The notes: generated by a model not told the origin, from the sequence alone. Positions 1-64,000 are shown, counted from the stretch's first letter. The stretch: 64,000 nucleotides of DNA from a virus (IMGVR_UViG_3300045988_010396:37395-101394); one strand, 5' to 3'. Numbers and translations are program-made.

Positions 1-43
1 GGGACTAACTCTCACCTTGCCTTTGATAACATTCCTATATGAT

Positions 44-226
44 ATGAAGAAGAACATTCTCATTGCGGTATTGGCACTAGTGGTGCTAGTACTTACAGGT
101 GTTACTCTCTACCAAAGTGAGAGACTGAGTGCTGCCAAGGCTTATATCAATGACCTTGAGGCAGACTATCCTGACTACATTGATACCACTTCTGGAGGTG
201 ATGCATACTCAGAGTGGTATAACTAA
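44..226 (+). CDS. Small membrane protein (paralog A1). The track start at 17 is TTG; the ATG at 44 gives MKKNILIAVLALVVLVLTG...
   Basis: N-terminal hydrophobic helix. The C-terminal motif AKAYINDLExDxPxYIDTTSGGDAYSxWY is shared with ORF 1882-2073. Confidence 0.5.
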   Translation: MKKNILIAVLALVVLVLTGVTLYQSERLSAAKAYINDLEADYPDYIDTTSGGDAYSEWYN

Positions 227-293
227 CTCCTTCCTTACTTTTGACATTATTAACTTTGAACCTTATGGTGCTTAGGTCAACCATTATTCAGTT

Positions 294-575
294 ATGAATC
301 TGTTTTCTAATCTTAGGGTGTATGGTGGTAAGTGGTCTGAGAAGTCATCCAGACACTTCACTCAGGAAGAGCGGGCTCTTGTAGAGAAGGCTCAGGTAGT
401 TGAGAGTCAGTATGGCTCATCATGCTGCTTCTTTATGAAGAACGGCACTACCATGTATGTTCCTATGTCTCAGGATGCTAAGTCTGAGGTAGGTGACATG
501 GTAGACCTGTCTTCTGCTGAGATTGTCACTCTGGAGAAGCAGGGTGAGCATGACATTCAGCGCATCAGAGGATAA
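294..575 (+). CDS. Hypothetical protein (paralog B1), 93 aa
   Basis: About 75% identical to ORF 953-1234 (MNLFSxLRVYGGKW...CCFFM.NGTTMYVPMS...EIVTLEKQGExDIQRIRG). Confidence 0.55.
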   Translation: MNLFSNLRVYGGKWSEKSSRHFTQEERALVEKAQVVESQYGSSCCFFMKNGTTMYVPMSQDAKSEVGDMVDLSSAEIVTLEKQGEHDIQRIRG

Positions 576-591
576 TAGTCCTCATAGTCAT

Positions 592-627
592 CAGACCTCA
601 TAGGAGAGTGGGAGTAATCCTGCTCTC
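592..627 (+). terminator. Rho-independent terminator
   Basis: Hairpin GGAGAG...CTCTCC followed by TTTATTTTT immediately after the stop of ORF 294-575. Confidence 0.55.
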
Positions 628-952
628 CTTTATTTTTGAATGAATAATAAACAACAACATATGATTAACAAGCTATTATATCATCCAGACAGTGACTAAC
701 TAGGAAACAACAACATATGATTATATAGCAGAGGCACTAACTCCTCCCTTGATACTGGCTATACTATTTATTAGCTGACAGTAGAAGTAATAGTAGTAAC
801 TAACAACAGCAAGATATGATATATTCAAGTATATCTTTAGAGCAAGGTCACTAACTCCCCCCTTGCCCTTGCCTTGCATAGCTAATGCTAATAGTAGTAG
901 CTGTGCATGTGCACAAATAACATTTATCACATAACATTTAACATTTAGCACT

Positions 953-1234
953 ATGAACTTGTTTTCTAGTCTGAGAGTGTATGGAGGCAAATGGGCTGAA
1001 AAGGCTTCCAGAAAGTTCACACAAGAAGAGCTGGCTCTTGTAACTAAGGCCCAGGTGGTGGATTCCCAGTATGGTAACTCTTGCTGTTTCTTCATGGCAA
1101 ATGGTACAACTATGTATGTACCAATGAGCACTGATGCAAAGAGTGGGGTGGGTGACATCATCAACCTCAATGAGGCAGAGATAGTTACCTTAGAGAAGCA
1201 GGGTGAAAATGACATCCAGAGAATCCGAGGATAA
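953..1234 (+). CDS. Hypothetical protein (paralog B2), 93 aa
   Basis: Paralog of 294-575; preceded by the motif TAACATTTAACATTT 6 nt upstream of the ATG. Confidence 0.55.
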   Translation: MNLFSSLRVYGGKWAEKASRKFTQEELALVTKAQVVDSQYGNSCCFFMANGTTMYVPMSTDAKSGVGDIINLNEAEIVTLEKQGENDIQRIRG

Positions 1235-1502
1235 TCTGTAGTAAAGAGTGTGTACCACACATAGTGGTGCATAACTCTTTTTACTGTCTTTGCAGCAACA
1301 ACAAAGTGGAGTGACTTATATAGTTACTCTACTTTGCTTGTCATTTTTCAAGTCAGTTATTCATTAAAAAGAGTTAAAAATGACACTAGGAGAATGGGTA
1401 GGAGTAATCCTATGTATTGCACTTGTAATAGGTGCAATATGGGATATATGTACAGGATATAGCTCCAAAAATTAACACACAATACACACAAAATTTAAGA
1501 AA

Positions 1503-1889
1503 ATGAAAAAATATGCTGTACAAAGAATTGATAATGGTCAAGTAATTGATTATGTTGATTCGCCAGAACAAGCTTCATACTGGCTACAAATGAGTAATCC
1601 AAAGTTTGAATTGGTAGCTACTAATACCTCTAGTATCATAGTTACTTATACAGAACTTGAAGGACCTAACGGATATGGACACCAAGAAGAATCTTTTGCT
1701 ACTTACGGAGGAATTGTAAGATGTATCATTAATCTATATAAATGGGCAAACCAAGAAGCTTCTGTGTGGGGGCCTAATCCAATGGATATTAAAGGCTACC
1801 TTAAAAAATGCAATGTTATAGTAAATGGGCGAGACAAGACTGAGTGGTTTTTAGCTCAAGTAGATAAATTAAAGATAATGTATGTGTAA
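1503..1889 (+). CDS. Hypothetical protein, 128 aa
   Basis: Intact ORF in tight array; overlaps the next gene by 8 nt. Confidence 0.45.
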   Translation: MKKYAVQRIDNGQVIDYVDSPEQASYWLQMSNPKFELVATNTSSIIVTYTELEGPNGYGHQEESFATYGGIVRCIINLYKWANQEASVWGPNPMDIKGYLKKCNVIVNGRDKTEWFLAQVDKLKIMYV

Positions 1890-2073
1890 GAATATAACCA
1901 TTGTAGTACTCCTACTAATAGTAGGAGTACTTATAGGTATTTGTATCTACCAAAATGATACTATCAGTAGAGCTAAGGCATATATCAATGACTTGGAGAA
2001 TGACTTCCCTGAGTATATTGATACTACCTCAGGTGGTGATGCTTATAGTGACTGGTATGAAAGAGTGAACTAA
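1882..2073 (+). CDS. Small membrane protein (paralog A2)
   Basis: Same C-terminal motif as 44-226 (RAKAYINDLENDFPEYIDTTSGGDAYSDWY); N-terminal transmembrane helix. Confidence 0.5.
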   Translation: MCKNITIVVLLLIVGVLIGICIYQNDTISRAKAYINDLENDFPEYIDTTSGGDAYSDWYERVN

Positions 2074-2713
2074 AGCACTAATATTAAGAGTAATATACCT
2101 CAAGATAGATAGGGACAAATAGGACTCACCTAAACGAAAATCCGCTGTTGAGTGAAAGATTGATGTGAAGGTCAGACAAGTAAACTCATGGAGTTGAAAG
2201 CAGCACCGAGGGACTGGGAATCGAGTAGACAAGACACAGTGCATTAGTAGAAAGGGGACTTGACAGTAAAGGTACTAAAACCTGGTAAGTGTAACGAGTT
2301 GAGGTTTCTATTAGGAGATGATACCAATGGGTGTTGAATAGCATATATTTAGTATCCCTAATAATATTATAATGTATCTATTAAACTCCGTATATCTTAA
2401 AAAGTACTGGAGGTTACTGACTTTAATAATAACAGTGCTTAAGGGGATTAGCATATATTGGTTAATGCAATAGTTATTCTATGCAAATAGGCTCAAATCC
2501 TATATCACCTACTAATAAAATAACCACAAAATATACAACAATGAAAAGAAAGAGATTAAAAGGGGCATTTGTATGTTCCGTGACAGATTCTAGGCTCACT
2601 ATAAGAGTCTGTAAAACTAAGAGGTACTTCATCATGTTCTGGGGTGAGCTTTATGAGATTAAATTCTCTGAAGTCAAGATGTATGAGGCACACAACATTA
2701 AGGTAATAGTGAG

Positions 2714-3040
2714 ATGAGAAAATATGTTGTCTATGACACCACAGGCAATCCTGTTGGTGTGTCATTCAAAACTATTAGAGAGGCTGAAGAGTATAAAGCC
2801 ATCAACAGGAGATTTGATTGGGTTGTGAAGCTGGTAGACATAAACATATGGAGGGAGAGCACTCCTAAACAAAGGAATGCTCTTACCTTCTGTGAGAAGG
2901 TCTTGGATATTCAATTTGAAGGCAACAGGCATGATTTCTATGAAGTGTCTGACTTCTTGTCTGAGTATCTGGAAGAGGCTAAACAAACAGCAATAGAATT
3001 ATCATGTATGTATTCATCTTATATGTGGAACAATGATTAA
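2714..3040 (+). CDS. Hypothetical protein, 108 aa
   Basis: ORF with coding-like composition; no recognisable motif. Confidence 0.4.
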   Translation: MRKYVVYDTTGNPVGVSFKTIREAEEYKAINRRFDWVVKLVDINIWRESTPKQRNALTFCEKVLDIQFEGNRHDFYEVSDFLSEYLEEAKQTAIELSCMYSSYMWNND

Positions 3041-3245
3041 AGTAAGTAAATGCGTGTTACTGTACGCAACAATCATATGCAGCATTCTGTTTATAACAGG
3101 TGGTGACGCAATAATGTCAGTAGGTATTAAATACTTTCTGATATTTGGGTTAGTTTGTGTTGCTCTAATTTATCTATCTTATAAATTAATATCCAAGAAG
3201 GAGTTTGATTCCTTCACGGGATTTAACATTATAGATAAATTGTAG
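3033..3245 (+). CDS. Small membrane protein, 70 aa
   Basis: Two hydrophobic helices; start overlaps the previous ORF. Confidence 0.4.
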   Translation: MIKVSKCVLLYATIICSILFITGGDAIMSVGIKYFLIFGLVCVALIYLSYKLISKKEFDSFTGFNIIDKL

Positions 3246-3319
3246 TTGTAGATTGGGCTTTTCTGGTTCGTGAGAATAGGAAAAGACTTTTATAGTAAAC
3301 AATTAAAAACAGATTAAAT

Positions 3320-3613
3320 ATGAGAATTATAGTAGTTTTTATATTTGCTTGCATTAGTCTTATAGCCAGTGCACAGCAATTCAAGCGTGAGGGTAATACC
3401 TTTGTGCAGGATACCACAAAAACTTTCAGAAAGTCTGAGGGTAAGGAGACCAAATACACCTACAAGGATAAGAATAATAAGGTATATCCTATATTCATTA
3501 CCTCTTCTGGAGCTGTGTATATAAACAAAATATCAGCAAAGACAGGTAAGGAATACAGAATGTACCTTCCCAAGGGTATCAAGGAAGCTATTGCCAAGGA
3601 GATAAAGCAATGA
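3320..3613 (+). CDS. Secreted small protein, 97 aa
   Basis: N-terminal signal peptide MRIIVVFIFACISLIASAQQ; Lys-rich mature part. Confidence 0.45.
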   Translation: MRIIVVFIFACISLIASAQQFKREGNTFVQDTTKTFRKSEGKETKYTYKDKNNKVYPIFITSSGAVYINKISAKTGKEYRMYLPKGIKEAIAKEIKQ

Positions 3614-3705
3614 TTATAACAATATTTGCTTGGCTATTTGTAATAGTTTGGGTATTAAAAATGAAAGACCAATGATAATACTTGGAATTTTAGAGATGAT
3701 ATTCT

Positions 3706-4002
3706 ATGGTTTTGGTACATTCTTGTTTTGTATCTTGCTATGGCATGTCTTTTTTAACGATAAATAAGATGTCTGAGCTTCTTGTTACAATCCTTAACAA
3801 ACTAGGTTTGGGTAAAGGATGTAGAGTATACAACATATCTAACATGAAAAGATACATGTATGATGTGTTTGGAGACTCTATAAAGGTAGATATAATATCT
3901 CCTATATCTGTCAGTCTTGAAGCAGGTAGTAATAAAATCATTATCACTTATGAGATAGTGAACAGTACGATAAAGAGTCTGACTATTAAAGAGGTGTTAT
4001 AA
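3706..4002 (+). CDS. Hypothetical protein, 98 aa
   Basis: ORF only. Confidence 0.3.
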   Translation: MVLVHSCFVSCYGMSFLTINKMSELLVTILNKLGLGKGCRVYNISNMKRYMYDVFGDSIKVDIISPISVSLEAGSNKIIITYEIVNSTIKSLTIKEVL

Positions 4003-4009
4003 ATGGCTC

Positions 4010-4095
4010 ACTCCCTTAGCTCAGTTGGTTCCGCAAGGCTTGAGAGCATCGGACTTTTAATCCGAGGGTCATGGGTTCGAGTCCCATAGGGAGTA
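4010..4095 (+). tRNA. tRNA-Lys(UUU) with a 12-nt insertion in the D-loop
   Basis: Acceptor ACTCCCT/AGGGAGT 7 bp; D-stem GCTC/GAGC; anticodon stem TCGGA/TCCGA with loop CTTTTAA; T-arm ATGGG-TTCGAGT-CCCAT. The extra CCGCAAGGCTTG lies between the D-loop GGTT and the 3' D-stem. Confidence 0.7.
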
Positions 4096-4112
4096 CTATT
4101 CATTTCATTCAA

Positions 4113-4432
4113 GGGGCTGTATTTGGTCTTGACTGGTGGCTACTTGGTATGAGGACATGCAGAGACTGATGGAGAGACATCAAAACTTTAGGTGGCAACA
4201 GAATTTCTGCACCTGTAGCTCTTGCTGCTTAAGCAATCTACTGAGTTAGTCACTGACTTGGAAACAGAATAGTGACAAGACAAGATTTCTTGCATAGATA
4301 AATGCAAGTGGTGGACTATGTTGACAATCCAGTCAACCCCAGCAGAGAACCAACTGCATAATAAAGTGGTAAGCATGTGTAATCCTTATATTGAGAGCTA
4401 TTAGGACAGGGGTTCGACTCCCCTCAGCTCCA
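4113..4432 (+). ncRNA. ssrA: tmRNA (SsrA); tag ORF ...GGNRISAPVALAA*
   Basis: 5' end GGGGCTGTATTTGGTCTTGACTGG against E. coli GGGGCTGATTCTGGATTCGACGGG. 3' end GGACAGGGGTTCGACTCCCCTCAGCTCCA against GGACGCGGGTTCAACTCCCGCCAGCTCCA. Includes the G3:U wobble alanine identity pair. Internal reading frame ggc aac aga att tct gca cct gta gct ctt gct gct taa. Confidence 0.8.
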
Positions 4433-4508
4433 GAGGCACGTTGTTAGATACTTCCACGTAGTGTGCCTTGGGTTAAAAGCTAGATTCTAACAAAAAAAAA
4501 AAGATTAT

Positions 4509-4811
4509 ATGTTAATAACAGAAAGAGCAAAAAGGAAAATAAATACTTTATTAGATAGTACTAATGATTGTATAAACTATCCTAAAACTAATAAAGATGG
4601 TTATGGGGATATTCAAGAGATTGTGGAGGGTAAAAAGCTCCACATGTTAGCTCATAGAGTATCTTATCAGTTATATACAGGAGAAGACATATCACCTGAT
4701 GATATAATATGTCATAGATGTGATAATCCTGCTTGTATTAATCCTAGACATTTGTTCAGAGGCACTCACTCAGATAATATTAAAGATAAGGTTTGTACCC
4801 ATTATTCATAA
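4509..4811 (+). CDS. HNH homing endonuclease
   Basis: Motif [14 protein letters not shown] and downstream HSDN (HNH fold). Confidence 0.7.
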
Positions 4812-5107
4812 GCGGTCGTAGCATAATTAGCGGTGACGCGGTAGTGGAATCCAATTACGACTATATTGTTTTCAAGAACTGGTGGTCATCAGGAAGATAC
4901 TTTACATGGACTAGAAGCAATGATATGTGGTGTGTTGGATGCTTCTACGGCACGGGCAAGGAGCTAATCGCTAAAGCCTACAAGGACAGCAAGGTGAGTG
5001 GTAGAGAGTATGAGAGAATAGTCAAATATGTAGAGCGGATTAAGAGAGACAGCAAGCCATCTTTGTGGCGGAGAATACTGTTTAATCTTAGCAAGCTCTG
5101 CAAATAG
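4793..5107 (+). CDS. Hypothetical protein, 104 aa
   Basis: ORF overlapping the HNH gene end; may be its C-terminal extension in another frame. Confidence 0.3.
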
Positions 5108-5129
5108 TATAAAATTAAACTACATCAGA

Positions 5130-5411
5130 ATGGCAAAGATTGTAAACAATGACAAGGGGTTCAAGGTAATCAGCTTGTCAACAGAGGATGCAGCATCTCT
5201 GGGCTTTGGTATAGATGGCTCAGGTACATGTATATGTATGCATTGTAATAAGGGGTGCCGTAGTGGAGACATCTATTACATTGCAGTGCTTCATGACACT
5301 ATGTGCAAGAAGTGCTATGAGAGGTGGATTAAGTCTGCTACAAGGTATGCAGAAGATATACCCATTGAAAATAGGAACTTCAACCACTATAAGGAGTGGC
5401 TGTGTCTGTGA
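5130..5411 (+). CDS. Cys-rich small protein (zinc-ribbon-like)
   Basis: CICMHCNKGC ... CKKCYERW cysteine pairs. Confidence 0.4.
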   Translation: MAKIVNNDKGFKVISLSTEDAASLGFGIDGSGTCICMHCNKGCRSGDIYYIAVLHDTMCKKCYERWIKSATRYAEDIPIENRNFNHYKEWLCL

Positions 5412-5611
5412 TTATTCTTATATTGTAGTGTACTATGTATTTCAAAGAAGATGAACCAATAAGAGTGCTTATGACAACACCTCTTCCTGACCCCTACTTA
5501 TAAGGGCAGTTATTGGTACTAAAGTTAAATTTATGTTAAAGGTAGGTCATTTGTTTGGTAATATCAAACTTTTGACTTACCTTTGCGGTGTTCAATTAAA
5601 CAACAGAGATT

Positions 5612-7035
5612 ATGTGTTCAAAAGTTAATCCTAACCTAAAGCCTGTACCTAAGTTTGAAAACACTCAACTGGCAGGTGGTTATGGTGCATTAGCTGCCAG
5701 GCAGTCCAATGTAGCATTGCTTAGAAGAGCAGTGCTGGCTAATCTCCTTTGAGAGGATGTAGCATATATGGATGGTGAGAGAGTAGCCAATGAAATACAG
5801 AGGTTAATACCTCTGTGCCCTGCTGAGGATGTATATAATATAGCTCTTGAAGCTAGGTTAATGCAGAAACTGAGGCATACTCCATTGTTTATAGCAGTGG
5901 AAATGTGCAAGTATCCTGAACATAAGTTATTTGTTAAGGACTTGCTACCAAAGATAGTTACAAGAGCTGATATGCTCACTGACTTCTTGGCTATATATAT
6001 ATATATTGGAAGGATGGCAAGCATCCTATCTGTAACCAAGCTAAGAAGGGTCTTGCTCTAGCCTTCCACAACTTCAATGAGTATAAGTTGGCTAAGTATG
6101 ACAGAGATGCTGCTATCAAGCTCAGGGATGTGATGTTCTTGGTACATGCAAAGCCTAGAAACCAGTATGAGCAGGAGTTGTTCAATAAGGTAGCTGAGAG
6201 AACTCTCACACCACCTGAGACATGGGAAGTCATGTTAAGTAGAGGTGATGACAAGAAGGCTACTTGGACTAAGCTCATTACAGAGGGTAAGATTGGAGGT
6301 CTGGCTATGTTGAGAAACATAGCTAATATGCAGAAGGCCAATGTGGATAGAAGGACTATCCAAGATGGCCTTAAGACACTGAGAAGCTCAATGCTATTAC
6401 CTCTTGACTTCTGGAAGGCTGCTAGAATGAACCCAGCATTTGAGAGAGACATTGAGGATGCTATGATAGAGGCATATAAGAACTTACCTAAACTTCCTGG
6501 CAAGACACTATTTATAGTGGATGTATCAGGTTCTATGGGTTTTTTAACCTCTGGTAGCTCTCAGTTCAACAGGATGGACCAAGCTTGTGCTATGGCTATC
6601 TTGGCAGCTAATCAGTGTGAGGACTATGAGCTTGTAGCTACAGCAGGTAATGATGATTCTAAAATAAGTGCCTCAGAGTGGATTGAATATCCAAAGAGAG
6701 GTTTTGCTCTTGCTCCACAGATAATGGATACCAGGCATAGGATTAGTGGTGGAGGTATATTCACCAGGCAGTGCCTAGAGTGGTGTAAGGATAAGTTCAA
6801 AGACAAGAAGTTTGATAGAATTATCATATTCTCAGACTCTCAAGACTGTGACTATCCTGAGAAGAGAGTACCTAAACCATTTGGTACATATAACTATATT
6901 GTAGATGTATCTGCTCATACAAGAGGAGTGAACTACAAGGGTGTATGGACTGCTGAGGTTTCAGGCTGGTCAGAACATTTCTTGACTTATATTGCAGCTC
7001 TTGAGGGATTGCAGAATAAGTTTGAGGAGCAATAA
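5612..7035 (+). pseudogene. rsr: Ro60/Rsr-like protein (TROVE domain plus vWA), interrupted by an in-frame TGA at 5750-5752 and a frameshift at the TA tract 5992-6006
   Basis: N-terminus VNPNLKPVPKFENTQLAGGYG resembles human Ro60 VNQMQPLNEKQIANSQDGY. Other TROVE matches: HTPLFIAVEMC to QEPMLFALAIC; KLRDVMFLVHAKP to KDLLRLSHLKP; GGLAMLRNIANMQKA to MPLTALLRNLGKMTA. The vWA MIDAS motif is FIVDVSGSM. The track ORF 6088 starts at TTG; homology continues upstream to the TA tract. Confidence 0.65.
5992..6006. repeat. (TA)7T dinucleotide tract inside the rsr-like gene
   Basis: tatatatatatatat. Loss of one TA unit fuses the frame-2 ORF 5768-6061 with the frame-1 ORF ending at 7035. Confidence 0.8.
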
Positions 7036-7042
7036 ATAAAAA

Positions 7043-7116
7043 GAGCCTATAAGTGAAAGTCAGAGTTACTTCAATATTGGGATATTTTGACACTCTGACA
7101 AAGTGTTCTATAGGCT
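7043..7116 (+). repeat. Free-standing copy A of the conserved AGTG...TTACTTCAA structured element (nested hairpins)
   Basis: Outer stem AGCCTATA/TATAGGCT and inner stem GTCAGAGT/ACTCTGAC around TACTTCAAT. The same core motif as the tRNA intervening sequences. Confidence 0.5.
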
Positions 7117-7187
7117 TTTAAGCTCTTCTATAGTTAGAAAGAGTTTCGAGACCCGATTGCCTTTGATGCATCTCGGGTCTTGCGATG

Positions 7188-7321
7188 GAGGAGTTAGCTC
7201 AGAGGTTAGAGCAGTTAAACAAGACACTCTACATACTGTTCTCTAGTAATAGTAGTGATTTGTAGAGATACTTCAAGCACTTTCATTGCACAGGTCATAG
7301 GTTCGAGTCCTATACTCCTCC
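7188..7321 (+). tRNA. tRNA-Glu(UUC) gene carrying a 61-nt intervening sequence (about 7216-7276) in the anticodon stem
   Basis: Acceptor GAGGAGT/ACTCCTC; D-arm GCTC-AGAGGTTA-GAGC; T-arm ATAGG-TTCGAGT-CCTAT. The anticodon loop CTTTCAT and 3' stem TGCAC get a perfect 5' stem GTGCA only if 7216-7276 is removed. Confidence 0.65.
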
Positions 7322-7385
7322 CAACTTTGTTGGATTTTGTGTGTTTTACCTCACTGGTATGTGAATATAGGTGAGGTTTTTACAA

Positions 7386-7524
7386 GGCGGAGTAGCTAAA
7401 TGGTTAAAGCAACACCCTTACAGAATTTATCTGGTAAAGCAGTAGTGGGTTGTCAGGGTTACTTCAAGGTTATAGCATTAGTTTTGGGTGCTAAAGAATG
7501 TAAGTTCGAGTCTTACCTCCGCCA
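7386..7524 (+). tRNA. tRNA-Pro(UGG) gene carrying a 66-nt intervening sequence (7407-7472 or 7412-7477) in the D-arm or at the 26/27 junction
   Basis: Acceptor GGCGGAG/CTCCGCC; D-stem GCT(A); intact anticodon arm TTAGT-TTTGGGT-GCTAA at 7478-7494; T-arm GTAAG-TTCGAGT-CTTAC. Confidence 0.65.
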
Positions 7525-7733
7525 CTTATTTACCTACCTCACCTAGCATAGTTATACAGGATAAGACCCATTATGATGGAGCACCGATGAAACTATCCTA
7601 GCCACGCTGGTATTGCTATTCAGTGAGTGAGAAAATGAATAGCCTCGAAGCATAGTGGAGATAACGTCAAGGAGTACCATCCTTAGCAGCTATGTAAAAT
7701 TGGTTGACAATCTGGAAAGACAGATAATAAAAT

Positions 7734-7861
7734 GGGGGAGTAGCTAAATTGGTTACTATACTCTTGCTGTTATTCTCTGGAAGCAGTAGTGTTAGCAAAG
7801 AGTTACTTCAAGCATTCATCTGGTAAATGAAAGTATATTGGTTCGAGTCCAATCTCCCCCG
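7734..7861 (+). tRNA. tRNA-Thr(GGU) gene carrying a 56-nt intervening sequence (about 7755-7810) in the D-loop before the 3' D-stem
   Basis: Acceptor GGGGGAG/CTCCCCC. The D-stem 5' GCTA and D-loop AATTGGTT are separated from the 3' D-stem AGC(A) by the insert. Anticodon arm TTCAT-CTGGTAA-ATGAA; T-arm ATTGG-TTCGAGT-CCAAT. Confidence 0.65.
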
Positions 7862-7865
7862 CAAA

Positions 7866-7999
7866 ATAGAGGTTAGTGAATGTTACAGTTACTTCAATTA
7901 TGATTAGTATATTGGTTTAACATTCAATCAAGAAAGGAGTAGATTTATTCACAACTTTTTTAACTCAACCCAACTGTGGCAGAGTTGTTCTACCTCTAT
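7866..7999 (+). repeat. Decayed copy E of the conserved element plus a degenerate tRNA-Thr 3' half
   Basis: TAGTGAAT...GTTACTTCAAT followed by GTATATTGGTTTAACATTCAAT, which resembles the T-arm of the 7734-7861 tRNA. Flanked by ATAGAGGT/ACCTCTAT. Confidence 0.4.
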
Positions 8000-8063
8000 T
8001 AAGAGGGCTATGGTAGTAATACTATAGTCCTCTTTCTTTTTGAAATTGTGTTAGCTACATATA

Positions 8064-8480
8064 TTGTATTACTTAAAAAAAAAAAGTATGGCAAAAACAA
8101 ATGAAAGTGTCGGGAGAGTCGAGGACTTGAAGGCACAAGTGAAGGACCTTCTAGGCTTAGATGCCATGATGGATGAGAGTGTGACTAAGGAAATGAAGGA
8201 CGAACTTATCGCTCAGGCTAAGAACAAAGGTGATAAGCACATCGAAGAGGTGATGGACACCATTGAGAAGGCACTTGAGAAGGTTAAGGACCCTGAGTTC
8301 AAGGCTATCATCGCCTCTATCATATGGACTAAGTGTCCTATAGGTATGCAGAAGTCCTGCATTGAGTTTCACAACAAGCTGTTGTGTGTTGCGATGGCTG
8401 CTCATATGGATAAGCAGACTAAGGGTAATTCCCTTGCAGGTCTTGCACTGCTGTCAACTGTACTTGGAGATAAGAGATAA
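8064..8480 (+). CDS. Hypothetical protein (likely start at the ATG at 8088, MAKTNES...)
   Basis: ORF following an A11 tract; Lys/Glu-rich. Confidence 0.45.
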   Translation: MYYLKKKSMAKTNESVGRVEDLKAQVKDLLGLDAMMDESVTKEMKDELIAQAKNKGDKHIEEVMDTIEKALEKVKDPEFKAIIASIIWTKCPIGMQKSCIEFHNKLLCVAMAAHMDKQTKGNSLAGLALLSTVLGDKR

Positions 8481-8486
8481 ACTGAA

Positions 8487-8858
8487 ATGAGTGAAATCAA
8501 GGTGAGTGTCAGTATTACACTACAAGGTGGTGTAATGCTGACCCAAGCTGAGGCTGAACAGCTTGAGAAGAACAAAGTAGGCACTGGTTATGACCTGACT
8601 AGAGTCAAGGTTAAGGACAAGGAGGGTAATGCTGATGTCCTCAACGTGAGAACTAGGAAGTCCAGAACTGCCACACAGACCATAAGCATGTACAAAGAGG
8701 CTTATGAGTACATGACAAGTAAGGATAGCTGTCCTACCAGTATCAAGCAGTATGTATGGGCTAAGATGAAGCCAGTACAGAGATTGGAGGTACATCTTAA
8801 CTTGGTATGTAAGCACCTCGGGGGCATCTCCTACACCTATAAGGTATTTGATGATTGA
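8487..8858 (+). CDS. Hypothetical protein, 123 aa
   Basis: ORF 7 nt after the previous stop. Confidence 0.45.
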   Translation: MSEIKVSVSITLQGGVMLTQAEAEQLEKNKVGTGYDLTRVKVKDKEGNADVLNVRTRKSRTATQTISMYKEAYEYMTSKDSCPTSIKQYVWAKMKPVQRLEVHLNLVCKHLGGISYTYKVFDD

Positions 8859-9014
8859 GTAATAACAACATCACTTATACTGTAGAAGTATGAGGTTTCT
8901 TGTGGTATTAGTGTCCTTATTGGGAGTCATACTCCTGATAAGGACATTTAATAGGTATGGCCCTAATCTTGACTTGGCACAGTCAGGCAGGAAGTACGTT
9001 AAACTATTTGAGAT

Positions 9015-9734
9015 ATGATAGAATTTGGACTTAAGAGAGTTACAAATGGTAAGAAATCAAGGTTTCTTAAGAAGTTTCCTCGTAAGAGAATACTCCATAG
9101 GGGGGATGAGAAAGCTGCCTCTTGGTTTAGAAACAACTGGATAGATGATAACTACATATACTTTAAGGGTAACTTGGATAGATTCCTTAAGTCCAATGTA
9201 GGAAGACCAGTTGATAAGGTATTTTCAGAATTCCTTGACAGGTGTAATAAATCTGCCAGTGTATATAATCTGAGGAAGTGGTTCTATGACATGTTTAAGG
9301 AAAAGTCAGAGATTGGCTGGTCAGGTGGTTTCTATATCACCAATGGCATATTGAACTACAAGAAGAGAACCAAGAAACCTAAGTACAAGTCTTACATCAG
9401 CATGTGTGACTATAACAGGCAGTTAATACCTGATATAGGTGCTCTGTGCAGACAATGTGAGTCAAGTCATCTCAAGCAACCTGTTGGAGAGTTCAGGCTT
9501 GCCTATAAGGGCCAGAAGAGGGTTTACTTAGTGGAGAGGGAGATATGGTTATCAGACCTAAAGCTACAGTCTCACTATAGGTTATGCTCTATTTATGGAG
9601 TGGGCAAGGGAGTATCCAAGAGTATATTGGATTATCAAGACAAGATGTACAAGGCTACCTATGTATTATGTGACAATCTGGGTTGGTCTGAACTACCTGA
9701 GTTTGTATTTATTACCAAGATTGAAGAGAAATGA
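9015..9734 (+). CDS. Hypothetical protein, 239 aa
   Basis: Intact ORF; basic N-terminus. Confidence 0.45.
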   Translation: MIEFGLKRVTNGKKSRFLKKFPRKRILHRGDEKAASWFRNNWIDDNYIYFKGNLDRFLKSNVGRPVDKVFSEFLDRCNKSASVYNLRKWFYDMFKEKSEIGWSGGFYITNGILNYKKRTKKPKYKSYISMCDYNRQLIPDIGALCRQCESSHLKQPVGEFRLAYKGQKRVYLVEREIWLSDLKLQSHYRLCSIYGVGKGVSKSILDYQDKMYKATYVLCDNLGWSELPEFVFITKIEEK

Positions 9735-9913
9735 AGAAAGGTCTTATACTAGTAGCATTAGTATTATTGTTCATAGTGTTTATGGCTATACTGACAGGTT
9801 GTCTTAGCCTAATATCAGCACCTAACACTATAGAGAACATATTGGGAGTGGTGATACTAGCTGCCACTATGATAACAACGATAAATCTAATCAAGAGTCA
9901 AATTCAAAAATAA
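9731..9913 (+). CDS. Small membrane protein, 60 aa
   Basis: Two hydrophobic helices; 4-nt overlap with the upstream gene. Confidence 0.4.
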   Translation: MKKGLILVALVLLFIVFMAILTGCLSLISAPNTIENILGVVILAATMITTINLIKSQIQK

Positions 9914-9951
9914 GCTGTAAGTGTTTAACAAATTTAATAATTGAAAGAAAA

Positions 9952-10737
9952 GTGAAAAGTAAATTGATTTTGGGACTTCTGTTCTCGTTTATGATGTTCT
10001 CCATGACATCCTGTATGGAGAAGGTAGATGCTGGTTGTGAGGGCATCAAGGTGAATCTGTATGGTAGCGATAAGGGAGTAGATGATGCTTCCCTAGTAAC
10101 TGGTATTGTATGGTACAACCCCTGGACCACTACAGTATATGAGTACCCCACCTATGTACAGACCATTGACTATGAGCCATTCACTATCAATGCTAAGGAT
10201 GGTTCTGAGTTCACTGTAGACCCTACTGTGTCATTGAAGATTATTGATGGCAAATCACCTGCTGTCTTCAAGAAGTACAGAAAAGAATTGAATGAGGTAA
10301 TCAAGGGTACTCTGTATAACTATGTGAAGGATGCCTTTAGAATCCAGTTGAACAAGTTCACCACTGATGACATTGTGAGCAAGAGGGATAGCATTGAGAG
10401 TGCTATTGAGAGATATTTGACTCAAGCACTTGCCAAAGAGAACTTCCAATTGGAACAGCTCACTTCTGGATTGAAGTACCCCCAAACCATTGTAGAGTCT
10501 GTGAATGCTAAGAATAAGGCTATACAGCAGGCCATGCAGGTAGAGAATGAGGTCAAGGTAGCAGAGGCCCAAGCCAAGAAGCTCATTGTAGCTGCTGAGG
10601 CAGAGAAGAAAGCCAATGAATTAAGACAACAGGCTCTTACTCCAGCTATTCTTGAGAAGATGTGGATTGAGAAATGGGATGGTAAGCTTCCTGTGTATGG
10701 TCAAGTGCCTACTATATTCAAGGATATTAGTAAGTAA
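9952..10737 (+). CDS. SPFH/band-7 (prohibitin/HflC-like) domain lipoprotein
   Basis: Signal peptide with a Cys (..FSMTSC). Central SPFH-like block followed by a coiled coil: VKVAEAQAKKLIVAAEAEKKANELRQQ. Confidence 0.5.
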   Translation: MKSKLILGLLFSFMMFSMTSCMEKVDAGCEGIKVNLYGSDKGVDDASLVTGIVWYNPWTTTVYEYPTYVQTIDYEPFTINAKDGSEFTVDPTVSLKIIDGKSPAVFKKYRKELNEVIKGTLYNYVKDAFRIQLNKFTTDDIVSKRDSIESAIERYLTQALAKENFQLEQLTSGLKYPQTIVESVNAKNKAIQQAMQVENEVKVAEAQAKKLIVAAEAEKKANELRQQALTPAILEKMWIEKWDGKLPVYGQVPTIFKDISK

Positions 10738-10740
10738 GCT

Positions 10741-11061
10741 ATGGGATGGATTATATTAGGTATTATGTTCCTTGCAGTGACTGTATGGTCACTCAAGGGC
10801 ACTACCATTGTTGAGTACTGCTATAAGGACAAAGTGGATGAACACCATGTTCCTGTGTGGGCACTGCTTATAGCTTTTGTACTTTACTGTGTTCCTTTTA
10901 TAGGCATATTGGTATTCATAGCATATCATGTATGGTTCATTGTATTTGCCTGTACAAAACCACATAATGGGTATGAGTACTATATTATGGAACTGTCAAA
11001 CAAGAACATACTGCATAGGATTCTTGGTGCAATAGTACGTGTGCTTAATAAAACAATCTAG
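10741..11061 (+). CDS. Membrane protein, 106 aa
   Basis: Three predicted transmembrane helices. Confidence 0.4.
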   Translation: MGWIILGIMFLAVTVWSLKGTTIVEYCYKDKVDEHHVPVWALLIAFVLYCVPFIGILVFIAYHVWFIVFACTKPHNGYEYYIMELSNKNILHRILGAIVRVLNKTI

Positions 11062-11533
11062 TATGAAACAAAAGATATTTAACTATATACTACTGTCTTG
11101 GATGGTAATCCTTACAGGATATATTGCCTTAGAGAGTGGGAAAGCCCCTCCTGATGCTGAGTTTGAGCTAAAACTCAATGATAGGGAGATTATGAAAGAC
11201 TTGGAAGCTAATGTTACCAATATGCTTGCGGTGTGTGAATACTATGGAGTAAAACATCCTAGGGTAGTCACAGCTCAAGCTATATTGGAGTCAGGTAACT
11301 TTGAGTCCAAATTATTTAAGGAGTATAATAATCCCTTTGGTCTTTACAATAGTAAGAAGAAGGATTACTTCAAGTTCAAGCATTGGACAGATGCTGTAGC
11401 AGCCTATATCTCTATGGTGGAGTATAGGTATGTTGGAGGTGATTATTATAGATTCCTTGAGGAGCTTCCCTATGCCCAAGACAATAGATATATAGATAAA
11501 GTTAGAATAATAGAAAGTAATTTGCCCCCGTAG
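11039..11533 (+). CDS. Peptidoglycan hydrolase (FlgJ-type glucosaminidase family endolysin) with N-terminal membrane anchor
   Basis: Motif AQAILESGNFESKLF...NPFGL matches the AQAALESGWG glucosaminidase signature. Confidence 0.6.
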   Translation: MCLIKQSSMKQKIFNYILLSWMVILTGYIALESGKAPPDAEFELKLNDREIMKDLEANVTNMLAVCEYYGVKHPRVVTAQAILESGNFESKLFKEYNNPFGLYNSKKKDYFKFKHWTDAVAAYISMVEYRYVGGDYYRFLEELPYAQDNRYIDKVRIIESNLPP

Positions 11534-11535
11534 AT

Positions 11536-12720
11536 ATGAATAGAGAAGATGCAAGAGAAGAGATATTAAGATTGACCAATAAGGCAATACTCTTGGAACT
11601 CCCAACTGGCTATGGTAAGTCATTGATGGGTATGGACTTATGCTTGAGAGATAATCCTCAAAGAATTCTTATAGTAGTACCTAGAGTTGTTCTTATACAG
11701 AACTGGAAGAATGAGTTCAAGAAGTGGGGAAATGATGAATATCTGGATAGGGTTACATTCAGTACCTATGCTGGATTACATAAAGTTCCTAATATCCGAA
11801 GGCACTTTAACTGTGTCATACTGGATGAGGCTCATCATGTGACCCCTAGAGTCCAAGACTTGCTCACCTATATAACATATGACAAGATAATCATGTTGTC
11901 AGCTACAGTCAAGAGAGACCTCAAGTATGACTTGAAGGATATGTTTCCTGACTTGTATTGTTATAAGGTGAACATGAAGGAAGCCATAGAGAATGAAGTC
12001 CTTCCTGACCCTATGGTCTATCTGTTACCTCTTACTCTTGATAGCAGATATAATTCAGAAAAGATAGTAAAGCATAGTAGTGGCAGAACCTCAGTAACTT
12101 GCTCCTATAAGGATAGATGGAACTATATAAGGGACAAGAATATCAAATTGACTATTGAGTGTACTCAGCTCCAGAAGAGTATTGAATTAGACAATGAGAT
12201 AAGTTTCTGGAAAGATAAGTACATGAGAACTAGGAATGAGATATTCAAGAACAAGTGGTTACATCTTGCAGGTCAGAGGTTGAAATGGTTATCAAACCTA
12301 AAGAACCCCATTATGCTTAATCTGTTAGCTCTATTCAAGAATGAAAGAGTATTGACTTTCTGTAACTCCATAGACCAGACTATTGAACTGGGAAGGAACT
12401 GTATCAACAGTAAGAACAAGGATGCTGTCAAGGTGCTTGAATCCTTTAATAAGGGAGAAATAAGGCACATCACCGCTTGTAATATGCTCAATGAGGGCAT
12501 GAACTTGTCTAACTGTAGGATAGGTATATATGCCAATCTCAACAGTTCTGAGATAATCATCAAACAGAGACTAGGTAGAATACTTAGACATGAGAAACCA
12601 GTGATAGTGATACCTTTCTATAAGGGTACTAGGGAAGAGGAGTTAGTTGCTAAGATGCTTGAGGATTATAATCCTCAGTTAATTCATACAATAGAAAACA
12701 TAACTGATATAAAGATATGA
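11536..12720 (+). CDS. SF2 DEAD/DEAH-box family helicase
   Basis: Walker A PTGYGKS, motif II ILDEAHH, motif III LSAT. Confidence 0.7.
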   Translation: MNREDAREEILRLTNKAILLELPTGYGKSLMGMDLCLRDNPQRILIVVPRVVLIQNWKNEFKKWGNDEYLDRVTFSTYAGLHKVPNIRRHFNCVILDEAHHVTPRVQDLLTYITYDKIIMLSATVKRDLKYDLKDMFPDLYCYKVNMKEAIENEVLPDPMVYLLPLTLDSRYNSEKIVKHSSGRTSVTCSYKDRWNYIRDKNIKLTIECTQLQKSIELDNEISFWKDKYMRTRNEIFKNKWLHLAGQRLKWLSNLKNPIMLNLLALFKNERVLTFCNSIDQTIELGRNCINSKNKDAVKVLESFNKGEIRHITACNMLNEGMNLSNCRIGIYANLNSSEIIIKQRLGRILRHEKPVIVIPFYKGTREEELVAKMLEDYNPQLIHTIENITDIKI

Positions 12721-13118
12721 GAAATAAAGTTTTGATTCAGAAGTCCAGCTTCCATGTGGATGAGGCAAACAAGGTGGTTGTATGCACACTTGAGTGTGAT
12801 ATGCAGCTTGATAAGCATCCTGCTTGGAATTCTATTGATTGTAGAATGTTCAAGAATATCCCCTACGCAAACTGGTATGGCAAGTTCACTGTCAAAGCTA
12901 AAGCAAGGTGCAATGCCACAGACACATTCAGTGTTGAGACTGGCAAGAGAATTGCTGAGAGCAGGGCTAAAGCCAAGATGTTCAACGTCTCCAGCAGAAT
13001 ATATAAGCTTTGTTCAGATGCTCTGACAAAGTTGGCAAAGGAATGTAGTAACTCATCTGTAGCTTGTGAGCAGGCCATGATGATTGAGAATGACCATGTT
13101 CTTGAGTTAACTAGATAA
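12717..13118 (+). CDS. Hypothetical protein, 133 aa
   Basis: ORF only. Confidence 0.4.
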   Translation: MRNKVLIQKSSFHVDEANKVVVCTLECDMQLDKHPAWNSIDCRMFKNIPYANWYGKFTVKAKARCNATDTFSVETGKRIAESRAKAKMFNVSSRIYKLCSDALTKLAKECSNSSVACEQAMMIENDHVLELTR

Positions 13119-13121
13119 GGT

Positions 13122-13718
13122 ATGACAATAAGCATAAATGAGTCTGTTTGTAAGAAGAATAAGTTGAGCTTGGCAGAGCTTCTATCTATTCTCCTTATTA
13201 AGACTGGTGCTGACATACCTAAGTTATTCAAAAGTCTTGAAGAGAAGGAAATCATAGTCAAGGATGTATTTGGTGGTTATATGATAACTCAGAGATGGGA
13301 TGATGTAGCCTCCACTATACTCCTTGATTCTGACAAGGACAGTCAGCCATCAGAGAGACTTGAGAACTTAGCTGTACAACTGGCTGAAATATTCCCCAAA
13401 GGGAAAAAGGCAGGCACTTGCCATTATTTCAGAGGTAATAAGAAAGATACTATACTCCGATTGAAGAAGTTTTTCAAGAGGTATGGTAATAAGTTCACAG
13501 ATGAACAGATACTAGAGGCTGCTAGAAGCTATGTAGCTTCCTTCAATGGTAACTATCACTATATGAGAGTATTGAAGTACTTTATATGGAAAGATGCCAA
13601 GAAGGAGGATGCAGATGGTAATCTGTATGTGGATGAAACATCTGACTTAGCGACCCTGATTGAAAATGCAGGTGCTATTGATTCCATTAAAGAGGATTGG
13701 ACTACTAGCTTGAATTGA
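13122..13718 (+). CDS. Hypothetical protein, 198 aa
   Basis: ORF only. Confidence 0.4.
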   Translation: MTISINESVCKKNKLSLAELLSILLIKTGADIPKLFKSLEEKEIIVKDVFGGYMITQRWDDVASTILLDSDKDSQPSERLENLAVQLAEIFPKGKKAGTCHYFRGNKKDTILRLKKFFKRYGNKFTDEQILEAARSYVASFNGNYHYMRVLKYFIWKDAKKEDADGNLYVDETSDLATLIENAGAIDSIKEDWTTSLN

Positions 13719-13719
13719 T

Positions 13720-14943
13720 ATGGATGTATTTGACAGGTCAATAGAGAAGCTCAAAGTCAGGAGACAAAGGATATTGGATGGGCAGATTAACTGTATTCCA
13801 TTGCCTTTCCCTAGATTGAGAACCTGGTTGCCAGGTATTGAGAAAAGAAGATATACTATAGTTACTGCAAACCAGAAGATAGGTAAGTCAAAGCTAAGTG
13901 ACTATCTGTATGTCTATGAGCCTTTCTTCTATATGATAGAACATCCTGACCAATTAAGGTTCAAGGTGCTTTACTTCACTCTTGAAATGGGAAAGGAAGA
14001 GAAGTTCTATGAGTTTCTCTGCCACCTGTTATATAGGTTGGATAACATAAGGATAAGTCCTACCAACCTTAAGAGTACAAATGCTGACAATCCTTGTCCT
14101 GAGCATATACTTGAACTCATTGAGAGTGAGAGGTATCAGGAGTATATAAGGAAGTTCAAGGAGACTGTCATCTATATAGATGATATAAGGAATCCTACTG
14201 GTATCTATAAGAGAATCAGGGGGTTTATGCTTGAGAGAGGTCAGTTCCACTACAAGAAAGGTACTATTAAGGATGAGAATGGCCTTCCTATGGAGGTAGA
14301 TGTCATTGATTACTTTGAGCACACTGATGAAGATGAGTATATAGAGGTAATCCTTGATAACTATTCCAATCTTATGCAAGAGCAAGGTATGGATAAGAGA
14401 GCTACCATTGAGAAGATGAGTAAGTATGCCATTGAACTCAGGGATAAGTTTGATATTCATTTCTGTGCTATCCAGCATCAGGCTCAAGCTCAGGAAGGTA
14501 TTGAGAATCAAAAGCTCAATAAGCTATATCCATCATCAGATGGTTTGGCTGACTGTAAGACCACCACTAGAGATGCCAATCTGGTATTAGGTCTGTTCAG
14601 TCCGTTCAAGTATGGACTTACAGAATATGAGAAGTACGACATAACCAGATTCAAGAACAACATCAGGTTCTTGATAGTCATTGAAGATAGGGACAATGGT
14701 GCTGGTGGCCAGGTATGCCCACTACTCTTTGATGGTGAGGTAAGTAACTTCTGTGAATTACCTCTTCCTGACAATAAGAGGGAGATTGAGTCAGCACTAC
14801 AGTATGTAGAGCAAGTCATAAGAAAGAGGGCTACTCTAGTATTTATGATGTTCACAAGAGAGTTCTCAAGAGAAAAAAGAAAAGTAGTTAAAGGCTTGCA
14901 CAGATGGTTCAATAGAAGTATCTTTGCAAGCAGAAACAAGTAA
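13720..14943 (+). CDS. DnaB-family (RecA-fold) replicative helicase domain protein
   Basis: NCIPLPFPRLRTWLPGIEKRRYTIVTANQKIGKS resembles the DnaB GlpTGfxxLD...iiAaRPsmGKT region. Contains Walker A and a DANLVLGL motif. Confidence 0.55.
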   Translation: MDVFDRSIEKLKVRRQRILDGQINCIPLPFPRLRTWLPGIEKRRYTIVTANQKIGKSKLSDYLYVYEPFFYMIEHPDQLRFKVLYFTLEMGKEEKFYEFLCHLLYRLDNIRISPTNLKSTNADNPCPEHILELIESERYQEYIRKFKETVIYIDDIRNPTGIYKRIRGFMLERGQFHYKKGTIKDENGLPMEVDVIDYFEHTDEDEYIEVILDNYSNLMQEQGMDKRATIEKMSKYAIELRDKFDIHFCAIQHQAQAQEGIENQKLNKLYPSSDGLADCKTTTRDANLVLGLFSPFKYGLTEYEKYDITRFKNNIRFLIVIEDRDNGAGGQVCPLLFDGEVSNFCELPLPDNKREIESALQYVEQVIRKRATLVFMMFTREFSREKRKVVKGLHRWFNRSIFASRNK

Positions 14944-14949
14944 AAGCAA

Positions 14950-15480
14950 ATGGCAAAAGCATTGATTTTAGCTAAGACTGGGTTTGGTAAATCCAGTTCA
15001 CTGGTTGGTGTACCCTCTGCTGGTATATTAGGCTTGGACCCTAAGGAGACTTATCTCCTTAGCTGTGTTAATAAGCCTCTGCCTATCAAGGGTGCATCTA
15101 AGATTTATGTGCCTATACCTATGCAGGGTATTACTCCTGCTAACTTAGGTTCAGTCATAGGTAAGGGCAACAGGATTATCACCAAGGATGCCAAGATTGT
15201 AGCTGCTGCTATAGAGTTGCTAATCAATTCACCCTTCAAGAACATAGTAGTTGATGATATGAACTATCTATCGCAGGACTACTATATGAAGAATGCCATG
15301 AAAGGTGGTTGGGACACTCCTAAGCAGATAGGTTACAATATGGGTCTTATCTTTGACCAGATTGACAATGTGCCTGAGGATAAGAACATTATCTGTATGG
15401 CTCACTTTGAGACCTACAAGGATAAGAATGGTGACTCCATCTCTTACAAGTACAAATCAACTGGTAACATGGTAGCATAA
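14950..15480 (+). CDS. AAA_24/Sak4-like P-loop ATPase (possibly exon 1 of an intron-split gene)
   Basis: N-terminal Walker A LAKTGFGKSS; Walker B NIVVDD. Confidence 0.45.
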   Translation: MAKALILAKTGFGKSSSLVGVPSAGILGLDPKETYLLSCVNKPLPIKGASKIYVPIPMQGITPANLGSVIGKGNRIITKDAKIVAAAIELLINSPFKNIVVDDMNYLSQDYYMKNAMKGGWDTPKQIGYNMGLIFDQIDNVPEDKNIICMAHFETYKDKNGDSISYKYKSTGNMVA

Positions 15481-15690
15481 CATCTGCCATTATCTATCTA
15501 ATTGCTGGAACACCCTAAAGACAACTGAACTACAAAGTAATTGGTAACAATAAGCTTGAATGTTTGAAAATCAGTTGTATTCTTAGTGATGGAGAAATGG
15601 GCAATCAGCAGCCAAGGGACTCTACGAGTTCAAGGTTCATCGACTATCCCCTGTTGTGGGGGAGTACATTTATAAAGTAATCAATTATAT

Positions 15691-16305
15691 TTGGAAATGG
15701 TAGACAATAGAGAAGTACACATTTATGCATTAAGACATCCTGATACCTTAGAAATAAGGTATGTCGGTAAAACAGTGAGAAAATTAAGTAGAAGGTTAGG
15801 GAATCATATTGCAAATGCTAAAGGTAACCAGCACAATAAGCATTTAAGTAATTGGATTCTTAATATCTTGAAGGAAAATAAGAAACCTGTAATAGAACTC
15901 TTGGAAACTTGTCAAAGTAATAACTGGCAAGAAAGAGAGCAATATTGGATTTCTCAATTTCCTAATCTGATAAATCTCACTGCTGGAGGAGATGGATGTG
16001 TAGGTTTTATTCATGATTCTAAAGCTATAGAAAAGATTAGACAATCTAAATTTGGTACTAAACATTCTGTAGAATTTAAGGAAGCTATGAGTAAAAGGCT
16101 TAAAGGTGTGCCTCTTAGTGAAGAACATAAAAGTAAAATAGGTTTAGCTAATAAGGGAAGGAAGGCTTCGGAAACTGCAAGAAAGAGGCTATCAGAATCC
16201 CACAAAGGTATTACTCAGAGTGAGGAATCCAAAAGAAAAAGAAGTGAATCTATTAAACTTTGGTGGACTAAGAGAAAGTCTATTGAAGATATAGTCAAAT
16301 CTTAA
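15691..16305 (+). CDS. GIY-YIG homing endonuclease with NUMOD-like repeats
   Basis: IYALRHPDTLEIRYVGKT...R..NH; repeated EEHKSKIG/SESHKG units as in I-TevI-type HEGs. Confidence 0.75.
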   Translation: MEMVDNREVHIYALRHPDTLEIRYVGKTVRKLSRRLGNHIANAKGNQHNKHLSNWILNILKENKKPVIELLETCQSNNWQEREQYWISQFPNLINLTAGGDGCVGFIHDSKAIEKIRQSKFGTKHSVEFKEAMSKRLKGVPLSEEHKSKIGLANKGRKASETARKRLSESHKGITQSEESKRKRSESIKLWWTKRKSIEDIVKS

Positions 16306-16348
16306 TGGAAACATTAAGGAGGTATAGTAGAGTGATTAACTATAATAG

Positions 16349-16582
16349 TTATACCTCATTAAATGGGATGAATACATCACACCTGAAGGTAAGTTTGAGA
16401 CTGTACTCTTTGGAAAGATGTCATGGGATGATACAGCTAAGGTAGCTGTAAGGCAGTTTGTAACCAATAATGATGGTGAATATCCTGCCAAAAGTCCTGT
16501 TGGTATGTTTGAATCCCTGTATATTCCTAATGACTTGGGTATAGTAGCTCAGAAGATGCAGGAGTATTATGAGGGAGAATGA
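16349..16582 (+). other. Candidate exon 2 of the AAA_24 ATPase gene
   Basis: Frame open from 16349 to the TGA at 16580, with no credible upstream start. Encodes ...WDEYITPEGKFETVLFGKMSWDDTAKVAVRQF... Confidence 0.3.
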
Positions 16583-16869
16583 CCAGAGAGGAAGTAATCA
16601 GGTTAAGCTATGCATATGCAGCTAGCAATGGCAACCTGAATAGTAATGATACAAGTGTATTGCTACTATCATATTGCTTGGAAAATGGGAAACCTTATAC
16701 AGAAAGTGCAAGGTTTGTGATGTGCTTGAGCAGAAGACCTGTGCTTCTTGCTTATTGTATATCCTATGCTCTTATGTGGTATGAGAAAAAATATGCCATA
16801 TGTAAGCTGTATTCAGCACCCGACACTAGGGCATTTGGTAATGGGAGAAGAATAATCTTAATATATTAA
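16579..16869 (+). CDS. Hypothetical protein, 96 aa
   Basis: ORF only. Confidence 0.35.
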   Translation: MTREEVIRLSYAYAASNGNLNSNDTSVLLLSYCLENGKPYTESARFVMCLSRRPVLLAYCISYALMWYEKKYAICKLYSAPDTRAFGNGRRIILIY

Positions 16870-16874
16870 GTAAA

Positions 16875-17345
16875 ATGAAAGAGTTAAGCAAATTTGAGAT
16901 TGCAGCCATCAGAAGGACTGCACAGAATGTGAATGCAATGGTCACTAAGAAGACCAAGTTGAAAGAGAAGATTGATGCACTTCAAGCTGAATATGACCAG
17001 CTTGAAGAGGCACAGGAGCAGTTTGAAGTGCCCATCAGAAAGATGACTGGTGGTTATGGTACTGAGGACCTCATAGTGAAGGTGATTGAGGACACTGGTA
17101 AGCTGGATAAGGATGGTAAGCCTGTCAAGCTGGCTAAGTATGTCTTGAAGTACCCCGACACTATCCTTCCTCCTGCTATGGATGGTGGTGATGGTGTAGT
17201 GGATGACACTGAGAAGGCTCCTGAGGTTGAAGTGCCTGCAGAGGATGCAGTAGCTATTGCTGCCTCAGTAGAATCTCCTCTTGCTCCTGCTATGGAGGAC
17301 AAAGAGCAGGGTACAGGCCCCAGTGACCTTCCCTTTATGAACTAA
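16875..17345 (+). CDS. Hypothetical acidic protein, 156 aa
   Basis: Coiled-coil N-terminus; acidic, Pro/Ala-rich C-terminus. Confidence 0.45.
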   Translation: MKELSKFEIAAIRRTAQNVNAMVTKKTKLKEKIDALQAEYDQLEEAQEQFEVPIRKMTGGYGTEDLIVKVIEDTGKLDKDGKPVKLAKYVLKYPDTILPPAMDGGDGVVDDTEKAPEVEVPAEDAVAIAASVESPLAPAMEDKEQGTGPSDLPFMN

Positions 17346-17366
17346 TCAAACAAGAAGTAAGCAAGT

Positions 17367-18311
17367 ATGAAAGAACATAATGCAGTATTTATGGCATTTG
17401 CACAGGGCAGTGAGTCTAGGGAAGTTGTAAGAAAGCTGTACGTTGGTATAGCTCCTGTCTTTGTGTTGGCTGTCAACCCTAGTAAGGAAGAGACAGAGAA
17501 GCTCTATAACACAGAGCTTGATGAAGCTCCTAACTATCTGAGTGAGGCTGAGATTGGCCCAGAAGGTAATAAGTCTAAAGTGCCTCAGGCAAGAATAGAC
17601 TTTGTAGTTAAGTCAGACCCTAAAAATTGTAATGGAATTGAGATGCTCACCAGAGTAACTTTCTTCCTCAACAAGGCTTATAGGTATAACAAGGATAACA
17701 CCAAGGTTGAGGTAATCAATAAGTATGGTGAGACTACTTGGTTGCCTATCAATGCTGCTAAAGGTACTGAACCTATTCCTGACAACATGAAGTGGTATGA
17801 CACTTCCGATATGAGACCTGCCTATATCGGTGAGTCAGAACTTACTGACTTCATCAAGAAGTACCTGAACATTCCAAACAAGTCATTTACTAACCCTAAG
17901 ACCAAGGAGGTTAAGTTTATTCCTAACTTAGCTGATGCTGAGGCTAGACTTGACAAGATTGAGAACTACTTCAAGGGTGACTTCACTGAGTTGAAGAACA
18001 TCATCAAGTTGCAGCCCAACAACAGGGTTAAGGGCATGTTTGGTGTAAGAACTACTGATGATAATAAGCAGTACCAGGCTGTTTATACTCAGAAGTTCCT
18101 GAAACTCAATGTCACAGACTACAGTAAACTTGATGAGGAGATGCAGAACAGAAAGGCTGCTGGAGCATATCCTACAACTGAGTTCAGCATTGAACCTCTG
18201 CATGAGTACAATGTAGCTGCAACTGATTTCAATTCACCTGAGAATGACCCATTGGGTGCAGGTTCAGCACCTACAAGTACTCCTTGGGATGCTTGGGGTG
18301 GTAACAAATAA
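17367..18311 (+). CDS. Hypothetical protein, 314 aa
   Basis: Intact ORF in the replication module. Confidence 0.45.
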   Translation: MKEHNAVFMAFAQGSESREVVRKLYVGIAPVFVLAVNPSKEETEKLYNTELDEAPNYLSEAEIGPEGNKSKVPQARIDFVVKSDPKNCNGIEMLTRVTFFLNKAYRYNKDNTKVEVINKYGETTWLPINAAKGTEPIPDNMKWYDTSDMRPAYIGESELTDFIKKYLNIPNKSFTNPKTKEVKFIPNLADAEARLDKIENYFKGDFTELKNIIKLQPNNRVKGMFGVRTTDDNKQYQAVYTQKFLKLNVTDYSKLDEEMQNRKAAGAYPTTEFSIEPLHEYNVAATDFNSPENDPLGAGSAPTSTPWDAWGGNK

Positions 18312-18343
18312 TGACTGATTAACTCTATAAAACTATTAGACTG

Positions 18344-19345
18344 ATGGCATTTGGTAACGGAGAGCATAGCATTACCCTAGAAGATGTCCTAGCAAGAACT
18401 ACGGAATTTGGCATACTATACCATTATTTCAATGTAAGTGAGCTGCCCACTGTAATACATTCACCTTTAAGGCATGACAGCAGACCTTCATTTGGTCTAT
18501 ATACATTGGATGGTAAGAGGGTACATTACACTGACTTAGCCACTAAGGATAGAGGTGGATTGTTTGATTTGCTTATGAAGTATTGGGGGGAGAGCTACAA
18601 AGATATGCTTAATCATCTTTGGAAGGATTTACCCAGTTTCTCCAATGCCAATGTCCAGTTTAATAGTATGAAGAGTGAGAGGTCTTACCAGTACCAGTCT
18701 CTCAAGTCAAGGAGCATAGACCTTCAATGTAAGGTCAGAGAGTGGAGGGATTATGATATAGAATACTGGGCTTCTTATGGTATATCACTAGAGTGGCTCA
18801 AGTATGCTGACATATATCCCATATCACATAAGATTGTAATTAGGGAGGGCCAAAGATATGTGTTTGGAGCTGATAAATATGCCTATGCCTATATAGAAAG
18901 GAAAGAGGGTAAAGTGACCCTCAAGATATACCAACCTTACAATAAAGGTGGGTACAAGTGGAGCAACAGACATGACAGGAGTGTCATATCACTTTGGACT
19001 AAAGTACCTGAGTATGGAGATAGAATCTGCATATGTTCATCCATGAAGGATGCCTTGTGCTTATGGGCTAACACAGGAATACCTGCGTTAGCTATTCAAG
19101 GGGAGGGCTATGGTATGAGTGATACTGCTATTGGTGAACTCAAAAGGAGATATAGTCATATCTATATACTACTGGACAATGATGAAGCTGGACTGCAAGA
19201 TGCGGTAAAACTGTCAGAGTCTACTGGATTCACCAATATAGTATTACCAAAAGTGAATGATGCTAAAGACATCAGTGATTTATACAAATCCCTTCAAGAC
19301 CCTAATAGGTTTAGAGGTATTATTATGCCCTTATTTAAGAATTAA
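18344..19345 (+). CDS. DNA primase (Toprim domain)
   Basis: Toprim-like ICICSSMKDAL and ILLDNDEAG (DxD) motifs. Confidence 0.55.
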   Translation: MAFGNGEHSITLEDVLARTTEFGILYHYFNVSELPTVIHSPLRHDSRPSFGLYTLDGKRVHYTDLATKDRGGLFDLLMKYWGESYKDMLNHLWKDLPSFSNANVQFNSMKSERSYQYQSLKSRSIDLQCKVREWRDYDIEYWASYGISLEWLKYADIYPISHKIVIREGQRYVFGADKYAYAYIERKEGKVTLKIYQPYNKGGYKWSNRHDRSVISLWTKVPEYGDRICICSSMKDALCLWANTGIPALAIQGEGYGMSDTAIGELKRRYSHIYILLDNDEAGLQDAVKLSESTGFTNIVLPKVNDAKDISDLYKSLQDPNRFRGIIMPLFKN

Positions 19346-19396
19346 GGTTTTTCAAGATAACATTAACAAAAGTTTTAACATTTAACATTTCAAATT

Positions 19397-20074
19397 ATGG
19401 AGACACGTAAAGTAACCATCATCAATTCAAAGACCCAGAGCCAGAAAGTAATTCAGGACTCTAAGGCTACAACTCTCGGTGAACTCAAGCAGGAAATGAG
19501 GGAGAGAGGTATTGACTACACAGGTATGACTTTCTTTGAAGGTCACATGAGAGCTGAACTCAAGGATGATGCAGCTCCCCTGCCTGCTAACATACCCTAT
19601 AAGGGTCAGGTAGTCAATGACTTGACATTCATGTTGACTGCACCTGAGAAGAAGGTTAAGTCAGGTGCTATGTCAAGAGCAGAAGCCTATGCAGAAATCA
19701 AGAAGAAGGGCTTGCAGGGTGCTTGTGTTAGTATGTTCGGTAAGAATTTCACACAGTGTTCCACTGCTGACCTTATCTCTTTGATTGAGAAGAACTCTGC
19801 TAAGGCAGCTCCTGCACCCAAAGCTGAGAAGCCTATAGAGGCAGCAGCTCCTGCAAAGAAGGAGGAAGCTTCTATAGCACCTGAAACTCCTGCTACTGGC
19901 TGTAACTGTTCAAAGGCTATTGCCATTCTCGCAGAAGCACTATATGATAATGATACCATTGAGGGGGAGACCTATGACGCAATCATGGCTACTCTCAAGG
20001 GTGGTTCTTACAGTGCACCTGAGAAGATGAGCAAGAAGGAGATTGATACTATGTTTGACTTTGTGGAAAGATAA
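19397..20074 (+). CDS. Hypothetical protein, 225 aa
   Basis: Preceded by TAACATTTAACATTT 7 nt upstream; Ala/Pro/Lys linker. Confidence 0.45.
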   Translation: METRKVTIINSKTQSQKVIQDSKATTLGELKQEMRERGIDYTGMTFFEGHMRAELKDDAAPLPANIPYKGQVVNDLTFMLTAPEKKVKSGAMSRAEAYAEIKKKGLQGACVSMFGKNFTQCSTADLISLIEKNSAKAAPAPKAEKPIEAAAPAKKEEASIAPETPATGCNCSKAIAILAEALYDNDTIEGETYDAIMATLKGGSYSAPEKMSKKEIDTMFDFVER

Positions 20075-20142
20075 GGTCAGATTGGATAACACAGTGAAGG
20101 GTGAGTAGTATACTTGCCTTTCACTTTTTTTTTTATACAAGT

Positions 20143-21459
20143 ATGAATGAAGAAATGACTAACAAGGCAAGGGAGTTATATGATAATATCATGTACTTTC
20201 CTAATAAGGTTCTTAGTATATTCAATGACTTCTTTGGAGAGCAGAGAATAGATATGCAGGGGTTCTGGAGCTTTGAAGAGTTCCTATATTCAATATCTGA
20301 GAACAGGCTCAGTTTTTTCTTCTCTAACAGAGGTGCTGTACTTAGTAGCCCAGAGTTCCAAAGTACCAGTAAAGAGAATAAAGCTATTATAGAAGATATG
20401 CTTGATAATGGTGCTTTGGATAATACTGTACTCAGTGATGAGGCACTTGCCACATATTTCCTGCCTATAATGACTACTGCTGTATTGCAGCATGTTCCAC
20501 GAGGGTTCATTCTTGTGCATTTCCCTCATGTAAGGGTTACTAATGAGCATGATAAATTTGTGGATATAAGTCACCTATGGGTTAAAGTACATATAAAGGC
20601 AAATGGCGCAGGCACAGGTTACTTTGGTGTGAATAGGAGTGAGTATGAACTCTCTCATATGAAAGCAGACTATATGCATAGTCATGTTCCTGGTATTCCA
20701 TTCGGTGGGTTTACTAGTTTTATGTCTCCTTGTTTAGGCAGTGGACCCATCAGAAATACAGTAGCTACTCTTGCAATGGGATATGATGAAGCTATGTGGC
20801 AGTTGTTCTGTCTTGAACTGGACAAGTATGTTAGAGTTGAGAGTCTCTCTGGAGTACCTCATAGGTATCTGGAGAGGATAGGCAATGGTAGGGGCATGAC
20901 TAATGGAGAAACCCATTTCTCCATGAAATCTAATACATTCAATGACTATAGTAACATATTCTCTAAGGAGGATATGAAAGACTTTGTAGAGCACCTGATA
21001 AGAGGCAAGAAGCTTAAATTTAACTTTATAAGAGGAAGCTATGGTTTTGCAATGTCCTATCTTGACTATAGAATACTCATCAGTAATGAGTTCATCGAGT
21101 GGTATAATCTGAGATATAACTTAGGAAAATCTACTTCAAGTTATGATAACTTTATCAGTAAAGGAATACTGAAAGAATGTATCATCAACAATGGTAAGAT
21201 ACAATATTTTAGGAACAATACTGATAATGGTAGAAACTATTATAGATATGAAGGAGCTAATGTATGTACATTCAAGGGTAAACCCATCAATATACATATA
21301 GTAGACAGTTCCTGTGATACTCTTAACAAGACAGTGTTGGTCAATGCAGGTATTGCTGAGGAAATAGCAAAGGCAGTACTTACAATAGTAAATTACAAGT
21401 ATGGAAGAGAAGAAAGAGGAGAAGAAGCTGGAATTGGTACACCAGCAATCTATCTATAA
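20143..21459 (+). CDS. Hypothetical protein (track start 20101 is GTG; ATG at 20143). First gene of the JAB/E1 operon
   Basis: Large ORF of about 438 aa from MNEEMT; tightly coupled to the downstream JAB gene. Confidence 0.45.
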   Translation: MNEEMTNKARELYDNIMYFPNKVLSIFNDFFGEQRIDMQGFWSFEEFLYSISENRLSFFFSNRGAVLSSPEFQSTSKENKAIIEDMLDNGALDNTVLSDEALATYFLPIMTTAVLQHVPRGFILVHFPHVRVTNEHDKFVDISHLWVKVHIKANGAGTGYFGVNRSEYELSHMKADYMHSHVPGIPFGGFTSFMSPCLGSGPIRNTVATLAMGYDEAMWQLFCLELDKYVRVESLSGVPHRYLERIGNGRGMTNGETHFSMKSNTFNDYSNIFSKEDMKDFVEHLIRGKKLKFNFIRGSYGFAMSYLDYRILISNEFIEWYNLRYNLGKSTSSYDNFISKGILKECIINNGKIQYFRNNTDNGRNYYRYEGANVCTFKGKPINIHIVDSSCDTLNKTVLVNAGIAEEIAKAVLTIVNYKYGREERGEEAGIGTPAIYL

Positions 21460-22591
21460 GATGATAATCCCTCAGGAAGTTGAGAAGAAGATAAGACTTC
21501 TGTGCAGGGAGATACATAGTGTGGAATGGTCTGGAGTGCTATTCTACAAGGTAAGTGGTTCATTTGAGGATAAGTCACTGACAATTACTTGTGTAGACTT
21601 ATTTCAGATGGATGAAGGTACTGGAGGATATACTGAATATGATATGTCTCCAGATGTCTCAGGTTATATGGTAGACCATCCTGAGCTGCTTGATGCTGAT
21701 ATATATCAAGGACTTATCCATAGTCATAACAACATGGCGACGTTTTTCAGTGGTACTGATACAGCCACTCTACAGTCAGAGGGTAGTGACATGAACCACT
21801 TTGTGTCACTGATTGTAAACAATGCTGGTAAATATACAGCAGGGGTGACTAGAAAGGCTAAGCTCAAACAGACAGTCAATGAGGAGTTCACATATCCCAC
21901 ATGGAGGGATGAGAGTGTATCTGGCAATAGAACCTTTATAGTAGAAAAGGAGTACATCCAATGGTTCAATCTTGACATTGAAATTGAAGGAGTCTGCAAT
22001 GACTTTGAAACTGAGATGCTTGAAAGGATTAAGGAGATTAGGACTAATAAAGCCAGCTCTAGGAAAAGTGCTATCAATGTTAGAAGCCCTTATATTAGCT
22101 CAAATTATGGAGGACCAATAGGTTCCTATGGTAGCCCCAGAGGATATACAATACCTGCTGATCCAGCCAACACTACTCCTATCAAGAAAGAGGTTAAGCA
22201 ATCTACACTCTTTGGTGATAGTGATGAGGAGTTTATGGACTATGAGAAGTTCAAGCTCAGTGATGAGATAGTGGACTGGGTGGTCAAGCAGACCATCACT
22301 TGTAGTGTAATCATTCCTAACTCTAGTAATATTGACATAGAGAAGTGGGCTAGGTCTATGGATTCTCTGTATAAAAAGAGATTCACAGACAAGAAGGAGT
22401 TTGAAGCCTTTGCATCAAACTTTGTGGACTTTGTGGTTACCTATACAGAAGACCCAGAGGCTGCTGCCTTCTTGGATTCTACAGAGATGGCTGCTGTATT
22501 GGCTTATCAAGTAAAAGAGAGACTAAGCTCCCTGCCTAAGAATGAGTGGCTGGATGCTTGGATTAAATTGTATGATGATTATATACTATAA
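21401..22591 (+). CDS. JAB/MPN (JAMM) metalloprotease-domain protein
   Basis: Canonical JAMM motif HSHNNMATFFSGTD (HxHx7Sx2D) with an upstream Glu. The actual start may be MIIPQEV at about 21460. Confidence 0.65.
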   Translation: MEEKKEEKKLELVHQQSIYKMIIPQEVEKKIRLLCREIHSVEWSGVLFYKVSGSFEDKSLTITCVDLFQMDEGTGGYTEYDMSPDVSGYMVDHPELLDADIYQGLIHSHNNMATFFSGTDTATLQSEGSDMNHFVSLIVNNAGKYTAGVTRKAKLKQTVNEEFTYPTWRDESVSGNRTFIVEKEYIQWFNLDIEIEGVCNDFETEMLERIKEIRTNKASSRKSAINVRSPYISSNYGGPIGSYGSPRGYTIPADPANTTPIKKEVKQSTLFGDSDEEFMDYEKFKLSDEIVDWVVKQTITCSVIIPNSSNIDIEKWARSMDSLYKKRFTDKKEFEAFASNFVDFVVTYTEDPEAAAFLDSTEMAAVLAYQVKERLSSLPKNEWLDAWIKLYDDYIL

Positions 22592-22593
22592 GT

Positions 22594-23505
22594 ATGGAAG
22601 ATATGGTAAGTGAAGCAAGTGCTCAAGCTCTTAACCAATTAGAGCAGGCTCGTCAAGAGCTTGAAAGAGCTATTACGGATTATGAGATACCTGAGGAAGC
22701 TCAATTGAGTCCAGAAGAGGAAGCAATGTTGTCAGTAGCAATGGATAGTACACATCGTGAAATACCAGTAAACTCACAGACAATCACTATAGATGAGACT
22801 ACAAGCAGGTTCAGTGGAGCTATATGGTATGAGGAGATACAGAAACAGACTGTCACTTTGGCAGGTGTTGGAGGTATTGGCAGCTATGTAGGCTTTTTGT
22901 TAAGTAGATTGAAGCCAAATAGACTTATCATATATGACCCTGACAGAGTTGAGACTGTCAATATGTCAGGTCAGTTGTATGGTCAGACAGATGTAGGTCG
23001 TTATAAGTGTGCAGCTCTTGCCGATATGGTCATGAACTACGCTAACTATTGCAATATAGTGGCATTGGGCCAAAGGTTTGAGGATAACTCTGAGGCTACT
23101 GACATTATGATATGTGGCTTTGATAATATGGCAGCAAGAAGGACATTCTATGAGAAGTGGAAGCAGAGAGTATTGTCCTATCCTGCTGGTAGTGATAATA
23201 GAAAGAAGTGTCTATTCATAGATGGAAGATTGGCAGCAGAAGAGTTCCAAGTATTGTCTATTCAAGGGGATGATGAGAGGGCTATGGCAGCATATGAAGA
23301 CAAGTGGCTGTTCAGTGATGTAGAAGCTGAGGAGACTATATGCTCCTATAAGCAGACTACATTTATGGCTAACATGATTGCATCAGTAATGGTCAATGTC
23401 TTTGTAAACTTCATAGCTAACCAATGTGGTCCTATCATAGATAGGGATGTGCCTTTCTTCATATCCTATGATGCAAGTACAATGTTTACTAAAGTTGAAA
23501 TGTAA
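22594..23505 (+). CDS. E1-like (ThiF/MoeB family) adenylyltransferase
   Basis: Rossmann motif GVGGIGSYVGFLL and the conserved ICGFDNMAARR (DNxxxR) motif of ThiF/E1 enzymes. Confidence 0.65.
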   Translation: MEDMVSEASAQALNQLEQARQELERAITDYEIPEEAQLSPEEEAMLSVAMDSTHREIPVNSQTITIDETTSRFSGAIWYEEIQKQTVTLAGVGGIGSYVGFLLSRLKPNRLIIYDPDRVETVNMSGQLYGQTDVGRYKCAALADMVMNYANYCNIVALGQRFEDNSEATDIMICGFDNMAARRTFYEKWKQRVLSYPAGSDNRKKCLFIDGRLAAEEFQVLSIQGDDERAMAAYEDKWLFSDVEAEETICSYKQTTFMANMIASVMVNVFVNFIANQCGPIIDRDVPFFISYDASTMFTKVEM

Positions 23506-24302
23506 TGCAAAGAGTAAGTGATAGAATGGGTCATACTATTGAATATATGTATAACTCAACAGGAGCTGTAAGTGGCAGCGGAGTTTCAGCTGCATATGTT
23601 AATTACTCCTCGCACACAGTGTTTCCACTATTCTTTAGGGTTTCTTTACAAGGGGATAAGATTGAGCTTCCCATACTTGCCAAGGAGTGCGTGCAAGGTG
23701 ACCTTCTTGCAAGATTAGAGGCTAGGTCAAACCCTCTCAGAAGAAGGGACATCATTATGCCCCTCTCTACTCTAGAGTTTAACCATGCTCCTTATAGAAC
23801 AGCAGATGCCTTAATCAGGAATCTGGTGGAGTTCAACTCCAGTAGGGGGGACATGTATCTGAGGGCCAAGACCAACAAAGGAGAGACATACTATGGATGT
23901 AATGGTACTATATTCAACAAGGATATGGTTCCACTTATCTTCAATGTCATAGAATGTGAGATTGTGGGTAATACTCTTGCCTATAAGAGAGTCAAGAGTT
24001 ATATACATCCATCAGTATTCTATTCTGATGGTATTGTGGAGAAGTGTATAGCCAACAAGATTATCCCATTTGTCATGCAGAATGGTGTAGATGTGAGACC
24101 CTATGACTCAAGGATAGTCAATGACATCAGCTATGTAAATATAGGAGGAGTAAGGAAGACTATACCTGAGCTGTCAGTTGCCAATGTAGCTGACAGGTTC
24201 TTCTGTAAGCCCATTCTTCCTAGTGTGGCATATAGTGATGACAACATCAATGATATGCTTAACAGAAACATTGATGATATATTCAATATCATTGGGGTAT
24301 GA
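23505..24302 (+). CDS. Hypothetical protein, 265 aa (fourth gene of the JAB/E1 operon)
   Basis: Start overlaps the E1 stop. Confidence 0.4.
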   Translation: MQRVSDRMGHTIEYMYNSTGAVSGSGVSAAYVNYSSHTVFPLFFRVSLQGDKIELPILAKECVQGDLLARLEARSNPLRRRDIIMPLSTLEFNHAPYRTADALIRNLVEFNSSRGDMYLRAKTNKGETYYGCNGTIFNKDMVPLIFNVIECEIVGNTLAYKRVKSYIHPSVFYSDGIVEKCIANKIIPFVMQNGVDVRPYDSRIVNDISYVNIGGVRKTIPELSVANVADRFFCKPILPSVAYSDDNINDMLNRNIDDIFNIIGV

Positions 24303-25003
24303 CACTTGAGGAATACTTTGGTGATTGGCTTAGAGTGATTGACAGAGCAGAGTTAGATAAGGTATTGATACTCCTTAACAGGATGTATAAGGTAAAACCT
24401 ATATGTCCTGCACAGGAGAATGTATTCAAGGCATTCAACTTGTGTAAGTACCATGACTGTAAGGTGGTATTCATAGGTCAAGACCCATATCCTCAGAAGG
24501 GTGTGGCTACTGGCATATTGTTTGGAAATGATGCAAGTACTAGAGAAGATGACTGGTCTCCATCGTTAAAAATTGTTAGAGATTCAGTTATAGACTTGCG
24601 TAGACCACATAATTTGATTACCTTTGACCCCACTTTAGAATCATGGGCTAAACAAGGAATCCTTATGATTAACTCTGCTTTGACAGTAGAGATGAATAAG
24701 GTAGGCTCACACACTATGTTGTGGAGGACCTTCATCTCAAAGCTACTAAAGAAGATGTCTGAGTATGATGCTGGTATGATATATGTGCTGTTTGGTGGCA
24801 CTGCCCGTACCTTCAAGCCATATATAGGAAAGTATAATGATGCGATAGAGATAGAGCATCCTGCATACTTTGCAAGAATCAACCAAGACATGCCCTCAGA
24901 TATATTCTATAAGATTAACAGACTATTAAAAGATAGGTGTAACTACCAGATTAACTGGTATAAAGAAGAAAAATATGAACAAATTGAAACTGAAAAAGAG
25001 TAG
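24299..25003 (+). CDS. ung: Uracil-DNA glycosylase (family-1-like)
   Basis: GQDPYPQKG water-activating loop motif; a later HPA motif. Confidence 0.55.
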   Translation: MTLEEYFGDWLRVIDRAELDKVLILLNRMYKVKPICPAQENVFKAFNLCKYHDCKVVFIGQDPYPQKGVATGILFGNDASTREDDWSPSLKIVRDSVIDLRRPHNLITFDPTLESWAKQGILMINSALTVEMNKVGSHTMLWRTFISKLLKKMSEYDAGMIYVLFGGTARTFKPYIGKYNDAIEIEHPAYFARINQDMPSDIFYKINRLLKDRCNYQINWYKEEKYEQIETEKE

Positions 25004-25508
25004 TAAAGAGGTCAAGATGGGTGAGCAACTCATCAAAGTTGTGAATTTATGTGGTATTCCTATACCTATAGCACAGGTTGAGATTAACAAAACTACTCTT
25101 CCTGACCTTATCAAACATGGTATAATAGTGGCAGGAGGCTCTGATAGTGACATTGACATCACTATTGAAGGTGCAATACAGCATCTGGCTAATAGGATTG
25201 GATGGAACAAAGAGAACCTTGAGAAGTACCTCAGCAACCTCTATAAGATTAGCCCTGCTGCTGCCTTTGAGATTGTACTGAAGGAGGTGGCTATCCTGCT
25301 TGATGAGAAGTATCCTGACCACATCAACAACAGCAATGAGATTTGGGTAATCAATAAGGTCAGCGGAGGAGTTCAGAAACTCAAGGACCTGAGTAAAATC
25401 AAGAGTTTCCAGCACTTTGCAGCTTTCAGAAGTCTTGAGGATGCTCTTGTAGCCAGGAGAGTAATGGCCCCTGTATTGAAGAATTTGTATGGAAAACAAA
25501 AGAATTAA
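24975..25508 (+). CDS. Hypothetical protein, 177 aa
   Basis: ORF only. Confidence 0.4.
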   Translation: MNKLKLKKSSKEVKMGEQLIKVVNLCGIPIPIAQVEINKTTLPDLIKHGIIVAGGSDSDIDITIEGAIQHLANRIGWNKENLEKYLSNLYKISPAAAFEIVLKEVAILLDEKYPDHINNSNEIWVINKVSGGVQKLKDLSKIKSFQHFAAFRSLEDALVARRVMAPVLKNLYGKQKN

Positions 25509-25941
25509 AGGTGCTACACCTTTAGTTGTTGAAGACATTAAGTTCAAATCCAAAATTGAAGCAAGTGTGTATAAGCACTTGCTTCAAGCTGGATTTGACC
25601 CAGTGTATGAGGGTATGAAGTTCACTATATGGAGTGGCTTCAAGCCTACAGTCCCATTCTATACAAGTATAGGGCGGAGCAATGGACTTAATATGAAGAA
25701 AACTATAGACATCACTTATACCCCAGACTTCACATTCATGTATAATGGTAAGCTGATTATCATAGAGGTTAAGGGGCTTCAGAATGATGTCTTTCCATAT
25801 AAGTTCAAGATGTTCAGAGGTATGCTTGAGAGAGAACCTTATGTAGGCAATACCCTACTATTTGAAATATTCAACATCAAGCAACTAAAGGAGTGTATAG
25901 AAATCATAAAATCTTATGACTCCAATACAGAGACTAAATAG
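25489..25941 (+). CDS. PD-(D/E)xK nuclease (VRR-NUC/resolvase-like)
   Basis: YTPDFTF...LIIIEVKG matches the D...(D/E)xK core. Confidence 0.4.
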   Translation: MENKRIKGATPLVVEDIKFKSKIEASVYKHLLQAGFDPVYEGMKFTIWSGFKPTVPFYTSIGRSNGLNMKKTIDITYTPDFTFMYNGKLIIIEVKGLQNDVFPYKFKMFRGMLEREPYVGNTLLFEIFNIKQLKECIEIIKSYDSNTETK

Positions 25942-26185
25942 CTTGGTAAAATCATTCCCAGAGAGAGATAGGGGATTGGCGCAGAAGATGTTGGATGAAA
26001 GGAAGTTTGAAGACTTATGGGAACTTGTAAAGTCCTCTATCTATATGGTGAGGAAGTACAAGGACAAGTATGAAGCTGACCTTACTGATATGACTGTGTT
26101 CAAGTCTGAACTATCCTCCTATATGGACCAGTTAGGTCTGGAGGATGATGAGGAAGAATTGATTGACACTTATGAAGAGTATTAG
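25916..26185 (+). CDS. Hypothetical small acidic protein, 89 aa
   Basis: ORF only. Confidence 0.35.
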   Translation: MTPIQRLNSLVKSFPERDRGLAQKMLDERKFEDLWELVKSSIYMVRKYKDKYEADLTDMTVFKSELSSYMDQLGLEDDEEELIDTYEEY

Positions 26186-26194
26186 AGAACTAGC

Positions 26195-26797
26195 ATGGAG
26201 TGTAGTATTTGGATTTATCAAAAATTCTTAGTATCTTTGCACTTTGCAACTAAAGTTTTTGAAGATATGGAAGAAATTTGGAAAGACATTCCTGGATATG
26301 AGGGATTGTACCAAGTTAGTAGTCTTGGAAGGTTCAAAGCTCTGAGTAGAGTAAGAAAGGGAATTTATGGAAATAGAATCTACAAGGAAAAGTTATTATC
26401 TCCTAAAGTGAATTTTGATAGGTACTACTATGTAACCTTAACTAAGGAAGGTAAGAAAACTAGTTATAGAGCACATAGACTAGTAGCTTTAGCTTTTCTT
26501 GGAGATAGCAATCTAGTCATAGACCACATTGACGGTAATCCCTTGAATAATGAGGTTACTAATCTAAGATATGTATCTCAAGCTGAGAATGTTTCTAATC
26601 CTAATACTATATGTAAGCAGTATAAGCCTGTTATACAGTTGTCTATGGATGATACTGTTATAGCTGAGTATCCTTCAGTTATGAGTGCTGCACTAGCAGT
26701 GGGAGCTTATAAATATGGGACTCATATAGGGCAGTGCTGTAATGGAAAGAGGACTACTGCATATAATTATAAATGGAAATGGAAAGAAAAAGTATAA
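26195..26797 (+). CDS. HNH homing endonuclease (NUMOD4 plus HNH_3 type)
   Basis: WKDIPGYEGLYQVSSLGRFKAL (NUMOD4) and IDHIDGNPLNNEVTNLRYVSQAEN. Confidence 0.7.
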   Translation: MECSIWIYQKFLVSLHFATKVFEDMEEIWKDIPGYEGLYQVSSLGRFKALSRVRKGIYGNRIYKEKLLSPKVNFDRYYYVTLTKEGKKTSYRAHRLVALAFLGDSNLVIDHIDGNPLNNEVTNLRYVSQAENVSNPNTICKQYKPVIQLSMDDTVIAEYPSVMSAALAVGAYKYGTHIGQCCNGKRTTAYNYKWKWKEKV

Positions 26798-27822
26798 AAG
26801 ACATCTCATGGCAAGTTTCAGAGCCAACCTATAGGGCTGATAGTGCTATAAGCTATTCAACCCTAAGTAGATTTGAAAGGGAAGGGTGGAGAAAGCTTGG
26901 CTCACTCTTTGATAAGATTGAAACACCCTCACTCACATTTGGAAGTGCTGTTGATACTAAGCTGACTGATGGGGATGAGGCATTCAATGAGAGGTTCATT
27001 GTATGTGACTTCCCACCATTGTCAGATACATTGATAAGCATTACAAAGTTCCTCCACAAGAACTTCCATGAGAGCCATAGGAAACTCAGCATGATAGATG
27101 ATGCTGAGATTAGTAGGGCTGCATTGATGTTCAACTATTATGCTAATCCCAAGTATGAGAACTTTAGGGTAAAGAGTATTAAGGAGAGCTGTAGTGAATA
27201 CTATTCACTTCTTACATTAGCAGGAGACAGGACTGTACTATCACAGAATGACTATGCTGACGTAATGGCTTGTGTGGAAGAGTTAAAGACCAATTCAGCA
27301 ACCAAGTATTTCTTTAGCTCAAATCCTTTTGAGACTCAGATTGAGAAGGTGTTCCAGTTGAAGTTCAGAGCAGAGTTTCAAGGCATACCTGTCAGATGTA
27401 TGTTTGACGAGATTATTGTAGACCATGAGAAGAAGATAATATACCCTATAGACTTAAAGACTACAGGTCACCCTGAGGAAGAGTTTGAGGAGTCTTTCTC
27501 TCAATGGAGATATGATATTCAAGCCAAGCTATATACCTATATATTACAGGAGTGTATCAAGAATGATGAGTACTTCAAAGACTTCAAGATACAGCCCTAT
27601 CAGTTTGTAGTTATAAACAGAAGGACTGTAGCTCCTATTGTATGGGTGTTTGAAGGGAACTTTGGACAAGTAGACCTTAAAGATGACAAAGGTAATATAT
27701 TGAGGGATTGGAGGAAGATACTCAGTGAACTTCATTATTACCTGAGATACTCTGGCAAATATAGTATAAGGGCAATGGAAAATAACTGTGTATTAAAGAT
27801 AAATAATTTGACAATATGTTGA
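26773..27822 (+). CDS. PD-(D/E)xK exonuclease (RecB/Cas4/YqaJ-like)
   Basis: IYPIDLKTTG plus QAKLYTY (QxxxY) motifs. Confidence 0.5.
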   Translation: MEMERKSIKDISWQVSEPTYRADSAISYSTLSRFEREGWRKLGSLFDKIETPSLTFGSAVDTKLTDGDEAFNERFIVCDFPPLSDTLISITKFLHKNFHESHRKLSMIDDAEISRAALMFNYYANPKYENFRVKSIKESCSEYYSLLTLAGDRTVLSQNDYADVMACVEELKTNSATKYFFSSNPFETQIEKVFQLKFRAEFQGIPVRCMFDEIIVDHEKKIIYPIDLKTTGHPEEEFEESFSQWRYDIQAKLYTYILQECIKNDEYFKDFKIQPYQFVVINRRTVAPIVWVFEGNFGQVDLKDDKGNILRDWRKILSELHYYLRYSGKYSIRAMENNCVLKINNLTIC

Positions 27823-29576
27823 AAGTAGTTAAGAGAGACAGAAGTATTGAGGACTTTAATGCCCAAAAGGTAGTCAGTGCAGTCCAGAAGGCATTTGCAT
27901 CAGCGGGATGTGTTTTTTCTGAGTATCTGAACACAATGATACCTGCCTTGTTTGAAGAGGGGGATATTATTGGTGTAGAGGATATACAGGATAGAGTAGA
28001 GCAACTGCTGATGAATGACAAGCACTTCAAGGCTGCTAAGTCATATATCCTATATAGGGAGAAGCACAAGCAAGCCAGGTTTATTAGAGAAAGGATTGAT
28101 TATATGTCCAACTATGCAGATTCTGATGATAATGCTGCTAGTTCTTCAGAGACTGACCCTAATGCTAATGTAACCCAGAAGAATGTTGCCAATCTTGATG
28201 GGGAAGTTTATAAGACAGAGAATAGGATTATTCAGAGGCAAAGGATGAAGGATGAACTTAATATCCTTTATCCAGAGGTAGCAAAGCAGTATGAAGTGGA
28301 TATTGAGAACCATATATTCTACCCTCACGATGAAGCTAGTGTACCTACTTTGAAGTTCTATTGTCAGGCAGATACTCTTTATCCACTTATGACAGAAGGT
28401 GTAGGTAATATAGATGGTGTGACACCAACTCCTCCTAATGATTTACAATCATTTAGTGGACAAATAACTAATCTTACCTTCTTGCTTTCTTCTCAGTGTA
28501 AAGGTGCAGTAGCCTTTGGAGAATATTTCATTGCTCTGAACTATTACATCATTGCAGAGTTTGGGGATAAATGGTATGAGAAGCTTGATTGTGTTGTAAC
28601 GTCTCCTCATTGTAGGATTCAAAGAACAGTCAGAGATTTCATAGAGAAAGCCTTCAAGCAGTTTATCTATGGCATTAATCAACCTGCTGGTAATAGGTCA
28701 TATCAGAGTCCATTTACAAATGTATCTTATTATGACCATACATACTTTAGTTCATTGTTTGGAGAATTTTGTTATCCTGATGGAACTAAGCCTGAGTGGG
28801 CTGCAATTAATGTTCTTCAGAAGATGTTTATGAAGTTCTTCAATAAACTTAGAACCAAGCAGATTTTGACCTTCCCTGTTGAAACACTGGCAATGGTACA
28901 TGATGACAAGGATATTATAGACAGAGAATATAAGGATTTCTGCGCAGAAATGTATGCAGAAGGACACTCATTCTTTACTTATATTTCAGATAGTGCTGAT
29001 AGTCTTGCATCATGCTGTAGATTGAGAAATGAACTTGCAGAGAATACTTTCAATCCTACATCAGGTCTTACTGGTGTTATGACTGGTAGCTGCAATGTTA
29101 TCACTCTTAATATCAATAGGATTATACAGGATTGTGATAAGGCTTATGGGTTGAAGAGAAATGGTGGTTGGAAAGAGAATACCTCATTTATTAAGGATTA
29201 CTTAGTAGATATTCTTCATAGAGTCTATAAGTATCATATTGCTTATAAGACTATGCTCTATGAACAAGAAGAGAAAGGTATGTTTGCAGCTTGCAATGGT
29301 GGATATATCAGGGTGTCAAAGCTATACAGTACCGTAGGTATCAATGGCTTGAATGAGGCTGCTAAGTTCTTAGGTCTTGAAGTATCTAACAACAAGGACT
29401 ATATAGAGTTCTTGCAGTTGGTTCTTGGCACTATTAAGGAACAGAACAAGTTACACTCTATCCATGACAAGAAGAGACCTTTCCTGTTTAATTCTGAGGT
29501 AGTTCCTGCTGAGTCTCTCGGTGGTAAGAATTATAGATGGGATAAAGAGGATGGATTAGAACCAATGTCCATCTAA
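27816..29576 (+). CDS. nrdD: Anaerobic ribonucleoside-triphosphate reductase NrdD, exon 1 (lacks the Zn-ribbon and glycyl-radical C-terminus)
   Basis: Class III RNR-like core. The C-terminal CxxC and RVIGY motifs are absent here but present in ORF 30350-30685. Confidence 0.7.
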   Translation: MLKVVKRDRSIEDFNAQKVVSAVQKAFASAGCVFSEYLNTMIPALFEEGDIIGVEDIQDRVEQLLMNDKHFKAAKSYILYREKHKQARFIRERIDYMSNYADSDDNAASSSETDPNANVTQKNVANLDGEVYKTENRIIQRQRMKDELNILYPEVAKQYEVDIENHIFYPHDEASVPTLKFYCQADTLYPLMTEGVGNIDGVTPTPPNDLQSFSGQITNLTFLLSSQCKGAVAFGEYFIALNYYIIAEFGDKWYEKLDCVVTSPHCRIQRTVRDFIEKAFKQFIYGINQPAGNRSYQSPFTNVSYYDHTYFSSLFGEFCYPDGTKPEWAAINVLQKMFMKFFNKLRTKQILTFPVETLAMVHDDKDIIDREYKDFCAEMYAEGHSFFTYISDSADSLASCCRLRNELAENTFNPTSGLTGVMTGSCNVITLNINRIIQDCDKAYGLKRNGGWKENTSFIKDYLVDILHRVYKYHIAYKTMLYEQEEKGMFAACNGGYIRVSKLYSTVGINGLNEAAKFLGLEVSNNKDYIEFLQLVLGTIKEQNKLHSIHDKKRPFLFNSEVVPAESLGGKNYRWDKEDGLEPMSI

Positions 29577-30265
29577 AACCTCTTTTAATTGACTCAGAAG
29601 TCCCTATGGGATTATGAGGGGCAAGCAAGGGAAACCTGTGCAGCCTGACAGACTAAACAAAGAGGACTTTAATATACAATCTGTGAAGATAGAATATTAA
29701 AGTATGCAATAGTCGGAACTCTATGGTAACATAGAGAGGTTAATAGAAATATTAACCCATTTATTAGAAATATGGTTATAATCTTGCATAATTGGGATAA
29801 AAGTTTTAACTTTGCTCCCAAAATGATTAAGTATGGAGACTAAATTATGTAAGATTTGTGGTAGAGAATTACCATTGGAGATGTTTGATGAAGGAAGACA
29901 TCAATGTAAGGATTGTAGAAGAGCTTATAGGAAGCAAAGGAGATTGGAACATCCTGAGATTCACAGGGCACAAGCTACAAGAAGGCAGGATAGGCAAGGA
30001 GAATGGCTTAATAGCATAAAAACTCCCTGTATTGTCTGTGGAGAAGCAGAACCTGTTTGTATTGACTTTCATCATATCAATCCAGTAGATAAGGAATTTA
30101 CCATAGGTAAGTATAGAAGTAGGAGCAAGGAGTGGCTTCTGCAAGAAGTAAGTAAGTGTGTTTGCTTATGTGCTAATTGTCATAGGAAAGTACATGCTGG
30201 TTTGATAAACTTAAATAACTATATTGCTAATGAATCACCTCTCTGCACAACGGGAGAGGGTGTAA
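29577..30265 (+). mobile_element. Putative group I intron interrupting nrdD; carries an HNH homing endonuclease
   Basis: About 690 nt between the two NrdD-homologous reading frames. Contains HNH ORF 29833-30273. Analogous to the T4 nrdD (sunY) intron. Confidence 0.5.
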
Positions 30266-30273
30266 CAGAATGA
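29833..30273 (+). CDS. HNH endonuclease (intron-encoded)
   Basis: CKICG...C.DC zinc finger and HHINPVDK...CANCHRKVH HNH motif. Confidence 0.7.
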   Translation: METKLCKICGRELPLEMFDEGRHQCKDCRRAYRKQRRLEHPEIHRAQATRRQDRQGEWLNSIKTPCIVCGEAEPVCIDFHHINPVDKEFTIGKYRSRSKEWLLQEVSKCVCLCANCHRKVHAGLINLNNYIANESPLCTTGEGVTE

Positions 30274-30685
30274 TTGGGTCCCTGAAGATGAAAATCTTTA
30301 CAACTCATATTTCTTTGATGCCCATAATGATACTTCAGTACTAGATAAGATGATTCTGCATGGAAGGCAGACAGCACAATATTGTGACGGAGGCTCAGCT
30401 TGTCATATCAATCTTGAAGACCATCTGAGCAAAGAGCAGTATCTCAAGCTGATAGACTTTGCTGTAGCTAATGGAACAAACTACTTCACATTTAATATCC
30501 CTAATAGTAAGTGTGATGATTGTGGTTACATTACTAAGCATCCTATCACTGAGTGTCCTAAGTGTCATAGTAAGAACATTACTCAATATACAAGGGTTAT
30601 AGGATATTTAAGACCTATTAAGTCCTTTGGTAAGGATAGACAAATAGAGGCTAACAAGAGAGTATATAGTAATAATATAGAATAA
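30266..30685 (+). CDS. nrdD: NrdD exon 2: C-terminal Zn-ribbon and glycyl-radical domain
   Basis: Frame open from 30266. Motifs ENLYNSYFFDAH, CDDCGY...CPKCH and the glycyl radical motif TRVIGYLRP. Confidence 0.65.
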   Translation, partial: QNDWVPEDENLYNSYFFDAHNDTSVLDKMILHGRQTAQYCDGGSACHINLEDHLSKEQYLKLIDFAVANGTNYFTFNIPNSKCDDCGYITKHPITECPKCHSKNITQYTRVIGYLRPIKSFGKDRQIEANKRVYSNNIE

Positions 30686-30848
30686 TGGAAGATTATGAAA
30701 TAATTGATTGGCCTGATGTTCAAGCATATATGGAGTTAGAAGGGTTTGAAGAGAATAGTACTCTAATAACCCCTAATGACAGTATGGGAATAGGGTCTTC
30801 TACATATCTTGTAGATAAAGAATGGTATGATTCGGTAAGAGCTGTGAT

Positions 30849-31307
30849 ATGATTAAATATGTAGATACTTTAATTGGGTTTGCAGAAATTCCTAATGAAA
30901 TTTCTCTATGTATTAATATAAGTAATTGCCCCTGTCATTGCGAAGGATGTCACTCATCTTACTTAGCACAAGATATAGGAGAACCTCTTGATTTACAACA
31001 TTTGACTAACCTTATTGATACTAATAAGGGTATAACATGTGTATGTATAATGGGAGGTGATGCTAATCCAAGTGAAGTAGATGATATTGCACAAGACATT
31101 AAGGAATACTATCCAGAATTGAAAGTTGGATGGTATAGTGGAAGGCAAGAGTTAAGTAATGACATTGACCTATTCAACTTTGACTATATAAAACTTGGAC
31201 CATATAAGGAAGAGTTTGGTCCACTTAACAGTAGGACTACTAATCAAAGACTATATCAAATAAAGAATCATAAAATGTTAGATATAACATCTAGATTTTG
31301 GAAATAG
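30849..31307 (+). CDS. nrdG: Anaerobic RNR activating protein NrdG (radical SAM)
   Basis: CPCHCEGCHS cluster motif (Cx3Cx2C) next to nrdD. Confidence 0.7.
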   Translation: MIKYVDTLIGFAEIPNEISLCINISNCPCHCEGCHSSYLAQDIGEPLDLQHLTNLIDTNKGITCVCIMGGDANPSEVDDIAQDIKEYYPELKVGWYSGRQELSNDIDLFNFDYIKLGPYKEEFGPLNSRTTNQRLYQIKNHKMLDITSRFWK

Positions 31308-31422
31308 ATGATAAACATTAAGATTAAGGAATATGGAGAAGAAGATACAGTAACAAGAATAATTACTGTAACTCTTTTCTATATTCCTATTTTTAGTTAT
31401 AAGAAAACTTCAACAAATAGAG

Positions 31423-32034
31423 TTGCAGTTAATCAGTTTAACAAACCAAAAGAAAGAGTTAGAATTAAAGGATTTAACAATGAAACTGAAAATTAAAGTA
31501 AAAGAGATAGTAAAAGGTCTCTATACAGAGGCTAAAGATGAAAAGGGTAACTTGGTTCCTTTCATAAATCCTATTGGTGACTGCATTGACCTTAGAGCAG
31601 CAGCAGACTATAAGTTTGAGGCCCCTCAAGCAGGTATTCTTCATCAGAAGGATGGAGTTAAGACAAGGGATGTAGAGTTTGATGAGAAGCTTGTTAAGCT
31701 TGGAATTGCAATGCAATTGCCAAAGGGATTTAGTGCTAAGATTAAGCAGAGAAGCTCTACTACTAAGAAGCTTAGGCTTGTAATGGCTTCCTCTGGCTTT
31801 ATTGATACAGTGTATTGCGGAGATAATGATGAGTGGGGGTTCTATTGTTATTCAGTAGATAAAACCACTATTCATAAGGGAGAGAGGGTTTGTCAATTTG
31901 AAATTGTGCCTAATCAGTTTGCAACTGTGTGGCAAAAGCTTAAGTGGCTCTTCTCTAGTAAGATAGAGTTTGAGTGGGTTGATAAGCTTGGTAATGCAGA
32001 CAGAGGTGGCCATGGGTCTACTGGCACTAATTAA
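31423..32034 (+). CDS. dut: dUTPase
   Basis: Motif 3 SGFIDTVYCGD and C-terminal motif 5 RGGHGSTG. Confidence 0.7.
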   Translation: MQLISLTNQKKELELKDLTMKLKIKVKEIVKGLYTEAKDEKGNLVPFINPIGDCIDLRAAADYKFEAPQAGILHQKDGVKTRDVEFDEKLVKLGIAMQLPKGFSAKIKQRSSTTKKLRLVMASSGFIDTVYCGDNDEWGFYCYSVDKTTIHKGERVCQFEIVPNQFATVWQKLKWLFSSKIEFEWVDKLGNADRGGHGSTGTN

Positions 32035-32048
32035 AACAAGTATAGAAC

Positions 32049-32549
32049 ATGGAATTTGTATTGAAAATAGTGTTTGTGTTGCTCCTAGCAGGCATTGCTG
32101 TCATAGTAGCACATTTCGTTGATTCTGCTAGGAAGAAAGTTTCTCACAGCAGTATGTCTTTCAGAGAGACTATGGACTTATGTGAGCTTCCTATAGTAAC
32201 ATTTATGAATAATGGAAGGAAATTGAATTTTCTCTTGGACACTGGTGCAAGTAAATCTGTTATTCATAGTGGTGCTCTAGAAGGACTTACATATAAAAGT
32301 ATCAATAAATCTGGTGATGTATATGGTATGGATGGAAAAAGGAAGGATGCCTCTTTTATCAATATGTCTATAGGATATAGAGGTAAAGATTATAATGAGG
32401 AGTTCCAATCTATTGATATGAGTGTCCCATTCAGTAACCTAAAGGCCGACTTTGGTGTTAATCTGCATGGTATTCTATCTAGTACCTTCTTTCAGAAGTA
32501 TAAGTATGTACTGAACTTTGATGAACTGGTAGCCTATTCTATGGTATGA
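32049..32549 (+). CDS. Retropepsin-like aspartic protease with N-terminal transmembrane helix
   Basis: LLDTGASKSVIH (D-T-G-A catalytic motif) after a membrane anchor. Confidence 0.5.
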   Translation: MEFVLKIVFVLLLAGIAVIVAHFVDSARKKVSHSSMSFRETMDLCELPIVTFMNNGRKLNFLLDTGASKSVIHSGALEGLTYKSINKSGDVYGMDGKRKDASFINMSIGYRGKDYNEEFQSIDMSVPFSNLKADFGVNLHGILSSTFFQKYKYVLNFDELVAYSMV

Positions 32550-32815
32550 AAGACTTGATTAAACTAAGGTCAAGAGACTGTGAGGAGAACTACTTGAAGG
32601 GGCTAAAGAAATCTGATGGCTCAGAGTCAAAGACTTATGTACTCAAAGTATCTACTCCATATCTTAGAAGTGGTGAAGTGGAAGGAGGCAGAAAGTTCAT
32701 TGACCCCTCGGGAGGACCTATGATTGTAGTAGGTGGTTATCTTGAGGAGGCAGAAGCAGTAGTCAAATCAATAGACTTTACTGTAGGTTATGGTTACACT
32801 GTAACATTTGAATAA
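32546..32815 (+). CDS. Hypothetical protein, 89 aa
   Basis: ORF translationally coupled to the polymerase gene. Confidence 0.4.
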   Translation: MKDLIKLRSRDCEENYLKGLKKSDGSESKTYVLKVSTPYLRSGEVEGGRKFIDPSGGPMIVVGGYLEEAEAVVKSIDFTVGYGYTVTFE

Positions 32816-35190
32816 TGGATGAGTGGTTTGAAGAAGGAAAGCATGAAGCTATCAAGTACTATGGCAAGCAGATATACTTTGTATCTGGAATCACAAACTT
32901 ATTTAGTGATGCAGAGATAGGATGTCCTTATAAGAATATATCAGTAAGGGAGTCGTTAGAGCTTCTTAGCACATTAAAGGTTGTAGGGTTGGATAGTGAG
33001 ACTAGAGGTACAGAGATATGGCAAGGTCAGTTGCTGCTGCTTCAATTAGGTAATAAGCACTTTGAGGTAGTCATTGACTGTACTACTGTAGATGTCAAAC
33101 TATACAAGGAGTTCCTTGAGAGTGACAGGCTTTTCATAATTCATAATGCCAAGTTTGACCTAAGATGGTTGTATAAGGAAGGTATTGTAATCAGAAATGT
33201 ATATGATACCTTCCTTGCAGAGAAGATATTGTTCCTGGGATTTCCACCAGGAATAGTATCACTTAGCTTGCAAGCTTGTTGTGACAGGTATCTAAATGTC
33301 TATCTTGACAAGACAGTTAGGGGTAAGATTAACTATGGTATCACTGATGAGGTAATAATCTATTCAGCCAATGATGTTGTGTTCCTTGAGGATGTCATGG
33401 AAGCACAGTTAAAGCAGATAGAGGCTAGGGGTCAGAGAGTTGCCTTGGAGATAGAAAATAGGTTTGTGAAGGTATTGGCTTATATTGAGTTCTGTGGTAT
33501 AAGGCTTGACATTGAAAGATGGAAAGCCAAGATGGTTAAGGATGCTGAAAGGCTGAGAGAAGCAGAGCAGAAACTCAATGACTGGGTTGTAGAGTATGTG
33601 ATGTCTAAAGGTGACAGAGATGCTATAGCCTATGATGTTCAGACTAAGAGAGGAAGAGTAAAGAGGGCTGAGGGTACTGTAGGCAAGTATGTTGCTATAG
33701 ACCCACAGCAGAGTCTCTTTGAGGAAAACAAGCCAAGATGTATCATTAACTGGAACAGCAACAAGCAGGTTATACCATTGTTTGAGGAGTTAGGGTTCAA
33801 TGTATGGACTAAAGACAAGAAGACTGGAAAGATGAAGAAGTCAGTGGACTCAAAGCTGCTTAAACAACAGTTGGATAAGAGTCCTCTGGCTAAGTTATAT
33901 CTTGATTACTCTAGTGAGTTTAAGGTAGTTACTTCATTTGGTCAGAACTTCTTGGATGCAGTCAATCCTGTTACTGGGAGAATACACCCTACATTCAATC
34001 AGATGATGGACACTGGCAGATTGAGTTGTGGTAAAGGAGGGAAGAAAGGTGGAGGTAAAACTAAGGATGATGACTTTGCTGAGGAAGAGCAGACTGAACA
34101 GGATGCTGATGTTATTATAGCAGTAGATAAGAGTGTGAATATTCAGCAGCTACCTTCTGATGCAGAGACTAGAGCTTGCTTCATACCTGATAAAGACCAT
34201 ATGTTGGTTGATTGTGATTATGGAGACCAAGAAGGTCATGTTTTTACTGAGCTAAGCCAGGATAAAGCATGGATTGATTTCTATAATGACCCTAATGAGA
34301 GAGATGGTCACTCCTTTGTAGCTAAGATGATATTCTCTGATGAGCTAAAAGATATATCAGAGAAGGAAGTAAAGAAGAAGAGGAAAGACTTGAGGGATGC
34401 TGCCAAGCCAGCTAGGTTCACATTTAATTATAATGGGACAGCCAATGCTTTAGCAGCTAACACAGGTAAGTCTCTTGAGTTCTGTGAATTATGTTTTAAG
34501 AAGTATTTCTCGGCATTCAAAGGCATAGCCAGCTACTTTAGAGTGAGTAAGGCTAATATGTGGAAAAGAGGTTACATCCTAATCTCAAAGTACACGGGAT
34601 TGAGAGCTTACATCTATGACTATCCTATACTGAAAGGCATAGAGAGAAGAATCAATGGAATGGGTCAGGAGTTCTGGGATTCCTACAGGAAAGCCAAAGA
34701 CTCTGGTCAGGTCATTGATGATGTCCCTGCTGCGGTTCTTCAACAGATGGCAAGGAAGTTTGCCAATGGAGAGCCTATGGAGGCTATTGCTATAAGATAT
34801 GAGTATAAAGTCAAGAAGGGTAAGAAAATTGAGACAAAATATATAGACATTAACAGGGAGACTGTATTGATTAAGCTCTGGAAGCATCTGGCAAAGAGAA
34901 GGTCATCATCTGAGAATCAGTCCTGTAATTATCCAAGTCAGGGTACAGCAGCAGCTATGACTAAGATTGCTGGTATAATGTACTTTGATTACTTGGTAGA
35001 GTCAGGATTGATATTCAAAGTATTGATGCCTAATGATGTTCATGATGAGTATCTGATAGAGCCACCCACTGATATAGCTGAACAGGAAGCTAAGAAACTC
35101 AGTGAATGTATGGAAGCATCAGCAGCTATGTTCTGTCAGTCAGTCAAGATTAAGGCAGTTCCCGAAATTGCAACTCATTGGGTTCATTAA
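32815..35190 (+). CDS. DNA polymerase, family A, with 3'-5' exonuclease domain
   Basis: Exo I VVGLDSET, Exo II IIHNAKFD, Exo III YSANDVVFL. Polymerase motif B RDAAKPARFTFNYNG and motif C VHDEY. Confidence 0.85.
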   Translation: MDEWFEEGKHEAIKYYGKQIYFVSGITNLFSDAEIGCPYKNISVRESLELLSTLKVVGLDSETRGTEIWQGQLLLLQLGNKHFEVVIDCTTVDVKLYKEFLESDRLFIIHNAKFDLRWLYKEGIVIRNVYDTFLAEKILFLGFPPGIVSLSLQACCDRYLNVYLDKTVRGKINYGITDEVIIYSANDVVFLEDVMEAQLKQIEARGQRVALEIENRFVKVLAYIEFCGIRLDIERWKAKMVKDAERLREAEQKLNDWVVEYVMSKGDRDAIAYDVQTKRGRVKRAEGTVGKYVAIDPQQSLFEENKPRCIINWNSNKQVIPLFEELGFNVWTKDKKTGKMKKSVDSKLLKQQLDKSPLAKLYLDYSSEFKVVTSFGQNFLDAVNPVTGRIHPTFNQMMDTGRLSCGKGGKKGGGKTKDDDFAEEEQTEQDADVIIAVDKSVNIQQLPSDAETRACFIPDKDHMLVDCDYGDQEGHVFTELSQDKAWIDFYNDPNERDGHSFVAKMIFSDELKDISEKEVKKKRKDLRDAAKPARFTFNYNGTANALAANTGKSLEFCELCFKKYFSAFKGIASYFRVSKANMWKRGYILISKYTGLRAYIYDYPILKGIERRINGMGQEFWDSYRKAKDSGQVIDDVPAAVLQQMARKFANGEPMEAIAIRYEYKVKKGKKIETKYIDINRETVLIKLWKHLAKRRSSSENQSCNYPSQGTAAAMTKIAGIMYFDYLVESGLIFKVLMPNDVHDEYLIEPPTDIAEQEAKKLSECMEASAAMFCQSVKIKAVPEIATHWVH

Positions 35191-35193
35191 GGT

Positions 35194-35517
35194 ATGGAAG
35201 CTTGGAGAATAGCTATCCCCATAGTAGTGCTTATACTAGCCACTATAGGTGCATGGTACACAGTAATACTAAGACGGAAAGAGATAAGAAGCATGATGTA
35301 TGTAAATCCTAAGAATGACTGTCGATACTTACCACTCTATAGGTGCAGGATGAAATGTCCTGCATCTGATGAGTGGTTTGATGCGCTAATCTATCAGGAT
35401 TGTAATACTAAGCAATTGTATATCATGGATATGAAAGACTTCCATGACAAGTTTATTAAACTAATAGAGTATAATAATGGAAACAACAGTAAACAAGGAG
35501 TATCAGAAACTGATTGA
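35194..35517 (+). CDS. Membrane protein, 107 aa
   Basis: N-terminal transmembrane helix; Cys-containing C-terminus. Confidence 0.4.
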   Translation: MEAWRIAIPIVVLILATIGAWYTVILRRKEIRSMMYVNPKNDCRYLPLYRCRMKCPASDEWFDALIYQDCNTKQLYIMDMKDFHDKFIKLIEYNNGNNSKQGVSETD

Positions 35518-35902
35518 TACTATCAAGTCAGTAAGGGATATGGCTAGTCTTAGCCCTGAAATGTGTGCTAGACTCAAGACAGTAGAACAGGGCCTTATAA
35601 ACTTAGGCTCAAGTCCAGTACTATCTGATAAAGTACAGCCCTTTATGGACATAACCATTAATATGGCTAAGACTTATGCAGCTAAGAACCATGACTATGG
35701 TAACTCATTTGAGCAGTCCTGTGATAAGTTTGGTATTATAGCATCGGTAGTAAGACTAGGAGACAAGATGAATAGAATTGAGTCTTTGACTACCAAAGAA
35801 GCTGAGATAAAAGAGGAGTCTATTAAAGATACTCTTCTGGACCTTGCTAATTATGCTATTATGACTGTAATGTGGTTAAATCAGCAACCTAAAGAGGAAT
35901 AA
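35477..35902 (+). CDS. MazG-like all-alpha NTP pyrophosphohydrolase (tentative)
   Basis: KNHDYGNSF...RLGDKMNRIESL...EESIKDTLLDLANYAIMTVMWL resembles the EExxE...D helices of MazG/DR2231-type enzymes. Confidence 0.4.
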   Translation: METTVNKEYQKLIDTIKSVRDMASLSPEMCARLKTVEQGLINLGSSPVLSDKVQPFMDITINMAKTYAAKNHDYGNSFEQSCDKFGIIASVVRLGDKMNRIESLTTKEAEIKEESIKDTLLDLANYAIMTVMWLNQQPKEE

Positions 35903-35904
35903 AC

Positions 35905-36333
35905 ATGGTAATAGCAGTGGACTTTGATGGAACTTGTGTTACACATGAGTTCCCTAAAGTAGGTAAAGATATAGGAGCAGTTCCTGTCTTGAAGAAGTTA
36001 GTAGAGAAAGGGCATAAGATTATTCTTTACACTATGAGAAGTCATCCTGATAAAAATAATCAAGGCAAAACTCTTAGTGGAGAGACTATATCTAATGATA
36101 CTTTACAAGATGCAATTGATTGGTTCAAAGAGAATGGGATACCTTTATGGGGAATAAATGAGAACCCCAAACAAAAGGAATGGACATCATCTCCTAAAAT
36201 ATATGCACATCTTTACATAGATGATGCAGCTTTAGGAGTACCACTTAAATTTGATAGAAATATAAGTGACAGAGCCTTTGTAGATTGGGAAGAAGTAGAG
36301 CAGTTTTTAATTACAAATGGTGTTATATGGTAG
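35905..36333 (+). CDS. HAD-superfamily phosphatase (Pnk 3'-phosphatase-like)
   Basis: Motif I VDFDGT and a late LYIDDAA motif. Confidence 0.55.
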   Translation: MVIAVDFDGTCVTHEFPKVGKDIGAVPVLKKLVEKGHKIILYTMRSHPDKNNQGKTLSGETISNDTLQDAIDWFKENGIPLWGINENPKQKEWTSSPKIYAHLYIDDAALGVPLKFDRNISDRAFVDWEEVEQFLITNGVIW

Positions 36334-36587
36334 ATAATAAATGTGGAACAGCAACTGAAGAATTGAAGCTCTGGATTATTGAGTTTGATATTATTGTTTC
36401 TAATAATAAAGGATGTGCTGTAGTAAAAGCTAATAATCCTCATCAAGCGGAAATTCTGTTGAGAACAGAAGGTATAAGTAATGGTAATCCTGGGAAGTAT
36501 TGTATTACACGTATTGCAGAGATTATACCTTCTCCAGAAGCTATGCTAATATGTGAACAATGGGCACATCCTGTGGATGATTATTGA
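36327..36587 (+). CDS. Hypothetical protein (possible HicB-like partner of HicA)
   Basis: ATG at 36327 in the frame of ORF 36285-36587; sits immediately upstream of the HicA-like gene. Confidence 0.3.
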   Translation: MVDNKCGTATEELKLWIIEFDIIVSNNKGCAVVKANNPHQAEILLRTEGISNGNPGKYCITRIAEIIPSPEAMLICEQWAHPVDDY

Positions 36588-36590
36588 TTT

Positions 36591-36797
36591 ATGAGGCAAT
36601 ATACACAGAGAGAGTTTATCCAGATATGTGTAGCCAATGGTTTCTATTATAGCAGACATAATGGAGGCCATGCTATCTATGTCAATGATAAGGGAGGACA
36701 CATAAGCATCCCACTAAACCTTGAGTGTGTTATTGCTAGGAGGCTCATTAAAGAGAACAATCTTGAAGTTGATATTAAGAAACTGAAAAAGGAGTAA
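36591..36797 (+). CDS. hicA: HicA-like toxin (YcfA family mRNA interferase)
   Basis: TQREFIQICVANGFYYSRHNGGHAIYVNDKGGHISIP...LIKENNL aligns to E. coli HicA KQSEFRRWLESQGVDVANGSNH...GRR...PRHP...ILKQLGL. Confidence 0.55.
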   Translation: MRQYTQREFIQICVANGFYYSRHNGGHAIYVNDKGGHISIPLNLECVIARRLIKENNLEVDIKKLKKE

Positions 36798-36801
36798 GAA
36801 G

Positions 36802-37143
36802 ATGGACAATTATCCAATGGGAGCTAATACTCCTAATGCACCCTGGAATCAGGTTGACAGTCCTGAAAGGGAAATTGAGGTCACAGTGAGTGTTACCCTT
36901 AGTAAAACTGTAAGGATTAGTGTATCTGACTATGAGATTACTGACTCTGGAAAGGATGAAGATGGTGAATACTTTGAGAATATAGACTACTCAAACTGTG
37001 ACCTTAAAGGTGCAGTTGAAGAGCAGATTGTATTGCCTCAGGAGGCTTGGGATTATATAGCCCCTAAATCAAGGAGGGAGGTCAATGCCATCTTTGACTT
37101 AAAGGGCTGGAATGTTGATGACTTTGAAGTTGTAAAGGAATGA
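36802..37143 (+). CDS. Hypothetical acidic protein, 113 aa
   Basis: ORF only. Confidence 0.4.
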   Translation: MDNYPMGANTPNAPWNQVDSPEREIEVTVSVTLSKTVRISVSDYEITDSGKDEDGEYFENIDYSNCDLKGAVEEQIVLPQEAWDYIAPKSRREVNAIFDLKGWNVDDFEVVKE

Positions 37144-37940
37144 TAGATAACTTTGAATTAACCAAGAGTCTCTTCTATTTCAATGAAGCAAATGATATGT
37201 TCTTCCACTTACAGATTGTTCAAAGAGCCAAAGACCATAAGGGCGAGAACAAGAAGGTAAAGGAAGGTGCAATTAAAACTTACTTCATTAAAAGTAGAGA
37301 ACACCTTGATAGGGTAAAAGAGGAAGTCATATTCCTCTGTGAACACTATAGTGCAAGAGCCTACATCAATGTGTCTGGGAAGGACTTCTCAGCTTTACAG
37401 AACCTGATGCTTGCTAAGTTGGCAGAGTATAATCTGAATGGTACTGTCAGAGACCCTAGGAGAATACTTAATAGCGCAGCAGGTGAGTTAAAGTCAAGAA
37501 GTCCTAAATGGGTAGTTGATGTAGATGATGTATCTATGCTTGATAACATAAGAAAGAAGGTGTGTGAACTCTATTATAAGGCACATGGGGAGAAAGGGCA
37601 AGCTATACCCATCGAGGATATTACAGATAGGATGATACCTGCTATAGTGGCAGAATTCCCTACCAAGAGTGGTGTTCATCTTATAGCCAGACCTTTCAAC
37701 TTAAAGGAGTTCCATGATATATTCCCAAATGTAGATGTTCATAAGAACTCTATGGGTACTGTATTGTATATTCCTGATAGCCTAAAGCATAGGTATGTAT
37801 GTAGTGAGTGTGGCAGTCCCAATGTTCAGGTACCAGCATGGGTCAATGCTAATACCAATGAGTATATAGATGACATAACTGATGATACTGAATGTTGGTG
37901 TGAGGATTGTAGGAAACATACTAAACTTAAGGAAGTATGA
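37140..37940 (+). CDS. Hypothetical protein with C-terminal zinc ribbon
   Basis: C-terminal CSECGSPN...CWCEDCRKH. Confidence 0.4.
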   Translation: MIDNFELTKSLFYFNEANDMFFHLQIVQRAKDHKGENKKVKEGAIKTYFIKSREHLDRVKEEVIFLCEHYSARAYINVSGKDFSALQNLMLAKLAEYNLNGTVRDPRRILNSAAGELKSRSPKWVVDVDDVSMLDNIRKKVCELYYKAHGEKGQAIPIEDITDRMIPAIVAEFPTKSGVHLIARPFNLKEFHDIFPNVDVHKNSMGTVLYIPDSLKHRYVCSECGSPNVQVPAWVNANTNEYIDDITDDTECWCEDCRKHTKLKEV

Positions 37941-38143
37941 GATGCGCAGTGATTGATGAGTTTGTAGTAATTTGAATTTATATTATATGACATTTATAAT
38001 TCACCATAAAGATGGTCATAGAGAGACTTATAGTAATACTTATGATGAAGATGATGAGTATGAAAGAGATGCTGCATGGGATGATGTAAGAATGACATTT
38101 CCTGATGCTGATTATATAGAAGCTTTCTAGTATATTTATAAAT

Positions 38144-38326
38144 ATGAGTGGTATTAGAGTAAGTATTAAGACAAAAGCTAAAGAGACTCTGAAATTATCA
38201 AATCATCTAAGAACATATCTTTTTCAAGAGGAGTATGATGAATTAAGTAATTGTACTCCTTCTGAAAAGAAAGTACTTAAAGATGCTTTGTCAGTTCTAA
38301 ATTCCATAATAGTTAAAAGTAAATGA
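38144..38326 (+). CDS. Small hypothetical protein, 60 aa
   Basis: ORF only. Confidence 0.3.
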   Translation: MSGIRVSIKTKAKETLKLSNHLRTYLFQEEYDELSNCTPSEKKVLKDALSVLNSIIVKSK

Positions 38327-38327
38327 T

Positions 38328-38747
38328 ATGCCAAAGATAATTTTATGTAGAGGTATTCAAGGTAGTGGTAAGACTACATGGGCTAAACAATGGGTACTTG
38401 AAGACCCAGAACATAGAGTAAGATTTAACAATGATGATATCAGAAATATGTTAGGTAAGTATTGGGTACCTAGTAGAGAGCCTATAGTTACAATTATGAA
38501 AAACAGCTTTATACAAGGGGCTGCTATTTTCCATCATGACGTTGTAATAGACAATATGAATCTTAATAGTACAGAAGTTGAGTACTGGAAAAGGACAGCC
38601 AAGGTGTTTAATTATGACCTTGAAATCAAGAATTTCTTTACTCCTCTTCAAGAGTGTATAGATAGAGATTCTAAGAGACCTAATCCTATAGGGGAAAAGG
38701 TTATAAGAAATACGTATGAAAGGTATAAAGATATTCTTGAAGCATAA
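38328..38747 (+). CDS. pnk: Polynucleotide 5'-kinase (T4 Pnk kinase-domain-like, stand-alone)
   Basis: MPKIILCRGIQGSGKTTWAKQW...NNDDIRNM...VVIDNMNLN aligns to T4 Pnk [22 protein letters not shown]...NRDDYRQS...VIISDTNLN. Confidence 0.65.
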   Translation: MPKIILCRGIQGSGKTTWAKQWVLEDPEHRVRFNNDDIRNMLGKYWVPSREPIVTIMKNSFIQGAAIFHHDVVIDNMNLNSTEVEYWKRTAKVFNYDLEIKNFFTPLQECIDRDSKRPNPIGEKVIRNTYERYKDILEA

Positions 38748-38753
38748 TATAAT

Positions 38754-39011
38754 ATGAAAATATTAAAATTTTACTCTCCTTGTTGTGGACAATGTAAGGT
38801 TGTAGCAAAGGAGTTTAAGAACCATCCTATTGATGCTCCTATTGAGGACATTAATGTGATGGAGAATCCTGAAGTAGCTGACAAGTATAATGTTAAAGGT
38901 CTTCCTACTATTCTACTTCTTAATGATAAAGAGGAAGTAGTAGAGACTTGGCGTGGCATTGTAAAGTCAGAGGTTATTAACAGTATGATTAAGGAATATG
39001 AAGCTAATTAA
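38754..39011 (+). CDS. Thioredoxin/glutaredoxin-like redoxin (NrdH-like)
   Basis: 85 aa; CxxC motif SPCCGQCK; position between the kinase and thyX in the nucleotide-metabolism cluster. Confidence 0.5.
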   Translation: MKILKFYSPCCGQCKVVAKEFKNHPIDAPIEDINVMENPEVADKYNVKGLPTILLLNDKEEVVETWRGIVKSEVINSMIKEYEAN

Positions 39012-39927
39012 GCCAAGTTTTGAAATATGGGAACAGCCTGCTGGTCTTGAAGGAGTTTATAAACAGATTGAGAGAGTAGGTAGAGTATGTTATAAGTCTG
39101 AGGATAAGATAACAGAAGATTCTGCCAAGCCATTTGTAGATAGGATGATTAAGTCTGGTCATGGTGCTATGTTGGAGCATGGCACAGTGTATTTATATAT
39201 CAGAAGGAAGGGTAATGAATCCTTAGAGGCGGATAGGTATCTTATGAATCCTTATTCAAAAGTGGTATTTAGCCAATCTCCTAATTCAAGGGATATGGAA
39301 ATCTATATTACTACTAATCTCAGAGTGTTAGTAGAGAATGGTTGGCTTGATGACTTAAAGTACATCTGTGAACCTACAGAGTACCATGAGAGAAGAGTTA
39401 CTGTACACTTTGTATGTGATAGAGGTGTATCACATGAGTTTGTAAGGCATAGAGTAATGTCTTTTGCTCAGGAAAGTACAAGGTATTGTAACTATTCTAA
39501 GGATAAGTTTGGCAGTGAGCTTACCTTTATTATTCCTTGTTGGATGGACATGCACGATACTGATGAAGGAAGAGAGGTAACTCGTAATTGGAATTTTGAT
39601 ATTTTAGATGGATGTTCTATTATAGCAGAAGAAGGTGAGTTTGATGATGCTAGAGATGCTTTTCTAACCTCTCTTAATGTGGCAGAGCATTGCTACCTAG
39701 AATTATTACAAAAAGGCTGGACTACTCAACAAGCAAGAGCTGTTTTACCAAACTCCTTAAAGACAGAATTGGTAGTCACAGGATTTATTAAAGACTGGAA
39801 ACACTTCTTTTCATTGAGAAGTGGGATTGCTAAAACAGGTAAACCACACCCACAGGCTCAAGAGTTAGCTGAGCCTCTCATGGATGAATTTGTCAAGAGA
39901 GGTATAATGGAAACACTTATTAAATGA
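38998..39927 (+). CDS. thyX: Flavin-dependent thymidylate synthase ThyX
   Basis: Exact ThyX signature RHRVMSFAQESTRY (RHRxxSxxxxSxRY). Confidence 0.85.
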   Translation: MKLIKPSFEIWEQPAGLEGVYKQIERVGRVCYKSEDKITEDSAKPFVDRMIKSGHGAMLEHGTVYLYIRRKGNESLEADRYLMNPYSKVVFSQSPNSRDMEIYITTNLRVLVENGWLDDLKYICEPTEYHERRVTVHFVCDRGVSHEFVRHRVMSFAQESTRYCNYSKDKFGSELTFIIPCWMDMHDTDEGREVTRNWNFDILDGCSIIAEEGEFDDARDAFLTSLNVAEHCYLELLQKGWTTQQARAVLPNSLKTELVVTGFIKDWKHFFSLRSGIAKTGKPHPQAQELAEPLMDEFVKRGIMETLIK

Positions 39928-39953
39928 GTTTATAACTAATAAATATTTTTAAT

Positions 39954-40574
39954 ATGAGAACGGGTATTAAAGTAGGAGATGTGCTTAGTGAGGCCAGTCA
40001 TTATATAGTGACTGGTCTTAATTTTGGTAGTAGTATCAGATGCAAGCACTTTGAGAGTGGTGAGGAAGTCAATATAGGCAAGTCCTATATAGACAACTAC
40101 ATTAAGTCTGGAGATAACTATGACCAAGAGGTTAAGGTAACTAAGGAAGACAAGAAGGATGGTACTCTTGGTATTAGAAGTATCTGGGAGAACATCCACT
40201 CTGGCCAGGTATTCACTGTGTGCTTTAAGAAGCAGGATAAACCTAAGAGTAAGAGAAAGTTACAGGAAGATATTGATGCTATTGTAGAGCAGTTCTCAAA
40301 TAGTATTGATGCAGTTAAGAACAGTAAGAAAGGTGTTGCAAATGCAGCAAAGAATCTTGTTACTGAGCTGGTCAATAACCCTGTACTTCCTTATGAAGAA
40401 GGAGATGAGAGAGTACTTAGAGGCTACAAGATTCAGTTTGAATCAAGAGATGGCAGGTATGATTGTGTGGATATGGATATTATCAAGACTGACAAAGAGT
40501 CAGGTATTAGACCAGTCAATATTCTGACCATTAAGTGGCTCATTTATAATGGTGTTAAATACATAGTGGAATGA
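39954..40574 (+). CDS. Hypothetical protein, 206 aa
   Basis: ORF only; Lys-rich. Confidence 0.4.
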   Translation: MRTGIKVGDVLSEASHYIVTGLNFGSSIRCKHFESGEEVNIGKSYIDNYIKSGDNYDQEVKVTKEDKKDGTLGIRSIWENIHSGQVFTVCFKKQDKPKSKRKLQEDIDAIVEQFSNSIDAVKNSKKGVANAAKNLVTELVNNPVLPYEEGDERVLRGYKIQFESRDGRYDCVDMDIIKTDKESGIRPVNILTIKWLIYNGVKYIVE

Positions 40575-41149
40575 ATGCGTCAGTAACTAAAGAAGACTTG
40601 ATTGGTCAGATTACCAACTTCCCACTATGGATAGTGAAAGCTATGGTGTCAAACCAAGTGAGGCAAGGTAATCCAGCCAATGTCAAGGTATTCCAAGAGA
40701 AGGTAGATGCCTCCTTTGTTGAAGGTGGATTCAGTTGGAATAAGTCAGCAGAAGGTCAGTTCTTCTGGAGTAAGGTAATCAATGGTAAACAATTTCCTAA
40801 AGAGATTACTCCTCTTGATAAATCCATTGAGCCTGCTGATGAGAGTCCAAAAGAGGCTGTTGTTGAAGCAGTTAAGAAGATACCTGCTTATAAGGTGGGT
40901 GATATAGTTAAGGTAAAGAATGGTAAGAATATTATCACTAGGATAGTTATTGGGTATTTCCCAGAGCTGCCTAATCCTTATATAACTATGACTGTGGATG
41001 GCTTTAACATTTTTAAGGAAGGTAAAGCTACTGAGTGTAATCTTAGAATAGTAGCACTTAAAGAGCCAGAGTATGTATACCTGACTCTTAAAGACATATC
41101 TGAGGGTAAAGGTGTGGGTGTAGACCCTGACCTTATCAGAATAGTATAA
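40571..41149 (+). CDS. Hypothetical protein, 192 aa
   Basis: ORF only. Confidence 0.4.
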   Translation: MNASVTKEDLIGQITNFPLWIVKAMVSNQVRQGNPANVKVFQEKVDASFVEGGFSWNKSAEGQFFWSKVINGKQFPKEITPLDKSIEPADESPKEAVVEAVKKIPAYKVGDIVKVKNGKNIITRIVIGYFPELPNPYITMTVDGFNIFKEGKATECNLRIVALKEPEYVYLTLKDISEGKGVGVDPDLIRIV

Positions 41150-41237
41150 TAGAGCAAGGGTGGGGTGTAGTAATACATCCTACCTTATTGTTATATTATT
41201 AAAGGTGTTAGAGGTGAAGTAAAAACATCCTTAATAC

Positions 41238-41269
41238 CTTGCACAACTACAATTAAATTACTACTTTTG
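41238..41269 (+). promoter_or_regulatory. Candidate Bacteroidetes-type promoter for the giant-gene block
   Basis: TTG at 41239-41241, then about 20 nt, then TACTTTTG (TAnnTTTG -7 consensus) about 20 nt before the ATG at 41290. Confidence 0.35.
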
Positions 41270-41289
41270 CACAAACTAATTAAAGAAAT

Positions 41290-44200
41290 ATGAGTAAGAC
41301 AACTTGTTATAATCCACTCAAAGGAGTAGATGATGTTATAGCAGCTCAAGTACCCTCATGGAATAGTCACTATGTGGCTAACCTTAGAGGCATGTATGAG
41401 GAGGCTAAGGGCAAGTCTACTACAGATGTGAATGAGTTACTGGCATTTAGAAGAAGCTTAAATGATAAAGATGCCAAGGCTCTTACAGAAGCCATCACAA
41501 ACCCAATAGCAGCATATGACCAGTTAAAAGAAGCTTTCTCTACTCAAGAGAGAGTTGATAGAGTTAATATGATAGCTAATACATTCTCAGATGTTGTTGA
41601 TGCTATACAAGAAAGCAATCCTAGTCTTAGCAGAGAGGACATTATTATGGGCTATACAGACCAGAATGGTAAGTTCCAAGGTGGTCCAGCATTCATATAT
41701 AGTGAGGTGTATAAAACCCTCAAAGCCGAGATGGATGAATATGCCGAGAATGGCTATGAGGAAGAGGTAGAGAAGTATAGACGGGTATTTAAGAACTGGG
41801 GAGCTTTAGTGACTTATACTAATACTACTCTTAGAGATACAGAGGGTCTTAAGATAGGCACTAAGCTAACCTTTGCTGATTCTTCTACCATTGCTGACTA
41901 TGATGAGAATACTGCTGTAGAGTCATTTGTAGCTGAGGAAGCTCCTAGAGAATCATGGCAGGAAGTGTCAGAGTCTGTAAGTCCTTTTGGGAGTACTTCT
42001 ATACTAGTAAGAAGGCTGCTAGGGAGACTATCTGGGTATACTTCTAAGAATGAAGAAGATTATGATGACCTTGGTCATCTTAGGAGATTACCTGCCGTAC
42101 AAGTGCACCAAGCACTTATGGAAACCCTTAGAGGTATGCAGAGCGAAAGTGATATGGTGGCTATTCTGAAACAGAATATGAATAGTAAGCCCTACATTAG
42201 TTCTATACTTGAGGAGTTTGCTAAAGACCCTATACTCAGAACTCAGTTCTTTGTAGATTTTAGTAAGGTCTTTCAGTTATACTCAATGCAGAATGAGACA
42301 AGAAAGGGAGGTATTACCACATATAAGAATAGTGTACTCAATATTCTCTCAAGAAAGAGTGCCTATAGGAGGTATTCAGTGGCACTGGCGACTAGGACTC
42401 TCAAGGCTGATAATGCAGTCTTTAGATATGAAGATGAGGGTACTTTGGTAAATGAAGCTAGAGCAAAGCAGCTAGCTGACTTTATAGAGAAGTATTTAGG
42501 TACTGACCAAGACATCTTCAGTAAGTTCAATGAGCAGGGCTTCTCTAATCAGGATAGGATAGACTTCTATAAAGCTGTACTACCTGTACTTGGTATTAAC
42601 CTTACTGAATCTGGCTATGATGTTCTTGTAAAGGACAATAAGAGAGTTATGTCTCTTAATAGAACTCTTAAAGACCTTCCAGCTATTCTTAGAAAAGCTA
42701 AAGATGGTATGAAGTTCCAAGACCTAATTGACTTAAGAATTGGCCAAGGAGCTAGTGAGGGGTATCTAAAGGAGAAGATAGGTAAGATATTTCAAGTTAC
42801 AGAGAGCTTAGATAACAGTAAGAAGGTATTAAGCAGAGTAAGGTTCCAAGACAACACTTATTACAGTGATATACAATCATCTTATCTTGGTAGATTCAGA
42901 GATACTATAGATGCTCTAGCTAGGAAAGGCAACAAAGCAAAGCTACAGTCTTATCTAGAGGAGCATTTCTTGAGAAATGATTTCTTTAGAAACTCTGATG
43001 GCAAGATATATAATAAGTGGCTTCAAGACCTTTACTACAGCAACCTTCAAGACCAGAAGAGCTTTGCTAATATGTTCACTTACAAGAAGTTCTTAGGTGA
43101 TGATAATCAGAAATTTGAGGATTTCACAGGCAAGAAGCAGGCTATAACCTTGATAAATGAGTACTTTGCAGAGTCTAAGGATTATGCTTGGTACCCAGTA
43201 TTTATATTAGGAGATAGTGGTGCTTCAAAGTGGATTAGGGCTAAGAGATACTCATCTGACCAGATAATAACAGGTCTCTATAATGTATATCTTCAAGAGA
43301 AGATATTTCAGAGGGAGATTAAAGAACTCAAGGAGGGACTTAAAAGAGAAGGCAAATCTCTTGGAAGTCTTGCTAAGATTGATGAGACTAAGTTTGGTTT
43401 ACTGCCATTCCTAAATGAGAAGAAGTACAGTGACATGATAGACATGACAAATATTGAACAGTCTGTCAAAGCTGCTATTAAAGCTCATCTAAGAGATGCC
43501 TTCAATGAGTATATGATTAAGTTGGATAGGGCAGGTGTTCTAGGTAAGACCCAGAAAGGTGACTATAAGTACTTGAGTATGCTAACTAAGTACATAACCA
43601 AGGATAAGCAGAAGTTGACTGGTGATGATGCAGTCAGAGCTAACCTTATGGATTACTTCTACAATAGTAAGTTTGCTACTGTAATGCAGATGCAACTTAT
43701 GACTGTAAATCCTATATTCTATAAAAATGGAGATAGCACAGATGTTCAGAAAAGATATAAAGAAATTCATGCCTCAGGCAATAGAGTAAGTGTAGAGGCT
43801 GTAAATCCTTTCACAGGTGAAAGATTCAGTGATAGAGACTATCAGACTACTGTATATTTTGATGATGTTGAAGTGAACCCAGAAGATACTAATCCTGAGT
43901 TTATGGAGGTCATAGCCAAAGTATATGGTAAAGATAGTGAAGTCTATAAGACCTATAGGGATAAGACATCTTTCACTGATGGCCAAGGTTATAGAACTCT
44001 TAAATCTTATAGAGCTGTGATGGGTATGGCTGGAAAGTGGAATAAGAAATGTGAAGATGCTTACAATGAGATTGAAAGTATTAGAGCAGATATTAGGTCA
44101 CAAGGTGGAGAGATAACTGATGAGCAAGCCCAAAGAATAACTAGCTTAATGGTTACATTCCAACCTATCAAGCCATTCACCTATACACTTGAAAGATGGA

Positions 44201-47200
44201 AACTTGGCAATAGTGTATTCCAGATACCTGTGCAAATGAAGTATGCTGAAACAGTTATGATACCTGAACTGATGCAGAAGGGCAGTAAGTTAAGAGATAT
44301 GCTTGAGTGGGCTGAACAGAAGAATGTAGATGTGGTTGCGGCTACTACTGCTGTAAAAGTAGGTTCATTTGGTGCTGTAAATGTGAAGGATGCTACTAAT
44401 AAGGATGAACTGAATGCTTCTTTAGATAATGCTATCATTCACAATCTGAGCTATGATGACTATGTTATTCAGAATAACATTCCTGAGCATATCCAAGGCT
44501 CACAGCTGTTCGCTACTCAAAGCAGAAAGCTGATATTTGCTGGTTTACAGCAGGTTGATGCTAATGGAAACACTATGTACTATGACCATTATACTGATGG
44601 TAACAGAGTTAATCTTGGTAATGGTATGGTCAGGCTCAATGCTTATAACCTCAACAGGTTCTATATAAGTCTTATAGCAGCTAACATGCTTGAGGACTTT
44701 GAAGAGTTTTCTTCTACTATAAAGGACCCCGAGAAAGTTAGACAAGCCCTAGTTCAGATGACTGTTAATAACAGCAGGGAGACTAGGGATAACCTTAGAG
44801 GCTATGGCAAAGGCATGGAGCATGACTTCCTTCTAGCATTATTTGAAGGGGGTATTGAACATGATACAGCAGCATTGTTGCTGAGTATGTTCAAGAAGCA
44901 AGTCAACAAGCAAAAGATAAATGGAGGAAGTGCAGTTCAGGTATCAGCATTTGGTATAACTGGCTATACTGAGGACGATAATCTTAGGTTTGTCAAAGAC
45001 CCTAATAATGATGCTAATATCCTATATGCTGAGTGTGAGATACCTTGGGACTTAAGCTATACTGATAGCAATGGCAATAAGGTTGAGTTACAATTCAGTG
45101 ATTGGTGTAATGCTGATGGTACATTAAAGATGGGTAAGAATGGAGTTTCTCTACTAGAGACTAAATTCCCAGGAATCACCTCTTTTATAGCATATAGAAT
45201 ACCTACAGAGGATAAGTACTCCATGTTGAACTTAAGAGTAAAGAGATTTACTCAGAAGGTCAATGGTGGTGGTACTATTAAAGTTCCTGCTCAAGGTACT
45301 ACTATTGCTGGATTTGACTTTGATATTGACAAGCTCTACTTTATGAGAAGGGAATATAAGGTCAAGAAGAGTGATAAAGCTGGAGAGTTAGGAAGTCAAA
45401 TAATCAAAGCACTGTTTGGTGAGTCTGAGCATACAGATATAGCTGACGTGTTTGATGTACATGACTTTGAGGAATTTGATTATTCTAAGCCTGCATGGGA
45501 TAAAAGTCAGAGCAGAGTGGCTAGGAACAATATGCTAATCACTCTTATGCAGAAGAGACTTGAAGACCCTCAGACTATAAAGGATAGAACCACTCCTGGT
45601 GGATTTACTCATGCAAGTGCTGCTGCTAAGTATATCAGAACTCTTATGGGTATAGATAATCTGAATTATGATTATTCTGACCCTTGGACTATGGTAGTAT
45701 ATAATCAGCAGAACCAAGTAGCAGGTAAGCTAATTGGTATATTTGCTAATCAGAATACCAATAATGCTATTGCTTCATTGATGAAGGAGTTCAGCTTGGT
45801 GCAACCTATAGCATTTGGTAATCATCCTAATGGACTAAGTAATCTTCTTAATCCTAACACCCTGACTAAGGAGTTATTGGCAGCATCTGTGGATGCTGTT
45901 AAAGACCCTGTGCTTAACTTCCTGAACTTAAATACTATCACAGCAGACAGTGCAGGTATGTTATGTAGATTGGGATACAGCTTTGAGGAGATTGGTCTGT
46001 TAATGAACCAACCTATAATAAGAGAACTCTGTGAGTACTGTATGGACAACAATATGTCTGATATAGATACTGCAATAGATAATCTGTTACAGGATTATGG
46101 TGCAAGAGGTAATTATGCTGATATGTCATTCTCAGAACTGACCGTAGATGTACTGGCTAAGAATATAACTGACTTCAGGGACAACCCAGACATTATGCAC
46201 AATAGTAACTATGTGTTCAATCAAGCCCAGGTGTTAGAACTATTCAGAAGTATCTATGCCACAGCTAAAGAGGTAGGAGCTTTTGTTACTAATACTAAGT
46301 TTACTGCATCGAATGCTGTTAAGTCTACTTTCGGTGGTATGTATGCTCAGCAAGACAGAGTGATTAGATATGTGAATAACCTTAAGTCCTCAAAGAATCC
46401 TAGATTGAGTATTGTAGTGAGTGACTATGTTGATAGTCCAATTACATTAGGTCTTGATATGAGTAATATTGAGGAATATATGGCACAGATACTCAACAAT
46501 CCTTTTGGATATGAGCAAGTGATGTATGATGCTAATGTTCAAGCTGTAAAGGAACTTGGCAAGTACTATCCTTATGGCAAGCCAACGTATACTAAAATTA
46601 GGAACTTCATGACTGATTTGACTAAATCAGGGCTTGATGAGACTACTATAGACCAGATACATGAGTATATGCTAAGGTATATGATTGGTCTGGATGAACA
46701 AAGTAAGTTCAATCCTGAATATCCTATTAACCTTGATAATGGAGAGACAGTAAGGGCAGAAGACTATTATACTAAATATGTCCCTTTGAAGGTAAGTAAC
46801 CTTTTAAGGACAAATAAAGAGTTAAAGAGTCTACCTATCTTTAGTCTACTCACATTTGAGGAAGGCAATGATGGTAATGTGCAAATGAAGATAGCTGATA
46901 GTGGTGCTTTAACACCTACCCAGAAAGATGAAGTAAGGGATAGCTGGGAGGTACTATTAACTAATCCTGAGTTATCTCAGGTAGCTAAAGACCTTTATAT
47001 GTACTCTTACTACCAGTCAGGATTTGGGTTTGGAGTTATAGGGTTCAATCACTTAGCTCCGTTAGAGTTGAAGCTGCAATTAGACCTCAATGGCGAGACT
47101 AGTTATACTAGTTTCTTGGATAATGTGTTGGATGACAACATACCTGTTGACGAGGTTAGGTTTGCTCAAATGTTCTTAAGCACTCATAGGGATAACAACA

Positions 47201-47769
47201 GGCTAGTATATGAGCCTAAATCCAAGCAATATACTTACATTAAGAATTATGTGTATCAGAATGGTATGCCAGTAGATAGTTTCATATTAGATGTAACTAC
47301 TGACAAGAATAAGGTTAAGCCTTTCATACTAAGGTCTACCAAAGAGGAGGTACACTATAGACCTGCTATATTGGTTGATGGACTCTTGTATGTTGCCAAT
47401 GGTAGTACATTTAATAGAAGCACTTCTGGAGCTATGGAGTATAGGCTTGTTAAAGGCAAGAACAATAAAAAGGTAAGTTTATCTGATATAGGAGTTCAAG
47501 ATGACAAGTCAAGTACTGTTATAGATGGTGAACCTATTGTTGATATTGACACTATGTCTGTTGATAATCTAGTGGATGAATTAGTTAAGAGTCAAGTTAA
47601 GACTGGTACTTTGATGGCTGAGGAAGCAGAAGAAGCTTCTAGAGGTATAAGAAGCAACATCTTACAGACTACTAAGGAAGATGCAAGAGAACAATTGATT
47701 GGGGCTTTACTCGAGGAGTATAGAAAACTTGGTGTATCATGTAAGTTAAATGGTGAAAAGATTTGTTAA
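41290..47769 (+). CDS. Giant protein 1 (2159 aa); possibly a virion-packaged multidomain protein
   Basis: Uninterrupted 6.5-kb ORF. Contains AGFDFDIDK, reminiscent of the DxDGD aspartate triad of double-psi beta-barrel RNA polymerases. Confidence 0.5.
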   Translation: MSKTTCYNPLKGVDDVIAAQVPSWNSHYVANLRGMYEEAKGKSTTDVNELLAFRRSLNDKDAKALTEAITNPIAAYDQLKEAFSTQERVDRVNMIANTFSDVVDAIQESNPSLSREDIIMGYTDQNGKFQGGPAFIYSEVYKTLKAEMDEYAENGYEEEVEKYRRVFKNWGALVTYTNTTLRDTEGLKIGTKLTFADSSTIADYDENTAVESFVAEEAPRESWQEVSESVSPFGSTSILVRRLLGRLSGYTSKNEEDYDDLGHLRRLPAVQVHQALMETLRGMQSESDMVAILKQNMNSKPYISSILEEFAKDPILRTQFFVDFSKVFQLYSMQNETRKGGITTYKNSVLNILSRKSAYRRYSVALATRTLKADNAVFRYEDEGTLVNEARAKQLADFIEKYLGTDQDIFSKFNEQGFSNQDRIDFYKAVLPVLGINLTESGYDVLVKDNKRVMSLNRTLKDLPAILRKAKDGMKFQDLIDLRIGQGASEGYLKEKIGKIFQVTESLDNSKKVLSRVRFQDNTYYSDIQSSYLGRFRDTIDALARKGNKAKLQSYLEEHFLRNDFFRNSDGKIYNKWLQDLYYSNLQDQKSFANMFTYKKFLGDDNQKFEDFTGKKQAITLINEYFAESKDYAWYPVFILGDSGASKWIRAKRYSSDQIITGLYNVYLQEKIFQREIKELKEGLKREGKSLGSLAKIDETKFGLLPFLNEKKYSDMIDMTNIEQSVKAAIKAHLRDAFNEYMIKLDRAGVLGKTQKGDYKYLSMLTKYITKDKQKLTGDDAVRANLMDYFYNSKFATVMQMQLMTVNPIFYKNGDSTDVQKRYKEIHASGNRVSVEAVNPFTGERFSDRDYQTTVYFDDVEVNPEDTNPEFMEVIAKVYGKDSEVYKTYRDKTSFTDGQGYRTLKSYRAVMGMAGKWNKKCEDAYNEIESIRADIRSQGGEITDEQAQRITSLMVTFQPIKPFTYTLERWKLGNSVFQIPVQMKYAETVMIPELMQKGSKLRDMLEWAEQKNVDVVAATTAVKVGSFGAVNVKDATNKDELNASLDNAIIHNLSYDDYVIQNNIPEHIQGSQLFATQSRKLIFAGLQQVDANGNTMYYDHYTDGNRVNLGNGMVRLNAYNLNRFYISLIAANMLEDFEEFSSTIKDPEKVRQALVQMTVNNSRETRDNLRGYGKGMEHDFLLALFEGGIEHDTAALLLSMFKKQVNKQKINGGSAVQVSAFGITGYTEDDNLRFVKDPNNDANILYAECEIPWDLSYTDSNGNKVELQFSDWCNADGTLKMGKNGVSLLETKFPGITSFIAYRIPTEDKYSMLNLRVKRFTQKVNGGGTIKVPAQGTTIAGFDFDIDKLYFMRREYKVKKSDKAGELGSQIIKALFGESEHTDIADVFDVHDFEEFDYSKPAWDKSQSRVARNNMLITLMQKRLEDPQTIKDRTTPGGFTHASAAAKYIRTLMGIDNLNYDYSDPWTMVVYNQQNQVAGKLIGIFANQNTNNAIASLMKEFSLVQPIAFGNHPNGLSNLLNPNTLTKELLAASVDAVKDPVLNFLNLNTITADSAGMLCRLGYSFEEIGLLMNQPIIRELCEYCMDNNMSDIDTAIDNLLQDYGARGNYADMSFSELTVDVLAKNITDFRDNPDIMHNSNYVFNQAQVLELFRSIYATAKEVGAFVTNTKFTASNAVKSTFGGMYAQQDRVIRYVNNLKSSKNPRLSIVVSDYVDSPITLGLDMSNIEEYMAQILNNPFGYEQVMYDANVQAVKELGKYYPYGKPTYTKIRNFMTDLTKSGLDETTIDQIHEYMLRYMIGLDEQSKFNPEYPINLDNGETVRAEDYYTKYVPLKVSNLLRTNKELKSLPIFSLLTFEEGNDGNVQMKIADSGALTPTQKDEVRDSWEVLLTNPELSQVAKDLYMYSYYQSGFGFGVIGFNHLAPLELKLQLDLNGETSYTSFLDNVLDDNIPVDEVRFAQMFLSTHRDNNRLVYEPKSKQYTYIKNYVYQNGMPVDSFILDVTTDKNKVKPFILRSTKEEVHYRPAILVDGLLYVANGSTFNRSTSGAMEYRLVKGKNNKKVSLSDIGVQDDKSSTVIDGEPIVDIDTMSVDNLVDELVKSQVKTGTLMAEEAEEASRGIRSNILQTTKEDAREQLIGALLEEYRKLGVSCKLNGEKIC

Positions 47770-50700
47770 GTATGGGAGAAAGTTGTGTATTTAAGCCAGC
47801 TGTCAGAAACAAAGAAGGTAAGGAAGTGAATAGTAGGTTGTTTGACGACCTACTTCACTTCTCTTCAAATGACAGAGAGTTTGCTAAAAAATATTATTTT
47901 ATAGGTACTAGTGATGAGTTCCTAAGAGCCAATGCTAGGCATGTAGAGTATGATGAGAATGGAGAGATTACATTCAAGTCACTTAAGAACCTAGTATCAC
48001 TGGATATACCTTCTGAGAAGATTATCAATCAGTTAAACAAAGACATAGGCTCTGGAGAGCATGAGTATGGAGAGGCAGTATCACTAATGACCAGCTTCAA
48101 CAATAATAGCCCATATAACGATGAGTATATGGCTACTATAAGTACAGTTGAAGGCGGTAAAGCAAATTTACAGGTTACTAGAAAGACTACAGCTAATCAG
48201 ACAGCTCTTGAAGAGACATTGACTAATAAGGGTTTGTTTGATAGAATAAAGCAAGCTGTTGAAAGATTAGGAGGAAGCATATCCTTTATAGATGAGGACT
48301 ACAGTAAGTATGATACTGTTAATGCCAGAAAAGCAGAGTCTGGCCTATACAATGTAATATTCCTCTCAAAGAAAGGCAATCTTACTGCTGATATGGCAGA
48401 GGAGGCAGGTCACTTTGCTGTGGGGGCACTTGGCAATAATCCCTTAGTAAAGAGATTGGAATCATTATGCACACCAGAAGTACAAGAAAGTATATTAAAA
48501 GACCACTATAGAGATGTACAAGGAAGAAAGAATCCTAGAAGAGAAACTGCTGGATATTTAGTTGGTCAATATATAATGAATGAAGTAGACCAAGAGTCTA
48601 CACTTGGCAGACTTGCAGGTAGGATAGTAAACTTAGCAAAAAGAATGTTCTACAGACTTACTCTTGATGATGTAAGTAGAATGAGAGAAGAAGCTAAGGC
48701 TATAGCTAAGAATATAGCCAGAGGATTTATGTCTGGGGATAATGCTGGCAGTATTGAGAATGCTTTAGAGAATAAGGAAATCCTGTACTCATCTGTAGAC
48801 TCTGTACAAGTTAGTGCCTTCAAGGATGTTATTCAGCAGCTAGACTTACTAGCTTCTGAAATGTCAGCAGTAGATAAGACATTATATAGGAAGTGGAAGG
48901 ATATTGAGGCTAACACTGCTATAGGCAGATTGTTTGAGAACCCGTCATTCTTTGCTGATATGGCTGCTATAGATGGTTTGTCTGTAGCATTAACACAATT
49001 GGCAGATAGTGTTCCTGAAATGATTGATATGCTAGACTCTGTTAATTACAATTCTGATGAAGTTCCTGCTAATGCCAAGAAGCTAAGACAAGTAAAGCTA
49101 TTTGTTCAAGAGTCTATTGCTATCATGGGCATCATAGATAATATGCTTGCCAGTGGTGAGGTACAACTGAAAGAAAATGTAAGAGATGCTTTGAATAGGG
49201 CATATAAGAACTTAAGCTCTCTTATTAAAGGAGCAGACAGACTAGAGGTAAATCTACTAAAGAAAGAAAAAAAGTTATATCTGTCTTTCTTAAAGGATAT
49301 ATATGGGGGTGAGTATGTTGAAAGAGCAGCCAGGGTTGTCTTTAACTTTAATAAGAGAGGGCTTGAAAGGGTGGCTGAAAGCAGGGAGTATCTATCAAAA
49401 GCTATTGAATCTCTTGATAGAGATGACAACTTTATGAATAGATATATAGCATCTATGGCTAATAGCAGTGATATAATCAATCAGTTAGCCTATAAAGCTA
49501 AAGCTTCTGCCAACAAGTTTGCTGATGATAATACCATTAAAGCATGGAATGATATAAGGGCTTTGGAACAGAGAGTCAAGAAGGCTAAGGTTGATACGAG
49601 GAAGTTGTTGGAAGTATCTGCTCGGGATGGTAAGTTAACTGGTAACTACATATCCAAGTATAATTGGGGTGATTGGGAGAATGACTGGTATGAGTTTAAG
49701 AACAAATGCAAGGAAAATTTCCTTAGTGACCCATCTATTGAGGGTAAGACTCAGATAGAAAGGGAATACTTATGGGATGTCTACTTTAGACCTTTAGCTA
49801 AAGACTGGCATAAGTCTCACTCTACATATGACCAAACTACTCAAAGACCTATGCCTAATGATGGCTATAGAAACCATAACTATGATAGATTAACAGATAC
49901 TGAGAAGGCAGCTCTAGATGATATATTGGAGTTGAAGGGGAGCCTTGATGACCTTCTAATCTATCAGTCTTATAATGGTGAAATGGTTGAGGCAGCTCAT
50001 ACTCATCTATATAGAATGCCTCAGTTCAGGGGAAGTACCCAGAATAGAATTGAAAACTTAAAGATGACTAACCCTCTTGGTAGAGCTGTAAGTGGTGCTA
50101 TAAGACAGAATCTAATCAATACTTTCACTATTACTAGTGAGGATAGGGATTATGGTAGTGCGATGACACATAATACTATAGATGAGGATGTATTCTCAGA
50201 TAGGCTTGATTTTGAGAAGGAGAAAGTAAAGAGAGTCCCTCTATATGGTATAAATAAGCTGAAAGATATGTCAGAGTTAAGTACTGATATATTTAATGGT
50301 TTATTACAATATGCAGCTATGGCTAATACTTATGTAGCTACATCTAGTGTTGTAGATATACTGGAGACAGGTGTGGATGTACTAGCTAATAGAAGAGTAA
50401 AAGGTCTAAAGAGGGAAGTAGAGAGGAAAAATAAGTCAAACGTATTTGAAAGATATTGTGATTTCCTTGATGCTCAGGTATATAACTTATATGCAAACAG
50501 TAAGTTAAAGTTTGGTCAGATAGCTCTTACTAAGGTGATAGGCTTCTTAGGAAGCTTGGCATCTAAGGTGTTCTTGGGTGGTAACGTGGCTGGTGGTATG
50601 GTCAATGTTATGACTGGCTTTAATGAAATCACTAAGGAAGCTATAGCAGGAGAAGTATATACACTGGCTGACCTTACTAAAGCTAATGCTTTATACTTTA

Positions 50701-51881
50701 AGCATCTACCAGAGAACTGGTTGGAGGCAGGTATGGGTGTGAAGAATAATAAAGTATCACTCTTTATGAAGAAGTTCAATGTTCAGAACAACCTAGATAC
50801 TGAAGTTAGAAACTGGAGTACAAGAGAGAGCAGGCTAACTAGACTTAACCCATTTGGTAATAATCTAATGTTGCCCTATAAGAGTGGGGACCACTATATG
50901 CAGGCTATGTCCTACTTGGCAGCAGCTAACCACTATAAGTTCTTGGATACTAATGGTGAGACTATATCATTATGGGATGCTCTAGAAGTGAAGAACATAG
51001 ATGATAGTAATCCCAAAGCTGGTAAGACGTTAGAGCTTAAAGAAGGAGTACTATACATAGACCCTAAAACTAATCAAACTAGAGAATGGAATCTTGATGA
51101 TGAAGTTAAATTCCAGAACCTATGTAGAGAAACCAACAATAGAATGCATGGTATCTACAATAGAATGGATAAGACAGCCTTCCATAATACTTGGTATGGT
51201 CAAGCTGCTTTAGCCATGAGAGGCTATGCACTTGGTCTATTGTATAGAAGATTCTCTTCTAATCAATATAGTGTGTCTTTAGGTAGAGAGTCCGAGGGAA
51301 GCTTAGTTACAGCATCAAAGGTATTTATTAACATGTTTGGAGGTACTAAGAACTTTATTCCATCCCTTAGGGCATTGGTATGCCCATTTGGTGATAGTGT
51401 AAAGAACTCATTACTTGAGATGGGCTTCTCAGTGGAGCAGTATAGGAATATGAGAAGAAACTGGGCTGACTTTGCTTTTATAGGTATGTTATGGATACTC
51501 AAGGCACTTACAGCTAAATCTGGGGATGATGACGACGATGATGACGATGATACAACATCTGGACTCATATACTACTTTGCAAGTAGGTTATACAAGGAGC
51601 AAAATGCCTACAATACTCCTTGGGGTATATGGGATGAGCAAAAGAGTGTGTTAGATTGGATGCCCAGTGGTGTATCAGTGGTAGGTCAAATACTTGATAT
51701 AAGTAGGCTTATGATTACTCAAGAGGAGTATAAGACTGGTTCAGCTACCCATGAGAAAGGAGATAAGAAATGGGAATATAAGATTGGCTCATATATACCT
51801 TACTACAGAAGTACAAGGGTATTAGAGCATCCTTATGAATCAGCTAAGTCATATGAATATGGTAGAGCTACTTATAAGTAA
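47763..51881 (+). CDS. Giant protein 2 (1372 aa) with a poly-Asp run
   Basis: Overlaps the giant 1 stop by 7 nt (operon). D9 run encoded at about 51528-51554. Confidence 0.5.
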   Translation: MLSMGESCVFKPAVRNKEGKEVNSRLFDDLLHFSSNDREFAKKYYFIGTSDEFLRANARHVEYDENGEITFKSLKNLVSLDIPSEKIINQLNKDIGSGEHEYGEAVSLMTSFNNNSPYNDEYMATISTVEGGKANLQVTRKTTANQTALEETLTNKGLFDRIKQAVERLGGSISFIDEDYSKYDTVNARKAESGLYNVIFLSKKGNLTADMAEEAGHFAVGALGNNPLVKRLESLCTPEVQESILKDHYRDVQGRKNPRRETAGYLVGQYIMNEVDQESTLGRLAGRIVNLAKRMFYRLTLDDVSRMREEAKAIAKNIARGFMSGDNAGSIENALENKEILYSSVDSVQVSAFKDVIQQLDLLASEMSAVDKTLYRKWKDIEANTAIGRLFENPSFFADMAAIDGLSVALTQLADSVPEMIDMLDSVNYNSDEVPANAKKLRQVKLFVQESIAIMGIIDNMLASGEVQLKENVRDALNRAYKNLSSLIKGADRLEVNLLKKEKKLYLSFLKDIYGGEYVERAARVVFNFNKRGLERVAESREYLSKAIESLDRDDNFMNRYIASMANSSDIINQLAYKAKASANKFADDNTIKAWNDIRALEQRVKKAKVDTRKLLEVSARDGKLTGNYISKYNWGDWENDWYEFKNKCKENFLSDPSIEGKTQIEREYLWDVYFRPLAKDWHKSHSTYDQTTQRPMPNDGYRNHNYDRLTDTEKAALDDILELKGSLDDLLIYQSYNGEMVEAAHTHLYRMPQFRGSTQNRIENLKMTNPLGRAVSGAIRQNLINTFTITSEDRDYGSAMTHNTIDEDVFSDRLDFEKEKVKRVPLYGINKLKDMSELSTDIFNGLLQYAAMANTYVATSSVVDILETGVDVLANRRVKGLKREVERKNKSNVFERYCDFLDAQVYNLYANSKLKFGQIALTKVIGFLGSLASKVFLGGNVAGGMVNVMTGFNEITKEAIAGEVYTLADLTKANALYFKHLPENWLEAGMGVKNNKVSLFMKKFNVQNNLDTEVRNWSTRESRLTRLNPFGNNLMLPYKSGDHYMQAMSYLAAANHYKFLDTNGETISLWDALEVKNIDDSNPKAGKTLELKEGVLYIDPKTNQTREWNLDDEVKFQNLCRETNNRMHGIYNRMDKTAFHNTWYGQAALAMRGYALGLLYRRFSSNQYSVSLGRESEGSLVTASKVFINMFGGTKNFIPSLRALVCPFGDSVKNSLLEMGFSVEQYRNMRRNWADFAFIGMLWILKALTAKSGDDDDDDDDDTTSGLIYYFASRLYKEQNAYNTPWGIWDEQKSVLDWMPSGVSVVGQILDISRLMITQEEYKTGSATHEKGDKKWEYKIGSYIPYYRSTRVLEHPYESAKSYEYGRATYK

Positions 51882-51898
51882 TTCCTATAAAAACAATA

Positions 51899-51936
51899 AA
51901 GGCAAGAGAGGTTATCCTCCCTTGCCTTTTTTTTTT
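51899..51936. terminator. Bidirectional rho-independent terminator between convergent giant genes
   Basis: Hairpin AAGGCAAGAGAGG-TTAT-CCTCCCTTGCCTT followed by T10; A-rich on the other side. Confidence 0.65.
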
Positions 51937-54900
51937 ATCCTAAGCAGTCAAGCTCATGTTGCTTCTCCTGTTCAGTCCAACTATTGAAAAACTCTTCAAT
52001 GTTTATTGTTTCTCTATACTTAGTTCTAAGTGCTTCTTGCTGTTCGGAGGATAAACTACTAAAGCTTATGCCTGTTGGGTTACTTTCTACCTTTATGGGC
52101 TTAGCTCCAGGTTTCTTAACTATAGGCTTTCTCTTAGTTTTAACCTTACCTATAGTAAGCTCACCATCCCTCTTTACTTGAGGCTCTGGCTTAGCTTCTG
52201 CGCTTTCAACCTTACTCTCTGTAGGAGTAATCTCTCCTACTAGTGCTTTCTCAGATGCAGATAACTTGTCATACTGTATTGATATAGGAGATTCAGGTAT
52301 CTGTCCTACTTCTCCTAGAACAGGATTAGCCTGCTTGTACTCTTTATCATTTAATAGTAACTGATTACCTTTGGCTACTGAGTAAGTATTATTGCTGTTA
52401 GGTGCAGGATATTCTACATGTATAGGTATGATATTTAATGATTTAACCTTAATCCCATATTTACCTTCCAAGAACTGCTTATATAAAGATAGCTGTCTTG
52501 AGTACTTAGCCGCTTTTTCTTCACTTATATTCTTGGCTCTGTGGGTCTTCATATCAAAGATATAGAAGTTGCCCTCCCTATCATAAGCCAGTAAGTCAAG
52601 TGTTCCAGCAACTGCTATCTCATGTACCCCTCCATTACTGTCAGTAACCTGTAGAGTACCTGTAGCTACTATATCTCTAGGTATAACTGTAAGACCTTGA
52701 GCAACAAGATAATTCTTGAATTTCTGTAACTGTTCAGCAAATCTACTAAGAGCCTCTTTTGAAGCATTGGGGTAAACCATCTCCACTGACTTACCATCAC
52801 TTAACCAACCTACTGGACTAGGGGTGATATACCCATTAAAGAAATCCCTTACAAATTCATCAACACCAGTACCTATATTAGTAGATGGTGTAACCCAGGG
52901 GCTGTTAGGGTCAAATCTCTCGCCAGCCTGCTCATCAGCTTGTATGATTGAAGTAACTCTGACATATGTTTTACCTGTTCTTGTGTTGACATAAGTAAGA
53001 CCATCTTCTGATAGTTGTACTACCCTAGAGTCTGCCATTATCTTTTCACTGACTTCTTGAGCTTTCTCCATAGCAGTAGTAACTTTATTTCTAACTTCTG
53101 TGCCTTGTTCAGTAAGGCCAGTATCAGTATCCACCTTCTCTCCTGATTGAGTAACAGCTGTTCCTGTATCTTGACTACTGGTAGAAGTAGAATTATCTGC
53201 ATTAACTACTACAGAAGTAGGATTAGCAGGTACAGGCTCTCTTAGAGCTACTGGGCTTGATACCTCAACTCCACTAATATCTCTCTCAAGTCTGTCAATT
53301 CCTACTCTCAAGATGTTGTCATATATAAGGTTAGTTACATTCTCCTCCTTATAATGCTTAGTATTAGGAGTATAGTAGCTGGGGTCTTTATCAACTTGCC
53401 AATTTACACCCTGCCTAAAAGAACCACTAGGCATAAGCAGATTAGACAGTATTACCGCCATATTCTTAGCAGTTACCTCTTTCTCTGTTACACTGTTCAC
53501 TATTCTTCCTAAGTTCTCATCACCTAAGTATAGGTCTAGTCCTAGACTTCCATCTACATTAGCAGGTCTTATAGAGTATTCAGCACTTGTTGAGTATATA
53601 TGTCTCCTCAACTTATTATTTATATTCTCTATTATGGATATAGCCTTACTTTCACCAGTGAAACTAGTACCATCAGAAGTTAATTCTGTTAGGTCATTAT
53701 TCTTAACCAGACTATTAAGTACTCTTATAAAGTCTCTAGTTCTGCTGTTAAAATAAACTATATCAGTAGCACTGCCTGTTGATAGCACCTCTGCAAGTGA
53801 TTTTCCATTTCTAGGGCTGGTAGTCTCATCCAGAGTCTTAGTCAAGACTGGTATCTCAGATACAGACTCATCTCCCTTCATAGTGGGCAACCTATAGTAT
53901 AATGTAGGTTTGCCATTCTTATCCTTTTTAGCAAAGAGTCTGCTTGCAACCTTTCTAACATATTTGTTATATGCTGCATTCCTTCTTATAGGGTCTTGGG
54001 TTGCATCCTCAATTATAGCTTTGTCTTCTGGAGAAAGGTCTTCACTTATAAGTGAAGCAAAGTCCCTGTCAGTTTCTCTTGATGTACTTATATTGAGAGG
54101 AGGGCTAGCCACTATTACACTTGAGGTTACTTTTTTGTTGCCTGCTGATATAATCTTATTAGGTTGCTCAATAGCAAGTTGTCTTATCTGCCCTGCTCTG
54201 CTATCTAGTTCAGTTCTTGGTAGTACCCCAATAGGCTGGTATCTCTTATTGCCAATCACTATAGGACCATCACCATCCTCAACTATAGCTAACACTGGCA
54301 GATGCTGCTCATCAGTATAAGCAGTAGAACCATTCTTCATACTCTCCTTGACTCCTGTAGTTACATCATCAAGAGCAGCATAGAATACTACTGACCTATT
54401 TCCTGACTTTCTGCTAAGCTTACCACTTCTAAGATACTCATCAACTCTCCATTCTCTAAACTTTCTACTTAGGAAGCTACTAAGATTACTGTTTATTCTA
54501 GCTAATGATATAGTGGGCTTCTGTTGTGGAACTTCTGTAGGTGAGGTAGTCTTTTCAGCTTCTTTCTTCCCCACTTTAATAGTATGACTTGCCTGTTGTA
54601 GTAGAGAACCAGACCTCTCATTTATATCACCCCCCTGAGTAGCACTACCTAACAGCCTTACTGCTTCTTTAGCTATAGCTTCCTGTAGCTCTTCTGTAGA
54701 GTTATAGTGCTTACTTCCTAGTTTGTTTATTGCACTTATAGCTGCTTGCTTTGCATCCTCATCATATATAGCACTGGCATTCCTGACCACATTTATGGCT
54801 TGCTCTGCTGCTGTAAGTACCTCTCCATCATTATTATTGATGAAGTCATCTGATAATACAGTAACACCTTCACCCCCAGTTTCACTAGGTTGAGTAGGTG

Positions 54901-57900
54901 TAGTAACAGTTTCAGGGGCTTTCTCAGCTTCCTTCGCAGCAGCTATCTGTCTACCAGACTCTTCAAGATTTGAAGTAGCATCATTAGATGCAAATATACC
55001 TGTTAGGGGTGCTGGCTTATCAGCAGCTACTGGCTTCTCTTCAGCCTCTTTTGTAATTTCCTCTTTTACTTCCTCATTCTTCTTGTAACTCTCCAAGGCT
55101 CTCTTATATGAGTTCACCACAGCACCTATATTCTCCAGAGAGATTTTCATATTATCTTTTAACTTCTGGTTGAAAGCTTCAATCCAAGTTACTAAGTTTG
55201 ACTTACCACTGTCATCTGCTGATGTAAGAGCAGCCACAGCATCATCATAGTTACTTATATCTATACCCCTCCTAGACAAGAACTTAGTCATTGCAGCTAC
55301 TAAGTCTTTATCTTGCTCTGAAATATCATTGAAAGCCTCATTCTTGATTAACTGGTTGTATATTCCCTCAGCAACCTCATCATCTTTCTTATATCTTTGG
55401 TATAGAGGATTGTCCTTTAGAGTCTGGTCAAGTACTGCTGCTTCATAATCATCAGCCTCATATAGAGCATTATCTACAGCTTCTGCAAATGCAGAGTAGT
55501 CTTGTATCTCATTGAGCTTCTTATAGGACTTCTCAGCACCTTCAAGCCTCTTGATTAGTCTTAATCTATTCTCTATATTAGATAATATGTTTGGATTTTT
55601 AAGAGCTGCATTATACTGACCTAAGAATGTCATCTGAGCATCATTTATCCTAGCAGCATCCTCTACTTTGTTCATAAAGTCAGATGTAGCTGCTGTACCC
55701 TTCTCCACTAGTCTTGCAATAACATCCTGCTGCTCTTGACTATACTTTCCCCTATTCTCTGGATTAAGCATTCTATACCTGTCAACAGGACTAAGTGACA
55801 TAATATCTGACTCACTCAATACAGGGGTAGCTCCTTCTTCAAGCCCCTTAGATAGTTTCTTGTAAGCTGCCATAGCTTTCTTCTTACTGTCCTGAAGGAC
55901 CTTTAGCTGTTTATTGAGGGTGGATAGTTCACTCTTTTGCTTATCTGATAATATTGACTTATTCTTCTCTAAGTTACTTATCTTAGTTTGATAAGTCTCA
56001 ATATCCTTATCAAATGCAGTGGGTTCTGATATAGAACCATACCTGGCTATATACTTCTTCTGCTCATCTGTTAATGTGGTTGCAACACCTCCACCATAAC
56101 TAGAGAGTAACTCATTTTCAAGCTGAGTAGCTCTTTCTCTCCAGTCACCCATACTGAGCTTACCATATATAAGAGCCTCCTTAGTTTCTTGTGGAATGCT
56201 ATTACCTAAGCTCTTCTCAAGGTCAGCAGTAGCCTCTTGAACTTTTTGCATAACATCGAGCATACTCTGGGCATCTTTCTTAATATCCTCAAGAGGTCTA
56301 TCATCATATTGGGCTATCTGCTGAGCCATTTTATCTCCCTCTTGAGCATTAAGTATATCTGTATATCTTTGAATATAAGCATCATATAATGGAGTGCCTT
56401 TCAATTGCTCAAGCATGAAGTAGTCCTGTACTTGCTTACCTAGTCTACTATTTCTATAGCTGAACTCATCACCCTCATCAGAAGCTTGTTGCATACTTCT
56501 AGCCCATCCTAATGAACCTCTTAAAGAAGTAAGTCTTTCTCTGTTATTGCCTTGAGCTAGCCACTCATTAAGTGCTTTAGCTGACTCTCTTCTATCTTGA
56601 TTCTCCTGCTTGTCGTTATAATAACTCTCTATGAATGGATTTCTCCAAAGGTTTCTAGCTATGGCACCTGCCTTACCTAAAGTACTCTTGCCTTCTAATG
56701 ATGCCCTATCACCTTTAGACAGCCAGGCATTGACATTAGGAGTACCCATAGCTTGACCTAATGCACCATATATACCAGATTGAATAGCATCCTTGCTTAT
56801 AGCTTTCCTACCTACTGCTGCAAATGCTGCACCTAAGTTATCAGACATGCTATCTACTATAGCATCATCTGCCACACCATCATATCTCTGTGCTATATAA
56901 TTAGCTAAGTCATTCTCAGCAGCACCTCTAGAGAAAGCATCAGATACATCTTGGCTATACTCTTCAAGACCTTCGCCAATCATTTCCTTAGCCATATTCC
57001 AAGCCATCTGCTTCTTTGTAAGTTCTCTAGCTACTACGTTACCAGCATCATCAAGAGAATATCTATTTCCTGCAAACAACTTTCCTACCTTACTTCTACT
57101 AAGTGCCTCTCTTGTTTTACCATTAAACATAGAAGCCTTTAGAGTCATATTAGCCGCTCCATTGATAAAGGAGTTAATAGTAAAGTTAGTTAGGGCTGCT
57201 TTATCTGCATTCTCTTCTGCTCTCTTTAGGGCATCCTCATACATTGGTTGAAACTCATCCCATACCTCTTGCCTTATTCTTTGTTCCGCAGCCTTATAGT
57301 CTCTGGAATAGGAAGTACCATCCTTGGTATCTTTAGTCAGTGGGGCAGTCTTCCACCACTCCTGCATTCTTTTCTGTACTTCTTCCTCCATTCTCTTGGC
57401 TTGCTCCTCTCCTATCATCTTCTTAGCATCCTCAAGATAGTCCTGCTTTGTATTAAGGGCATTCAAAGCACCCTCACCCTGACCTACCAATGCAGGGATT
57501 ACATAAGCATTATATCTCCTCTGCCAAGCACTTATATTTTGAAGGGCCTTATTGACATTACTAGCGGTCTCTGCTGTAGCAGCCAGTTTGCTACCCATAG
57601 TAGCATACTTCATAGTATTGAAGACCCTATTACCTATAGCAGAAAGACCACAACCTTCAAGCATCGAAGCAACTGTAAAACCAGACTGCTGCATTAGTTC
57701 TGGAATAGTATTTACACTAAAGATATTATCCCATAGGTTCTCCTGTTCCTCAGTAGTTCTTATAACCTCAAGCCTGTTGTATGCCTTCTCAGGGTCATTC
57801 TCTGTAAACAGAACTCCTTGCTTCATTACTTGGTCTCCATACCTAGTCCAAGAATTATCTAAGAACTGAGACCATAGGTTATCTAGATAACCCTCTTTCT

Positions 57901-58582
57901 GACTTCCACCAATTAATCTATCAAAACCTGTTAAGGCAGCAAGACCTCCAGTGATATTACCAACAAATGATATAGTACCACCAACTATATTAGCACCCAT
58001 ACCAGCCAGACCCTTCCATAGCTTATCTATTAGTGGTTGATTCTCAGATACTTCATCCTGTACTCTAGCAGCCATCTTCTTAGCTGCTGCCTCTGGGCCA
58101 AAAGCTTCTGACTCAGTTTGATAAGTGGACATAAGTTCTATCTTCTTATTACCATCCAGAGGAAAGTACTCAGTACCTTTGAATCTCTTATAGTATGGAG
58201 AAACCTCATCTAACATCTTGTCAAAGTCCCCCCACTGTCTTCTAGTACTTCCTATAAGATTACCATTATTAGCAACACCAGTATTGTACTCCTCCTCATG
58301 GGCCTGCTTAGTATTCTGATATACTTGCAGGTTCTCTATGTCATCATCTGGGGAAGAGAGGTATATACTATCTCTCTTCTCAGGTGACATACCTTTCAGA
58401 ATGTTATAGTCTTCTCTATTCCCAAACTTATTCTTAAAGGAGCTGTTTCTAAAGTATCTATCCTTTCTGTTATCATCCCAGTTAGTGTACCCTAGCTTAT
58501 TAAGTTCCTCTATATTATCTTTCTCCCACTGTGCCCTATCTTGAGCTGTGAGACCTTTAACATTAAATACAAAGTCTGACAT
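51935..58582 (-). CDS. Giant protein 3 (2215 aa), likely a virion, tail or internal protein
   Basis: 6.6-kb ORF with long coiled-coil-like, Glu/Lys/Ala-rich stretches. Convergent with the plus-strand block. Confidence 0.5.
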   Translation of the reverse strand: MSDFVFNVKGLTAQDRAQWEKDNIEELNKLGYTNWDDNRKDRYFRNSSFKNKFGNREDYNILKGMSPEKRDSIYLSSPDDDIENLQVYQNTKQAHEEEYNTGVANNGNLIGSTRRQWGDFDKMLDEVSPYYKRFKGTEYFPLDGNKKIELMSTYQTESEAFGPEAAAKKMAARVQDEVSENQPLIDKLWKGLAGMGANIVGGTISFVGNITGGLAALTGFDRLIGGSQKEGYLDNLWSQFLDNSWTRYGDQVMKQGVLFTENDPEKAYNRLEVIRTTEEQENLWDNIFSVNTIPELMQQSGFTVASMLEGCGLSAIGNRVFNTMKYATMGSKLAATAETASNVNKALQNISAWQRRYNAYVIPALVGQGEGALNALNTKQDYLEDAKKMIGEEQAKRMEEEVQKRMQEWWKTAPLTKDTKDGTSYSRDYKAAEQRIRQEVWDEFQPMYEDALKRAEENADKAALTNFTINSFINGAANMTLKASMFNGKTREALSRSKVGKLFAGNRYSLDDAGNVVARELTKKQMAWNMAKEMIGEGLEEYSQDVSDAFSRGAAENDLANYIAQRYDGVADDAIVDSMSDNLGAAFAAVGRKAISKDAIQSGIYGALGQAMGTPNVNAWLSKGDRASLEGKSTLGKAGAIARNLWRNPFIESYYNDKQENQDRRESAKALNEWLAQGNNRERLTSLRGSLGWARSMQQASDEGDEFSYRNSRLGKQVQDYFMLEQLKGTPLYDAYIQRYTDILNAQEGDKMAQQIAQYDDRPLEDIKKDAQSMLDVMQKVQEATADLEKSLGNSIPQETKEALIYGKLSMGDWRERATQLENELLSSYGGGVATTLTDEQKKYIARYGSISEPTAFDKDIETYQTKISNLEKNKSILSDKQKSELSTLNKQLKVLQDSKKKAMAAYKKLSKGLEEGATPVLSESDIMSLSPVDRYRMLNPENRGKYSQEQQDVIARLVEKGTAATSDFMNKVEDAARINDAQMTFLGQYNAALKNPNILSNIENRLRLIKRLEGAEKSYKKLNEIQDYSAFAEAVDNALYEADDYEAAVLDQTLKDNPLYQRYKKDDEVAEGIYNQLIKNEAFNDISEQDKDLVAAMTKFLSRRGIDISNYDDAVAALTSADDSGKSNLVTWIEAFNQKLKDNMKISLENIGAVVNSYKRALESYKKNEEVKEEITKEAEEKPVAADKPAPLTGIFASNDATSNLEESGRQIAAAKEAEKAPETVTTPTQPSETGGEGVTVLSDDFINNNDGEVLTAAEQAINVVRNASAIYDEDAKQAAISAINKLGSKHYNSTEELQEAIAKEAVRLLGSATQGGDINERSGSLLQQASHTIKVGKKEAEKTTSPTEVPQQKPTISLARINSNLSSFLSRKFREWRVDEYLRSGKLSRKSGNRSVVFYAALDDVTTGVKESMKNGSTAYTDEQHLPVLAIVEDGDGPIVIGNKRYQPIGVLPRTELDSRAGQIRQLAIEQPNKIISAGNKKVTSSVIVASPPLNISTSRETDRDFASLISEDLSPEDKAIIEDATQDPIRRNAAYNKYVRKVASRLFAKKDKNGKPTLYYRLPTMKGDESVSEIPVLTKTLDETTSPRNGKSLAEVLSTGSATDIVYFNSRTRDFIRVLNSLVKNNDLTELTSDGTSFTGESKAISIIENINNKLRRHIYSTSAEYSIRPANVDGSLGLDLYLGDENLGRIVNSVTEKEVTAKNMAVILSNLLMPSGSFRQGVNWQVDKDPSYYTPNTKHYKEENVTNLIYDNILRVGIDRLERDISGVEVSSPVALREPVPANPTSVVVNADNSTSTSSQDTGTAVTQSGEKVDTDTGLTEQGTEVRNKVTTAMEKAQEVSEKIMADSRVVQLSEDGLTYVNTRTGKTYVRVTSIIQADEQAGERFDPNSPWVTPSTNIGTGVDEFVRDFFNGYITPSPVGWLSDGKSVEMVYPNASKEALSRFAEQLQKFKNYLVAQGLTVIPRDIVATGTLQVTDSNGGVHEIAVAGTLDLLAYDREGNFYIFDMKTHRAKNISEEKAAKYSRQLSLYKQFLEGKYGIKVKSLNIIPIHVEYPAPNSNNTYSVAKGNQLLLNDKEYKQANPVLGEVGQIPESPISIQYDKLSASEKALVGEITPTESKVESAEAKPEPQVKRDGELTIGKVKTKRKPIVKKPGAKPIKVESNPTGISFSSLSSEQQEALRTKYRETINIEEFFNSWTEQEKQHELDCLG

Positions 58583-59919
58583 TATAATCCCTCATTTTGT
58601 TGTTGTTCTGGAGTAGTTACATCTATTCCATATACTCCTGCACCCTTCCTTACTACTCTATAGTGGTTCCTTGTGAAGTAGTCGTGGTCTTCATATATAT
58701 CTACATCGGCTACAGATAATCCATACTCCTTCAAGTCATCTTGCAACTTCTTTCTAGCTTTAGGACTTAACTTACCAAAATCTATCAGCTCAGCATCACT
58801 TACATTGAACTTATCACTCCATCCTGGGGTATTAAAGCTACCTCCAGTATATTCTAGTGTTGTGAATGTAGATTTCTTTTCAGCAGCACTCCTAGATACT
58901 CCTCCTGCTGTAGTAGAGCTAGATGGGAATGCTACAGGCTTATAAGTACCATCAGGTGCTATTTCAACAGCTCTTCCAGCACCTATAACCTTTAGCCTAT
59001 TCCCATTAGGAAGCAATATACCCTTTGTAGCATCCTCCTTCTGTTCTTTAGCCCATTGTTGCTGCTCTTTAGCCATTTCAAGTCTATCCCTCTCCATATC
59101 TAACCTTTCTCTCTCTGCTGGGCTTATGTAGCCTCTGTTACTCATAGCATCATACTTGGCTGTACCTATACCTTCATATAAACCAGAGTTAATGAATCCT
59201 CTGGCTCTGTCCTGAATATCTTGGCTATACTTACTTAATCCTGCATCATTGAATACTGTCTCTGCTATCTGTCTTAATTCAACAGGGGCATTATCATCAT
59301 TGAGCACAGTTTGCATTATCTGAGTGGGAGTATATCCCATCTGTGTCATCTGTTGGAAGTATTGACCATTAAGTATAGATTGATACTTAGGATTACCTTG
59401 GACCACCTTAGCAAGATTACCCGCCATTTGAGCCGCTCTTTTGGTTAACTCATTGCCGCTTATAGGATTATAGGTAGCATTAGGATTGTCCAGAAGATAA
59501 TCTAATTGAGTTTTTGAGTAGTCAACATCGAACATAAGAGATGGGTCTCTTAACAGAGCCTCTCTCTGTTCTTTAGTAAGAGCTTCCCTTCTAGCTACAG
59601 CAGTCTCTATTGGAACTACTTCAGAACTATATCTTCTCTTCATATTAAGGAGTCCTTGCCTACTTGCAGGTGTAAGACCATGCTTAGCTAACATACTAGC
59701 TTGATTCTCCAAGTCTTTAGCATAGGAGTTATACATATTAGCTGTCTTACTGTCAGGTACTTCATTAGCATACATCTTCATTAAGTCAGCCTTAGCCCCT
59801 AGTTCCTCTATACCACTTTGTACAGCATTATAAGCATCTGATGCCATAGCAAGAGGCTTGAGCATCTCATCAAAGGTGTAGGGGTTGAATTTTGCACTAT
59901 TAGTCAATACTATCTTCAT
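58582..59919 (-). CDS. Hypothetical structural protein, 445 aa
   Basis: Start overlaps the giant 3 gene end (ATGA overlap). Confidence 0.45.
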   Translation of the reverse strand: MKIVLTNSAKFNPYTFDEMLKPLAMASDAYNAVQSGIEELGAKADLMKMYANEVPDSKTANMYNSYAKDLENQASMLAKHGLTPASRQGLLNMKRRYSSEVVPIETAVARREALTKEQREALLRDPSLMFDVDYSKTQLDYLLDNPNATYNPISGNELTKRAAQMAGNLAKVVQGNPKYQSILNGQYFQQMTQMGYTPTQIMQTVLNDDNAPVELRQIAETVFNDAGLSKYSQDIQDRARGFINSGLYEGIGTAKYDAMSNRGYISPAERERLDMERDRLEMAKEQQQWAKEQKEDATKGILLPNGNRLKVIGAGRAVEIAPDGTYKPVAFPSSSTTAGGVSRSAAEKKSTFTTLEYTGGSFNTPGWSDKFNVSDAELIDFGKLSPKARKKLQDDLKEYGLSVADVDIYEDHDYFTRNHYRVVRKGAGVYGIDVTTPEQQQNEGL

Positions 59920-62462
59920 ATTGTGTACCCTTTCTTTTTATTTCTCCTAATTTTACCACTCTTACTCTTCTTAGGAGCAGCGGTATTATTACCTCCAGTG
60001 TACTGACCTCTAGTATTATAAGGCAATGCCCCTATATCTGCTAACCATCTTAGGGTATCTCTATCAGTAAGCTCTCTTCCTAAATCTCCTAATCCTTGGA
60101 GGAAGTTAGTAAGATTAGCACTCTTCTCAGCTCTATTACCTTCAAGTATTCTCTGCCTCATGTCAGCTAGTTGGCCATATAGGCTAGCTTGCTTACCAAG
60201 CAACTCTGAGTTAAACATATCAACTTTAGTACCTTGTTCAGAGTTAAACATGTTAGTCTGTCTGTTGAATTCTGTAACTTTCTCCTTAAGTGCTTGATTA
60301 TACTCCTCTGCTTGTCTAGCCAGCTTACCTAAGTTCTCACCATAGTTATAGTCTGCCGCCAATATGCCAGCTAGAGCTGCTGCTCTATTACCACCAGAAG
60401 TATTCTGTACAGCTCTTCTACCAGCAGCAGTATTTCTATTCAACTGATTGATATAGAACATTCTATCCAAAGGCTTGTATGCCAAATATTCTCCTATAGG
60501 TCTAGTACCTATTGGTCTATTAGCACTACTAATAGCACTGGCAAACATATCTGCATTTGAATAGTCAGGGTCATTACCACCAAATATGTCATTCAATACA
60601 GCTGTACCTGAACCTATAAGAGGTGCATATCTTAAAGGACTCTGTCTTATTCCTTTAACCTCAGTAACATCACCTGTCAACTCTTCTGGCAGTTCTTCTG
60701 GAATAACATCATAATATATGTCCTTATCTCCTCTATCAGAAGTTACAGTGTTGCCCTCTTTAAGATTAGGATTTCTCATTAGATATGTTCTACCTGCTGG
60801 AGCTGAGTTCCACTCCGCATCAGTTATCTGTTGAGTTCTCCATTCCCCATCTGCACCTTTTTCTCTTATCCATCTCTTAGTATAAGGAGTGTAGGGGTCT
60901 TCTTTAGGATTCTCTACAGTATATTGTTTAGCTGCTGCTGCAAAGGCATTATGTACTGGACCTTTCTTATAATCATGGGATAACCTTATAATGTCCTGTG
61001 GAGCAAATGTATTACCACCAATAGGCCCGAACTCCCCACTATTTATCCTCTTTAACCAAGTTTGACCTCTTGGAGTATCCTGGTTAGTATTATACCAGTT
61101 CCAGAAGTTCATATATTCTGGAGTATAGAATGAGTCATCAGTAAGAGGTACAAAGTTGGAATAGGGGTTTAACCTATTGGACTTATTTCCTGTACCATCA
61201 AACAGATTACCCAACCTTCCACCTTTAGCATACCTATTCATTTGCCTACCCTTGTTCTTAATTCTTACCTCTTCCTGACCATTAGCCAAAGCACTCATAA
61301 AAGCCTGTAATCCTCTTTTACTTATGGGGTCATTAGGTCTTTCCTCACTCTCTCTACTTAGTTCTTTAGCTGCATCAGCAAAGGTCTCACCCTTAATATT
61401 ATACTTCTCTTTGAGCTTCTTGGGTAACTTCATTCTATCACTGAATACATAGTCATTGAAGATTACCTCTCCTTCCTCTACCAGATTAGGTACTCCTTGT
61501 GGGTCAATACCCATCTGTACTCCCTCAAATGGATTAGCCTCATGTGAGCCACCATTATCTATATATGTAAGACCATTAGTAAAGTCTCCGCCTTGAGTAT
61601 GTAATTCACCGCCATCTGCATGTTTCCACTTAGCAGCATTTAATGCAAAGGTAGCCATTTTCTTTTGTGCAGGAGTACCATGCTCCTTGTACCATGTTGA
61701 TGACTTTCCTGTTCTTTCTTTAAGTGCAGTAAACTTGCCTCTATTCTCTGGTTTAATGAATATTCCTCCATCTCCAAATGTATTACCAAAAGGAGACATT
61801 ACTCCAGTATATCTCATAGTTATTGGGCCACCATCATTAAAGAAGTTACTTTCTATGTTAAGGTCATTCTGTGTATCTACATCAGAGGCTCTATTTTCAA
61901 AAGACAATAAAGCTCTTTCATTAGCATCAGAAGCCTGCTGATTTAATCTTCTGGCTCTTCTCTTAGCCTTTTTATTACCAGTTATCCAACCAGCTATACC
62001 ACTACCTAAGCCTATAACAGCACCAGCAATAGCTCCTATAGGACCACCAACAGTAGCTCCTGCCATGACTCCCTGGGTAGCTCCTCCTATGGTATTCATA
62101 GCTCTATTGGCATTACTCCCACCTCTAATATCTTTCCAACTATAGTTATCCTTTAGCATGGATAGATTAGACCATTCATTAAGTAAGCTGGCATTATCTG
62201 ATGCCCCTACTACCATATTGTTCTGTGCCTTAATCTGGTCTTGAATACTAGAAGTGTCTGCTATCTGGGCATTGTTCATCCCAGCTTGGACAATAGAAGT
62301 TACCCCACTACCTATACTACCAATAGTGCCTCCTAGCTTTGAGCTATCAAAGGCATCATTAGCTACAGCACCTGACTTCTGTATCATATTCATAGATTCT
62401 CCTTCCCCACCAAACCTATTATAAGGAAGTCCTATCTTATTTTTAACTTTTCTCTTAGCCAT
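59916..62462 (-). CDS. Hypothetical Gly-rich structural protein, 848 aa
   Basis: Gly-rich N-terminal region (GGTIGSIGSGV...GATVGGPIGAIAGAVIGLGSGIAG); 4-nt overlap with the downstream gene. Confidence 0.45.
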   Translation of the reverse strand: MAKRKVKNKIGLPYNRFGGEGESMNMIQKSGAVANDAFDSSKLGGTIGSIGSGVTSIVQAGMNNAQIADTSSIQDQIKAQNNMVVGASDNASLLNEWSNLSMLKDNYSWKDIRGGSNANRAMNTIGGATQGVMAGATVGGPIGAIAGAVIGLGSGIAGWITGNKKAKRRARRLNQQASDANERALLSFENRASDVDTQNDLNIESNFFNDGGPITMRYTGVMSPFGNTFGDGGIFIKPENRGKFTALKERTGKSSTWYKEHGTPAQKKMATFALNAAKWKHADGGELHTQGGDFTNGLTYIDNGGSHEANPFEGVQMGIDPQGVPNLVEEGEVIFNDYVFSDRMKLPKKLKEKYNIKGETFADAAKELSRESEERPNDPISKRGLQAFMSALANGQEEVRIKNKGRQMNRYAKGGRLGNLFDGTGNKSNRLNPYSNFVPLTDDSFYTPEYMNFWNWYNTNQDTPRGQTWLKRINSGEFGPIGGNTFAPQDIIRLSHDYKKGPVHNAFAAAAKQYTVENPKEDPYTPYTKRWIREKGADGEWRTQQITDAEWNSAPAGRTYLMRNPNLKEGNTVTSDRGDKDIYYDVIPEELPEELTGDVTEVKGIRQSPLRYAPLIGSGTAVLNDIFGGNDPDYSNADMFASAISSANRPIGTRPIGEYLAYKPLDRMFYINQLNRNTAAGRRAVQNTSGGNRAAALAGILAADYNYGENLGKLARQAEEYNQALKEKVTEFNRQTNMFNSEQGTKVDMFNSELLGKQASLYGQLADMRQRILEGNRAEKSANLTNFLQGLGDLGRELTDRDTLRWLADIGALPYNTRGQYTGGNNTAAPKKSKSGKIRRNKKKGYTI

Positions 62463-62526
62463 AGTATAAACTCTATATTTATTGCAAAGGTAGCTAATCT
62501 ACTTAATATAAACAAGCTTATAATTA

Positions 62527-62569
62527 AAAAAGAAAGGTCAGCCTAATTGAATTAGTTAGACTGACCTTA
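62527..62569 (-). terminator. Rho-independent terminator after the 390-aa gene (coordinates ±1)
   Basis: Nested hairpin AAGGTCAGCCTAATTGAATTAGTTAGACTGACCTT followed on the minus strand by a T-run. Confidence 0.5.
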
Positions 62570-62573
62570 TATA

Positions 62574-63746
62574 TTAGACAAAGTAGTGTACTATCATGTC
62601 GTGGAATTCCATTCTATCAGTATTCTCCTTGTTCATTGATAGCTTGACATAGGCCCAGGTGTTCCTTATTCTATCCATCTTGTTGGCTTTGATACCATTC
62701 CAGTCTTTATTAGCTCTAGGAACATTAGCTCTCCATATTCTGAACTTCTTCTTCAATGGTGATGGCTTAGCTGCCAGACTGGTCAAGCTGGATACCCCCT
62801 TCTGATATTCATTCCATACCTCAAGAGTATCAAAAGTATGACCACTTGCAAGTACTTCATTTCCTGAGGTATTCTTAGTCCAACAGTCAGCTCTGAACTC
62901 TATAGTATTGAATATCTTATCATAAGGCTCATCAGAATTAGATACAAAGGTTACACTATATGGATGGTAATGACCAAAGAACATATTGTAGTCTCCTGCA
63001 AACTGTTCCCATATATTATTATCTTTTATAGCATAGAAATCATTGTTAATATTGAACATTGCAGGTACTTGACCATAACTCATAAATGATGTAAACTGGC
63101 CCAGCAACTCTGAATAAACCAATGCTGTATCTTTATTTACAAAGTATACATCATTATTATTCTTATCATAGAAGGTAACAAAGTTATTGAAACCTACAGG
63201 ATTCCATATATCAAGGCTATTATTTTCACCTAACCATTGTCTGAATCCTAATCCATCAGAAAGAGATTCTATTTTACTATTAAACAGATATATACTATTG
63301 GTTATATTATCTATAAAATATAATCCAGAAGGAGTTTCTGTTATAGACCATTTGTTGTTACATCCTATACTATTGCTTATATACCTCTTACCACTTACTT
63401 TGAGTCCATTTGATATTTCAATAGGGACACCATCAGAAGTAGGAATCTGTACTCTGGAATTAAACAATATATTACTTAGCCCCTGTTTCTGAAAACAGTA
63501 TATCTCATTATTAAATGTATTTAATGATACTACTTCTCCCTTATCACCATCTAAATCAAGAGTTGAGGCCATAGTAATATTAGTCCAAGTATCTACTAAA
63601 GATGCTGCCTGTTTCTCTTTAGTCCAAGTTATAGTATTAGGAAAACTATTCAAGCTAAACTTATTATAGTCAAGTGCTTTGGCTGTAAAGAAGTTATTAC
63701 TCTGATTATATACAGGATTAAATTTATTGAAGTTTGACCTGTTCAT
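62574..63746 (-). CDS. Hypothetical structural or tail protein, 390 aa
   Basis: ORF. The same frame appears open up to an ATG near 63884, so the true start may be further upstream. Confidence 0.45.
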   Translation of the reverse strand: MNRSNFNKFNPVYNQSNNFFTAKALDYNKFSLNSFPNTITWTKEKQAASLVDTWTNITMASTLDLDGDKGEVVSLNTFNNEIYCFQKQGLSNILFNSRVQIPTSDGVPIEISNGLKVSGKRYISNSIGCNNKWSITETPSGLYFIDNITNSIYLFNSKIESLSDGLGFRQWLGENNSLDIWNPVGFNNFVTFYDKNNNDVYFVNKDTALVYSELLGQFTSFMSYGQVPAMFNINNDFYAIKDNNIWEQFAGDYNMFFGHYHPYSVTFVSNSDEPYDKIFNTIEFRADCWTKNTSGNEVLASGHTFDTLEVWNEYQKGVSSLTSLAAKPSPLKKKFRIWRANVPRANKDWNGIKANKMDRIRNTWAYVKLSMNKENTDRMEFHDMIVHYFV

Positions 63747-64000
63747 AGCCAGATTACTTGTCTGGCCTCTGTTTCTATCATACCTGCCATCAATGTTTAT
63801 TCTTGTTTCACAATAGAATGAAGGTATTTCAACTATACTATTCTTGTCTTCAAGGGTATAAGGATAAGTTTTGAGACAGTCATATCTCTGATAATAAGTA
63901 TCTCCTTCAGTATAATATACATTTATAGGCTCTGCAACTGGTATTGGAGTATCTCCATTATATCCTGTAATTAATGATATTGGTTTTCCTGCTGGTATCC

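Follow-up and report, generated by a model that had tools for sequence, protein, structure and literature searches.

A candidate ubiquitin-like protein conjugation cassette in the replication module of a crAss-like phage

Gene sets that combine a tag precursor, an E2-like carrier, a JAB protease and an E1 have so far been described as bacterial anti-phage defence and not in phages. In type II CBASS, E2 and E1 are fused in one protein, Cap2, whose conjugation substrate is the C-terminus of the CD-NTase. In the ISG15-like Bil system, the E1 (BilD) is a tandem IAD-AAD enzyme with an inserted CYS domain of ~80 aa (PMC10557695). Type I Bub systems (6E/DUF6527) use Ser/Tyr oxyesters, lack catalytic cysteines and include a DUF6527 serine protease (PMC11601596). 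The JAB domain of BubCD cuts a ubiquitin-like (Ubl)-E2 fusion past a conserved Gly (PMC11601596). In the tail modules of Lambda and T1, TAPI carries a Ubl-like domain with a C-terminal Gly, which a linker of low complexity connects to another domain, and the adjoining JAB peptidase TAPK (JAB+NlpC) is predicted to release the TAPI Ubl (PMC1779556). Here we analysed 64,000 nucleotides of viral DNA (henceforth referred to as the window), the genome being that of a Steigviridae-type crAss-like phage, in which a first-pass annotation had proposed a Ubl conjugation or deconjugation module at 20143-24302. Our results support this proposal: the E1 and the JAB enzyme are backed by profile searches and conserved catalytic residues, and conjugation itself is inferred. 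We put at roughly 60% the probability that five adjacent genes constitute a phage-encoded Ubl conjugation cassette, in which ORF0 would be the tag precursor (an N-terminal 90-residue domain ending Ser-Gly, fused to a variable C-terminal ‘cargo’), ORF1 an E2-like carrier, ORF2 a JAB/JAMM metallopeptidase, ORF3 a compact ThiF/UBA5-type E1, probably homodimeric, and ORF4 an accessory protein.

The cassette is located in the replication module, between the primase and uracil-DNA glycosylase genes, and is syntenic with gp79-gp75 of crAss001; all features described here are on the + strand. The four ORFs originally annotated are all present, namely ORF1 (20143-21459, 438 aa), ORF2 (21401-22591, 396 aa), ORF3 (22594-23505, 303 aa) and ORF4 (23505-24302, 265 aa). 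Their proposed translational coupling is seen at the ORF2/ORF3 (TAAGTATG) and ORF3/ORF4 (TAATG) junctions, whereas ORF1 and ORF2 instead overlap by 59 nt, a spacing that becomes 1 nt if ORF2 begins at the alternative ATG at 21461. The term ‘four-gene operon’ does not hold and marks an arbitrary cut, because the coupled run continues past 24302 into the uracil-DNA glycosylase gene (24299-25003), a neighbour outside the cassette that overlaps ORF4 via ATGA. At the other end, ORF0 (19397-20074) is directly upstream of the annotated interval and is followed, just 5’ of ORF1, by a strong terminator-like hairpin (20093-20125; 15-bp stem) and a T run (the whole spanning 20093-20135), and therefore ORF0 and ORF1 may not be co-transcribed. 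Of 69 loci, 49 carry a hairpin and T run at this position, their stems differing in sequence, and locus L083 has a hairpin and T run here as well. The order tag domain, E2-like, JAB, E1 was collinear in all 80 loci sampled by a search with the tag profile, and ORF0 was present in every complete locus retrieved with the E1 as query. The cassette also occurs in Dulem virus 41 and Flavobacterium phage Fpv1, and the linkage of the tag domain to the E1, E2-like and JAB genes is kept in distant lineages.

The unknown proteins flanking the E1 and JAB enzymes had been suggested to supply the missing E2 or Ubl. ORF1 is a candidate for the E2, but none of the four ORFs yielded a Ubl, for which the best candidate, a strong one by context, is the first 90 residues of ORF0 (19397-19666). 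This domain ends in Ser89-Gly90 (codons 19661-19666), a pair that is invariant or nearly so in the homologue alignments and provides the conserved C-terminal glycine expected of a Ubl modifier. In a profile search, the tag domain was found at residues 1-90 in the best 150 of 1135 clusters (50% identity). Other lineages have stand-alone 89-aa tag genes that end with SG plus one residue and that, in L082 and L083, are directly followed by the ORF1, JAB, E1 and ORF4 genes; among the homologues examined, 34 terminate 1-2 residues past SG, and the version from Fpv1 ends ...VKSGG. Other phages have their ORF0 gene split by a homing endonuclease 2 codons past SG, with no intron detected at the split genes, indicating that the two halves of ORF0 can function as separate polypeptides. 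The remainder of ORF0 (residues 91-225; 19667-20074), which is variable in an alignment of 72 homologues and without a match in Pfam, consists of a conserved motif resembling a helix-turn-helix (SRAEAY..GLQ..FGKNFT.C.T.DLI), a linker of low complexity and, at the C-terminus, an acidic motif (S..EID.MF). Across homologues the tail after SG is absent, short, of the helix-turn-helix-like type or equipped with an L7/L12 C-terminal-domain insert. By eye, the tail resembles SAP/HeH and the SSB tail.

A beta-grasp fold for ORF0 1-90 would be compatible with a crude Chou-Fasman profile, in which the order of elements equals that obtained for ubiquitin. Profile searches of Pfam and the PDB gave no match for this domain, and hhalign against Ub/NEDD8/SUMO/ISG15 returned a probability of 1.6%. 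CBASS Cap2 activates the C-terminus of its cyclase and MccB acts on a peptide. We considered whether the E1 and E2-like proteins could likewise activate the C-terminus of another protein or peptide, with ORF0 being an upstream replication accessory protein. Such an arrangement, consistent with the negative fold searches, with the hairpin that separates ORF0 from the enzyme genes and with matches of the ORF3 Rossmann part to Cap2-type E1-E2 models (3e-11) and to MccB and PaaA in the PDB, is in our view unlikely: ORF0 and the enzyme genes are strictly collinear in every lineage sampled, distant Flavobacterium phages included, the terminal SG is invariant and stand-alone forms stop 1-2 residues later, a conserved C-terminal Gly is absent from all other neighbours (the C-termini of ORF4 vary among homologues) and a nucleotidyltransferase partner was not found.

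ORF3 matches Pfam ThiF with an E-value of 7.7e-18 (64.9 bits against a cut-off of 28.1), which bears out its annotation as a ThiF/E1 protein and places it with the adenylating ThiF-family domains rather than in a non-adenylating Rossmann family. The Rossmann motif GVGGIG (22864-22881) and the DNxxxR motif DNMAARR (23122-23142, with the Mg-binding Asp) noted previously are invariant in 76 homologues, as is Cys250 (23341-23343), which is separated by ~68 residues from DN..R and lies in a short crossover region at what we take to be the position of UBA5 Cys250 and ThiF Cys184; a weak, non-significant HMMER sub-alignment sets it against ‘GVCAAS’ of UBA5. Counting against the cassette, ORF3 has Gly (NMSGQ) where the E1 ‘N-x-x-R’ motif has Arg. 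The protein is extended at its N-terminus by an acidic segment that varies in length, and Zn-binding CxxC pairs are not visible in its sequence. The best PDB matches of ORF3 were UBA5, MccB and UBA3, with PaaA also matched, and PADLOC returned E1-E2 (Cap2) models with E-values down to 3e-11 and a weak, partial match to BilD (6.8e-6). Scores to the NCBIfam ThiF families, PRTRC_ThiF and cap2_3 were all far under their cut-offs.

The E2-like ORF1 is made up of an N-terminal helical domain, a UBC/E2-like core at approximately residues 116-235 (20488-20847) and a C-terminal alpha/beta domain. The predicted structure of the core is a four-strand meander followed by a loop that bears the invariant H179-S-H181 (20677-20685) and C197 (20731-20733), a motif conserved across four distant lineages, and C197 is a putative counterpart of the E2 catalytic Cys in a protein that would act as an E2. 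Neither UQ_con nor Prok-E2 of Pfam matched any of 31 ORF1 members, a PDB profile search of ORF1 gave no match and hhalign against UBE2D2, UBC9 and UBC13 gave a probability of 0.1%.

The ThiF affinity of ORF3 also raises a sulfur-carrier (ThiS/MoaD/CysO-like) pathway in place of protein tagging, in which the JAB enzyme would expose the Gly, the E1 would adenylate it, the resulting thiocarboxylate would donate sulfur to a nucleic-acid base or metabolite and the conserved Cys and His residues of ORF1 would serve as a sulfur relay. Operons with JAB, Ubl and E1 genes for sulfur transfer are known (Iyer et al. 2006, PMC1779556), the best NCBIfam matches of ORF3 are ThiF families (PRK08644, 5.6e-17; thiF_fam2, 2.3e-16), GenBank labels its homologues ‘thiamine biosynthesis protein’ and the surrounding genes belong to nucleotide and DNA metabolism. 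We nevertheless judge this pathway, ORF1 relay included, distinctly improbable, since ORF3 scored far under every ThiF equivalog cut-off, the scan of window ORFs yielded no rhodanese, cysteine desulfurase, ThiG/ThiH or MoaE match and ORF1 resembles E2/UEV/RWD folds and not sulfurtransferases. A role of ORF3 as the ThiF of thiamine biosynthesis itself was rejected, its best equivalog score being 62.1 bits against a cut-off of 159 and its neighbours being replication and repair genes.

The JAMM motif reported for ORF2 is exact (HSHNNMATFFSGTD at 21719-21760, corresponding to HxHx7SxxD with H107, H109, S117 and D120), and the upstream Glu is E42 (21524-21526). Homologues have not lost the JAMM ligands, which are at least 90% conserved in 76 of them, and the motif is retained in Fpv1 and Dulem virus 41. 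ORF2 scored slightly below the 25-bit cut-off of Pfam Prok-JAB (E 3e-4, 21.1 bits) and matched PADLOC JAB with an E-value of 0.013; its best PDB alignments were weak ones to Rpn11 (E 0.39-0.88), in which the ORF2 motif falls on the Rpn11 JAMM. The C-terminal extension of ORF2 (~250 aa) had no Pfam match. ORF4, which evolves fast and for which no fold match was obtained, is possibly a specificity factor, a target or an unrelated gene. Because structural proteins of phages are a target of host Ubl systems (PMC11601596) and fast evolution of the kind seen in ORF4 is typical of arms-race proteins, the locus could act in counter-defence without conjugates of its own, the JAB enzyme stripping host Bil- or CBASS-type conjugates from proteins of the phage or the host and the E1 and E2-like proteins being decoys or sinks for host Ubls, but this is very unlikely given the strict retention of the E1 ATP site, of Cys250 and of the invariant Cys in ORF1, which would be needless in a decoy, the presence in every lineage of a tag-like domain of the phage's own and the fact that a JAB gene alone would suffice for deconjugation.

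Under the preferred reading, a phage Ubl conjugation cassette, the JAB peptidase would cleave ORF0 past Gly90 and so yield a tag with a C-terminal glycine together with a freed C-terminal fragment. The E1 would then bind ATP (via GVGGIG and Asp177) and adenylate Gly90, a thioester on Cys250 may follow, and the tag would be handed to Cys197 within the UBC-like core of ORF1. The target would be chosen by the extra domains of ORF1 or by ORF4 and the tag joined to a lysine, in a modification that the JAB enzyme could also reverse, and the conserved leaky-terminator-like hairpin 3’ of ORF0 would raise the abundance of the tag above that of the enzymes. The beta-grasp fold of the tag, the cleavage at Gly90, the thioester chemistry, the E2 activity and the targets are all predicted; the placement of the cassette among replication genes is a hint that the targets are proteins of the replisome or of DNA metabolism, or else of host defence. 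We consider the chances about even for the fuller proposal, in which an abundant family of lytic human-gut phages, the Steigviridae crAss-like phages with relatives as distant as Flavobacterium phages, runs a complete Ubl conjugation cascade of its own during infection. The JAB enzyme would free the tag from a fusion precursor, and a minimal E1 together with an E2 of novel multidomain type would attach it to replisome, DNA-metabolism or host-defence proteins. If true, it would be the first Ubl conjugation system encoded by a phage and would mirror Bil and CBASS, which bacteria use against phages.

Among described systems, the cassette as proposed shares with Bil (BilABCD) the Ubl, E2, JAB/JAMM and E1 functions in identical order, the lack of an E3 gene and an expected cysteine-based chemistry. 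In contrast to Bil, its carrier is a lytic phage and not a bacterial defence island, its tag forms the N-terminal part of a fusion protein, its E2-like core sits inside a 438-aa three-domain protein and its E1, unlike the tandem BilD, is a 303-aa single adenylation domain with the Cys in a short crossover region; moreover, apart from the weak BilD match of ORF3, no Bil model matched ORF0, ORF1, ORF2 or ORF4. Membership of Bub was rejected on the invariance of Cys250 and Cys197 and the lack of a DUF6527 match. Type II CBASS (Cap2/Cap3) was likewise rejected, the E1 and E2 being separate genes here with no cyclase or effector among the neighbours; unlike type II CBASS, the phage cassette has a dedicated small tag domain. 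ORF3 resembles the homodimeric UBA5/ThiF/MoeB E1s in size, single adenylation domain, GxGxxG and DN..R, and differs from them in falling under every NCBIfam equivalog cut-off, in showing no Zn-binding CxxC pairs and in its N-terminal extension. With TAPI and TAPK of Lambda and T1 the cassette has in common a linker-fused candidate Ubl-like domain with a C-terminal Gly beside a JAB peptidase, whereas the tail system, besides its place in the tail module, has neither an E1 nor an E2 to match the E1 and E2-like protein of the cassette. The PRTRC systems of plasmids and ICEs also pair a mobile-element ThiF-family E1 with small associated proteins, and ORF3 weakly matched TIGR03736 (PRTRC_ThiF; 1.3e-9, 37.8 bits against a cut-off of 144.75); PRTRC membership was rejected, as no PRTRC model matched ORF0, ORF1, ORF2 or ORF4 and ParB is lacking. 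We read the cassette as a phage-borne variant of the bacterial Ubl conjugation systems that is not itself a member of Bil, Bub, CBASS or PRTRC.

All four open reading frames that the first-pass annotation described at 20143-24302, and read as a candidate module for conjugation or deconjugation of a ubiquitin-like protein (Ubl) in which neither Ubl nor E2 had been recognised, are present: ORF1 (20143-21459, 438 aa), ORF2 (21401-22591, 396 aa), ORF3 (22594-23505, 303 aa) and ORF4 (23505-24302, 265 aa). The translational coupling claimed for them holds at the ORF2/ORF3 and ORF3/ORF4 junctions (TAAGTATG and TAATG, respectively), whereas ORF1 and ORF2 instead overlap by 59 nt. The boundary drawn around a 'four-gene operon' is arbitrary, because coupling runs on from ORF4 into the uracil-DNA glycosylase (UDG) gene (24299-25003) via an ATGA overlap. 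The window is DNA of a crAss-like phage: the region shares 67-70% DNA identity with Bacteroides phage crAss001 (Steigviridae), and its gene order matches crAss001 gp80 (primase) to gp74 (UDG). The homologues of ORF0 (19397-20074, plus strand, upstream of ORF1) to ORF4 are gp79-gp75, which are annotated in crAss001 as 'hypothetical' (gp79, gp78 and gp75), 'metalloprotease domain' (gp77) and 'thiamine biosynthesis protein ThiF' (gp76). Judged by its predicted gene content, the neighbourhood is a replication and nucleotide-metabolism module, in which the cassette is accompanied by a SNF2/DEAD-type helicase, a DnaB-like helicase, a Toprim primase, UDG, a DUF1064 nuclease, a PD-(D/E)XK exonuclease and NrdD, with dUTPase, family A DNA polymerase and Thy1 as further genes.

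The two enzyme assignments made previously stand. ORF2, the JAB protein, contains the exact JAMM motif (HSHNNMATFFSGTD at 21719-21760) together with an upstream Glu42; it scores borderline against Pfam Prok-JAB (21.1 bits, cut-off 25 bits), and the JAMM ligands are conserved in 76 homologues and also in distant phages. ORF3 is a ThiF/E1 adenylation domain (Pfam E 7.7e-18) with invariant GVGGIG and DNMAARR motifs, and the solved structures closest to it are UBA5, MccB and UBA3. Cys250 of ORF3 is also invariant, and its alignment to Cys250 of UBA5 is weak. In two relatives the JAB gene is broken just 5' of the HxH motif. At one locus, L089 (JAB gene at 7836-10290 in its own coordinates), a group I intron (9055-9317, Rfam 90.5 bits) with a LAGLIDADG ORF interrupts the gene; in Flavobacterium phage Fpv1 (L085 2707-5002) the interrupting element is a LAGLIDADG gene that lies on the other strand.

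The E2 that had not been recognised is probably ORF1, as suggested by its predicted structure (AlphaFold2, 31 homologues as input, pLDDT 83.8). The model consists of an N-terminal helical domain, a middle part made of a four-strand meander (residues 121-169), then a long loop and two helices, and a C-terminal alpha/beta domain. The post-meander loop bears an invariant Y-M-H179-S-H181 and P-C197-x-G, and the pattern Y[MI]HSH-x15-19-C[LI]G is kept in the divergent L083 lineage, Dulem virus 41 and Flavobacterium phage Fpv1. This motif agrees with the His...Cys arrangement set out for bacterial E2-like proteins as the mark of active E2s (PMC1779556). Similarity searches gave no link to known families: Pfam, NCBIfam, PADLOC and PHROGs returned no significant family match, the ORF1 profile had zero matches in the PDB up to E 10, hhalign of the ORF1 core to three E2s gave a probability of 0.1%, and a Foldseek search of the model against the PDB had a best E of 0.57, with E2s not among the matches. 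A scan of 185,579 species genomes of bacteria and archaea with the ORF1 alignment matched no more than two contigs; each belongs to a metagenome-assembled bin and is probably phage, and no bacterial ancestor was found in that scan.

The missing Ubl lies most likely outside the annotated interval, in the N-terminal domain of ORF0 (ORF0N), which we propose as the candidate tag. This conserved domain of 90 residues terminates in an invariant ...KK[VI][KR]-S-G. Beyond it, in the 'cargo' part of the protein (residues 91-225), come a conserved helix-turn-helix-like motif, then a low-complexity linker that varies, and at the C-terminus an acidic motif. A profile of the domain retrieved 156 proteins, many of them 89-92 aa long and stopping 1 or 2 residues past the Ser-Gly. 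A true stand-alone tag is found in the divergent lineage L082/L083, where the genes for ORF1, JAB, E1, ORF4 and UDG come directly after an 89-aa gene ending …ASGI* and a 'cargo' gene is absent. At three further loci an HNH/NUMOD endonuclease gene (L046 3541-4014; L084 6291-6804; L052 3844-3987, degraded) sits exactly two codons after the invariant Ser-Gly, so that ORF0 becomes two genes, one for a 91-aa tag and one for the 'cargo', which has its own start codon. We rejected the possibility that these 91-aa 'stand-alone' tags are intron artefacts: Rfam detects no intron at the split, although it finds group I introns elsewhere in the same phages (in UDG at L045 and in JAB at L089), and the 3' half begins with a start codon of its own. 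The two halves are therefore evidently able to work as separate polypeptides. Other lineages carry only short tails or unrelated tails after the Ser-Gly, and the Fpv1 tag ends ...VKSGG|RGDG. ORF0 thus resembles a ubiquitin-type precursor: the candidate tag is N-terminal, its terminal Gly is conserved, and the extensions that follow it are interchangeable. The order of secondary-structure elements in ORF0N, from a crude propensity profile, agrees with that of ubiquitin.

Searched against a library of 1.84 billion representative proteins, the ORF0N profile matched 1135 clusters at 50% identity; the domain corresponded to residues 1-90 in 150/150 of the matches listed, and these were close family members only, with no bridge to known Ubl families among them. 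The profile had zero matches in the PDB even at E 10, Pfam likewise gave none for the domain, and hhalign to a manually entered alignment of Ub, NEDD8, SUMO and ISG15 gave a probability of 1.6%. Two features of the 'cargo' were also seen. In one lineage a ribosomal protein L7/L12 C-terminal domain is inserted in it (L058 3414-4352, also L064 and L065; Pfam E 1.1e-8, above cut-off), and long ORF0 forms end in a conserved acidic-aromatic motif (window 19990-20074 and homologues: PYSDDEIDDMF, MSKKEIDTMFDF), which by eye resembles the replication-protein-recruiting C-terminal tails of SSB and T7 gp2.5.

The genes of the cassette travel together. All complete loci retrieved by E1 have the order primase, ORF0, ORF1, JAB, E1, ORF4, UDG, and ORF1, JAB and E1 follow one another in 80/80 of the loci retrieved by the tag profile that had 5.5 kb or more of sequence downstream. 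Three further groups also have the four-gene core: Dulem virus 41, Fpv1 (its JAB gene broken by the LAGLIDADG endonuclease gene) and, judged by gene order, lineages L089 and L090; jumbo Xanthomonas phages have a ThiF-like gene alone, without the rest of the cassette. ORF4 is the fastest-evolving gene of the block (23-31% identity where E1 retains about 60%) and is not recognisable in the Dulem virus 41 or Fpv1 loci. Its model is fairly confident (pLDDT 81.6); Pfam, NCBIfam and PADLOC gave no significant family match, the PDB profile search was empty at E 10, and PHROGs gave one weak match (E 0.0028) to a family of unknown function. ORF4 may act as a specificity factor, be a target or have no relation to the cassette.

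Overall, the in silico results support the conjugation-module reading, with the E2 candidate within 20143-24302 and the Ubl candidate outside it, and we put the probability that the cassette runs a true Ubl conjugation cascade at roughly 0.6. In such a cascade, the JAB enzyme would cut ORF0 C-terminal to Gly90, as a JAB domain does in Bub to release a Ubl from a fusion (PMC11601596); the E1, probably a homodimeric ThiF/UBA5-type enzyme, would adenylate Gly90 and may carry the tag as a thioester on Cys250; Cys197 of ORF1 would receive the tag, which would be joined to lysines of targets picked by the extra domains of ORF1 or by ORF4; and the JAB enzyme would undo the modification. A strong terminator-like hairpin between ORF0 and ORF1 (20093-20135, plus strand, 15 pairs and T9), kept in position in most lineages with differing stem sequences, is possibly a leaky terminator or attenuator that would set the tag in excess of the enzymes. 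It is unlikely that the E1 and E2 act on another substrate and that ORF0 is unrelated to them, and a sulfur-carrier pathway seems distinctly improbable. Both explain less well than a conjugation cascade the invariant Ser-Gly boundary with its natural stand-alone and split forms, and the strict collinearity of the genes with their conserved catalytic cysteines. Counter-defence by deconjugation or a decoy falls short on the same observations and is very improbable.

Several other features of the window and its relatives were recorded. On the plus strand, a tmRNA gene (4113-4435, Rfam 83.1 bits, ARAGORN tag peptide ASGGLC*) adjoins an odd tRNA-like gene without an assigned anticodon (4010-4096); tRNA-Pro(TGG) lies at 7452-7525; and near these genes an ORF with partial TROVE (E 5.8e-10) and Ro60-type vWA matches (6133-7035) represents a Ro60-like protein fragment in a phage. 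The early or replication region encodes an SPFH/Band 7 family protein (9991-10737, plus strand, E 9.3e-23). In the replication module, a group I intron (15380-15761, plus strand, Rfam 51 bits, just over the gathering score) extends into the 5' end of a GIY-YIG/NUMOD3 homing-endonuclease ORF (15697-16305, plus strand). A free-standing NUMOD4 and HNH_3 homing endonuclease (26195-26797, plus strand) has a small ORF on one side and the PD-(D/E)XK exonuclease gene on the other. The anaerobic ribonucleotide reductase ORF (27816-29576, plus strand, ATP-cone and NRDD), which covers profile positions 3-428 of 562 only and is followed 3' by a 250-nt gap, may be split or interrupted. In a related phage a group I intron lies inside the UDG gene (L045 9550-9793, 84.8 bits), and a similarly split UDG match was seen at several other loci. 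At about 51900 the coding strand switches and GC skew reverses sign; giant ORFs (2159, 1369 and 2215 aa) flank this point.

We found no link of crAss-like phages to ThiF, E1, JAB or ubiquitin in the openly searchable literature, subscription-only work aside. If the proposal is true, finding a Ubl-E2-DUB-E1 cassette conserved in a lytic phage would show that the chemistry of the bacterial systems also serves the virus, either in the conflict with bacteria or to control phage replication. The known repertoire would gain a highly compact E1, an E2 of new architecture and a Ubl family, also new, that ends in Ser-Gly, and the proposal would correct a widespread mis-annotation of crAss-like genomes ('thiamine biosynthesis protein', 'metalloprotease' and hypothetical proteins). 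The hypothesis is directly testable, since crAss001 grows in culture on Bacteroides intestinalis. Bil, CBASS Cap2/Cap3 and Bub are Ubl conjugation systems of bacteria, and those functionally tested serve in anti-phage defence. Bil has an identical gene complement (Ubl, E2, JAB and E1), and the cassette would work in a similar way; membership in Bil is nevertheless rejected, as ORF3 is without the IAD-AAD-CYS architecture of the Bil E1 (PMC10557695) and Bil models do not match. Membership tests also failed for Bub, CBASS, PRTRC and thiamine ThiF, and a tail-assembly TAPI/TAPK-like role is rejected by location and because both an E1 and an E2-like protein are encoded here. Because the tests for Bil, Bub, CBASS, PRTRC and thiamine ThiF all failed, we class the cassette with the Ubl-E2-JAB-E1 kind, as a new variant carried by phages.
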